Part shown: piece by piece, positions 1 to 64,000 of the stretch | How the letters are laid out: every line of letters starts with the position of its first letter | How positions within the stretch are numbered: position 1 is the first letter of the stretch | NCBI GenBank assembly: GCA_032718475.1 | Contig: JAUCBJ010003313.1 | Span: 2,583-66,582, forward strand | DNA from: Nemertoderma westbladi | Taxonomy: Eukaryota; Animalia; Xenacoelomorpha | Length of the DNA: 64,000 bases | Direction: 5' to 3' | Translations under genes and position numbers: made by a program | The notes under the pieces: model-generated | Seen by the model: only the letters and a program-made list of their open reading frames with translations | Told to the model about the DNA's origin: nothing | The model's database searches: none

Positions 1-8
1 ACTTTAGT

Positions 9-1376
9 TTAATTACTCATTTGCTCCAGTGTTATTCGGAGAAACTTAGTGGGGTTGCTGTCAAAATCTTTCGAATTCTTTGCAATTTCGCGTTCACGGG
101 AGCGTTTCTGCATTCCATTGAGCAGAGTTTTAGCTAGAGTACGCGATGCAGATTGAGTAGGTTGTGGCGTTATGTCGTAATACACAGTGATTGCGTGGCA
201 AACTTGTTCCAACTGCCGGAAACAAAGAACAGTTCCTTCGGGGACATTTCCTAGCCATTTCATTGCCGCCATTGTCCACCCACCAGACAAGCTCTTGTGA
301 AGTGATTATTAAACCACCCCAAGATAATGTCCGTGTGAAAGATAGGTCTTGCTCACAAGTTGGATAGGTGTTGTCGAGCTCAGGGTTCGATCTCACTATG
401 AAACGGTTTCATAGTGAGATCGAATCCTGAGCTCGACAACCTGCCACGTATCCACCAATTTGACGCTCGTCTTCACTCAATTGCACATCAGCAAAGGAGC
501 TCTATGTTCCGTCGTAAGGGATGTTAGTCGTAGAATTAAATTTTCATCCGCTTCATAAAGCTCAACGACATCTTGCCAACGTCCAACGGCGTTCCCGATT
601 CGTAATAATTAATTAGTTAATTAACTAATTTAGTAATTAGTTTTTCCGTTACCTGTGTAAAATAAACAAAATATATCTATTAACTTATTATATAAGTATT
701 TACTTACTGTACTGTAATAATTAATTATTTTGCCATATCTATGTACTCAGGTATACTTTTACCTATTACCTCTTAGCTTAGGCTACCAATTAAAGTCACA
801 CCAAAATTGATGAAAATTTCACCAAAAAAGTCGCTAAAAAAAGTCGCTAATTCGGATGGGGCATCGACCGCATAATCGAACACACTGTAGCCGTGGTAAA
901 CGAAACGTGTTTATCTCATCCGTTACAAGACACATGTGCTTTAGTTCTTCAGATTTCGCCTTCTTTAAGGCAGTTTGAACTAACAGTTCACTCTGGTAAC
1001 CGCCTGTTTTAATGAGCGCATCTTACGTTCAGAAGGTAAAATGGCGATTGCTCGCAATATTTGATAAGGGAGTCGTGGAAATCGCTGTATGCGTATAGCC
1101 AACATGTAATCCGATTTCCAGTAGGATTTGTAACAGTGTAGTTCAAGTTGTCGAGCGATAAACTCCAATTGGCTACGATATTTTGTCTCTTCTAAAGTCT
1201 ACAAAGCTGACTGGACAATCTTTCTTTGCCTCAGAAAGGAGCGCCGATTCGGATCGATTGAACCGCTTTACGGCAGCTACAACTTTAAAGAAGTATCTGC
1301 CGCTGGAAGTCGGACAGTACGTGTTAGTCCCCGGATAGTTCCCTTTGCAGCCATAAACACAACATTGTTTTCCCAT
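9..1376 (-). mobile_element. Degenerate THAP/P-element (THAP9-like) transposase relic
   Basis: 1173-1376 begins MGKQCCVYGCKGNY (THAP-type start). Minus-strand fragments read RWQDVVELYEADENLILRLTSLT (about 520-600) and GGYVAG..IVRSNPEL..LSWGGLI (about 300-460), which resemble P-type transposase motifs. Many breaks; no TIR identified. Confidence 0.6.
370..440. repeat. 35-bp-arm inverted repeat (1-nt loop, 1 mismatch)
   Basis: GTTGTCGAGCTCAGGGTTCGATCTCACTATGAAAC-G-GTTTCATAGTGAGATCGAATCCTGAGCTCGACAAC. Confidence 0.95.
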
Positions 1377-2498
1377 ATTATTATTAATATTACTGTATTA
1401 TTGGTATTAAATTATTAAAAATAATTATTAATCCGACTGTACATATCTCAGAATCTCAGTATCTGAATAAAAACTGAAAAGTAATCTTTCAGTTTCAGTT
1501 GTCAATCCAGTATGCCAGTGCCAGTGTTTAAGAGTCTGTCTGTCAGTGGGTCAGTGCAGTGGTAGGCTAAAATGTAAAAGAATGAAAAACATTGACCCCG
1601 CAAGCGGGGTCCGGATTACTGCTGTGCCAGTCCTTCAGTATAGTAGTAGTCCTTGGCTACACCAAAACTGTAACGGCAGAACGGTATGGTCAGGTCAGAT
1701 GGTACTGCACTGCAGTAGGCCTACAGGAGTACCGGTACTGGTACTGTAAAAAATTGACAGGTAGGAATAATAGAACAGTAGAAAGCCCCATTGAAGTCTG
1801 GACAATGATGTAGATAGGGCAGTAGGGTGCTATTGCTTTACTGCTACCAGCTGTACTGTCCAGCTGTCTGCTGTCTGACTGTGGTATCGGTACCTGTCTG
1901 TATATAGTACCTACTGACCTACAGACAGACAGAGCTGCATAGTACAGACTGACAGACCTAGGCCTATACCCCCTTCTGCAAAGTGATTTTTTTGTGCGCC
2001 GAACGCGACGCGGCGCAGAAAAAAATGTGCGCCTGCGCAGTCGAAAACAGTGCAAAATCCGCGTGCGCAGCAGAAAAACTGCGCGAAATTGGCAGTTAGC
2101 TACAATGGCCAAATCTGGCAATGATTGTGATTGCCATATTTGGCAACCAAGCAAAATCTGGCAACATTTCTGATTGCCTGATTTGGCAACTATATAAAGC
2201 CGTTGTTGCCATATTTGGCAACTTAACTAACAGACTAACTCATTGAATATGGATTATATGGTTCTGCGTCATTAAGTCCTTCTATGGCAGTATGGTCATT
2301 CCTTAGACTGTTAGATCCTGAAATGTTAATGTTAGGCCTAGAAAAAAGGCAAAGGAGTAGCGCCGGGTTACAGGTTATACTTATACCAGTAGTGCAGTAG
2401 TGGCATATTCTAAGTTCTAACCAATCAGCCAATACAGCAATATATCCTAATACATGAGGTGAGAATGAGAGTCAATAACACAAACACAGACTGACTGG

Positions 2499-3325
2499 TA
2501 GGGCTCGATCGGAGTTGGGATTTGGCCGGAGCCTGAGTTTGACAATTTGGCCGGAGCCGGAGCAGGAGCCGGAGTTTTTCAAAAATTTTAAAAATGTAAT
2601 TATTTATTAAAAAATAAATAAAGTATGGTTATCGTTCGCCAATCGCCAATAATCAATCATACTGTAGGTCTAATTAATTTCATAATTCAGTAATTTATCT
2701 GTCTGTCTGTTTATAGATTTTCGAATTTTCAATTTAAAATTTAAGTAATTAATTTATCACGGACAGACTGACAGACGGCCTGACGCTGACGGCTAAAAAT
2801 TACCTACAGTACCTAACTCACTAACTGTCTAATTGTGGTAGAGGTGTGTACTGTATGTAGCCTACCGTACGTGTACCAGTCTGCCAGTATTGCAGTCTGC
2901 AGTACACAGGTACAGTATGCTGGCATGACAGCAATAAATGGCTGCAGTGGTACAGTGTACAATCATAGCATTTACAATTTTTTCAGTCAGACAGTATGGC
3001 CTATCTGTAATAGTCTGCTAGTCAGCCAGCCTGCCAGCTGGCCAGTACCAGTACTGGTACTGCAGTACAGTCAACAGTCAGTCAGTCATTGACTTTAAGT
3101 AATAAATACTACAGTATTATGCTGGACTGCTGGATATTGAAGCTGTACTACAGTCTGACAGTACTTATAGTGTAAATAATTTTTCAGAATAGAATATGCA
3201 CGAAATACAGAAATATAATACTTTATTAAAAAATTAACTCCGGCAATATTTTTACCGGAGCCGGAGCCGGAGGTGCCAAAATGGCCAGAGCCGGAGCCGG
3301 AGGCCGGAGCTCCGATCGAGCCCTA
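2499..3325. mobile_element. hAT-type MITE
   Basis: TIR TAGGGCTCGATCGGAG...CTCCGATCGAGCCCTA; 8-bp TSD CTGACTGG (2491-2498 and 3326-3333); subterminal GCCGGA repeats. A fragment of the same family lies near 7350-7400. Confidence 0.9.
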
Positions 3326-4227
3326 CTGACTGGCAGACTGATGATAGTTTTTTTGCTTTTTTGACATTTTTGCTAGTAATCTCTGGCGCTGCTTGGGGAG
3401 GTGGTTGATTGTTGTTTGTACCGGTACCAATCAGCCAATAACAGTTTAGTAGTTAAAGATTGTAACTGTGTAATGCTGATACAATTGCCCAGCAATCTAA
3501 CAGTCTAAATCATCCTTCACTCTATATCCAGATATCAGTTCAGTATATCTATCTATCCATTCCTACATCAGTACATACAGACATATAATGAAAATAATTT
3601 CATCCCGTTTTTCATCATCTGATTAGGGCCTACTAGAAACAATTTGTTGAATCCCTTAACCTGTTAACACGCGTTTTGGTTTTCTCAGTCTTTCTAAATT
3701 TTGACACTATTTTTTTCCGTCACGCCGTTTCTCAAACTTTAATGCCCCCTTTCCTTTTGGTGATATTAACGTTCTGACGGGTCTTGCTTTAACGCGTATG
3801 CGGAGGCTACGCGGAGCCTCCGCGGAGCCTCCGCGTAGGTGAAAATAATTATGTTTTGCGTATCTGAAATTTATAAGACGGTAAGCGTAGGTAGCCAATA
3901 GAATAGCAGATATGCAAATAAGTGGGAAATTTAAATAAATGAGGCAGCGGACAGAGTTACTAGACAAGTCCGTAAAAGGTGCCACCCTGCTCCATAGCGC
4001 GGGAAATTCAAATGATTGAAAGACATGTTATTTGTACTGGAAAGGGTGGAAGACACCTTGGTGGCAGATCAGATCTGCCACCTATATATTGGCGGTAAAT
4101 TCAAATCTGTTTTAACATTGAATACATGAATAGAGTAAGACCAATCTGCCAATGTAATTCATTGAATCAGAATAAATTATTTATTATCGGTTTAACTCAC
4201 TCATCCGTTAATGTTGTTGATTTATCT

Positions 4228-4497
4228 ATTCTGGGACTTCGAGCACGTGAACAACTAAACCAGCACGCTAACTACAACTACCGGTAGTCTGGGGCTTCGA
4301 CTTTTCGAGCACCACGTGAACAACTAAACTGGCTGGTTACCTAGTCTGGGACTTCGAGCAGCACGTGAATAACTAAGCTGACTGGTTAACTAGTCTGGGA
4401 TTTCGAGCAGCACGTGTTCAACTAAGCTGCCTGGTTAACAAGTCTGGGACTTCGAGCAGCACGTAAACAACTAAGCTGACTGGTTAACTAGTCTGGT
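4228..4497. repeat. About 6 x 42-44-bp tandem repeat inside the MULE
   Basis: Unit approximately CTGGGACTTCGAGCAGCACGTGAACAACTAAGCTGACTGGTTAACTAGT. Confidence 0.85.
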
Positions 4498-4663
4498 ACA
4501 TGTCTGGAACAGATATAGCAGTATAGGCAGAAGCATTATACACCCATTGTTATCACAGTAGACCTACCTGCGAATGCTGCGATATATTTTACTATCAGTT
4601 CCCTGCTATATTGTTATAATTATAATGTTCTGATGTAATTATAACTGAACTTTGAACTTTTAA

Positions 4664-5192
4664 TTGCAACAAATTATTAACATTAAACATGATGTTAACC
4701 AGATAGTTATATCCGATGATATCGTTAATGAGTACAACCAACTTATTAACACGTATATTGCCGATGGCGTAGATGTTAGATTGTGTCAATATTTGTTGGA
4801 TATATTTCCTCTCTTTCGGGATCATTGTAATATTGGGATTTTGAAGCTGCGCGATAAACGAATTCTCTACAATCAGGCTAATGAATCTATGAACAAAGTA
4901 ATCAAGGATTTCACTCATTCTCTGCCAGTTGATGAAGCAATTATTCGTATTAAAGATGTTGTTAAGTATCAACATGAAGATATTATTAAAGGCTTCATAT
5001 AAACTGAAGAGACAGTTCGAACATCTGCAGTGGGACGAATCTGAGTTCTTTAAATTGGATTCTTCGGAAAGATCATGGCTATATACGAAACAAATTCAAA
5101 AGATACATAAACTTTTACTCAGTGAATCCTTTGCAATAGATACTAGTGGAATAGATACCATCCAGGATGAACCGATATACTACATTATATAG
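4664..5192 (+). pseudogene. Frameshifted C-terminal fragment of a MULE-like transposase
   Basis: NQANESMNKVIK..IKDVVKYQHEDIIKG then YKLKRQFEHLQWDESEFFKL in the next frame. This resembles the N-x-x-E-S-x-N catalytic-Glu region of animal MULEs and lies inside the TIRs. Confidence 0.55.
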
Positions 5193-7818
5193 TTGACGAG
5201 AAAAGTGATTTGGACGTCGACCATGGTAATACCGCTGAGATTAATGTTTCCAATAATGACGTGTTGCTGGCATCTACTTATATTTGATCTACTTATACGG
5301 TATATATACATCTACTTATATTCGATATTATATTTGACGGACAGATTGTCGGATAGTCAGATAGACATATAGACGGATGGTGGGGGATTCCCCCCCCCCC
5401 CCTTAATATTCGGTTTACAAGTAAGCTAAGATTGACTTTGTAATTAACTTGAATCCCCGCTGAATTGGGGCCAGGGTATAGTTTCCGCACAAATGCTTTA
5501 ATGGGACTAACCGGGACGCATATCTGCCTTGCACACTTAATAGTATGCACGGCCGGTCAATAAAATTGACCGACTGTGTTAGTCATAATATAGGCCGACC
5601 GTTTTAGCCATCTCAGTGTAGATCGGAGTTAGCTCGGTAGGCCTATAGGCCAGTATATTTTGCTTTTTAAGATCGGTATACCTCTGTACTGTATTGCATT
5701 GTTATAGCTCAGAATGGGTCGGTATATATACGTTTTAGAACGTACTGATTTATCTTTGCTAAACTGGGTACCGTACCAGTATGTTACTGTTAGTCTGTTC
5801 TTAAAGAACTTAATTTATATTATTATCATTATGGTATGTTCTGTTTAAGTCAGCATGTCCACTGTCTCATTAATTTAAATTTCCCACTGATTTGCATATC
5901 AGCTATTGGCTACCTACGCTTACCGTCTTAAAAATTTCAGATACGCAAAACATAATTATTTTCACCTACGCGGAGGCTCCGCGGAGGCTCCGCATACGCG
6001 TTAAAGCAAGACCCCGTTCTGACGTTGTCAAATATTATTACGTTTATTTCCATTTCAGCCTTTGAAGCATGTAATTCTTTAGATTTGTTTAGGGTCCTAC
6101 TAAATACTACAAAAAGCACAAAAAGAACAAAAAAGTAAAAAAAAAAAAGCACAAAAAACAAACACCCCCCACATACGAAGGTAAACCCATACCTATGATT
6201 GATTAATTTGCAACGTTCTGACCTACAGTATGTAAAGGCCACAATACTGCAAAGTGTATTTGTAATTAAAATCACTATAAAAAAACATAATAAAACACAT
6301 ACAGTTTAGATTAATAACTTAATAAAACTACAGTAAAATAGGATCGTGGGAAAGAACACCCAGGATCTAAGGCACTCATGGGGGTCGTAAATTAAGGTAA
6401 AATAAAATAGAATATTGATATATAAGATAAGTACGCATGAACTCCTAAACAACATTGCAAACAATCTGGCAGTTATTATAGAAATTTCAAAGTATACAGT
6501 AGTGTTACAACAGCAGTGGTTAACCCCAGGCAGGAACTGTGTTTCCAACAGACGCAGATATCGTAACCAAGGCAGTTCCGACCTAAGCGAGATTCTTGCA
6601 AGTATGACTATGGCTAATATCTGAACTAATATCGCCCACTCGAGAGGTTCGGGCAGACCGTGATGTGATAATTGTACAGTATGTCGATTTATCGGTGAAT
6701 AAAGGCATTCCAATAACAGAATAATCGCGATTTCGGTCAACACTGACATCCAGTTTACAAGCGCCTATGCTGCGTCGCTACATCTCCCACATCGCTACAT
6801 CATTACATACTGACTGACTGACATTGACAGATTGGTTACACTCCCTCAAAATTGAATTTGCATTGGCATGGCGCTCTTCAAAATTGTTTCAATGTGTGGC
6901 GCGCTTAAAAATTTAGTTGGCGCGGGGTTTTTTCGAAATTGCATCGGCGTGCTTAAAAATTTAGTTGGCGCAGGGTTTTTCAGGTGGTATAAATTTTAAA
7001 ATGCGACAATTTTGTATGGAATGCGCTTAGCGTTCTCATTTTTTCCTATGTTCGTCTATGGGGAAAATGCAGCAAGATTGGTTCTGGCGACGCCAAATTT
7101 TGGCGTTCAAAAGGACAAAATCGGGCGTTGTGTCCCTAACTGGTAGAGTACAGGAGTATGTTAAACCCCCTCCACCCTCTAGTGCAGCAGTGCAAACTCA
7201 CCCCCGCATTTATCAATTTTCACTCTGCTGTTCTGTGCAAATCCATCTCCGTCTCCCTGTCTCCGGTTAAATTTACCTAGCAGTGCCTAGTCAGCTAGTG
7301 TATCTTCCTCACTCCAGCTCCAGCAGTCCCGGCTGCGCGGTGTATATTAAGATCGGAGTTGGGATTTGTCCGGAGCCGGAGTTTTTAAAAAATTTAATTA
7401 TTTAGGCCTATTAAAAAAAATAAAGTACCGGTACTGTGATAAAAATGGGACGCCCGATTATGTCGGGCAATGCTTCATAAATATAATCATAAAACATAAT
7501 CATAAAACATAATCTGGCGTCCTAAACTGCTAAACGCCTATTTCTACCGACAAAATCGGGCGTTGTGTTCCTAACTGTCTACCGGAAGGGAAAATACACC
7601 CCAGGGCCAGGAGTGAGAATGCACTAGGGAATTTTAAATTGCTGGGGAGTTATTTTGCTTGGGGAGTGAAAATTCTTTGTTACACCGGTAACGGTAACGT
7701 AAGTGGTACCGTAGTCTGTAGTCTGATCATATTTCTTATTTTACATTAAAATATTAGGCTACCTTTTGTAGGGCACCTTTCCTGACTTCAGACCTTCCTC
7801 CGTACCAGTAATGCAGTA

Positions 7819-8685
7819 ATGGAAGACATCGAAGTTTATAAAGCGAAACATCGTTATAAAGGCCTCCCAGTCACATCCAAGAACGAACATCGGACAGACG
7901 TTCTAAAGTTCGGCAAAGGAGCGCTGTTCGAAGTACTCAAACGTTCGGACACTGGCTGGTGGGTGGCTCGTTGTATCACTGACGGCGGTTCTATTGGCTA
8001 CGTCCCAAGCAAATTCCTTCAAGTTACCTCGAAAAAGGTTATCAGAAAGCTGATAGACGATGGCGACTCCGCGAGCTTTGACGAAGATGACGACGATGAA
8101 AACGACGTGGCCGAAGAAGATATCCTAATTCCTGACGCGCCGCCTCTCCCTTCGCCATTTGACGTCTTATTTACTCGTAAAACGTCCTCCCCTGGAAACT
8201 CGGAAGTTACGGATCTCGTACAGAAAGGTCACATGCCGCACGAGATGGCCATTCACGATAAACTCAACAACGTGCTGCTGAAACCCACTAATTTGCCTCG
8301 ACCACCATCCCCACCTGCCTCCCCAGGGCTCTCGACCAAGCCGCCACATCCCTCCTTCGTGTCCCCCATAGCCGATCCTTCGGGGGAGACCTTGTTGATG
8401 CAACTCAATCAGGAGTTGTCATTCAACCAGCGTCTTGGAATCGACGTTCTCAAAAAGGATGAGATTCACAAGGCCTGGGCCACTAAGAATTGGCAGGCGA
8501 ATAAAACGCGTCAGCAGCAACACGAAGGTCACAGAAAGCGAAACAGTTTCGATAAGGCCTTGGAGAAGCAACACATAAAGCTAGAAGAGGCTGACAAACC
8601 CGTGAACCCGGAGGATGTTGGGAAAGAGAAACCTGCTTGGGCCAGCGTGCAGCTAAGGAAGACAGGAGTTAATGTGGACGATTGA
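7819..8685 (+). CDS. SH3-domain protein with acidic and proline-rich linker and a FAM107/DUF1151-like C-terminus (288 aa; single or terminal exon)
   Basis: SH3 motifs LKFGKGALFEVL..GWWVA..GYVPSKFL; PxxP tracts; C-terminal LNQELSFNQRLG..DKALEKQHIKLE..QLRKTG. Uninterrupted ORF, GC-richer than its flanks. Confidence 0.8.
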   Translation: MEDIEVYKAKHRYKGLPVTSKNEHRTDVLKFGKGALFEVLKRSDTGWWVARCITDGGSIGYVPSKFLQVTSKKVIRKLIDDGDSASFDEDDDDENDVAEEDILIPDAPPLPSPFDVLFTRKTSSPGNSEVTDLVQKGHMPHEMAIHDKLNNVLLKPTNLPRPPSPPASPGLSTKPPHPSFVSPIADPSGETLLMQLNQELSFNQRLGIDVLKKDEIHKAWATKNWQANKTRQQQHEGHRKRNSFDKALEKQHIKLEEADKPVNPEDVGKEKPAWASVQLRKTGVNVDD

Positions 8686-10825
8686 GTTGTTTAATAACAA
8701 GTAATGTTTGTTCAGCACCCAGTATAGGCCTATACGAGTACCGGTAGGTTTATAAGAATAGGTTTATATTCCATTATCTCTCAGTGCAATTATTTCTTTA
8801 GCCATATCCAATCTACCTGTACTTTAATATCCGGCTATTAACTACTTCAGTAGGTATTATTTAGAATTTAACTTAGTAGATAATAATATCCTTTATTTAT
8901 ATAAATAATGATATTTATATTGTCAATTTAAATTTAATAATTTTTTAGATTAATTTGTGTTGTTTCTTTTTATTTCTACCGTCGGATGTTAGAGATTTCC
9001 CATATTGTTCTTAGAATCAGTTAGATTACATACTGGTACACGGTTTCACTTCAACAGTATATTATATACCGGTACTTGTAATTAATAGCTAATTAGTTTA
9101 TATTTATATTATTGTAAGAAATGAAGCAGAACAAATGTATTCATTTACTCAATAATTTATGAGTATTAATATTTCATTGTTCATAATCATATTTACATTT
9201 AGTGTAACTTATCATAATTAATTACTAATAATTAACCGTCGCGTATATAATTAGTATACTGGTAATTCGATTATCTATACATTTTGCTTCGCCTTTGTAT
9301 TTTTGTTTGTTTCAACATTCCATATTAATTATAGTTGCTACCGGTAATTAAATTGATTGCAATCAGTAGTTTTGTTTAAGTCAATGTTTCATAGTACTCA
9401 AGATTCAAGGACAGAGACTGTAAGGGATCGATATTATAATATATCATTAATATTTGGTCTCAATAAAACTTAATTAATTATTGCTCAATATGTCTCCATT
9501 GTATTTCCTTCCTTCTTTTATCAGATGTCCATGATTTACACTCCGAATGGTGTGGTGGGGATTCCCATAGGCACTCGAAATATCGAATAACTTTATTTCA
9601 GATGAATCTAATTTATTTGGTATTTCTATTTAGTTGCTAGTTCATTTCTATGGTTTAGATATTCATTTACCTTGCTATGACGTCATGCTTTAATTACTCT
9701 TTTTGTTTACCCTTTTGTCTAACACTTCTTTTATTAACGTTTTGTATATTGTATAAACTTTTTTCAGTGTCACTACAAAATATAGCTTATTCAGAAATGC
9801 TTAATATATTATTATGGAAGTAATATCGTCGCTTAAGTACGTGTAGGCCCTAAAAATCTGGTTTGTAAATTTTGCAGAAGCAATATCCGAAACAGAAAGT
9901 TAACATTCTTAAAACAAATGGTATGCATGGGAATATGGGAATAACAAAGGATTTGAGGGGAATTTGCGACATAATTGGATTGATGGCTCATTTGAAACTA
10001 TAAGTATAATTTTATTTAACATCTGTTTGTCGGTTCCATCTGGCTTGGAATTTTGCACCGTGTAATTTTTCTGAGTTCTGATTTCCAATAATATTCGGAA
10101 TATTATACTATACAGTCTAAACTTAATCTTTTTTGGAATTTACAATAATTATTAGACTGGATAATAATACATAGGGTTAGATAATGTCGTTTAATAATGT
10201 GGTGCCCATTTTTTACATTAAGGATCATCATTTTCTAAAAATGTTTGTTTTACTGGTAATGTCATTGTGCTTAGATTGCAATGTAGCTAAATGTTTTACA
10301 TTCTGTTCAGATTGAAATTATAATCAAGATGGCAGTGGTCAGTGGCAACTGTTCGAAAACCACAAACCTCACTTTATGTAGATTTCATACTCCATGGCAT
10401 CCTGACGAAAATGCTCCTGAGTCTGGAATCCAGGGGCGATAGCTACTGCACTCTGCGGCAAATATAAGTTATGTGACAGCATTTCAACTTTATTTAAAAA
10501 GCTTAACTCGAGTTGGACCTCATAGAGGGTGTGCACTTTTAAGACACATCACGACACGTCCTGGAAATGATTGTTAATATATAACGAAACTGCCTCTTTA
10601 GGTTGATAGTTGTAGGAAAGAGACACCGACACCCTCTCATTTATATGTGTCAGAATTAAGATGTGAAAGGTTCGATCCCGGAACACATCTTACATCTTTT
10701 TGTTTAAAAAAATAACGCATCAACCTTCGGATTACTAGCAAAAATGAAACTGCTTGGATTGTACCTTCGTTTATTGTATTAGTTACAATCAAGGCGTACT
10801 ATATAAGGCCATGCCATCGAGTTAA

Positions 10826-12645
10826 CTACTACTACTACTAGGTCGAGCGAACTCGGACAGTGGAAATGAGATCCTTCCAGGCTTCCCGATTCTCCATAGT
10901 TGTCGCAATTTCGTTTCTCCCAAGTTCAGTATCCCTTTCAAGTTGATCTATATATGTTATGGCAGGTCGTCCACGACTACGCTTTCCATGAGTTGGTTGC
11001 CAGAAAAGTAGATCTGGTATGACCTCGTATTTACTTCGCCAGCAGTGCCCACTGAATCTTAATCTGCGTTCACGGAGGGTGGTTGATACAGGTGGTATTG
11101 TACCATAAAGCTCGGCGTTTGTCATGTGTTGTCTCCAGCTGATGTTTAGGGCTGCCCTTAGTAGTCTTGTGTAGCAACCATCAATTCGTTGTTCAAGTGA
11201 TTTAGTCAGTGTCCAGGTCTCACCCCCGTATAAAAATACACTTTCCACTGTGGCTCGAAAGAACTTGGTCTTCAGGTGCCTGGAGAGATCTGATTTCCAG
11301 ATGGTATCCATTTTTGATAGAGCTACCCAAGCCTTTGCTTTCCTAACTTCTATGTCCTTTTTGCTACTCTCTATCCACGATCCAAGGTACTGGAAGTCAT
11401 CGACCTTCCTTAGTTGATTATTATCAATGGTTGTCAAGTTTCCATCAACATTAAAGGTCATGAATTCGGTCTTGGTAGCATTTATATGCAATCCAACCTC
11501 CTTAGCAGCCCTCTCCACTTTATTTAATAGAAGCTGTGCATCTGCTAGCGTATTAGAGAGCAGGGCGATGTCATCCGCAAAGTCGGTGTCTGTGACTGTA
11601 GTTGCCGGTATCTACTACTTCTGCGTTCTTGAAGTGTGAATCCCAGATCTTCACCCTTTGTGGCCGTCCTCATTGCGTAATCCAGCACAATTACAAATAG
11701 TAATGGTGCTAATGTGTCACCTTGCAGTACGCCAGCCAGGATTGAGAAAAACTCAGTTTCACCATCTGGTGAGAGTACCTGCGCTTCTGTGTCACAATAT
11801 AACAATCCAATGCCAGCAACAATTACTTCAGGTATTCCATAAGCTCTTAGGATTTCAAGCATTTTACCTCTATGGATAGAGTCGAATGCCTTCTTGAAGT
11901 CCACAAAAGTCATGACTGCGGGGAGATTCTTTGACTTAATTCCTTCTATCAGTCTCCGTAGTGCAAGTATCTGAGCTATTGTTGATCTACTTGGTCGAAA
12001 TCCGTTTTGGCTCTTACGCAGTAGTTTCTCTATGTGAGGCCTAATCCTATATAGAATCATTTTATTGTATATTTTGGCAGCTACCACAAGCAGACAGATC
12101 CCACGATAGTTTGTTGGTATGCCGAGGTCTCCTTTCTTGGGGAGAGGCTTTAGTTGACCTTTAGTCCAAATTAGTGGTGGCTTTTCCCCTTTTAGCATCC
12201 GGTTGCAAACATTCAATAATGGTCTGTTTAGCACTCCGGTTTTCCATACCTCCGCTGGGATTTCATCTAATCCACTCGCTTTATTATTGGACATGCTTTT
12301 AATGCTTCTTTGGAGTTCGGCAGGTGTGAAGTCCCCTGTTTCTATAGGTAGTGTCTTGTCATATATTTTCCTTGTAGGGCTGACCTCGATGTTTGGTGGC
12401 TGCCCAAGCAAGTTGCTGAACTGATTTTTCCACTTCCCAACACGTTCTTCAGGACTATCGGCTTTGAGGCGCCCCTTTGCACAACTTTTCCGACCAGATG
12501 CCTCATTTACAGTTTGCCAGGTAAGTCTTGATTGTTGCTGTATGTGAGCAGTTGTAATTGCTTCAGTTTTATCCTGTATGTACTTTTCCTGGCTGATGTT
12601 GTAGGCCAATTTAAGATCGTCCTTAGCTTTCTCAACCTTGTTAAT
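10826..12645 (-). mobile_element. RTE-clade LINE, 5'-truncated (RT + C-terminus, one frameshift)
   Basis: ORFs 11545-12666 and 10838-11518: QNGFRPSRST, FVDFKKAFDS, GVLQGDTLAP, then FADD in the shifted frame, RLRFSGHCWR. The (TAG)n tail starts at the stop codon. Confidence 0.92.
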
Positions 12646-15074
12646 ATGTGGGTCAAATTGGCCCAACTCGTTGTTAAAAATCCAGCTGTGAAGTACAGGC
12701 TGGCGTGATGGTCATAATATCTTGTGACATCCTACCCCTACTAGTTAGTAACCATATGCTATAATATAATAACATATACCGAAATGGTGTTCTAGCAGTA
12801 GACATCTAAACACCTTGTACACGTGGTTTACCAAAGTGGGTCAAATTGACCCAATAGTGTAAATGCTGTTCCTTATCTTATACAAGCGCTTATACATAGT
12901 AGGAAATATACCATTGGTAACTTGAAAAACGTGGGAATTTTGAATTTTCTCCAGTGAATCTTAGTGTACCGCTGTACCGGTAGTGATTGTATGTTGATAT
13001 TAATCTTATAGTTGAAAGGCTGAAAGGTAACTGGATAAACATAAACACTCTCAGAGATCTCAAATTTCGGAGGTATCATTTAGTATGTCGAATCGTTATC
13101 CTAATCGGACAAGACGTCCTGTGAATGCCTATGGGTACCTTTTTCCGTCCCAAGATGAGTTCCTGGATGACAGCGATGGAGTTGATAGTGATGCAATAGA
13201 TGACAATGATGAACTGGATGGTGGTGAGAGTGAGGTGGAAGACTCTGGAAGCGATGTGTCTGCCGGAGATGGTGTGGAGGAGTGCGGGATGAGTGATGCC
13301 GGAGGAGTCGGGGAGAGCAATGGAGAAGGTGAAGGGGCAACATTATATGTATCACGTAGGGGCAACATTGAGTGGAGCAAGACGCCATGTCTTCCAACTT
13401 CTCAAGTTCGATCCATCAATATCATTCGTGAGGGTCGGTCCATTCCCAAACATGTGAGAGATAAGAATATGTCTTCCCCACTGGACACATTTACCAATTT
13501 CATTTCACATGAAATGTTGATGATCGTTTTGGACGCAACGAACAACAGTGCGATTGACCCTGACGTTACACTCGACGAGCTGTATGGTTTCCTCGGCATC
13601 CTTATCTTTGCAGGAGTTCATCGAGACAATCGACTTCCAGTACGTTCACTCTTCCACAATGAATATGGCCGGCCCATTTACAGTGCCACTATGTCCCGAA
13701 ATCGTTTCGTTGAAATTTTGCGCCACTTTCGCTTTGACAACAAAGAGACTCGTGTAGAACGGCGAGCTACTGACAAACTGGCCCCAATCCGGGAAGTGTG
13801 GGACATGTTTGTAAACCGTCTCCGATCGTCCTATGTACCAGGTCCGACTGTGACTGTGGACGAGATGCTGTCACCATTCCGTGGTAGGTGTCCGTTTCGG
13901 CAATACATCCCATCAAAGCCAGCGAAGTACGGCATCAAGTTCTGGTGGCTATGTGACTCTGAGACATTCTATCCATACAATGGCCAAGTTTATTGCGGCC
14001 GGCTTCCGAATGAAGCACGAGAAAAGGGACAGTCTAAGCGTGTGGTCCTGGACTTGGCGCAGCCTTTATTTGGAACTAATAGAAACATTTGCGCAGACAA
14101 CTTCTTTAGTAGTATGGAACTTTTATTGGAACTGAAGCAGCATCGGCTCAGCTACCTAGGAACTGTCAGGCGTAACAAGCCGGAGGTTCCCCAAGAGTTC
14201 GTTGACACACGCGGAAGACAAGTCCATTCCTCTTTGTTCGGCCACACCAATGACGCAACATTGGTTTCGTATATACCAAAGGCAAGCAAGTGTGTGCTGA
14301 TGTTATCATCGTCCCACTTTGATCAGGAAGTATCAGCCGAGGCGACCCACAAACCCAGCATGATTTTGGATTATAATGCGCAAAAATGTGGTGTTGATGT
14401 GATGGATGCGATGGTGGGTCATTTCACAGCACGCAGGGCCACCCGCCGCTGGCCCATGCGGGTCTTCATGGTGGTAGTTGATGTTGCTGCAGTTGCCGGG
14501 TTTGTGGTGTATTACACTCTCTTCCCAACAACCCGTCGCACTAATCGGGCGAGGTTCAATTACCTAACAGAGGTATCTCAGGGTCTTATGAAGATCAGTA
14601 TGACGTCTCGTACCCTATCCCGTCATATTGCTGAGGCACCTCGTACTATAGCCCAGCGAGAGCAGCAGCTCAGTACATCCTTGGTGGGCTCCAGTTTTTC
14701 AGCACCCAAAGTTCCCAAACGTGGGAGATGCTACAGGTGCCCACAAAAGTCTGGGTCTACAAAGTATTCACGAAAATGCGACAACTGTGCACACTTCATC
14801 TGCGACGTACATTCGCGTGTATCAACGTATTGCACTAGTTGCACCTAGAGTCCGAACATACTATTGATAACATGATATTGATAACAATCGATAACATGAT
14901 ATTGGTAATCGATATATAACTCTGTACAATCACTTGTACTATATTTTAACCCTATAATTATATTGGCAGTGTGGAAATTGATTATTTCCCCTACAAAGTC
15001 GTTTTTTGTAGGTATGGGTCAAATTGACCCAAAGCGGGTGTCTATGTGGCAAAACAAAACCGGGTATAGGCGGG
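12646..15074 (+). mobile_element. piggyBac element with intact transposase; right end present, left TIR not found
   Basis: Right end ...GGGTATAGGCGGG followed by TTAA (15075-15078). Subterminal palindrome GGGTCAAATTGACCC at 12650 (1 mismatch), 12838 and 15016. Confidence 0.8.
13085..14848 (+). CDS. piggyBac transposase (587 aa, PGBD4-like)
   Basis: Acidic N-terminus; TVDEML, ADNFF and GVDVMD DDD triad; KPAKYGIK; C-terminal Cys-rich domain CYRC..CDNC..ICDVH..CTSC. Confidence 0.95.
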   Translation: MSNRYPNRTRRPVNAYGYLFPSQDEFLDDSDGVDSDAIDDNDELDGGESEVEDSGSDVSAGDGVEECGMSDAGGVGESNGEGEGATLYVSRRGNIEWSKTPCLPTSQVRSINIIREGRSIPKHVRDKNMSSPLDTFTNFISHEMLMIVLDATNNSAIDPDVTLDELYGFLGILIFAGVHRDNRLPVRSLFHNEYGRPIYSATMSRNRFVEILRHFRFDNKETRVERRATDKLAPIREVWDMFVNRLRSSYVPGPTVTVDEMLSPFRGRCPFRQYIPSKPAKYGIKFWWLCDSETFYPYNGQVYCGRLPNEAREKGQSKRVVLDLAQPLFGTNRNICADNFFSSMELLLELKQHRLSYLGTVRRNKPEVPQEFVDTRGRQVHSSLFGHTNDATLVSYIPKASKCVLMLSSSHFDQEVSAEATHKPSMILDYNAQKCGVDVMDAMVGHFTARRATRRWPMRVFMVVVDVAAVAGFVVYYTLFPTTRRTNRARFNYLTEVSQGLMKISMTSRTLSRHIAEAPRTIAQREQQLSTSLVGSSFSAPKVPKRGRCYRCPQKSGSTKYSRKCDNCAHFICDVHSRVSTYCTSCT

Positions 15075-15384
15075 TTAAATGGATAGAAAATCGCTGTCCA
15101 TAGAAACCAAGATAAAAATTTAACGGAGCACTGCGTAGTGACGTCAAATCTGTAACAGCCAATCACAGTCGATTTTCAAAATTGGCTTTCCGCGCATAAT
15201 TAATCTCGCAATTTCGAACGTTTCCTCGCGTTTTTACAAAAAGCACACCCCGCCACTCGATTCAGGGCACCTTGCTACCCTTTATTAAATTGTTTCTAGC
15301 CCAACAAGTTTTTCGCTAACCAACCCTATATAGAACTGTATTGATATATATTTATAAAAAATATAATTTTATTTAGTTATTAGT

Positions 15385-16992
15385 TACTACTACTACTAGA
15401 TCGTGTGAACTCGGACAGTGGAAATGAGATCATTCCAGCTTCCCGATTCCCCATAGTTTCGTTTCTCTCAAGTTCAGTGTTTCTTTCAAGCTGGTCTAAT
15501 ATGTCATAGCCGGTCGTCCACGGCTACGCTTTCCTTGTGTTGGTTGACTGACAGAGAAGTAGATCTGGTATGACCTCATGTTTACTTATCCAGCAGTGCC
15601 CACTGAATCTTAATCTGAGTTCCATCAAATCGTTGTTCGAGTGATTTCATCAGTGTCCAGGTTTCACCGTATTGCCGTATAAAAGTAAACTTTCCACTGT
15701 GTCTCGAAAGAACTTAATCTTCTGGTACCTGGAAAGGTCTGGTCTGATTTCCAGATGGTTATCCAGATAGTCATTTTTGATAGAGCCACCCGTGCCTTTG
15801 CTTTCCTAACTTATATCTCTTCTATCCACATGACCCAAAGTACTGAAAGTCGTCAACTTTTCTTAGTTGATAATTATTATCGTTTGTTATCAACTTTCCA
15901 TCAACATAAAAAGTCATGAATTCTGTCTTGGTAGCATTTATATGCAATCTAACCTCCTTAACAGCCCACTCCACTTTATTCAGTAGAAGCTGTCATTTCA
16001 TTAAAGAGCAGGGCGATGTCATCCGCAAAGTCGGTGTACAATTACACTACAATTACGAATAGTACTGGCACCAATGTGTCACCTTGCACTACCACAGTTA
16101 GGATTGAGAAGAACTCAGTTTCACCATTTGGTGGGAGTAGTACCTGAGCTTCTGTGTCACAATATAACAATCCAATGCCAGCAACAATTACTTATGGTAT
16201 TCCATAAGATCTTATGATTTGAGACAGAGGGAGAAACTGGATGCAAAGCCCGCTTTGGCGAATTATTATCCCGCCCCAATGTTAAATTCTCAATTTAGGG
16301 ATAGCAGCAGGTTACAGTGGAACGTTATTTTAACCAAAACAATAAACTAAACACAATAGAACAGGTTACAGTTTTATTTTTGATCGTAAGCAGCGGTTAT
16401 TTGCATCCAATTTGCCCTGGAGAGGGATTAATTTGTATTGCATCCAGCCCCCCCCCCCCCCCCCCCCCTCTATTTTTGTAGGATTTCCTGCATTTTACCT
16501 CTATGGATGGAGTCGAATGTTTTCTGTTCTTTTGAACAAATGTTAGGACTGCGGTGAGATAGATTCTTTGAATTAATTCCCTCAATCAGTTGTCGTAGGG
16601 TAGCACAGAACAAGTACCTGAGCTACAGTAGGCCTATTGTTGATCTATTTGGTCGAAATCCATTTTGGCTCTTATGCAGCAGTTTTTCTATGTGAGGCCT
16701 AATTCTATATAGTTTAATTTTGTTGTATATTTTGGCAGCTACTACAAGCAGACAGATCCCACAATAGTTTGTTGGTATACCCAAGTATCCTTTCTTAGGG
16801 AGAGGCTTTAGTTGACTTTTAGTCCAAATTGGTGGTGGCCTTTATACCCTTTGAGCATCCGGTTGCAAACATCAAATCTGGTCTGTTTAGCACTTCTCTT
16901 TTCCATACCTCTGCAAGGATTTCATCTGATCCACTCGTTTCTGATTGGACATACTTTTAATGCTTCTTTGAAGTTCGGCGGGTGTGAAGTCC
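15385..16992 (-). mobile_element. Degenerate second copy of the RTE LINE at 10.8-12.6 kb
   Basis: Collinear nucleotide similarity with 10826-12335, including the (TAG)n tail; many indels; unrelated insert at about 16220-16470. Confidence 0.85.
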
Positions 16993-17272
16993 TGGAGCAT
17001 GCTGAAGGCAGGATGCGGTGTAACATAATTATATTATAACTTTGTGACAATCGTGATCAACGAGATTCCACGAAAAGATCTGAAGTGTCAAGTTGTCCTT
17101 TCTGGGAACTACTGGCATTAAGCCCAAATTACTTCTCAGCCCCTAGAGCCATCAAAGGACACAAACAAAACAAACAAATAACACAAACAAAAATAACATA
17201 ATAACATAATAACATGCTCCACATACAGGTATGTATCGCAACCCTAACCCTAAAACCTAACCGCCATACAAT

Positions 17273-18382
17273 AAATGATACCGGTAATAAACTGCACGAA
17301 AGCGAAGCCAATATTCTATAAGAAAATATATGACAATTTTGTCGCCGTGAAAGGGGTAGGACTAGGGCAAAAATAAATAATTTGTGAAAAATATGGTTGC
17401 GCTTCGGTGTCTCGGACCAGTACGCGCTAATCCTCGACACCATCGTCAGCTGGACAAGGAATTAGCCAAGCCTAGCTATCTATATTGCACCAATGACCTA
17501 AATTAATCGCATCATCAATTCAGTTACCCCCTAAACCAAACAGACGTCAACAATATAACATTGGCACCCTATAGGCCTATGGTAAGTAAACATGTTACCA
17601 ATGGAAAACTGGTAGATTGCTAGGGCAAACACACAGTACAAAAATTGATTTGACAATATGCAGTGATATCTGAATTCTGCTCTTTACTTCATATGTGATA
17701 ATTGAATGTACCGACATACTGACTAACAGGGGGTTGTTATATATTAACTTAAAGGTAAACACAAGAGTCTTTCACCCCTTAAACTACAAAAAAATATAGA
17801 ATCAGGACATTAAGCCCAAATTACTTCTCTGCCCCTAGGGCTAATTTCCTATCCAGCTAATCCCCTAATCCCCTAATCCCTAATTCCCTGTCCAGCTGAC
17901 GATGTTGTCGAGTATTAGCGCGTCCATGTTACAGTCCAGGTACTGGTCCAAGACACCGAAACGCAACCATATTTTTCAGAAATTAATTATTTTTGCCCAA
18001 GTCCTACCCCTTTTACGGCGACAAAATTGTCATATATATATGTCCCACCTTGGTGTAGTGGTTGCATTGAATTCACATCTCCTGTAGGTCGTGGGTTCGA
18101 TCCTCACATGGGCCAGGGCAGTTTTCGTTTCGGCACGAATGCTTTAAAGGGACCAGCCAGGGTGCATCTCTGCCTTGCATCCTTAAGTGGTAGCTTAATG
18201 AGTACTGGAGTTTCCTCTGGGGAGTAAAGTTCTGGGGGGACCGCACTGGAAATAAGTCGTCAGACTTTGTGCGTAATCCCTGGCCTAGCGGCCGAAGAAA
18301 ATTAACTTATAATATATATTTTCTTATAGAATATACAGTACAGTAAGCGTAGCTTTCGTGCAGTTTATTACCGATATCATTT
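17273..18382. repeat. Inverted pair of an approximately 200-bp interspersed repeat (MITE-like)
   Basis: 17273-17467 is the reverse complement of 17878-18040 joined to 18312-18382. The related motif CATTAAGCCC occurs at about 17116 and 17808, and inverted at about 42076. Confidence 0.7.
18041..18310 (+). mobile_element. tRNA-derived SINE
   Basis: A-box-like TGGTGTAGTGG and B-box GGTTCGATCC; inserted in a TA run that splits the repeat above; partial related copy at about 5468-5540. Confidence 0.7.
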
Positions 18383-18430
18383 AACTTCAGCAATATTCTA
18401 AATTACAAAATTTATTATCGGTATCCTTAG

Positions 18431-18600
18431 GTGGGTAAAATTGGCGGGCGTCAAGAAATATCGCTTGGTGACGGTTGCCATAGCTTTGGAACTGCTGTAC
18501 ACGAAGTGTTACATGCCTTGGGAGTCCACCACGAACAGGGCAGACCAGACCGGGACAGCCATGTACTGATACTCTGGGATTTCATTGAAGAGTCGAAAAA
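18431..18600 (+). CDS. Astacin (M12A) metalloprotease catalytic exon; orphan, possibly a pseudo-exon
   Basis: Acceptor TATCCTTAG then [35 protein letters not shown] (HExxHxxGxxHExxRxDR). The 3' boundary is approximate. Confidence 0.8.
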
Positions 18601-18996
18601 GTTAGAAAATCATTTCAATATATTATTACAAACTGTAAATATTTTCAAAATACGCAAGTAAAATTAATCATAGTTTCTAAATCTAAAAAAATAAATTAGC
18701 AATAGCAATTTTAGTTTTGAGTTATCATAAAAGCTATTTATCTCGAAAGATTTTTTCGGAATTTAATTATTTCAACGCCCTGCTACATTTACTATTTTTG
18801 AGGAATGGGCACCAGTATGGAACTATTACAATTACATATCGATTTAATTACAAATCAGGAACGACATAAATATCAAATATGACACAAGTTTAAAAGATGC
18901 GGCTCGCTAAATACATATTAAAATGTATCTTTTGAACTCCGTTTGTTAGCGCTTTATTGTCCGCACAGTTAAATTTCCGATACATAAGGAGTACAC

Positions 18997-19520
18997 GAAG
19001 TGGGGACTTCGCGCAGCACGAAGTTGGCGAAGCCTTAGCGAATTGACACTGTTAGGGGGTGGGTCAATTTATGCAAATAGTTGTCGTTGTCACGTTGGCC
19101 CTCTAGCGGCAGACTGGAGAACTGCAGATGGATTCGCCTCCTTTGAAAGTCACAGCTAATGGTCTAATACATATCTGCCAAGTTTCAGCTTAAACGGATT
19201 AAAAGCAAAGAAATGGGAGGGCATTTAATGTTTAGACATGTGGCCCTCTAGCGGGAGACCATTGCACTGATGGTGTCTGAAAGTCTCTCAAAAATCTCAA
19301 CTTTTGCTCATATTGATACCTACAAATTTTCAACTTGGCAGCTTTAAATCCGACAAAGTTATTAGCATGTCAAAATCGTAACGACGACGACAACGACGAC
19401 GACGACGACGACGACAACGACGACGACGACGACGACGACAACTATTTGCATAAATTGACCCACCCCCTAACAGTGTCAATTCGATAAGGCTCCGCCAACT
19501 TCGTGGCTCGCCCCACAAAC
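18997..19520. mobile_element. Non-autonomous element with about 75-bp subterminal inverted repeats and an (ACG)n microsatellite (Helentron/HINE-like or MITE)
   Basis: 19017-19090 is inverted at 19435-19504; (ACG/ACA)n at 19381-19441; ends GTGGGG...CCCCAC. Confidence 0.6.
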
Positions 19521-19994
19521 ACTACACCTTTGCAGGGATCCAATCGAATATGAGTCTATATTTGGAGAAACTGTGAATTGGTCGCTAATTTAAGGGGAGT
19601 AAGTAGTACAGGCATTTTTTCCATACAAACTACTATTAAGCATCGGTGCCATTTTAGAACGCATCAGATTACTTTATAGGCCGACTGTTCTTGCATTCTA
19701 ACCGGTATTTAACGGGCTTTCTTTCAGGTAAACCAATTAGTTTTTTGAATTTCAATTTTTTTTTCATATATTTAACTTATTTTTTGAAAAATGGACCAAA
19801 TTTTCAAAAAAATTAGCCAAATAATTAATGTCACAAACATTAAAATCAAAATTTGGTGCTTATGCATACATAATATAAAAAAAACTAATTGGTCTACCTT
19901 ATTCTACGGTAAAAAATGATCCTAGTGAAAAATTTTCAAGTCTATAACTGAGAAAAATGTACCGAAAGAATTCTAAATCCAGTTATAATTTGAA

Positions 19995-20505
19995 CCTTCC
20001 CGGTCCCGCATCGCGTTTCCTTTCAAATCCTACCAAGGAACACATGGTTGCTGCGAGAAGCGTTGTTTGTTTACGTTTCTTGAAGGGGACTATCGATTAT
20101 AAACTGACATACCCGAGGAATACTCAAGATCTACGACTGCTTGGGTACAGTGATGCTGATTGGGCCAGAGATACCTCAGATAAGAAATCAACCTCGGGGT
20201 ATTGTTTTAAATTAACAGAGTGTGGTGTAGTGGTATCGTTGTGTTCCCAGAAGCAAAATTGTGTTGCTCTGTCCACTGCCAAAGCGGAATATGTAGCTCT
20301 AAGTGTTGCTTGCCAAGAAGCATTAGATTTGCGTTTAATGTTGAAGGAGTTTGTTTATGATGTCAAAGAACCAGTTACCATCTTTGAAGACAATCAATCT
20401 GCGATATCTCTAAGTAACCATCCCAGTGTTAGAAAGAAAACAAAGCATATTGACATCAAATATCACTATGTAAGGGGACTTGTTGAAAGTGATATTGTAT
20501 ATATT
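19995..20505 (+). mobile_element. Ty1/copia RT-end/RNase H relic
   Basis: GYSDADWA..KKSTSGY..VALSTAKAEY..EDNQSAI..KTKHIDIKYHYVR. Confidence 0.9.
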
Positions 20506-20616
20506 CCATATTATATTATTCCATATATATTCATATATTCCATCTGAACATAGATCTATCCCATCATAGTAGACATGTACCGAACAACAAGAGTCCCACA
20601 AGAAATGAAAACAAAT

Positions 20617-21168
20617 ACTACTACTACTAGGATCGGCATGCTGCATTGCAGCTGCATTTTTAAGAATGCTGTGCCGGCTTGTCAACAAAATTGCACCGCC
20701 ACAACTCCCTATCACCCATGACATTTGCTAGATCATCCGCATCTTTAAGGCCAGTGTCCTTTAAGATGCGTCTCAAGAAAGTCATGGGCTGTCCACCATG
20801 CTTATTCACTCCATGAGGCTGCCAAAGTACAAGATTATGCACTGGCTGGTCCTCACGGCGAAAGCAATGTCCTGCAAAGCGGAGGCGATTTTGTTCTAGT
20901 GTCAAGCTTGGGGGAACCAATGAGACACCTCCAATGTTATACAGTGTCTGGTTGGAGATGTGTGCATTGTACTTGACACAATGTACCCGGCGTAGCATTC
21001 TTGTGAATGTGCCATCCAGAGATTTGGTGTCCTCAGCAGTTAGAGCCCAGCATGGACTCCCGTAGAGGAGTACTGGAACTACTGCTGCTCTAAATAATCG
21101 GACCTTAAGTTTCCGATTAATTCTAGGTGACTTCCAAATCCTGGAAAGCCTATTCAAGGCTGCCCATG
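20617..21168 (-). mobile_element. RTE LINE, 3' part (split by the BEL insertion)
   Basis: ORF 20660-21157 with RLRFAGHCFR; (TAG)n tail; joins the 35488+ part in frame as KGKAW|AALNRLSRIW. Confidence 0.92.
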
Positions 21169-22350
21169 TGTAAAAGCTTTTGTGGGATAACTGATACGTT
21201 TGCCTTTGCTGGCCAGTTCCCCCCCAGTCGCTAGAATACTCTCAAAGGGATTTATAACTAAAATAGTGCAAGCTACCAGCTTATTGGCTGATGTGCTGTA
21301 CGGAGATATCTGGGCTCAGTTTAATCGGCCAACTAGCTTAGAGAGGTTGCCTTAGCCTTGCTGTTCGTGTCGGCCAATAGAATTTGCGTAGGCGTTGATT
21401 TCGACCTATCCCAGCGCTACTGAACTGAATTTCCTATCTCTATGCTCATCCTCTGTGTTGAACGGGAGCTTCGTGGAATAAGGGAGTTGGTATCTTCGTA
21501 TAGAGCAGTAGTCACATGTTTCTGTTGTTGTGTTCCCATTTTTCGCCATAACACCGGCTTTTGGAACAACTCTAGTAAAACTGCTTAGATTATAGAAAGT
21601 ATAACTGTTACCGGCGGTGTTACCTCACTTAATTTAACTGCACTAATCATATTGTTTGTACTGCTATTTACCGTCAGTTATTAATTGTATCGATTTGTTG
21701 ATGAAATATTGTCATTTGGAGAATATTGATAAATCACCCAAATTTCCCAATTTCTTGATACACTACAGGTTAGAGAGACAGGCTATATATAACAATTGCG
21801 ATTTATATCAATGTGGTGTGTATTGAATCTAATGTTATTTAGTAGACACTACCTGAGTCAATTGCTGTTCTCTTTATGTGTGATCAAATATACTGACGGT
21901 CGGCAGAATAGTGTGCATGATTGTGAGTGTGATGTGACTGGTAACAAAGCATTTCCTAAAGAATGCGACTTATACTTTAATCATAAGCCTTATCGTTGCG
22001 TTTAGTATAAGTCCTAGCTCTGTTTAAATAGATAGAGCGCCACGTCCTAAAGGAACTGTTAATATTTCCCGAAAGTTAATAATATCTGTCAGAGATTAAT
22101 TATTAACGATCTATCGAATAATACAGTAAGTTTACACTGCAACCTTACACTGCAATAATAAAATCTAAGCATCCGAATTCAGCCTCCCGGGTGTAGATCC
22201 ATCAGGTGAATGATCGCGCATGGGCTGGCTTCGGCTAATGTTTTGTTTATTAGCATAAAATATTGTCGTATGCTAAAGGTGTGTTAATTAACTAAAAGAC
22301 ATATAAATTTTGGCAGGTTAAACTGCTAAAGGTCTTCAAAAGCGCGAACA
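21169..22350 (+). repeat. 5' LTR (1182 bp)
   Basis: Matches 34305-35487; by eye only one 1-bp indel and one substitution differ. Confidence 0.95.
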
Positions 22351-22639
22351 GTAACAGTTATAATCTTATTGCAGTAGGCAATAAGGTTGCAAAATACCGT
22401 AGTGACTGGTAAAACTGAACCGGTGCTTCTGTAGGTCAGTAGGCCTAACTGTCATCACCGGTACCGGTACTGCTGTACAAGTACATTTAGTATTATTCGA
22501 TTTTGATTATTGTATACCGGTAGGCTGTTTAAGAGATTAGGGACTGTACACCCCTTGTTTCTTTTGGAGCTTACTTATTTCTGTCGGTTTTATTTCCTAG
22601 TAAGTTAATATTGAGCTGAAGACGTGTAAGTCTGCTCAG

Positions 22640-23200
22640 ATTGTTCAAATAATTGTAGGCTGAACTGCTGTCTGACTGTGTTGAGTTTGGAGAGATTACG
22701 GCGTGTGTAGAGTTTGTCTGATCAAGTGCCGTTAGTAAGTTGGGGCAGCCATATGCGGTAAGGTCAATCCCCTCTTAAAGAATAAGTCGTACTACCGTGT
22801 TAGAACGCATACTAACTAACAGTTTCAGAGTCTGCATATACTGTAGTTTATTTAGGCTTGATCGTAGTCTGCCAGTGTTTTAGCCTGTGTTTGTTTGTGT
22901 GGTCTGTTCAGGTACCGTAATAGTTATTACTCAAATATTTGTAGGCTGGATTGTTGTCTAGCTATTTTTAGGTCTGAAGGGATTGCTGCGTGTGTAGAGT
23001 TGGTCTGATAAAGTGCCGTTAGTAAGTTGGGGCAGCCATAAGCTGTAAGGTCAATCCCCTCTTAAAGAGTAAGTCGTACTACCGTGCTAGAACGCATACT
23101 AACTAACAGTTTCAGAATCTGCACATACTGTAGTTTGTTTAGGCTTGATAGTAGTTTGCCAGCGTTTAGTTTGTATTTTGTTTGAGTATTCTGTACGGGT
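22640..23200 (+). repeat. Tandem duplication (period about 288 bp) in the LTR element's 5' leader
   Basis: AAGTGCCGTTAGTAAGTTGGGGCAGCCATA at 22723 and 23011. Confidence 0.85.
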
Positions 23201-24530
23201 AGCGAAATATTTATTATTCAGAGTTTATGCGATTATTCGCAACATTCATGTCCCCAAGTTTATTCCTACAGTAATTGTGCTTGTTATACATACCGTTATA
23301 GTTAAACTAACCCCGGTACTACATCAGGGCTGCTCGGCGTAGGTAAAGACTGGTGACTTTGTGCTTTGGTCACTCCAGCAGATGCCGTGGTTCTTTTAAC
23401 TGTTCAAGTATATTTAACTACTGATTATTTGTTATACCGGTACTTGTACCTAATTTAGGGTTTAGTGTACAGTGCTTTCCGAAGTAATTAGTGTAGGCAG
23501 TATATTTGTGTTGTAAAGTGGTTGATAGGCACATTCGTTAGCTCTATTAGCTTCTGGGTAGGAACAATCCGTGATACATAACGTAGTACCTATAACGATA
23601 CGGTTATAGGTCGTCAGGCGGTGGTATTTTCCTATCTGGACAGTACAGTATATTTACTACTACTTATTATTTTCAAATACCGTAGTACCCTGTCCATTGT
23701 AATAACCAGAATTCTAACCCTTTGTTAGGCTGGTTTGTAGACTTCCTGTAAAATTACCCTAAAAATTCGTACGTAATATTTTTGTTGTGTTTAACTAGAG
23801 ATTTAATCTCACCCGTATCGTAAGTAATTTGTAGTATTAAGTAACTTAGGTAAATTAGAATTATCTGTTTTAGTGTCCCATAGGTAGCACTTCACTGAGA
23901 GCGCACAGCTTCTGTGTAGTGACTCCCCCAGAAATAATAACATCTATTTCAATATTGTAACAAAACCCCTCATACGGGTACATATAAATCCACTAAATCT
24001 ATTAATAAAATAGTAGGCCTATTATACAACACTTAGGTCTTAATATCAGTTGGACTGCTGCTCAAATAACGGTAATAAAGTAAGTAAAGTAACCAAGTGA
24101 CCCCTAACATTCAGAAATTCAATTATTTTTAAAATAATTGACATACCGGTATTTACAATAGGCTTATTATATTTATTTCCATAAATTTAAGCTGAAATCA
24201 TACCGGTATTCTGTAATTAATTTTAGTTCATAATTATACTTTATATATATTATAAGTGTAAGCTGTATACTGGTATCCACGATAGGCCTATTATATATTT
24301 ATATATATATTTGTGCTAAATTTATATACCAGTACTCTGTGACAAATCTAGTCTGTAATAATACTTATATATACTATAAGCATACCGGTATTCTAATATA
24401 TTATATATATATATCACGCTACATTGAGTAGCAGTATCGGTAATTAATTATTAGGCTAGCAGTGATACTGAATTACTAGACTTGCTTTAACTGTATATGT
24501 AGCAGTAGGCATCCAACTGTATAAAGCGAA

Positions 24531-27500
24531 ATGTCTGACACAACACAAACATTGTCAGATAGTCTCTTAGAGGGTTTTAGAATGAGTCGTCGACTTGGAC
24601 AGTGTCTTGAAAGGAGAGAAGACAGAAAAGAAGCGGAAAGAAAAGTAGCAGCGACAGAAGCAGAAAGAAAAGCGGCAGAGGCAGTGGCAGAAGCAGAACG
24701 GAAGACGTCTGAAGCGACTATCCAACTAGAGCTGGAAAACCTTCAGGCGAAACCAACCAGAAGACTACCTGTGCCCAGTAGGACTGTTCCCGAGTCCGAA
24801 CCCGTCCTGGACGCCGAGCGAGGTATCAAGAATTTATCGCCCGTCGTCTCTCGCTCGCCCGCTACTACGTTGGCGACTCCCGCTTCGGCGGTTGAGTGGG
24901 TAGCTGAGGGACGACGGGAGATGGGTCTCCTGCTCGAGCAGCTGAGGTAACACTGTTTGTGCTCCTCTCAGCAGGTCAGGGAAATGGAAGAGACTGTTCA
25001 GCAGCTCAAGGGAACAGTAAGGGAAAGTAGGTTAGAGTTGCAAAAAGTGCAGCAAAGTATCGTACTAGAATGCGACAAATTAGTCAACCAACAAAAGGGA
25101 ATACCAATAACCCCTGTAACAGTGTGTCAGCCTGTTAGGTCTGAAGTATTACATGCGCAAGGTGTGGAGCCTACACGCATCTATACTGCTAGTGAAGTAG
25201 AAACTCCTATAGCAAACCCTATTAAGGGTGATTATACGCCTGTTGTTAATGACATTCCCAATAGACCTGATAATAATCCGAGAAATTTATATACCGATAA
25301 CTCGATATTCAATAACACGATGGCCCAAGAAAGTTTTACGCGTCAAATGGCTAGAACCGAAGCCCGTCAAGCGGTAAAGGTTGGAGAGATAGTCAAGTTC
25401 AATGGAGATGAGATGAAATGGTTACCTTTTAATGAATATTATAAAGATAACATACAGAACTCTGTGTTATCCAACGGAGAGAAACTTAGATTCCTCATCG
25501 AGTGCTTGGAAGGACCTCCCAAGTCAATGGCGTTAAAATTTATTGGACATCCAGATGGATTAAGACAAGTTTGGGATATACTAAACATCAGGTATGGTAA
25601 TAGGAATAACATAGCTAGGTATTTATATGCGAAATTAATGGCCCCCCGAAAGTTTCTTAGCAGCGGGATTATAGAGTTTTCCGATGAGATTCAGGAGATC
25701 TGTAGACAACTAGATTGGTTAGGTAAGTCTCATGAATACCAGAATTCTATGGTTGTAGGAGCCTTAGCATCTACTTTGCCCAAGGGTGGAGTAGGTACAC
25801 GCTGGGACAAGAAGGTGTTATATACGATGGAACAACAACAACGAGACCCTACCATGGCTGATCTCATGTCATTCTTGGATGGCGAAGTGAAATTACAACT
25901 CCTAAAGCATTCCAGAGAGAAAACACCGGAAAATAAGGTAAGTGAGAAACCCGTTTCTAGGAGAAGAGTAACACCGGTGTGTTATACTGATGACGGCGAA
26001 AGCCAAGCTTCTCAAGAAGAAGACAGCGAGAAAGACACCGAGAAATTTTACTATGTTAACAAGACCTCAAAGAACGTAAGTAAATCTAAAGCTCGAACCC
26101 ATGACAGGAGAGAACAGGTTGCTAAGACTCCTCTTCAGTTTCCTAACAGAGTACACGGAAGAAAGCCCGAAGAAAGAACTAGAGTGCATAACGTCACCCA
26201 AGGTAAAGTGAGTAACATTAAACCAAAATGTGCGCTGTGCGATGGGCCCCACCGTTTGAGTGTGTGTGCTGAATTCCTAAAGAAATCCCTGGTAGACAGA
26301 CATGAAGTCATGTGGGATAAGCGGTTATGCTATAATTGCCTCAGACCAGGACACCAACGGCGAACCTGTTACTCCGAAGTAAAGTGTGCAAAGTGCGGTG
26401 CGAAACATCACATCTTGTTACGCAGTGAATTCGAACGAAACAACCCGAGTCAGGTAAGTGAGCCCGAACTACATGTCCAATTCAGTGATGTAAATGACAC
26501 TGATCAAGAATCTGAGTGGGAAGGATTCTATACGGACGAATTCTCCGATGCCAACGAATCCTGTTATCTAATAAATACCACAGTGTATCGAGCACTTACG
26601 GATGAAAAGGACACTGACGAGTTTACTCCAACTCCTTTTGACAAACAACCATCTTGGAAAGTTCCAACTTCCAACATAGGAATAAGAGAATTTCCTGTAG
26701 TGCAAGTTCGAGTTCATGGTCCCAACAAGAGTTACATAGTGAACGCCCTACTTGACTCCGGCAGCACAGGAACATTCATCGATCAAGAACTAGCCGAAGA
26801 TATCTTTGCTGGACAACCCAAGTTCCGGACTAAATTGAATATGTCAGGAATCATACAGGTTTGGAAATCTACCATAACGGCAGATTACTATGTAGGTGCG
26901 TTGTCCACCCCCCAGGATAAATTAGGAGCACAAAGTATAAGGTCAGTAAAAATGGTGGCTATAAAGAACTTCGCTACTACCCAAGCAGACCTTTATAATT
27001 GGGACGAGGATGAGAGCATCCAACATCTTAAGATACCTCGATTCCAGACAGATTATCCTGGAGTGCAAATACTCATCGGCCAAAACGCGCATGAGGCGCT
27101 AGAGACATTGGAGAAACGGCCTGCTCAACCACAGCCACTACAAACCTATGCGGTAAGAACTAGAGTAGGTTGGTACTTCACTGGCCCTTCCCGTAGAACT
27201 CTCAAAGAGAGATTACCTCAACAACAGGTATACCAAGTAAAGGAATGGGAAGTGGAGAGCAGTGATGTGGACGATCCAACTGAGGGAACACCATACTCCT
27301 CAGATAATGACGATATTAACTCCAATGTAGATCAATGGAGACATTGCCTTGGGACGATTAATCCAGCCGACATCGCTTCCAGAGGAGCAACTCCTCAAGA
27401 ACTGATAGATACTCCAGGCTGGTTAGGTGGATCCGACTCCTTAAGTAAAGAAGAAGAAGAATGGCCTCCTCATCTTACCACGGCAGAAATTAGACAGGCC

Positions 27501-27638
27501 AAGGGAGCGGAGAAAGTAACACAACAACTCAATCGCCCAGCTAGTCGTTTATGTTTACTGGAAAGAGACCGAAAACTGTCCGAAAACTATGGAAGGCAAG
27601 ATACCCAAGGAGGTGAGGTCTCTATAGGGGTGTCTTGA
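24531..27638 (+). CDS. BEL/Pao Gag-protease with remnant pol tips; one in-frame stop at 24948-24950
   Basis: Both ORFs are in the same frame. DUF1759-like KFNGDEMKW..EKLRFLIECLEG; three Pao zinc knuckles; ALLDSGSTGTFI protease; then WRHC..NPADIASRG and RPASRLCLLE. No RT or integrase core. Confidence 0.88.
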
Positions 27639-29523
27639 ACAGGCGGCGGCGGACTCGTGAGGGTCTGGGGGCACGTTAAATCCCTTCTATAGTGCAGGGG
27701 AGTTACTGAAGGCCCTCGTGTCTTGCGAACCATGAATTAACATGGTGCCGTGGTACCGTCTAGTCGGCATGTTGCCGTACTGCCAGTCCTGTACACAGTA
27801 GGGGTGGTGGCTTAGTGTGATCTGTGGTTTATGTGGTCTATGTGGTAGGTCTATGTTTGGTATGTATGAGTTGACCAGACTCTGTACTGTCTCCGATCGG
27901 TTGCCAAAACGTGTTTTTTCCCAGGGTAGCACTATTGGAATGGAGGTGTTGCATCGGAATGGACAGGTTCTGATGATTCTGTTGGTACTACTATTGGAAT
28001 GGAGGTGGCACCCGGAATATCGGCTGCAAGGAGGGGTTAGTGTTGTAGTGTGGTCCGAGTGAATGATACTCTGGAATCTGTGGTATGTGTGTAGACGATC
28101 AGTGGCAGTTTGCTTGAGCTTTCTGTTGCTGTGGGTACGTGGTATACGTGAGTGTATGTATGGCCACTGCGAGTGAGTATGGGAACCCTTGCCGGTTGGT
28201 CTAGACGCCGCTGGTATTAGTAGGACCATATCTTTACTGCGCCCCAGCATACTTTGTGCACACAAAGTTATTTTGCCCTGACGGCAAAATAAAGTACTCT
28301 CGACTTTTATTAGTCGATACAATTTTGTCCCCTCTGATTTTGTCACCGATTTTGTCTTCCCCGATTATGTCCTCTGTGTGTGCGTGGTATGCGTCAGATT
28401 TTGTGTTTACCTTTTGTGTACTTGATTATCGAACATCTGTTGAGTACACGTGTACAGTGACTGGTAAGTGGTTACTTGTTCCTAGCTTTCGAGCTAGTCA
28501 GTATTGTTTGCGGAACCGACTTCCCCTCAATACTGCCGGCGAGGCGGGTGAAAACGGTCAATATTCCATGTGGGTAGTGCAAGCCCGCTTGGGACAAGAC
28601 CGTCGGTTTGGCTCAAGGGCGACCTTGATGCTCGATCGCTATCGACTGGTCCACCCGCCGGTTGACTCTCTGAGTTGGCTCAATGTACAGTCAGGCCACA
28701 GCAAGTTGACAGTAGCCGACCATCTGGCTACACCGACGAGTTGTGCCGGTGTGATCGGGGGATTGAAAAGTGAACCCGGGAAGCATCGGGCTACCCTCTG
28801 GCCCAGTCTGATCGGAGTCGGACTGGCCCCAAGGGTGGTGGGACAGCGTCCGCCTCATGGGTGCGCCTCGGAGTCATCAGAGAGGAGCCCAGAAGGACGC
28901 AAGCGACTCTTCCTACGACTACTTCCCTAATCCGGCAAATATCTAGGGACTCCATAACGTGATAGCATGTGGAGTGGGCGTGTGACTATATCATTTTATA
29001 TTTGTTTTTATTTTATATTTATGTATGTATTATTATGTAATTTTATTATAATCGTTTTCTTTAATTTTATTTAGTAGCATGTTATTTTAGAATATTTAGT
29101 AAATTAGTGCAATATATTAGTGTTTATTACGTACATAATTACTTATAATATATATTTAGTGCGACGGCAAGAAGTAATTATTTTCTCTTTCCTTACTGTC
29201 CGTATTATATTATAAATGCGAGACTATAGTAAGATGACATGTCAGTACTTCTTAAAGTACAATAAAGCCACTACTATATTTAAGTATTATTGGTAGGCAG
29301 AGTATTAGGAATGCAAAGTTCAGATCCTCGTGTCTCGGCTAAACCAAGCTCTGGGTAGACCTTGGAAACGACTTGCCTCTTCACACTGACATTGCTTCGT
29401 GCGATATTGCTCTTCTACCTTATAACAAATAATACATATAGTAGCGTGATGTCCCTCTAACAGTAGCGTAAATCGCAAATAAATCTGTTAAACTTTTGAC
29501 CATCTGTAATTCTAGTCGATTAA

Positions 29524-31715
29524 CCCTTTAGGTACTATGGATCACCCATGTGATACATAAGCAATGGTCTTCTAGAGCGCTATGTATCATACAGGTGATC
29601 CATGCTTTTAAATGTTACCCTATGCTATTCTATTCAGCTTTAGTGCATTTCTAAGCACTCTGCTATTTTATTAGTGCATCAAGGGACATCTTTTTAGATA
29701 CCGGTACCAGTTTACTGCACCTGACTAGCAGATATGTGACTCTTACCATACCGGTACGGTAGGTACGTAAGCTTCACAAAGGTCGCTTGAGTTTCAAGCA
29801 GTATATCAAAACCAAGCGCGCTCGGTTTGGAATTAAGTCATTCATTTTATGCGATGCAAATGGCTTCTTAATTCGTGCTCTATGTTACTACGGGAGTGAG
29901 TCCGCTTTACCACAGGTAGAAGCTGATCCAAAACTTTCAAAGAGCGAGAACGTTGTAGCGTTACTACTGTACTATTAGAGGAATCGGATATGTTCGGGAA
30001 GGGGTATACAGTTAATGTTGATAACTGGTACTGTAGTGTACGATTAGCCCGCTTTCTCCTTACCAAGGAAACTGGTTCGAGAGGAACTATTCGAGTAGTA
30101 CAGTAGTACTGAAAGAGTTTAAACAAACTCAGATCTCTTCAAAGTTTAGTTATTGTGGCAATAAGTTATTGGCCATGAAATTTACAGACAAGAGAGATGT
30201 GTACATGGTTTCGACGGTTGATGATTCGTCTATGGTAACAAAGACCAGGTATGCAAAGAAGACTGGAGATCCAACAGAATTCGAGAAACCAACTGTAATA
30301 AATAACTATAACAAGTTTATGGGAGGTGTCGATATACAATACTCAATTATAAAGTCATTCAATCCAGTTCGAAAATCGCATGCGTGGTTTAAGAAAGTTG
30401 GAATAAACATGATTGCTAGGTTGGTGGTAAACTCATTCTTGATCTATAAAAGGACGAATAATGGAAACCCAAAAGGAAATCTACAGTTACTTCTCTGTCT
30501 GAAGAAAGTTATAACAATTCTGACAAATATGAAGTCAGATGGTCCGAAGCTTAGTCGGAAACGGTTGAAGCTTATCGATTCAGCATCAACATCATCAAAG
30601 CCCGTGCACGCCGTCACGTTCATCCCCCCAACGGATAAAGCCGCGAAACCACGTCGTCGATGCCGAGTTTGCTACGCGAATGGCAGGCGTATTCGGCTGA
30701 CCCGCTTCCATTGCCCAATGTGCCCTTCAAAGCCAAGCTTATGCCATGGGTGTATCGCCAAGTGGGACCACAAATGAACAATAATAAGATAATTATAATT
30801 TCTATATAATTTCAATAAGAATAAATGGAAATTGTAAGTGCATCTACCATTATGTTTTTTGTAGTTTTTTTGGTTGGTTGGCATACCTTCTCAATTTTTG
30901 GCAGACAAACTGACAGAAAGGCGGACAAATATATATTGTAGATTTCGTCAAACGTAAAAACTGACATCAGAAATGAAATCACCGTCCAAGAAAACCCCCA
31001 TAGCCAAAATTTCCGGTTGATCGTATGCGTTCTTAGTTTTTGACAGACAAACTGACAGACAGACAGACGGACAAACAGACAGTGTAGATTTCGTTAAACG
31101 TAAAAATTGACATCAGAAATGAAATCACCGTCCAAGAAAACCCCATAGCCAAAATTTCCGGTTGATCGTATGCTTTCTTAATTTTTAACAGACAAACTGA
31201 CAGAAAGACGGACAAACAGACAGTGTAGATTTCGTTAAACATAAAAACTGACATCAGAAATGAAACCACCGTCCTAGAAAACCCCCATAGCCAAAATTTC
31301 CGGTTGATCGTATGGTTTCTTAATTTTTGACAGACAAACTGACAGAAAGACGGACAAACAGACAAACAGACAGTGTAGATTTCGTTAAACATAAAAACTG
31401 ACATCAGAAATGATACCACCGTCCAAGAAAACCCCATAGCCAAAATTTCCGGTTGATCGTATGCTTTCTTAATTTTTGACAGACAAAATGACAGAAAGAC
31501 GGACAAACAGACAAACAGACAGTGTAGATTTCGATAAACGGAAAAACTGACATCAGAAATGGAATCGCCGATCTTTAAAACCCCAAAGCGAAAATTTCAG
31601 GATGACGATATGCTTACTTAGTTTTTAACAGACAAACAGACAAAGGCAGCTCTAATTTGTAAAAATTTTCAGCGCATTACTATATGTTATTTGGGAATAT
31701 TCAGTACCTAAAGGG
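29524..31715 (+). mobile_element. Internally deleted piggyBac nested in the BEL element
   Basis: TTAA|CCCTTTAGGTACT...AGTACCTAAAGGG|TTAA; transposase fragments 29787-30777 (KRARFGIK, DNWY, YNKFMGGVD, Cys-rich domain). Confidence 0.95.
30890..31640. repeat. About 5 x 145-bp tandem repeat in the piggyBac 3' region
   Basis: Repeated ..CTGACATCAGAAATG..CCCCATAGCCAAAATTTCCGGTTGATCGTATG.. with ACAG microsatellite. Confidence 0.9.
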
Positions 31716-32776
31716 TTAAGATATCGTGGCACCCACCGATATACTTGAAAGACAAATTCTAGAATCAGTGGTTAACGTCCCCAGACAAGTTCTGGAATAA
31801 ATCGGTGCTCATCCTAAATATTAATTTAATATTTATTAAAATCTGTAAAATCCCGATCCTTTAAAACTTCTAGTCAAATAAGATATCGCAGTATTTACCG
31901 ATATTCTTAGAAGGACTATTCATAGAATTAAGGATCCTATGTCCCCAGACCTGCTCTGGAATCAAATTGTGTCAATTTAACATCAAATAATAAAATTCAC
32001 GGGAATAAATTTAAATTCATATTCGAATGAATTTCATAAATTGTCATTTTGTGCAATTTATAACATTCCCAAAATTCCAGTAATTAATAGATCATGGGAG
32101 CGGAGATTCATATTGAGTGTACTAGAGTGCGAGAATCTCCAACATATAGTCAATAGCCGATAAAATTTATAAAATCATGCATAAAGGGGATATTGACAAT
32201 TAAAAAATTACTATTAAATAACATCCCAGATCTGTATGCATGAGGATTGCCCTAATTCTACCGCTAGTTTTCCATAATGTCACCATGGCAACACCCACGC
32301 TAGAATTAGAAGCAAGTTAAAGGAACAATAAAAAGCTTGCCCCATTGCGTAGCATAAGAGTATACATAGCGCGCTATTAGTATCCAAGGATACATAGTAA
32401 TAACGTGACATTCTGGAAGACACTGACTAACGGACAAATGGCATGCGTGTGTGCAGTAAGTAATGATTGTATGGAATTTGTGCGTTTATAGGTGAATGTT
32501 ACTACTAAAGTGTGTTTACAGTAGCTAATCGCAATTGTAAAGTAGCCCTAACTCTACCGAGATAACCTCAAGTGGATTCAAGCCTTTGGGACGGGCAGTG
32601 GTGGGACTTGTGCCGGTTATCGTTGTCGTGCTGTTGCTACATGTTGGCGTAAACACTGCGACAACGGTACATCGGCGCTGAGAAACCCACTGTCCGGGGG
32701 CAAAGCCTAGTAGGCAGCGACGCCCGCTTGCCTAAATATTAACTCATATTGATATTAATAAACTCAGATAGCAGAT

Positions 32777-34226
32777 ATGACGGAATTGATAGAAGATGAC
32801 CTTGGTATTAGAGAGCGATATACTCTACCTTACAAGCGTTTGTGGATAGCTTGATACGCGGTGAAGCCGATCCGACTATTACGGAGGACGATGGTCGTTA
32901 TATCGAACCGCCGATGTCCCAAGAGCAACTTACGCGTGAATTGGACTATCGAAAATTAACCGCTCGCTATACGCATCATAATGGTACGTATATGGACTTC
33001 TTAACTACCGGCCATCCTATCGATTTACATGATACGGACGATGTAGACACCGAAAGGGAAATGGTTCTATTTAAATATCATACCCAGCGGCGTCGTAACG
33101 ATAAACCGAGAATAGATCACGAAAATTCTATTCGTAACAGACTGGGAAGACGAACCAATATGTCTAGAATCTGAGGAGATTCAGCCTATCGCGCTCGGAA
33201 CAGCGACAACGATTACATCCTAGAATGGTATCAAGGTCCACAGTGTCTCACTGCGTACGATTATCGCCATGCCAACTATGTTTCTCGGCAACGTTGTCGG
33301 TTATGCGCATCGAGAGACCATGTTACGCCCATGGACACCAACGATCCTCTGTTCCTATTTCCACGAGCAACCGTCGATGGAAATCTATTGTGCATATTGT
33401 CGGCTTTAATAATTTGCACATTTTTGCTGTCTGCCCCCAATTTATGACTCAATGTCACCATTGTCAACTAAAGGGACATGCCAGTTTCGATTGCCCTTTT
33501 AATCACGATTTGGAAAGCGTAGATGAAATGATCACACTACGTTACATCAGAGCTTGGGAAGCGAACACTGATTTATATTGTGATTCGCGCCATCGCTATT
33601 ATCCCGGACGCGCTTACGAAGGAGTTTATGCGTTACATCCTTATCTATTCGCTTCGGTTGAACAGAAATCACGCATATCAAGTTACGAGCTACTGAAGCG
33701 CGTCGGAGAATGTATTTCAACCAAATTCGTACGCAAATTTCTCAGGAGTGTTAATCCTAGCGACCTTCATTCCTATAACTTAATCAATCATATCCGTCAG
33801 GATCCGGACTATGGAGAATTGTTTGTTAACTCACACCCTGAGTTACAGGAAGTATATCGACGGCCTTACGAATACCGAGCCCGCGAACGCGAGTTGGAAA
33901 GAACCATTAAACCAAGGAAGTTTCTAACTGCCTATGGTCCACCCACGGCCCTCGTTCAGACCACTCGTAAAGGACCCGTAAGAGCGGCTGTCTTGAAACG
34001 AGCTCTCAAAGCCGTTAGACCCCTCTCCCCGGACGTTGATGTCAATCAACCCGGTACTTCGACCGGCGGATATACCGATCGCAATCCCATACCTTCTGAT
34101 GCAATCATATTGCACCCTTCACCCAGGAGTTATAGCCCTCCTCGTAAAGTGGCTCGCCCCAAAGAGAAAAGGACTCTTGCTAGCTTTAAAAAACTGCGTA
34201 AACGCCGTCCGCGCAAGAAAGACTAA
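32777..34226 (+). pseudogene. Accessory ORF of the BEL element: Cys/His zinc-knuckle protein with basic C-terminus (frameshifted)
   Basis: ORF pieces 32842-33174 and 33225-34226; CHHCQLKGHASFDC knuckle; CRLCASRDH and CAYC in adjacent frames; KKLRKRRPRKKD tail. Confidence 0.6.
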
Positions 34227-34304
34227 CTGTTTAGAGTATTTTTATATTTTAGAAACTGTGATTTTGTATATTTTATAGACTTAAATCCCATTTTCTGGGA
34301 GCGG

Positions 34305-35487
34305 TGTAAAAGCTTTTGTGGGATAACTGATACGTTTGCCTTTGCTGGCCAGTTCCCCCCCAGTCGCTAGAATACTCTCAAAGGGATTTATAACTAAAAT
34401 AGTGCAAGCTACCAGCTTATTGGCTGATGTGCTGTACGGAGATATCTGGGCTCAGTTTAATCGGCCAACTAGCTTAGAGAGGTTGCCTTAGCCTTGCTGT
34501 TCGTGTCGGCCAATAGAATTTGCGTAGGCGTTGATTTCGACCTATCCCAGCGCTACTGAACTGAATTTCCTATCTCTATGCTCATCCTCTGTGTTGAACG
34601 GGAGCTTCGTGGAATAAGGGTAGTTGGTATCTTCGTATAGAGCAGTAGTCACATGTTTCTGTTGTTGTGTTCCCATTTTTCGCCATAACACCGGCTTTTG
34701 GAACAACTCTAGTAAAACTGCTTAGATTATAGAAAGTATAACTGTTACCGGCGGTGTTACCTCACTTAATTTAACTGCACTAATCATATTGTTTGTACTG
34801 CTATTTACCGTCAGTTATTAATTGTATCGATTTGTTGATGAAATATTGTCATTTGGAGAATATTGATAAATCACCCAAATTTCCCAATTTCTTGATACAC
34901 TACAGGTTAGAGAGACAGGCTATATATAACAATTGCGATTTATATCAATGTGGTGTGTATTGAATCTAATGTTATTTAGTAGACACTACCTGAGTCAATT
35001 GCTGTTCTCTTTATGTGTGATCAAATATACTGACGGTCGGCAGAATAGTGTGCATGATTGTGAGTGTGATGTGACTGGTAACAAAGCATTTCCTAAAGAA
35101 TGCGACTTATACTTTAATCATAAGCCTTATCGTTGCGTTTAGTATAAGTCCTAGCTCTGTTTAAATAGATAGAGCGCCACGTCCTAAAGGAACTGTTAAT
35201 ATTTCCCGAAAGTTAATAATATCTGTCAGAGATTAATTATTAACGATCTATCGAATAATACAGTAAGTTTACACTGCAACCTTACACTGCAATAATAAAA
35301 TCTAAGCATCCGAATTCAGCCTCCCGGGTGTAGATCCATCGGGTGAATGATCGCGCATGGGCTGGCTTCGGCTAATGTTTTGTTTATTAGCATAAAATAT
35401 TGTCGTATGCTAAAGGTGTGTTAATTAACTAAAAGACATATAAATTTTGGCAGGTTAAACTGCTAAAGGTCTTCAAAAGCGCGAACA
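34305..35487 (+). repeat. 3' LTR (1183 bp)
   Basis: TGTAAAAGC...GCGCGAACA, near-identical to the 5' LTR. Confidence 0.95.
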
Positions 35488-37593
35488 CCATGCCTTTCCC
35501 TTACGTATTCGAAGGTCCTCACCTGACTTCCGGATCCATGATCCCAGGTAACAGAAGTCGTCCACATGCTCAAGCATACCATCCTTTGAGCTTATGCTCA
35601 TCCGATCAGAGACTTGCTGAGGACTTTCAAAGTTAACTGTCAGAATTTTGGTCTTTCTGGAGTTAATAAAAAGACCAACACTAGAAGCAGCATGTTCTAA
35701 TGAGCTGAGGAGCCGCTGGGCTCCCTCTAATGATTCTGAGAGTACTCCTAAGTCATCAGCAAAGTCTAGATCAGTTAGGTACTTGGCAGCATTTCCTCGA
35801 CTTCTGGAGCCAGTAGGTGGAGTTATCATCACCCCATCATCATTATGATGATCTAAGGACATGCGTAGAACATAGTCAACCACAATAATGAACAAGAATG
35901 GTGCAAGTGTGTCTCCTTGGAGGACGCCCCATAACACTTCAAATGGTTCTGTGTCACCGTCAACAGTAGACACAAATGTTGTCGAACCGTCGTATACTGA
36001 TCTGATTGCTGCAATAATTTCATCAGGAATCCCATATAATGAAAGTATGCTGAACATACGTGAGCGAGAGACTGAATCAAAGGCCTTGAAGAAGTCAACA
36101 AAGATAACAGCCAGATGCCTGTCTTTCTTTTTTGATAACTCTTCAATTATCCTTCTAAGTGCCAAAATTGGCTCCATGGTCCCACGACCTTTACGGAACC
36201 CATTCTGATTTCCACGTAGCAGTCTCTCAATGGGATCCCTGATGCGATTTAATAGAATTCTATTGTATAGTTTTGCAGCAATCGAGATCAATGAGATTCC
36301 CCGAAAAGAACCATAGAGTGTTAGGTTGCCCTTCTTGGGAACTGGCACCAACTTATTTGTTTTCATTTCTTGTGGGACTCTTGTTGTACGGTACATGTCT
36401 ACTATGATGGGATAGATGAGCTTTAAACACTCAGGTATTTTAAAGACCTCAGGGGGAACACCATCTACTCCACTGGCACGATTGGTCTTAATGCTCTTTG
36501 CAGCAGCCTTCACTTCTGCAAAGGAGATATCGCCAATGGGAATATCTGGGAGTACAGACTCAGACACTTTTACTTCTATAAAGTTATCAGGCAATACCCT
36601 GTCATTATTGAGGAGCTTTTCAAAGTGGGCTTTCCAACCATTAAGGCGATCGGCTGGTGATTCAGCCTTAACCTTGGTGGTTGGTTGGCTTTTCTGCCCA
36701 GTAAGCAGATTGATCGATTTCCATGCCTGGGATGATTGCCTGCTGTCGTCAGCATCATTGATGGCATCAACCTGTTGGTTTATTAGCTCCTGTAGATTAA
36801 CAGAGTACTGCCTGTTCAGGGACCTAGATGCAGCTTTAACTGCATTCTTGGCCGCTGTAGTCTGTTTGAGTCGGGACTCTTTCTGCGCCTTATGAAGGTC
36901 ATTTCGGCACTTCTGAATTTTGTTGTCAGTCCAGGGGGCCCTTTTCCTGTTTCGAGGGTATACAGGAACTGTTTCTGCAGCTGCTAACTTAACTGCTTCT
37001 GTAAAGGCAGTATAGCCCTCACAGTGATCTGCCGCCTCAGAGGCAAGAGCCTCATACCTGTTGCTCAGCTGTAGTGTGAAGCTGGATCTCACACTTGGCT
37101 GTTGCAACAGAGAGGACCAGTCATGCCGTGGCAAGGCAGATTTCGTTGTTCTGCTAGCACGCAGACTAAGTCTTACCTTGGCCACAATAAGGCGGTGATC
37201 ACTGGAGAAGGGTCGAAGTGTAAATGCATTACAGTCTTGTATAGAGCTCCTGTATTTCCTACGAAACAGAATATGGTCTATCTGGGACTTGTGACCACTG
37301 GGTCCACTATGAGTCCATAGCTTTCCAGTTCGCTTCTTGAACTGGGTTCCAGCCGAAAACAATCCATTTCCAGAGATAAAATCCTGAAGATGGACAGAAT
37401 TTCGGTTAACACTATTGCTATAGACCCAGGGCGATGTAGGTGATTGATGCAGACTTGCATTAAAGTCTCCCAGGAATGTTAAGAATGCATGCTGATCCAC
37501 TCCATCAGTAGCTGCTTGTAGATTGTGGTAGAAATTTTCCACCTCCTCTACAGGGGCAACACTAGTTGGAGAGTAGCACACAATCAGAACTAC
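35488..37593 (-). mobile_element. RTE LINE, 5' part (partial APE endonuclease + RT)
   Basis: ORF 35473-37581: GDFNA, QIDHIL, SDHRL (APE); VDFFKAFDS, GVLQGDTLAP, DFADD (RT). Confidence 0.95.
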
Positions 37594-37883
37594 CTTAGGA
37601 AACTTATAGGAACCTTAGCACATTTTAAAATGTAAACACTATAACACGTAAAAACAGTAAAGACAAAAAATAAACTAGAATGTAACTACAATACACTTAT
37701 ATTATTGACCTTTCTATATTGATGAAGAATTACATTGCATCTAATTGAATATTAACTACTTTATTCTATTTAATAAATACAGGCCATTTATTATATAAAG
37801 TGTAATAAATCTACAAGTTTTCTATATATAAATTAGGCACAGATTTTATAAAATGAATTAATTCATTAAGTTAGGATAAGAGT

Positions 37884-39570
37884 TCAGGGTCCATCGAATA
37901 GGTCACCCGGAGAGGGACCGCCCGTCACCATAACAGACGCCACGTTGCCCACTAGAATGGCCACCTGAATCCGCTGTAGGAGGAAGCGGAGTGAGCGGGG
38001 TTCGTGGGTGAACGCGTGCATTCGGGAGCCAACCTCCCGGAGGAAGGCCGCAGTCTCCGGGCCGGGGCGGCCGAGGGTCTCAAAGGCCACAGGATGGAAA
38101 ATGTGGAGGCCCTGCTGCTCCAGCTCGGCGTACGTCGCGCGTTTCCTCCGCTCTGCCTCCTCAGCTGTGCGCCCACCGGCGATGAGGGTCTGTTGGAGGT
38201 GGCTGGGGGCGAGGGGGTCGACTACCGTAGCGTCCCAAGTAAGGCTTTGTCCCCCGCTCCAAGGGGCGAGGCTCACCCCGTCCACTCGTTTCCCGTCGTT
38301 CCTGAAGAGACCCGGGGGTTCCAGGACTGATGGGATGTCGCAGCTGACCAGTGCCCGCCTCACCAAGTTGTTTATCATGGTGTGGCGGGGGTGCCGGCCC
38401 GCACTCCTCCGGCAGGAGAGGCCGTGAAGGCCGTCTGCGGCGACTGGACTACCGCAAAGGTCACAGGTGTGGGGTTCCACCACCTTGCACCCAAGCCGGG
38501 TGGCGATGGCGATCCGGAACTGGGTGTTGGTTAGTTTCAGCCCCAACGAGGCGCAGGGGAGGGCATCGAGCCAGCAGCTCGCTGTGGGGTTGTCGACCGA
38601 GTTCAGCCGCGCGAGGTTCAGTTGCGATGCTGCGCGAAAGGATGCTGGCGAGGGACTCCTCGTGCACCGGGGCCATCCATGCGCGCTGGACAGGCACGGT
38701 GGGCAGCGCCTAACCGGCTGGAAGGGAGGTGTTGCGCACTGCGTGTGCCAACTCTACTGCTGGGCTAGGGGGGACCTCTGCAGACGGGTAAAGGCGGTTG
38801 GAAAGAGTAGCGCATGCAGCCGTGGAAGCCAAGAAGGCGGAGGGTGCGATCTGTGCTGCAGAACTCAGTCCTAGGCCGCCAACCCTTGCCGGGAGGCATG
38901 CCTGGGCCCAGGCGAGTCATCAAAGTGGGTGTTGGCGACCTCCTGGAGTGTGCTACGCTGGACGCGATCAAAGTCCTGTAGTAGGGCCGGAAACCGGGAG
39001 CAGGGTGCCGTCCACAGGAAGTAGGTCAACCGCGGCATGGCAAATGAGTTCTTCAGGAGGAAGAACCCATGGTGGGCGTCGAGGAGCGGCAGGCGGCTAG
39101 CGAGAGTCAAGAGGTTTCCTACCTTGGAGGCGAGGCAGGACTCGATGGCGGAGTCTCCAATAGGCGCACCCAGCATCATCAGCTCGTCCAACGGCGGGTA
39201 CTGGATGCCAGCGCAAATGGTATCAAACTCCCGACGTATTTGGGCGCGTAACTCCTCCGTATCTGGCCCCAGGAAGAACACCTCACTCTTCCTGGGGTTT
39301 ATTGTTAAACCGCACTTCCTCCCCCCCTCCTCGATCAACTGCGCCAAGTCCCACAGTACCACCTGGGAGTCGTCGGAGAGGTTCCCATCGTCCAGGAAAC
39401 AGACGTTGAAGGCAGACTCCATTGTCTGGATGACGGGGTTGGCGGTGTCCCCCGAAGAGACGAGGGCCGTCAGTGTCCCCCTGCTGAACACCCTCGTCGG
39501 AGAGGATGGTGTCGTCGCCATGCATGAGGAAGGTCGCATCCCCATAGGCCGCGAGGGTGTAGTTGTATAT
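37884..39570 (-). mobile_element. CRE-like RLE non-LTR retrotransposon, 5'-truncated and frameshifted
   Basis: GVQQGD, FLDDG, LGAPIG; C-terminal CDLC..HGLSC..RH, KRVDG..WDATV..K, FETLG (restriction-like endonuclease). GC-rich. Confidence 0.85.
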
Positions 39571-39817
39571 GCCTAGAATTATATTATTGATTTATAGTTA
39601 AGATTTAATTAAGTTAAGTTATAATTTATTAAGATTACAGATCTTAGGGCAATTTCTATCAATGTATTTCTTATTTAGCGGTTTATTTTTTTTTTTCAGT
39701 TTGGCCTACTGTTATTCGTGATAATCGAACAGAGGCGTATTTAAGTTTTGGTCAAGGAGTAGGATAAAATTCACTTTAAAAATGACGTTGAAAAACGGAA
39801 AGGTGGTAGGCCTACAC

Positions 39818-39859
39818 ACCAAGGCGTACTATATACATATGTATATAGTACGCCTTGGT
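39818..39859. repeat. Perfect 42-bp palindrome
   Basis: ACCAAGGCGTACTATATACAT|ATGTATATAGTACGCCTTGGT. Confidence 0.95.
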
Positions 39860-40797
39860 ATACTCACATTAAAACAGATAATATGAAGGATGGCGATTAA
39901 TGAAGGCATTAATTAGAATTGGAAAGGAAATTGTGGATGTTAATATATTAATATATTAGTTACTAATATAGAAATATTGATAATACGTGAATGTGCATAA
40001 CAAGGGAGAAAATTCGAGCGTAGCGAACAGTTTTTAAACAATGTTAAGATTTTGCGCATTTTATTCTACTTTTTATCCAATAATACTTTGATAATCTAAT
40101 GACTTTATATTACAGGCCGGAATATTATAGTGGCTACACTTCTGCAGTAATATAATACTGTAGGAAATCGCTTTAGTGGTTTAGTACTCAAAAATTTCGC
40201 CCTCTTTTAGGCCTGTAATTTCGCCCCCTAGAAACTTGCTGGTGGGCAATTTCCCCCCATTCCACCATGCCCCCCCTGCCCCCCTGCCCCCCCTGCCCCC
40301 CTGCCCCCCTGCCCCCCCCCCCTCTGGTCACCCCCTTCCCTTACGCCTATTGTTGACCCTTCTGTTGTCGTTATTAGAAATGTTTGAACACAAATAAGTC
40401 GATCAAGTATTGATGAAATTGAAACAAACTTGGTACACATGTAGTCTATAAAAGGTTAAGAATATCCCTGCCATGTTTTGTGAAACCAGTTAATTCTAAC
40501 CAAGATAGATTATACAACAAATTAAGTTATCGAATATATATAAATTAATTTGAAATACAATATTGATATATATACCTCAAATATGTTTACTTATATTAAA
40601 TATTAAATATGCAGATAACTTAAGATGAACAACGATATAGTAAAACGAATTATCGCTCCATTTGCCATAGATTTGTTCATTCTAATTCCGGTTAAATTTC
40701 TTAACTGGATCTTAAAACATAAGATCAATTAATTATATACTCTTTTAACACATTTAACGTGTTAAGATGAATTTATTTCCTTTCAATATCTTCACAG

Positions 40798-41024
40798 GTC
40801 GCCTCCACAGTGCTACGTCGAAGGAACCAGTCGACCGCAGTGGCTCCCAATTGGCGTCACGTGATGGGTTTACTTCCCGCTAAACAAGATGAAATTCTCC
40901 AGGAAACGGAGAACCAATCAGAGGCCGAAAAGGTTTCGCTATTGCAGCGGTTCAGTAAAGCTGCGCGGCTATTGGTTATTGTCCTTCGGTTTATAAGACC
41001 AGAAAAGGAGACAGACAAGTCAAG
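40798..41024 (+). CDS. CNBD2-like gene, exon A
   Basis: TTCACAG| acceptor; ..LLQRFSKAARLLVIVLRF..; phase-2 donor AG|GTACAC matches the phase of the next exon. Confidence 0.6.
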
Positions 41025-41631
41025 GTACACCCGTAGCAGTAAACCGAGCCAGTAGTATACATGGAACTTATGGGGAGGGGTTGGTCTGTGTTAATTAATC
41101 AATTTCATAGCAAACCGGTCAAACCGGCATTTTACTAATAAAAGTGTCTTGTAATTATTAATATACACACATATATAAAATATAAATATGCAATAAACAA
41201 AATATGGCACAAATTATAGCGAAATTGTTCCAGAATTGTTGAAGGGAGTGGGACACCTTGTTTCCTAGTTTGTTGGAAACCACATCTGTTTATTACCGGT
41301 TCAGTTGTTTTTGTTGCATCACTGCCTGTTTTGGGATTATATATAGGGAAGTGAGTCTGTAACACGTTCATTATTCAGTGGTAAGCAATGTGAAGTCGTG
41401 ACTAGGTCATTGTTGCATGCAATGATACTTGATACATGGTCGCCATCTGGACTATTCATTCGAATTATTTCGCTTTGATTTTTCAGGGCTGCCAGCTGTA
41501 TCTCTTTGCAGAGGTTGCCAGCTGTATCTCTTTGTAGAGGTTGCCATGGCGATGGTGGTGGTGAAGTCCAACTTATTATTATGATTCAAGATTAAAATTA
41601 AAATATTTTGCTTATATTTTCTTTGCTGCAG

Positions 41632-41794
41632 AATTTCCTTCCACATGTTGCAAGCTCAGATCCGCGAGGAGGGGCGGAAGAAGCGGGAGCTGATGTTCGA
41701 CGTGTCGTTGTACCGGGCGAGGAAGGAAGCCCAGCTGCCACCGAAGGCGAGGGAGATACTGTCGATATCGCCAGGGTCGAGGTCCAAGGACGAG
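41632..41794 (+). CDS. CNBD2-like gene, exon B
   Basis: TTTGCTGCAG|a ISFHMLQAQIREEGRKKRELMFDVSLYRARKEAQLPPKAREILSISPGSRSKDE |GTGCGT. Confidence 0.75.
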
Positions 41795-42319
41795 GTGCGT
41801 CAATAGTCTGTGATAGGGGATAAGTATAAGTTATTTACACATTACGTCACGTTGTGTGGATAACGAACACACGGAATTCACATTGTCTAATGATTATGGG
41901 TATGGATAACGAACACACGGAATTCACATTGTCTAATGATTATGGGCCTGTCTATAGAGTGGAAACACTAGTAACTTGATCATTATTTGTGAACAACCCC
42001 GTCTTAGTGAAATTACCTGTATTTTTCAAATCACTCTTCCACTAACGCATTACACATCCATACAGTATTGTTTTATGGGCTTAATGTCCTAATTCTACGT
42101 TGGTTTCTTTCCAATATTACATAGTTTTCGCACCAAATATACTTTTTTACCGCCCCAAAACGATAGCCCCAAATTTAATGTTTCTGTAAGCAATATACAT
42201 TAAAGCTACGTCTAAATATATATTTCTTTCCCAGATTACAAACATTTCGCACCAAAATATTTAAATTCGTCACAAAATATTTTTTATACTGTATATTATT
42301 ATATGTATTTTTATATTAG

Positions 42320-42710
42320 TAATTGTTAACAACATCGTTTATTGTTTTGGTTAGAAAAAGCCGTCTCTGTAACGTGCTACTTTCCCTCACAATTGGTAAC
42401 AACATAGTTTATTGTTTTGATTAGAAAACGCCGTCTCTTTAACCTGCTCCTTTCCCTCATTTGGTAACAACATCGTTTATTGTTTTGGTTTGAAAAATAC
42501 GTATCTGTAACCTGATCCTTTCCCCGAATTGCTATAACAATATTGTTTATTGTTTTGGTAAGAAAAAGCCGTCTCTGTAACGTGCTACTTTCCCTCACAA
42601 TTGGTAACAACATAGTTTATTGTTTTGATTAGAAAAAAACCGTCTCTGTAACCTGCTCCTTTCCCTCATTTGATATTATCATTGGTTTATTTTTTTGGTT
42701 AGAAAAACCT
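42320..42710. repeat. About 5 x 75-78-bp intronic minisatellite
   Basis: Unit approximately TAACAACATCGTTTATTGTTTTGGTTAGAAAAAGCCGTCTCTGTAACGTGCTACTTTCCCTCA. Confidence 0.85.
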
Positions 42711-42944
42711 ACTCAATGGAAATAAATAACCAATTGAACAAATTTTACATCTTGGAACATTATATTATGCTTAATTAATTTAACCCGGTAAATAATGTGA
42801 AGTTTGCTGGACTGAATCATATTTGATAGAATCTGTCTGCATCTATGTTTCATCTGTAATATAAGATTTGTAAAAAATGGAAATATTATGTTACCCATTA
42901 TGATAAAATATACATTATTCCCTAACAAACTTCCGGTATTTCAG

Positions 42945-43076
42945 ATAAACTTGACGATAAGAGCTTTACAGACGACGTGTGAAGCCTTCGCAGAGTTTCC
43001 GGTGAGAATGCAGGAGAGTTTGGCCTCTAAAGCAATTTACAGTTGTATCCGTGGCAACAGAGTGATTATTCGACAG
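42945..43076 (+). CDS. CNBD2-like gene, exon C (start of cNMP-binding domain 1)
   Basis: TTTCAG| INLTIRALQTTCEAFAEFPVRMQESLASKAIYSCIRGNRVIIRQ |GTTATT; 132 nt, phase 0/0. Confidence 0.82.
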
Positions 43077-43489
43077 GTTATTGTTAAACTCTTTATTGTT
43101 TCAATGTGGCCCTTCCATAACATTCTCACAAATTACCTAAACAAATATATATTATTAGGGTTGTGGTTCAATCAATATATACAATTTGTCGATTTGGATT
43201 CGGGTGGGCAGTGGGAATTATCAGTGGGAATACAAATACGGTAGTGATTTAGAGCAAATTTTTGTAATTTAAATTTTTTGTCCATTTTTGACGTATTGTC
43301 TGATATATTTTTAGTAATGACTTACGAAAATTTTTTTTTCTTTTGCAATGTCACAAAATTAAAAAACGATAAAACAGAGAAAAAGATACTGGTGGCTTAT
43401 AATGAAACAAACCAATAAACAAACTTCTATATCACAAGTACGCCTAAACATATAACAATATCACAATATCAATTTATGTCAACGGTGAT

Positions 43490-45228
43490 GAAATTTTCAC
43501 GGTGATGAAATCTTACTCTCTGATGAAGGAGCCCAACAAGGTGCCCCCGAGGGACCCCCTCTCTTCGGAGACACGATCAACGACACCATCCACTCGTTGA
43601 AATCCGATTTTAACGTATGGTATCTTGACGATGGTAACATGGCAGGATTGTATACCGTTGTTCTAGACGATCTGAGAACGATAATTGTGGAAGGGAAGAA
43701 ACTCGGCCTCACCCTAAACCCCTCAAAGTGCGAGCTATTTTTTCTGGGTCCAGTTTCTGACGATGATCGAGCCCGGATTCAGGAAGATTTCAATAGAGTT
43801 TGTGGAGGAAAGATCCAGTTACCTTCAGCTGACCAACTGATTATGCTAGGGGCCCCAATCGGATCCGAGGCTATAGAGTCCTGTCTGACTGACAAGATAA
43901 ACGACTTGGCCTTGATTAGCGACCGGCTTCATCTCCTCGACAGCCACCATGGATTCTTCTTGCTTAGGAACTCTTTCGCAATCCCTCGCCTGTTATATTA
44001 CCTCCGCTCTGCTCCATGTTTTTCGTTCCCCCAGCTTCTGGAAAGATATGACGATTCACTGCGGTCTGCATTGGTGAAAATGGCAAACGTCGGAATCAAT
44101 GACAGTTCGTGGATACAGGCCTGTTTACCAGCTCGTTCAGGTGGGTTGGGCCTAAGCTCAGCCATACAGCTCGCCCCTTCTGCCTATCTGGCTTCTGCGG
44201 CAGCATGTGCTGAACTTACTGGCTGTCTTTTCACCACCACTGCGCCTACTCCATCTCGAAACACCTTAACTGATCACGCCTATGTGCTCTGGAAGAGATC
44301 GGTGGCCACCGATTGCGAGCAACCTTCAGCGTCCTCTGTAAACATGCAGAAGACTTGGACAAACCCGATCCATGAAGAGAACCTCGCGTCACTTCGCCGC
44401 ACCGCTTCTCCAAAGAATATCGCTCGACTAAACTCTTTAGATGACCCTGTCGCCGGTTGCTGGATAGACGCGCTACCATCGTCGTCGCTAGGTTCAAAGC
44501 TAACTGACAGTCAGCTCCGCATCTCAATCGCTACTCGACTAGGCTGTCGAGTCACAGAACAACACACATGCGCCAGATGCGATAAGGAAGTCGATACCGA
44601 AGGCCTACATGGCTTGTCCTGCCAGAGGAGCTTGGGGCGGATTCCGTGCCACACGGCGCTAAATGACATCATAAAGCGCGCACACTCCAGCTGTGGTGTT
44701 CCGTCCATCCTGGAGCCGCCAGGCCTCTGTCGAATGGACGGTAAACGCCCAGACGGCATGACCCTCATCCCTTGGTCGCGCGGTAAGTCCCTGACGTGGG
44801 ACGCGATGGTTGTAGACCCTCTAGCGCCCAGCCATCTCGCTACCAGTCTATCCGCAGGAGGTCGTGTTGCCAAGGAGCAAGAAGAGACCAAATCCAGAAA
44901 GTACGAAGAACCAGTAGACCGATGATACCTCTTCGCACCAGTAGCCTTCGAAGCCCTTGGCCGGCCAGGACCAGCAACAACCTCATTCCTGAAAGAGGTC
45001 GGCAGGAAGATTTGACAAGCAACACAGGAACCCCGGTCTCATCGATTCCTGCTGCAAAGACTCCTGATAGCCATCCTAATCGGCAACTCGGCCTCGATCC
45101 TAGGAACTGTAGACTCCACTAACAATAGCAGCCTCTTCGACATACTTGAAGAACATTAATAATTAATAATTATTTAACATAAATACAAAACATTTAATTT
45201 AATTTAGTTTATATAAAAAAAAAAAAGT
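43490..45228 (+). mobile_element. CRE-like RLE retrotransposon, 5'-truncated, with A-rich tail
   Basis: ORF 43597-44925: WYLDDG, LPARSGGLG, CARC..HGLSC, KRPDG..WDAMV; nonsense codons near the end; poly-A at about 45214-45226. Confidence 0.88.
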
Positions 45229-45566
45229 TTATATTAATAGTAATAATATTTATGTCAATATTAATTTTTAAGTTATATCAATTTAGCAGATGGTGGGGAG
45301 AGGGGGGGGGAGGGGGGGAGGAGGGGGACTGTACGCAATAAAAATTCATCCCTCTCCAGGGGAAGAAATTCGATGCAAATAACAGATGATTACACCCAAA
45401 AATAAAACTACTGTAACCGGAGTTAGTGAAATTTATTAATTAATATAAATAATTAAATAAAAATGGAGATCAAATTAACTAAATAAATGAATACGAGTCC
45501 ATGTTCTCTATAACGAAAACAAGTAAATGTTTTCTGATACATAACATCTAAAACTGTTGCGGGTCC

Positions 45567-49506
<3,940 letters not shown>

Positions 49507-49996
49507 TGAACCTAGTTTGGTTTTGCTTGATTTTTAGGTTTACAATCTTATTTCAGTATTAAAAAGCGTTTGCTGTATCGGTACTGCAGTATCAATATCC
49601 AATATCAACCAATATAAACCAGTAAGATGTATTACTATTATGTATTGCTCTTATTATTTGTGTTCATTATCCGGTTTCTTTATTTAGCAGCTTAAATTTT
49701 TAAATATATCGACCCTAAATAAATAATCTGTGGAGTTACAAGTTATTATATGCCTGAGGGTTAGCTATGCGTAAATTAACTCTTAAAATTTAGTCACCCT
49801 CTCTTACTCTATATTCTAGAAAATTTTTTAGAAAATATACTGTAACCTGTTCTATTGTGCTTAGTTTATTGTTTTTGTTAAAATAACGTGCCACTGTAAC
49901 CTGCTCCTAGTCGCCATTACTGTTTGTAGATAATCTGATGTTGCAATTTTAATTTGTTCCCTCAATAAATAATAAATAATTAACTTATTATTTCAG

Positions 49997-50135
49997 GGTC
50001 GTAAGGCTGAGAATTATTACCTGATACTAAGTGGCTCTGCTGCTGTTGATGTGTTGGATAAAGAGACAGGGATAACCTCCACAGCCGCAATGCTTTGTAA
50101 AGGAAACAGCTTCGGGGAATTAGCATTACTGCTGG
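49997..50135 (+). CDS. CNBD2-like gene, exon D (cNMP beta-barrel up to FGELAL)
   Basis: TTTCAG| GRKAENYYLILSGSAAVDVLDKETGITSTAAMLCKGNSFGELALLL g|GTAATA; ends in phase 1. Confidence 0.88.
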
Positions 50136-50654
50136 GTAATAATCGTTTATCTGTTTAATCATTTTCTTTAAAGATTGTAAAAATAGCAACAAAACTACTG
50201 AAAGGTGTTAAAATGTCTCCGATGATGACAGGAACAGCACCGGCGGACCCATCAACATAGATCTTACGGTCATACACTACCTTCTAGTTCATCCCTGTCG
50301 TCAAGTCCAGTGTCATTCAGCAAGTGTCATCTTTAGCAGGAAACTCATTGGCTGATGTCCACCACGTCTATTCTATCCAGAAGGCAGCCACAGCACAAGG
50401 TTGTGTAGGTTGATACTGCCAGCTGAAACAATGTCCAGCAAGCTTCAAACGGCGATGTAATTCTTTTGGTATAATGTCTCTCTCTAATGTTGTGTTTTTG
50501 ATTTGATTTGAAATAAATTGTCCTCTAATATCATTAATCACGTCATTCTATTATTTAGAAAGCCTAATGTTAACTTTTGTAGTTATCCAACTAAATACTG
50601 CCGATTGATTGGCTACTGTAGATTTGTAATGAATTAAGAATTTCTGTCTGATTG

Positions 50655-53600
50655 GCTACTGTTGTTTTGTTATTTTTAGGTGGTGTCCGATCTGCCACTG
50701 TAGTTTTGTTATTTTTAGGTGGTGTCCGATCTGCCACTGTAGTTTTGTTATTTTTAGGTGGTGTCCGATCTGCCACTGTAGCTTTGTTATTTTTAGGTGG
50801 TGTCCGATCTACCACTGTAGTTTTGTTATTTTTAGGTGGTGTCCGATCTGCCACTGTAGCTTTGTTATGTTTAGGTGGTGTCCGATCTACCACTGTAGTT
50901 TTGTTATTTTTAGGTGGTGTCCGATCTGCCACTGTAGCTTTGTTATTTATAGGTGGTGTCCGATCTGCCACTGTAGTTTTGTTATTTTTAGGTGGTGTCC
51001 GATCTACCACTGTAGTTTTGTTATTTTTAGGTGGTGTCCGATCTGCCACTGTAGTTTTGTTATTTTTAGGTGATGTCCGATCTGCCACTGTAGTTTTGTT
51101 ATTTTTAGGTGGTGTCCGATCTGCAACTGTAGTTTTGTTATTTCTAGGTGGTGTCCGATCTGCCACTGTAGTTTTGTTATTTTTAGGTGGTGTCCGATCT
51201 GCCACTGTAGTTTTGTTATTTTTAGATGGTGTCCGATCTGCCACTGTGGTTTTCTTATCTTTATGTGGTGCCCGATCTGCCACTGTAGTTTTGTTATTTT
51301 TAGGTGGTGTCCGATCTGCCACTGTAGCTTTGTTATTTTTAGGTGGTGTCCGATCTGCCACTGTAGTTTTGTTATTTTTAGGTGGTGTCCGATCTGCCAC
51401 TGTAGTTTTGTTATTTTTAGATGGTGTCCGATCTGCCACTGTGGTTTTCTTATCTTTATGTGGTGCCCGATCTGCCACTGTAGTTTTGTTATTTTTAGAT
51501 GGTGTCCGATCTGCCACTGTGGTTTTCTTATCTTTATGTGGTGCCCGATCTGCCACTGTAGCTTTGTTATTTTTAGGTGGAGTCCGATCTGCCACTGTAG
51601 TTTTGTTATTTTTAGGTGGTGTCCAATCTGCCACTGTAGTTTTGTTATTTCAGGTGGTGTCCGATCTGCCACCGTAGTTTTGTTATTTTTAGGTAGTGTC
51701 CGATCTGCCACTGTAGTTTTCTTATATTTATGTGGTGCCCGATCTGCCACTGTAGTTTTGTTATTTTTAGGTGGTGTCCGATCTGCCACTGTAGTTTTGT
51801 TATTTTTAGGTGGTGTCCGATCTGCCACTGTAGTTTTCTTATATTTATGTGGTGCCCGATCTGCCAATGTAGTTTTGTTATTTTTAGGTGGTGTCCGATC
51901 TGCCACTGTAGTTTTGTTATTTTTAGGTGGTGTCCAATCTGCCACTGTAGTTTTGTTATTTTTAGGTGGTGTCCGATCTGCCACTGTAGTTTTCTTATAT
52001 TTATGTGGTGCCCGATCTGCCACTGTAGTTTTGTTATTTTTAGGTGGTGTCCGATCTGCCACTGTAGTTTTGTTATTTTTAGGTGGTGTCCGATCTGCCA
52101 CTGTAGTTTTGTTATTTTTAGGTGGCGTCCGATCTGCCACTGTAGTTTTGTTATTTTTAGGTGGTGTCCGATCTGCCACTGTAGTTTTGTTATTCTTAGG
52201 TGGTGTCCGATCTGCCACTGTAGTTTTGTTATTTTTAGGTGGCGTCCGATCTGCCACTGTAGTTTTGTTATTTTTAGGTGGCGTCCGATCTGCCACCGTA
52301 GTTTTGTTATCTTTATGTGGTGCCCGATCTGCCACTGTAGTTTTGTTGTTTTTAGGTGGTGTCCGATCTGCCACTGTAGTTTTGTTATCTTTATGTGGTG
52401 CCCGATCTGCCACTGTAGTTTTGTTATTTTTAGGTGGTGTCCGATCTGCCACTGTAGTTTTGTTATCTTTATGTGGTGCCCGATCTGCCACTGTAGTTTT
52501 GTTATTTTTAGGTGGTGTCCGATCTGCCACTGTAGTTTTGTTATTTTTAGGTGGTGTCCGATCTGCCACTGTAGTTTTGTTATTTTTAGGTGGTGTCCGA
52601 TCTGCCACTGTAGCTTTGTTATTTTTAGGTGGTGTCCGATCTACCACTGTAGTTTTGTTATTTTTAGGAGGTGTCCAATCTGCCACTGTAGTTTTGTTAT
52701 TTTTAGGTGGTGTCCGATCTGCCACTGTAGTTTTCTTATATTTATGTGGTGCCCGATCTGCCACTGTAGTTTTGTTATTTTTAGGTGGTGTCCGATCTGC
52801 CACTGTAGTTTTGTTATTTTTAGGTGGTGTCCGATCTGCCACTGTAGTTTTGTTATTTTTAGGTGGCGTCCGATCTGCCACCGTAGTTTTGTTATTTTTA
52901 GGTGGTGTCCGATCTGCCACTGTAGTTTTGTAATTTTTAGGTGGTGTCCGATCTGCCACTGTAGCTTTGTTATTTTTAGGTGGTGTCCGATCTGCCACTG
53001 TAGTTTTGTTATTTTTAGGTGGTGTCCGATCTACCACTGTAGTTTTGTTATTTTTAGGTGGTGTCCGATCTGCCACTGTAGTTTTGTTATTTTTAGGTGG
53101 TGTCCGATCTGCCACTGTAGTTTTGTTATTTTTAGGTGGTGTCCGATCTGCCACTGTAGTTTTGTTATTTTTAGGTGGTGTCCGATCTGCCACTGTAGTT
53201 TTGTTATTTTTAGGTGGTGTCCGATCTGTCACTATAGTTTTGTTATTTTTAGGTGGTGTCCGATCTGCCACTGTAGTTTTGATATTTTTAGGTGGCGTCC
53301 GATCTGCCACCGTAGTTTTGTTATTTTTAGGTATTGTCCGATCTGCCACTGTAGTTTTGTTATTTTTAGGTGGTGTCCGATCTGCCACTGTAGCTTTGTT
53401 ATTTTTAGGTGGTGTCCGATCTGCCACTGTAGTTTTGTTATTTTTAGGTGGTGTCCGATCTGCCACTGTAGCTTTGTTATTTTTAGGTGGTGTCCGATCT
53501 GCCACTGTAGTTTTGTTATTTTTAGGTGGTGTCCGATCTACCACTGTAGTTTTGTTATTTTTAGGTGGTGTCCGATCTGCCACTGTAGTTTTGTTATTTT

Positions 53601-56600
53601 TAGGTGGTGTCCGATCTGCCACTGTAGTTTTGTTATTTTTAGGTGGTGTCCGATCTGCCACTGTAGTTTTGTTATTTTTAGGTGGTGTCCGATCTGCCAC
53701 TGTAGTTTTGTTATTTTTAGGTGGTGTCCGATCTCCCACTGTAGTTTTGTTATTTTTAGGTGGTGTCCGATCTGCCACTGTAGTTTTGTTATTTTTAGGT
53801 GGTGTCCAATCTGCCACTGTAGTTTTGTTATTTTTAGGTGGTGTCCGATCTGCCACTGTAGGTTTGTTATTTTTAGGTGGTGTCCGATCTGCCACTGTAG
53901 TTTTGTTATTTTTAGGTGGTGTCCAATCTGCCACTGTAGTTTTGTTATCTTTATGTGGTGCCCAATCTGCCACTGTAGTTTCGTTATTTTTAGGTGGCGT
54001 CCGATCTGCCACCGTAGTTTTGTTATTTTTAGGTATTGTCCGATCTGCCACTGTAGTTTTGTTATTTTTAGGTGGTGTCCGATCTGCCACTATAGTTTTG
54101 TTATTTTTAGGTGGTGTCCGATCTGCCACTGTAGTTTTGTTATTTCAGGTGGCGTCCAATCTACCACCGTAGTTTTGTTATATTTAGGTAGTGTCCGATC
54201 TGCCACTGTAGTTTTCTTATATTTATGTGGTGCCCGATCTGCCTCTGTAGTTTTGTTATTTTTAGGTGGTGTCCGATCTGCCACTATAGTTTTGTTATTT
54301 TTAGGTGGTGTCCGATCTGCCACTGTAGTTTTGTTATTTCAGGTGGCGTCCAATCTACCACCGTAGTTTTGTTATATTTAGGTAGTGTCCGATCTGCCAC
54401 TGTAGTTTTCTTATATTTATGTGGTGTCCGATCTGCCACTGTAGTTTTGTTATTTCAGGTGGCGTCCAATCTACCACCGTAGTTTTGTTATATTTAGGTA
54501 GTGTCCGATCTGCCACTGTAGTTTTCTTATCTTTATGTGGTGCCCGATCTGCCACTGTAGTTTTGTTATTTTTAGGTGGTGTCCGATCTGCCACTGTAGT
54601 TTTGTTATTTTTAGGTGGTGTCCGATCTGCCACTGTAGTTTTGTTATTTTTAGGTGGTGTCCGATCTGCCACTGTAGTTTTGTTATTTTTAGGTGGTGTC
54701 CGATCTGCCACTGTAGTTTTGTTATTTTTAGATGGTGTCCGATCTGCCACTGTGGTTTTCTTATCTTTATGTGGTGCCCGATCTGCCACTGTAGTTTTGT
54801 TATTTTTAGGTGGTGTCCGATCTGCCACTTTAGTTTTGTTATCTTTATGTGGTGCCCGATCTGCCACTGTAGTTTTGTTATTTTTAGGTGGTGTCCGATC
54901 TGCCACTGTAGTTTTGTTATTTTTAGGTGGTGTCCGATCTGCCACTGTAGTTTTCTTATATTTATGTGGTGCCCGATCTGCCACTGTAGTTTTCTTATAT
55001 TTATGTGGTGTCCGATCTGCCACTGTAGTTTTGTTATTTTTAGGTGGTGTCCGATCTGCCACTGTAGTTTTGTTATCTTTATGTGGTGCCCGATCTGCCA
55101 CTGTAGTTTTGTTATTTTTAGGTGGTGTCCAATCTGCCACTATAGTTTTGTTATTTTTAGGTGGTGTCCGATCTGCCACTGTAGTTTTGTTATTTTTAGG
55201 TGGTGTCCGATCTGCCACTGTAGTTTTGTTATTTTAGGTGGTGTCCGATCTGCCACTGTAGTTTTGTTATTTTTAGGTGGTGTCCGATCTGCCACTGTAG
55301 TTTTGTTATTTTTAGGTGGTGTCCGATCTGCCACTGTAGTTTTGTTATTTCAGGTGTCGTCCGATCTGCCACCGTAGTTTTGTTATATTTAGGTAGTGCC
55401 CGATCTGCCACTGTAGTTTTGTTATTTTTAGGTGGTGTCCGATCTGCCACTGTAGTTTTCTTGTATTTATGTGGTGCCCGATCTGCCACTGTAGTTTTGT
55501 TATTTTTAGGTGGTGTCCGATCTGCCACTGTAGTTTTGTTATTTTTAGGTGGTGTCCGATCTGCCACTGTAGTTTTGTTATTTTTAGGTGGTGTCCGATC
55601 TGCCACTGTAGCTTTGTTATTTTTAGGTGGTGTCCGATCTGCCACTGTAGTTTTGTTATTTTTAGGTGGTGTCCGATCTGCCACTGTAGATTTGTTATTT
55701 TTAGATGGTGTCCGATCTGCCACTGTGGTTTTCTTATCTTTATGTGGTGCCCGATCTGCCACTGTAGTTTTGTTATTTTTAGGTGGTGTCCGATCTGCCA
55801 CTGTAGTTTTGTTATTTTTAGGTGGTGTCCGATCTGCCACTGTAGTTTTGTTATTTTTAGATGGTGTCCGATCTGCCACTGTAGTTTTGTTATTTTTAGA
55901 TGGTGTCCGATCTGCCACAGTGGTTTTCTTATATTTATGTGGTGCCCGATCTGCCACTGTAGTTTTGTTATTTTTAGGTGGTGCCCGATCTGCCACTGTA
56001 GCTTTGTTATTTTTATGTGGTGCCCGATCTGCCACTGTAGTTTTGTTATTTTTAGGTGGTGTCCGATCTACCACTGTAGTTTTGTTATTTTTAGGTGGTG
56101 TCCGATCTGCCACTGTAGTTTTGTTATTTTTAGGTGGTGTCCGATCTGCCACTGTAGTTTTGTTATTTTTAGGTGGTGTCCGATCTGCCACTGTAGTTTT
56201 GTTATTTTTAGATGGTGTCCGATCTGCCACTGTGGTTTTCTTATCTTTATGTGGTGCCCGATCTGCCACTGTAGTTTTGTTATTTTTAGGTGGTGTCCGA
56301 TCTGCCACTGTAGTTTTGTTATTTTTAGGTGGTGTCCGATCTGCCACTGTAGTTTTGTTATTTTTAGGTGGTGTCCGATCTGCCACTGTAGTTTTGTTAT
56401 TTTTAGGTGGTGTCCGATATGCCACTGTAGTTTTGTTATTTTTAGGTGGTGTCCGATCTGCCACTGTAGTTTTGTTATTTTTAGGTGGTGTCCGATCTGC
56501 CACTGTAGTTTTGTTATTTTTAGATGGTGTCCGATCTGCCACTGTGGTTTTCTTATCTTTATGTGGTGCCCGATCTGCCACTGTAGTTTTGTTATTTTTA

Positions 56601-59600
56601 GGTGGTGTCCGATCTGCCACTGTAGTTTTGTTATTTTTAGGTGGTGTCCGATCTGCCACTGTAGTTTTGTTATTTTTAGGTGGTGTCCGATCTGCCACTG
56701 TAGTTTTGTTATTTTTAGGTGGTGTCCGATCTGCCACTGTAGTTTTGTTATTTTTAGGTGGTGTCCGATCTGCCACTGTAGTTTTGTTATTTTTTAGATG
56801 GTGTCCGATCTGCCACTGTGGTTTTCTTATCTTTATGTGGTGCCCGATCTGCCACTGTAGTTTTGTTATTTTTAGGTGGTGTCCGATCTGCCACTGTAGT
56901 TTTGTTATTTTTAGGTGGTGTCCGATCTGCCACTGTAGTTTTGTTATTTTTAGGTGGTGTCCGATCTGCCACTGTAGTTTTGTTATTTTTTAGATGGTGT
57001 CCGATCTGCCACTGTGGTTTTCTTATCTTTATGTGGTGCCCGATCTGCCACTGTAGTTTTGTTATTTTTAGGTGGTGTCCGATCTGCCACTGTAGTTTTG
57101 TTATTTTTAGGTGGTGTCCGATCTGCCACTGTAGTTTTGTTATTTTTAGGTGGTGTCCGATCTGCCACTGTAGCTTTGTTATTTTTAGGTGGTGTCCGAT
57201 CTGCCACTGTAGTTTTGTTATTTTTAGGTGGTGTCCGATCTGCCACTGTAGTTTTGTTATTTTTAGATGGTGTCCGATCTGCCACTGTGGTTTTCTTATC
57301 TTTATGTGGTGCCCGATCTGCCACTGTAGTTTTGTTATTTTTAGGTGGTGTCCGATCTGCCACTGTAGCTTTGTTATTTTTAGGTGGTGTCCGATCTGCC
57401 ACTGTAGTTTTGTTATTTTTAGGTGGTGTCCGATCTGCCACTGTAGTTTTGTTATTTTTAGATGGTGTCCGATCTGCCACTGTGGTTTTCTTATCTTTAT
57501 GTGGTGCCCGATCTGCCACTGTAGTTTTGTTATCTTTATGTGGTGCCCGATCTGCCACTGTAGTTTTGTTATTTTTAGGTGGTGTCCGATCTGCCACTGT
57601 AGTTTGTTATTTTTAGGTGGTGTCCGATCTGCCACTGTAGTATTGTTATTTTTAGGTGGTGTCCGATCTGCCACTGTAGTTTTGTTATTTTTAGGTGGTG
57701 TCCGATCTGCCACTGTAGTTTTGTTATCTTTATGTGGTGCCCGATCTGCCACTGTAGTTTTGTTATTTTTAGGTGGTGTCCGATCTGCCACTGTAGTTTG
57801 TTATTTTTAGGTAGTGTCCGATCTGCCACTGTAGCTTTGTTATTTTTAGGTGGTGTCCGATCTGCCACTGTAGTTTTGTTATTCTTAGGTGGTGTCCGAT
57901 CTGCCACTGTAGTTTTGTTATTTTTAGATGGTGTCCGATCTGCCACTGTGGTTTTCTTATCTTTATGTGGTGCCCGATCTGCCACTGTAGTTTTGTTATC
58001 TTTATGTGGTGCCCGATCTGCCACTATAGTTTTGTTATTTTTAGGTGGTGTCCAATCTGCCACTGTAGTTTGTTATTTTTAGGTGTTGTCCGATCTGCCA
58101 CTGTGGTTTTCTTATCTTTATGTGGTGCCCGATCTGCCACTGTAGTTTTGTTATCTTTATGTGGTGCCCGATCTGCCACTGTAGTTTTGTTATTTTTAGG
58201 TGGTGTCCGATCTGCCACTGTAGTTTGTTATTTTTAGGTGGTGTCCGATCTGCCACTGTAGTATTGTTATTTTTAGGTGGTGTCCGATCTGCCACTGTAG
58301 TTTTGTTATTTCAGGTGGCGTCCGATCTGCCACTGTAGTTTTGTTATTTTTAGGTGGTGTCCGATCTGCCACTGTAGTTTTGTTATTTTTAGATGGTGTC
58401 CGATCTGCCACTGTGGTTTTCTTATCTTTATGTGGTGCCCGATCTGCCACTGTAGTTTTGTTATTTTTAGGTGGTGTCCGATCTGCCACTGTAGTTTTGT
58501 TATTTTTAGGTGGTGTCCAATCTGCCACTGTAGTTTTGTTATTTCAGGTGGTGTCCGATCTGCCACCGTAGTTTTGTTATATTTAGGTAGTGTCCGATCT
58601 GCCACTGTAGTTTTCTTATATTTATGTGGTGCCCGATCTGCCACTGTAGTTTTGTTATTTTTAGGTGGTGTCCGATCTGCCACTGTAGTTTTGTTATTTT
58701 TAGGTGGTGTCCGATCTGCCACTGTAGTTTTCTTATATTTATGTGGTGCCCGATCTGCCAATGTAGTTTTGTTATTTTTAGGTGGTGTCCGATCTGCCAC
58801 TGTAGTTTTGTTATTTTTAGGTGGTGTCCAATCTGCCACTGTAGTTTTGTTATTTTTAGGTGGTGTCCGATCTGCCACTGTAGTTTTGTTATTTTTAGGT
58901 GGTGTCCAATCTGCCACTGTAGTTTTCTTATATTTATGTGGTGCCCGTTCTGCCACTGTAGTTTTGTTATTTTTAGGTGGTGTCCAATCTGCCACTGTAG
59001 TTTTGTTATTTTTAGGTGGTGTCCAATCTGCCACTGTAGTTTTCTTATATTTATGTGGTGCCCGTTCTGCCACTGTAGTTTTGTTATTTTTAGGTGGTGT
59101 CCGATCTGCCACTGTAGTTTTGTTATTTTTAGGTGGCGTCCGATCTGCCACCGTAGTTTTGTTATTTTTAGGTGGTGTCCGATCTGCCACTGTAGTTTTG
59201 TTATTTTTAGGTGGTGTCCGATCTGCCACTGTAGTTTTGTTATTTTTAGGTGGCGTCCGATCTGCCACTGTAGTTTTGTTATTTTTAGGTGGCGTCCGAT
59301 CTGCCACCGTAGTTTTGTTATTTTTAGGTGGTGTCCGATCTGCCACTGTAGTTTTGTTATCTTTATGTGGTGCCCTATCTGCCACTGTAGTTTTGTTATT
59401 TTTAGGTGGTGTCCGATCTGCCACTGTAGTTTTGTTATCTTTATGTGGTGCCCGATCTGCCACTGTAGTTTTGTTATTTTTAGGTGGTGTCCGATCTGCC
59501 ACTGTAGTTTTGTTATTTTTAGGTGGCGTCCGATCTGCCACCGTAGTTTTGTTATTTTTAGGTGGTGTCCGATCTGCCACTGTAGTTTTGTTATTTTTAG

Positions 59601-62081
59601 GTGGCGTCCGATCTGCCACTGTAGTTTTGTTATCTTTATGTGGTGCCCGATCTGCCACTGTAGTTTTGTTATTTTTAGGTGGTGTCCGATCTGCCACTGT
59701 AGTTTTGTTATTTTTAGGTGGCGTCCGATCTGCCACCGTAGTTTTGTTATTTTTAGGTGGTGTCCGATCTGCCACTGTAGTTTTGTTATTTTTAGGTGGC
59801 GTCCGATCTGCCACCGTAGTTTTGTTATTTTTAGGTGGTGTCCGATCTGCCACTGTAGTTTTGTTATTTTTAGGTGGTGTCCGATCTGCCACTGTAGTTT
59901 TGTTATTTTTAGGTGGCGTCCGATCTGCCACTGTAGTTTTGTTATTTTTAGGTGGTGTCCGATCTGCCACTGTAGTTTTGTTATTTTTAGGTGGTGTCCG
60001 ATCTGCCACTGTAGTTTTGTTATTTTTAGGTGGCGTCCGATCTGCCACCGTAGTTTTGTTATTTTTAGGTGGTGTCCGATCTGCCACTGTAGTTTTGTTA
60101 TCTTTATGTGGTGCCCGATCTGCCACTGTAGTTTTCTTATCTTTATGTGGTGCCCGATCTGCCACTGTAGTTTTGTTATTTTTAGGTGGTGTCCGATCTG
60201 CCACTGTAGTTTTGTTATTTTTATGTGGTGTCCGATCTGCCACTGTAGTATTGTTATTTTTAGGTGGTGTCCAATCTGCCACTGTAGTTTTGTTATTTTT
60301 AGGTGGTGTCCGATCTGCCACTGTAGTTTTGTAATTTTAGGTGGTGTCCGATCTGCCACTGTAGTGTTGTTATTTTTAGGTGGTGTCCGATCTGCCACTG
60401 TAGTTTTGTTATCTTTAGGTGGTGTCCGATCTGCCACTGTAGTTTTGTTATTTTTAGGTGGTGTCCGATCTGCCACTGTAGTTTTGTTATTTTTAGGTGG
60501 CGTCCGATATGCCACAGTAGTTTTGTTATTTTTAGGTGGCGTCCGATCTGCCACTGTAGTTTTGTTATTTTTAGGTGGTGTCCGATCTGCCACTGTAGTT
60601 TTTTTATTTTTAGGTGGTGTCCGATCTGCCACTGTAGTTTTGTTATTTTTAGGTGGCGTCCGATCTGCCACTGTAGTTTTGTTATTTTTAGGTGGCGTCC
60701 GATCTGCCACCGTAGTTTTGTTATTTTTAGGTGATGTCCGATCTGCCACTGTAGTTTTGTTATCTTAATGTGGTGCCCGATCTGCCACTGTAGTTTTGTT
60801 ATTTTTAGGTGGTGTCCGATCTGCCACTGTAGTTTTGTTATTTTTAGGTGGTGTCCGATCTGCCACTGTAGTTTTTATTTTTAAGTGGCGTCTGATCTGC
60901 CACTGTAGTTTTGTTATTTTTAGGTGGTGTCCGATCTGCTACTGTAGTTTTGTTATTTTTATGTGGTGTCCGATCTGCCACTGTAGTTTTGTTATTTTTA
61001 GGTGGTGTCCGATCTGCCACTGTAGTTTTTGTTATTTTTAGGTGGTGTCCGATCTGCCACTGTAGTTTTGTTATTTTTATGTGGTGTCCGATCTGCCACT
61101 GTAGTTTTGTTATTTTTATGTGGTGCCCGATCGGCCACTGTAGTTTTGTTATTTTTAGGTGGTGTGCAATCTGCCACTATAGTTTTGTTATTTTTAGGTG
61201 GTGTCCGATCTGCCACTGTAGTTTTGTTATTTTTAGGTGGTGTCCGATCTGCCACTGTAGTTTTGTTATTTTTAGGTGGTGTCCAATCTGCCACTGTAGT
61301 TTTGTTATTTTTAGGTGGTGTCCGATCTGCCACTGTAGTTTTGTTATTTTTAGGTGGTGTCCGATCTGCCACTGTAGTTTTGTTATTTTTAGGTGGCGTC
61401 CGATCTGCCACTGTAGTTTTGTTATTTTTAGGTGGTGTCCGATCTGCCACTGTAGTTTTGTTATTTTTATGTGGTGCCCGGTCTGCCACTGTAGCTTTGT
61501 TATTTTTATGTGGTCTCCGATCTGCCACTGTAGTTTTGTTATTTTTAGGTGGTGTCCGATCTGCCACTGTAGTTTTGTTATTTTTAGGTGGTGTCCAATC
61601 TGCCACTGTAGTTTTGTTATTTTTAGGTGGTGCCCGATCTGCCACTGTAGCTTTGTTATTTTTATGTGGTGTCCGATCTGCCACTGTAGTTTTGTTATTT
61701 TTAGGTGGTGTCCGATCTGCCACTGTAGTTTTGTTATTTTTAGGTGGTGTCCGATCTACCACAGTAGTTTTGTTATTTTTAGGTGGTGTCCGATCTGCCA
61801 CTGTAGTTTTGTTATTTTTAGGTGGTGCCCGATCTGCCACTGTAGCTTTGTTATTTTTATGTGGTGTCCGATCTGCCACTGTAGTTTTGTTATTTTTAGG
61901 TGGTGTCCAATCTGCCACTGTAGTTTTGTTATTTTTAGGTGGTGTCCGATCTGCCACTGTAGTTTTGTTATTTTTAGGTGGTGTCCAATCTGCCACTGTA
62001 GTTTTGTTATTTTTAGGTGGTGTCCGATCTGCCACTGTAGTTTTGTTATTTTTAGGTGGTGTCCGATCTGCCACTGTAGTT
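50655..62081 (+). repeat. 11.4-kb tandem satellite, about 290 x 39 bp, derived from a splice-acceptor/exon junction
   Basis: Consensus TTTTGTTATTTTTAG|GTGGTGTCCGATCTGCCACTGTAG; the last unit runs directly into coding exon E. Confidence 0.97.
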
Positions 62082-62402
62082 TCCCATAACGAACTAGAAC
62101 TGCTGTGCCTTCCGCGAGAAGACTTCATCGAGATATTCATGCCGCCGTATCTGGAGGGACAGGAACCGGAATTCATTACCTTTCTTCGCACGGTGGAGGC
62201 GTTACGTGGCTGGCCAATAGACCAACTACCCTGGCGCGACCCAAATGTTTGTCTGTACACGTACTTCCGGAATGGAACGGTTATCTGTGCCGACGTTCGT
62301 AAAGCCGATTATATTTATATCGTTCGCCTTGGAAGCTGCGTCGCCTACCGGAAGATCCGACTCACAAAACCGAGTTTCAGACAATTCGATGGCGGTTTCT
62401 GG
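62056..62402 (+). CDS. CNBD2-like gene, exon E (RSATV of the phosphate-binding cassette and start of domain 2)
   Basis: Phase-1 acceptor gives FGELALLLG|GVRSATVVSHNELELLCLPREDFIEIF..YFRNGTVIC..YIYIVRLGSC. Putative donor TGG|GTAAAT. Confidence 0.85.
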
Positions 62403-62706
62403 GTAAATAATAATTGGAAAAATATATATAGCAATAAAAAGTTGCGAAATCAGTTCACAAAATAACCTTTTCTTGGAAAAATAATGTTGTTTATTTATGA
62501 TGTTAATAAAAATTCAAAATACTTAATTACTAAATTTAAAGTTATGTGTTATACATGAGAATGATAATGCAATGTATCAACCATCACAGAATGGAGGAAG
62601 AAAAATGTATTTAAATTACTGGTCTAAAATTACCAACCTAAAAAATATATAAATTAAATCAAAATATTCGATTAGCTGGTGAAATAAAGGATATTTTGTG
62701 AAATAG

Positions 62707-63262
62707 ATTTCCAATCACTAGAAATCCACAAGATAATGCGTCATCTACTGATGAATATTCTAGAATGAAAGCGACATATAACAAGAGAGTTAATAACTGG
62801 AATCAACGCAGTCAGCTGACCAATCAGGCTTCGTCCCATGAGAAATTCTTACAAATGAAATCCGATTGGCTATCAGAACGTTGGTTTGATACGATAGGTA
62901 AACGCTCGTCATTGATCAGTGGGACAGGAAAGTTAATAAACGGAACAGATGGGCGGGAGTTACAAGATAGATGGGTGGAAATACAACTGCTCCAAGCTAA
63001 AGATGTGTTCGGCTTATATGCGGCAGTATATTCAGAACAACCGATACAAGGTGTGAGTCTAGTATCTAAAGGTTGCGAGTGCATACTCATATCCAAAAAG
63101 TTCTTCATCAGCTGCACTAACTTGGTTGTCATGGAGAAGCTACGTACCCAAGTAACATCCTACATGACGGATGAAGAACTGCAGACACAGTTGATAGAGC
63201 AGGCTCAATGGGAAGGTTACCGCATGTTAACTGTCAGCGAGTTAATTACTAGAAACAAATAA
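62707..63262 (+). CDS. CNBD2-like gene, terminal exon
   Basis: VEIQLLQAKDVFGL..SLVSKGCECILISKKFF..LQTQL..WEGYR resembles the CNBD2 C-terminus. The 5' boundary is uncertain: its phase does not match exon E, so a small exon may be missing. Confidence 0.75.
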
Positions 63263-63554
63263 CTAATTAGAAGGATTTTCAATAACTTTCAGATTTACAG
63301 CCTACAGTAAGTCCACTAATGCCTACTATACAGAATACTCTCTAATATAATAATTATTTATTTAAATACATACAATTCATGTTTGTTTCTGTTGGAATAA
63401 ATGGTTGTCGACCACGTTTACTTTTACCATGAGGCCGTCAAAGATCGTTCTGCTATTGTGACCTCACCTGCTGTCTGCTGTTCCTCACCGCAAAATTTTT
63501 ACTTTTTTTAGTTATATTGAGATGCCATCTAGCGGTGCATAGTAACATACACAC

Positions 63555-63620
63555 ATGCGCCTTGAAATATGTTCAGAAAGGCGCTATATAAATATATATT
63601 ATTATTATTATTATTATTAT
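63555..63620 (+). repeat. L2/SINE-like 3' tail
   Basis: AAGGCGCTATATAAAT followed by (ATT)n. Confidence 0.45.
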
Positions 63621-64000
63621 ACAGTACTACACTATAGAATGGGGGGGGGGGGGGCGTGTGTGTTATAGAATGGGGGGGGGGGGGGGCGTGTGTGTTATAT
63701 TACTACCATATTCACTTGTATAATTGTCCCACCAAAAAAACTATATTATTTCTTGACATATTTCGTGACGCGCTAATCGGATGGCTGCTGACATTCCTGA
63801 CAAAGCAGAAGTCCTTCCAACACTAACAGTCGGCGTTACTAGAAGCATCGAAAGCACTCTGAGGTCTCACTCCCCTGGTACAGTAACCAGTAATGTATAA
63901 CATGCAGCCATTTGCAGATACATAATAAATCATCCAATCACAGCCCTTTAAATATGATAAAGAAATGCGTTTGGACAATCAAGTCATGATCCGCACTGTA

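Follow-up and report, generated by a model that had tools for sequence, protein, structure and literature searches.

The lancelet ‘mirage’ minisatellites, described in Adh3, the globin genes BflGb6 and BflGb9, troponin C and PGBD5 (PMC3087553; PMC3902484), are the closest described counterparts of the locus analysed here. In the passages of these papers cited here, RT-PCR suggests normal splicing (PMC3087553), and splicing seems undisturbed by the mirages (PMC3087553, PMC3902484). As the cited text describes it, human CBS 844ins68 duplicates the junction of intron 7 with exon 8, and the downstream copy is used to give normal mRNA (PMC2630376). The 37-bp VNTR in intron 7 of human F7 likewise has a unit that spans the splice junction, and its identical pseudo-sites are described as silent, with only the exon-proximal donor being used (PMC1557585).

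The window, that is, the whole 64,000-nucleotide stretch of DNA that we analysed, holds a 39-bp array inside a predicted cyclic-nucleotide-binding protein gene. We consider it probable that this array is a ‘mirage’-type tandem amplification of the junction between an intron and the exon that follows it (exon E), likely neutral, and likely removed with the intron through its last AG.

The host gene and its amplified junction

The host gene is CNBD2-like, likely an invertebrate cyclic-nucleotide-binding protein gene, and its exons are predicted as follows.

40798..41024, + strand: exon Z, predicted upstream coding exon of the CNBD2-like gene, flanked by AG and GT; may not be the 5′-most exon
41632..41794, + strand: exon A, predicted coding from tblastn with homologs, splice sites and an open frame
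42945..43076, + strand: exon B, predicted coding from homology and splice sites, ending ...VIIRQ in phase 0
49997..50135, + strand: exon D, carrying the cNMP-binding domain as far as FGELALLL; donor TGG/GTAATA in phase 1
50136..50660, + strand: non-array 5′ part of the host intron, between exons D and E
62054..62055, + strand: last AG, the presumed authentic acceptor, identical to the array consensus
62056..62402, + strand: exon E, length 347 nt, with the remainder of the cNMP-binding domain and the conserved region following it, predicted donor TGG/GTAAAT
62702..63262, + strand: open frame with the last exon, F; homology at 62912-63259

The intron after exon B is 6.9 kb long and contains retroelement ORFs, and exon E can be linked to exon F by several in-frame options. 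A model of five exons reads through 336 codons with 0 stops; its identity to six homologs, whose source names are mostly CNBD2-like or cNMP-binding, is 37-50%. Of cNMP_binding, exon D covers positions 14-57 and the first part of exon E positions 62-86, each alone below the Pfam cut-off. Joined, the two restore the 16-residue FGE..R.ATV span of the homologs (for example P0037, FGELALLYGGKRSATV), in agreement with the initial annotation, which had proposed that splicing exon D in phase 1 to the last unit rebuilds the phosphate-binding cassette. A HMMER search with exon E gave 311 matches at E<=0.001, and in a second homolog search with this exon 0 of 78 candidates were significant. We call the gene CNBD2-like on the strength of its FGE..R.AT/SV cassette and homology to CNBD2-like proteins along the flanks.

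Three features describe the array and its edges.

50607..50663, + strand: degenerate edge resembling about two units (local score 34), holding a CTGAT branch-point motif
50661..62082, + strand: tandem array, 293 x 39 bp, from TRF and segmentation
61042..62055, + strand: final 26 decoys, all in the frame of exon E and free of stops, with the AG kept in 20

TRF places the array at 50658-62082 (period 39, 293.3 copies, 93% matches), and segmentation into units yields 293 exon-start positions from 50680 to 62056. The earlier description of the unit as intron end plus exon E start is confirmed: a single unit is a T-rich tract, an AG and the beginning of exon E. This identity and the restored homolog span support the proposal that the array arose by amplification of an intron/exon junction belonging to the gene in which it lies. 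Measured from the exon D donor, the host intron is 544 nt long to the first acceptor and 11,920 nt to the last. The initial annotation had counted about 290 tandem splice sites; there are indeed 293 units, but only 238 have the AG (231 TAG, 7 CAG), that is, 237 decoys and the presumed authentic site, while the other 55 lack it (53 TAT, 1 AAT, 1 TAA). AG/GT is read in 222 of the 293.

The units fall into 75 types, diverge from the consensus by 3.2% on average, and are interrupted by 17 frameshifting indels in 292 intervals. Blocks of variants recur identically, with up to five variant units (units 14-21 match units 169-176), whereas the recurring block reached at most two in 30 of 30 shuffles; these block duplications beyond shuffles are evidence of turnover within the array. 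Divergence is seen at one array edge only. The 3′ terminal copy equals the consensus, and the degenerate 5′ edge is identical to the unit at 19 of 39 positions in register, its score of 34 being exceeded by 1 of 972 control tiles and reached by 0 of 2000 shuffles. This edge represents either decayed old copies or a direct repeat that seeded the duplication. Across positions 1-50450 (972 tiles, both strands) the best match to the unit was a gappy one near 5617, judged to be chance, and an exact search of metagenome contigs gave 0 matches, which tells nothing about a repeat from an animal. Folding of the array’s final 435 nt plus the exon start is no better than that of shuffled sequence (-103.9 vs -102.1 +/- 6.7), giving no sign of a masking hairpin.

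Independent sequencing runs and selection

In three runs, representing two samples (X1 and X2 being one sample, X3 the other), words from the unit far exceed single-copy depth, and they are present in a third sample too; run X5 covers the unit and not exons E and F, and so yields no ratio. These four runs, out of six, were the ones used. Relative to single-copy depth the unit stands at 21x in X2, 55-77x in X1 and 692-829x in X3, against about 130 copies in the window of the words used, and these are contig depths, which give no copy number and spread about threefold between X1 and X2 within one sample. Read with that spread in mind, the range of 21x-829x between runs bears on haplotype length instability and gives a hint of large array-length differences between samples. 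Head-to-tail joints, at which the sequence ‘goes back 39’, occur in X1, X2 and X3, and in the same three runs unique exon E contigs begin at the array junction, on the right side of the array. No loose end from the unit to foreign sequence was seen in a view that covers 46 nt of unit in the stretch, with 15 pieces unshown and the array’s left entry also invisible. Since the unit is found at high depth in independent samples, the array is not purely an assembly artefact, an explanation that the initial annotation had itself raised.

Variants within the array comprise 17 synonymous, 28 replacement and 3 stop changes (n=48), compared with 35/76/6 possible. These changes look neutral, without coding constraint, and coding constraint in the array was rejected on the same counts; the last 26 units carry 7 replacement and 5 synonymous changes. 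Loss of the AG varies from 1 to 8 per 30 units and amounts to 4 in the last 23 units. Selection for AG loss near exon E was rejected, as the loss is not concentrated there, and we saw no sign of selection for or against the AG along the array.

Between the runs and the window, exons E and F show seven differences, every one of them synonymous (4/4 in exon E, in run X2, and 3/3 in exon F), where the synonymous share expected per site is 21-23% and the product is 2.6e-5; four of the seven sit on one contig of X2. This pattern suggests that the host gene likely still works, with splicing to the last AG, though synonymous differences reflect selection in the population, may in part predate the array, and are not proof that this long allele makes protein.

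Splicing across the array

The A of the CTGAT motif stands at -29 relative to the first acceptor. A yUnAy at -29 occurs in 2 of the 293 units, unit 1 among them and the last unit not; the last acceptor has CCGAT at -29 and no yUnAy within 60 nt. The first acceptor, with its yUnAy, would close a 544-nt intron; under first-AG scanning the decoy would be preferred, a point against use of the last AG. The gene’s own five donors are weak, matching 5-7 of 9 consensus positions, and the unit donor TAG/GTGGTG (4/9) and the recursive junction TGG/GTGGTG (3/9) fall below all five.

Every one of the 217 AG acceptors in units 1-266 leads to a frameshift or a stop, as the initial annotation had predicted for most of them. 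Its description of the last 26 upstream units, from 61042, as in register and stop-free with 20 AGs also holds, though a tail as long as this fits chance (P(last run >=26)=0.19, given 17 indels in 292 intervals), and in-frame runs of 63, 45 and 36 units occur elsewhere in the array; selection for an in-frame tail was rejected on this P value. As read from the sequence, splicing to an in-frame acceptor upstream would already restore the complete phosphate-binding motif with the first copy, placing the additional 13-mers after the motif without splitting it, a correction to the suggested insertion into the ligand pocket.

If the array is a mirage-type amplification, its first 39-bp duplication may have been seeded by an imperfect direct repeat common to the intron end and the exon start, with growth and turnover through slippage or unequal exchange. 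The last AG would be chosen by exon definition, pairing with the exon E donor 347 nt away, and mis-spliced RNA would be lost by nonsense-mediated decay, which we propose because the first acceptor gives a stop about 10.7 kb before that donor. We infer use of the last AG from genomic sequence and not from RNA.

Leaky decoys offer a different account, in which upstream acceptors, chiefly the first, take a share of splicing that rises with array length and leads to decay, so that alleles differ in CNBD2-like output. The yUnAy at unit 1 and not at the last unit, the frameshift or stop after each of the 217 acceptors, the unequal depth ratios of the samples and the existence of intronic VNTRs that affect splicing, as cited passages describe (PMC5954066, PMC10078293), would all suit such a rheostat, but the AG bears no sign of selection along the array, contig depth is no copy number and spreads about threefold within one sample, and the cited account of published mirages reports them without aberrant mRNA (PMC3902484). 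We think it unlikely, and a rheostat is not needed to explain the data. Just as doubtful is an extended form, in which a length-polymorphic ladder of hundreds of decoys, the first of them retaining the intron’s branch point, would set CNBD2-like output like a heritable dial via decay of mis-spliced RNA, the gene being rescued by nested AG/GT splicing that collapses the array on the RNA. Self-collapse in its own right, with the unit GT serving as donor to a later AG so that the array is removed first and the ancestral 544-nt intron and branch point are recreated (Rogers-type, nested or recursive), is less probable still. It would draw on the 222 AG/GT units, the weakness of the gene’s own donors and, from the text cited, a potato duplication across an intron/exon boundary that made a new intron (PMC4974935); yet the unit donor and the recursive junction are weaker than any real donor, the last AG must still be recognised, and simple skipping explains the same mRNA.

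A new repetitive protein, in which use of in-frame acceptors would lengthen the cNMP domain by (GGVRSATVVLLFL)n under selection as in an antifreeze glycoprotein (AFGP), has the least to recommend it and we regard it as highly improbable, even though the unit is 13 codons long and the 26 units before the last keep the frame without a stop, 20 of them having an AG. The lack of coding constraint, the 17 upstream frameshifting indels and the chance-level tail contradict the earlier suggestion of raw material for such a protein, as do the 7 replacement against 5 synonymous changes in the tail, and the insert would be strongly hydrophobic inside a conserved domain. Scarcely more credible is that the array is real but the long allele is dead or its length mis-assembled, or that the unit is a satellite at other loci too. 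The X3 depth ratio is higher than 293 units would account for, but the 75 unit types and patterned block repeats are unlike a collapsed or looped assembly, the exons found are all intact, and, more weakly, exon E contigs begin at the junction in all three runs with no loose end to foreign sequence.

Comparison with described junction arrays

On its most likely reading the mirage-type array amounts to genomic clutter whose type has been described before and whose distinction is its size. It also sets up a natural test of 3′ splice-site choice, in which one donor is confronted, over 11.4 kb, with 238 acceptors that are nearly identical; of these the first has the better branch motif and the last adjoins the exon, making first-AG scanning and exon definition separable on a scale beyond the compared cases. 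Were output to track array length, the copy number of splice sites would act as a dial on a conserved cNMP-binding gene.

The repeat unit of the notothenioid AFGP gene reportedly straddles a junction. According to the cited passages, AFGP, like the present array, expanded repeats from a parent gene’s intronic and exonic sequence (PMC5850335, PMC12776774), but in AFGP the repeats form a new gene’s coding product, whereas here no single frame of the repeats is under coding constraint, by the variant counts, indels and P value given above, and the host gene is under selection. Potato RdRp, which fits the Rogers model, shares with this locus a duplication across an intron/exon boundary with AG/GT in the unit (PMC4974935); there the cited text reports a new intron and exon shown by RNA-seq, whereas here AG/GT stands in 222 of 293 units and the putative unit donor is weak (4/9 against 5-7/9 for the gene’s donors). 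CBS 844ins68 comprises two copies of 68 bp as described, against hundreds of units here, and the F7 VNTR lies on the donor side, with 5-9 copies and mutagenesis tests, against an array on the acceptor side.

As far as the cited descriptions go, mirages and the present array alike are tandem copies of the host gene’s intron/exon boundary (PMC3087553), with the splice signal in many but not all copies (here 238/293 AG) and an interior that is homogenised beside a divergent edge; here too the unit spans the boundary and turnover is internal, with the boundary excluded. The 39-bp unit lies within the 10-160 bp of mirages, and BflGb6 resembles the present array in having its acceptor side copied, that is, the intron 3′ end and the exon 5′ part (PMC3087553). 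Mirage length differs between haplotypes (PMC3087553), at which the depth ratios hint here, and normal splicing is RT-PCR-checked in lancelet and inferred here. The published cases have few units as described (3 and 6 in BflGb6, 5-9 in F7), and extrapolating from them to 237 decoys is a stretch. In the literature searched, with the original Adh3 paper and all supplements outside its scope, we found no acceptor array of hundreds of units. Arrays of the kind reported here have been described and named before, as ‘mirages’ (PMC3087553), a point that the initial annotation had missed, and CBS 844ins68 and F7 intron 7 are parallels in human. The present array differs from the mirages as cited in that its authentic terminal copy equals the consensus. 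It is remarkable for its size (293 units, 11.4 kb, against the 3 and 6 units of BflGb6; PMC3087553), for the hint of large length differences between samples, and for a canonical branch motif at the first decoy and not at the real acceptor.

The host gene and its surroundings

The array lies in a predicted CNBD2-like gene, between exon D (49997-50135), which matches positions 14-57 of Pfam cNMP_binding, and exon E (62056-62402), whose start matches positions 62-86. An HMMER search found 311 relatives of exon E at E<=0.001. All ten that we examined came from marine or aquatic invertebrates, and in seven clusters a member carried a CNBD2-like name; judged by these hits, the source animal is itself probably an invertebrate. 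Using tblastn with the longer HMMER hits, we located further exons at 40.8, 41.7, 42.9 and 62.9-63.3 kb, the last being exon F. A model joining five exons (40798-62402), all with AG/GT ends, is free of stops over its 336 codons and shares 37-50% identity with six homologs. Comparison of the host intron (50135/62056) with the few fragments of homologs P0090, P0112 and P0077 hints that its position may be lineage-specific.

Splicing exon D to the last AG of the array yields the 16-residue span FGE..R.ATV seen in homologs. Such splicing would rebuild the phosphate-binding cassette, as the initial annotation had claimed, and its account of the array as an amplified intron/exon junction of the host gene stands.

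Two homolog gene fragments open with what looks like intron, immediately ahead of ELA/DLA of the motif and some seven codons upstream of the host intron site; several stop after YFR, a point at which exon E continues. A possible 65-nt exon (62542-62606) between exons E and F would suit the phase-2 acceptors of exon F. Intron A-B holds 5.6 copies of a 70-bp tandem repeat (42321-42707); a 48-nt relative lies just upstream of exon D (49861-49908), so the repeat is a dispersed element. Other elements in the window, by ORF and Pfam searches, are as follows.

7786-8685, +: apparently intronless open frame, 299 codons, in which an SH3 domain and DUF1151 were matched
13031-14848 and 30037-30777, +: ORFs with DDE_Tnp_1_7 (the first 605 codons, open), which we take to be piggyBac-like transposases
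24525-27638, +: gag-protease ORF with DUF1759, presumably BEL/Pao-like
32812-34226, +: two adjacent open frames, 120 and 352 codons, no Pfam match for either
37884-39572 (-), 43492-44925 (+) and 46189-49533 (-): related-looking non-LTR retroelement ORFs in or before the gene, the last with a reverse transcriptase and Ulp1-type protease ORF

Structure, reality and growth of the array

Tandem Repeats Finder reports a single array at 50658-62082 (period 39, 293.3 copies). Segmentation anchored on the 20 exon-derived bases divided it into 293 units, the first exon start lying at 50680 and the last at 62056. AG directly precedes the exon start in 238 of these and is absent from 55, 53 of which read TAT; its loss showed no concentration near exon E when tested along the array. 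There are 75 unit types, the consensus occurring 118 times, and mean divergence from consensus is 3.2% (275 full-length units). Units 267-293 are stop-free and in frame with exon E, and 21 of the 27, last unit counted, keep the AG, whereas all 217 AG acceptors farther upstream lead to a frameshift or stop; the initial annotation had described the first pattern and had expected the second for most earlier acceptors. Chance could readily produce an in-frame tail as long as these 26 intervals (P=0.19). Every unit carries a further AG, 15 nt ahead of the main one; that of the last unit (62041) is in frame, and its use would insert five residues immediately in front of the binding-motif arginine.

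Six sequencing runs were listed, none recorded as RNA, and about 90% of exon E-F words were present in three. Four runs were compared over 62037-63400, and none is identical to the window there. Head-to-tail unit joints occur in X1 and X2 (one sample) and X3, and the main unit contigs are far deeper than unique sequence: 368 versus 5-7 in X1, 493 versus 23 in X2 and 4367-5229 versus 6 in X3. X5, from a third sample, has the unit at depth 376 and no cover of exons E and F. The array is therefore real rather than purely an assembly product. The unit:unique ratios (55-77x, 21x and 692-829x, respectively; the window has about 130 copies of those words) hint at large differences in array length between samples, although contig depth cannot be read as copy number and X1 and X2 differ threefold.

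The same blocks of variant units reappear at distant places in the array (units 14-21 and 169-176), exceeding 30 of 30 shuffles, which shows that the array grew by block duplication. The 57-nt stretch preceding the first unit looks like roughly two units (score 34, exceeded by 1 of 972 control tiles and equalled by none of 2000 shuffles); it would represent copies that decayed at the array edge or, alternatively, a direct repeat from which the 39-bp duplication started. Separately, a 26-bp unit repeated 2.2 times at 41490-41546, with acceptor-like TCTCTTTGCAG about 90 nt before the exon A acceptor, is possibly a small junction duplication.

Selection and acceptor choice

Runs and window differ at seven sites in exons E and F. 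Each of these differences affects a third codon position and is synonymous, where 21-23% would be expected per site; four fall within a single X2 contig, the other three on contigs starting at or continuing from the array junction region. The 48 distinct variants within the array (17 synonymous, 28 replacement, 3 stop) are near the possible proportions of 35/76/6. Purifying selection thus acts on the exons but not on the repeats, so the last AG is probably used at a sufficient rate.

The simplest route to choice of the last AG would be exon definition. The branch-point motif CTGAT lies at -29 from the first acceptor, use of which would close a 544-nt intron; the corresponding place in the unit copies, the last included, is mostly CCGAT. 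First-acceptor use would bring a stop about 10.7 kb before the exon E donor, and such transcripts are predicted to trigger decay. Nested splicing through the units' own AG|GT, present in 222 of 293 units, may occur, but the unit donor fits 4 of 9 consensus places, compared with 5-7 for the host gene's five donors. No hairpin stood out in a search at the array end. The splicing rheostat that had been proposed is a possible but less likely role for the array.

Comparison with known systems

A notothenioid antifreeze glycoprotein (AFGP)-like origin of a new protein, also raised in the initial annotation, is unlikely: AFGP repeats are coding, whereas those here lack coding constraint, and the analogy fails. 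CBS 844ins68 is a duplicated intron/exon junction of which the downstream copy is used (PMC2630376), and F7 intron 7 offers a donor-side counterpart to this acceptor-side array (PMC1557585). The array also has the structural features described for mirages, lancelet minisatellites whose unit spans a host intron/exon boundary and for which RT-PCR suggests normal splicing (PMC3087553); regular splicing is likewise reported undisturbed by the mirages in Adh and troponin C (PMC3902484). Its chief value is as a test case for acceptor choice. Without claiming it as the largest known, we conclude that the array is a real, extreme case of the mirage kind.
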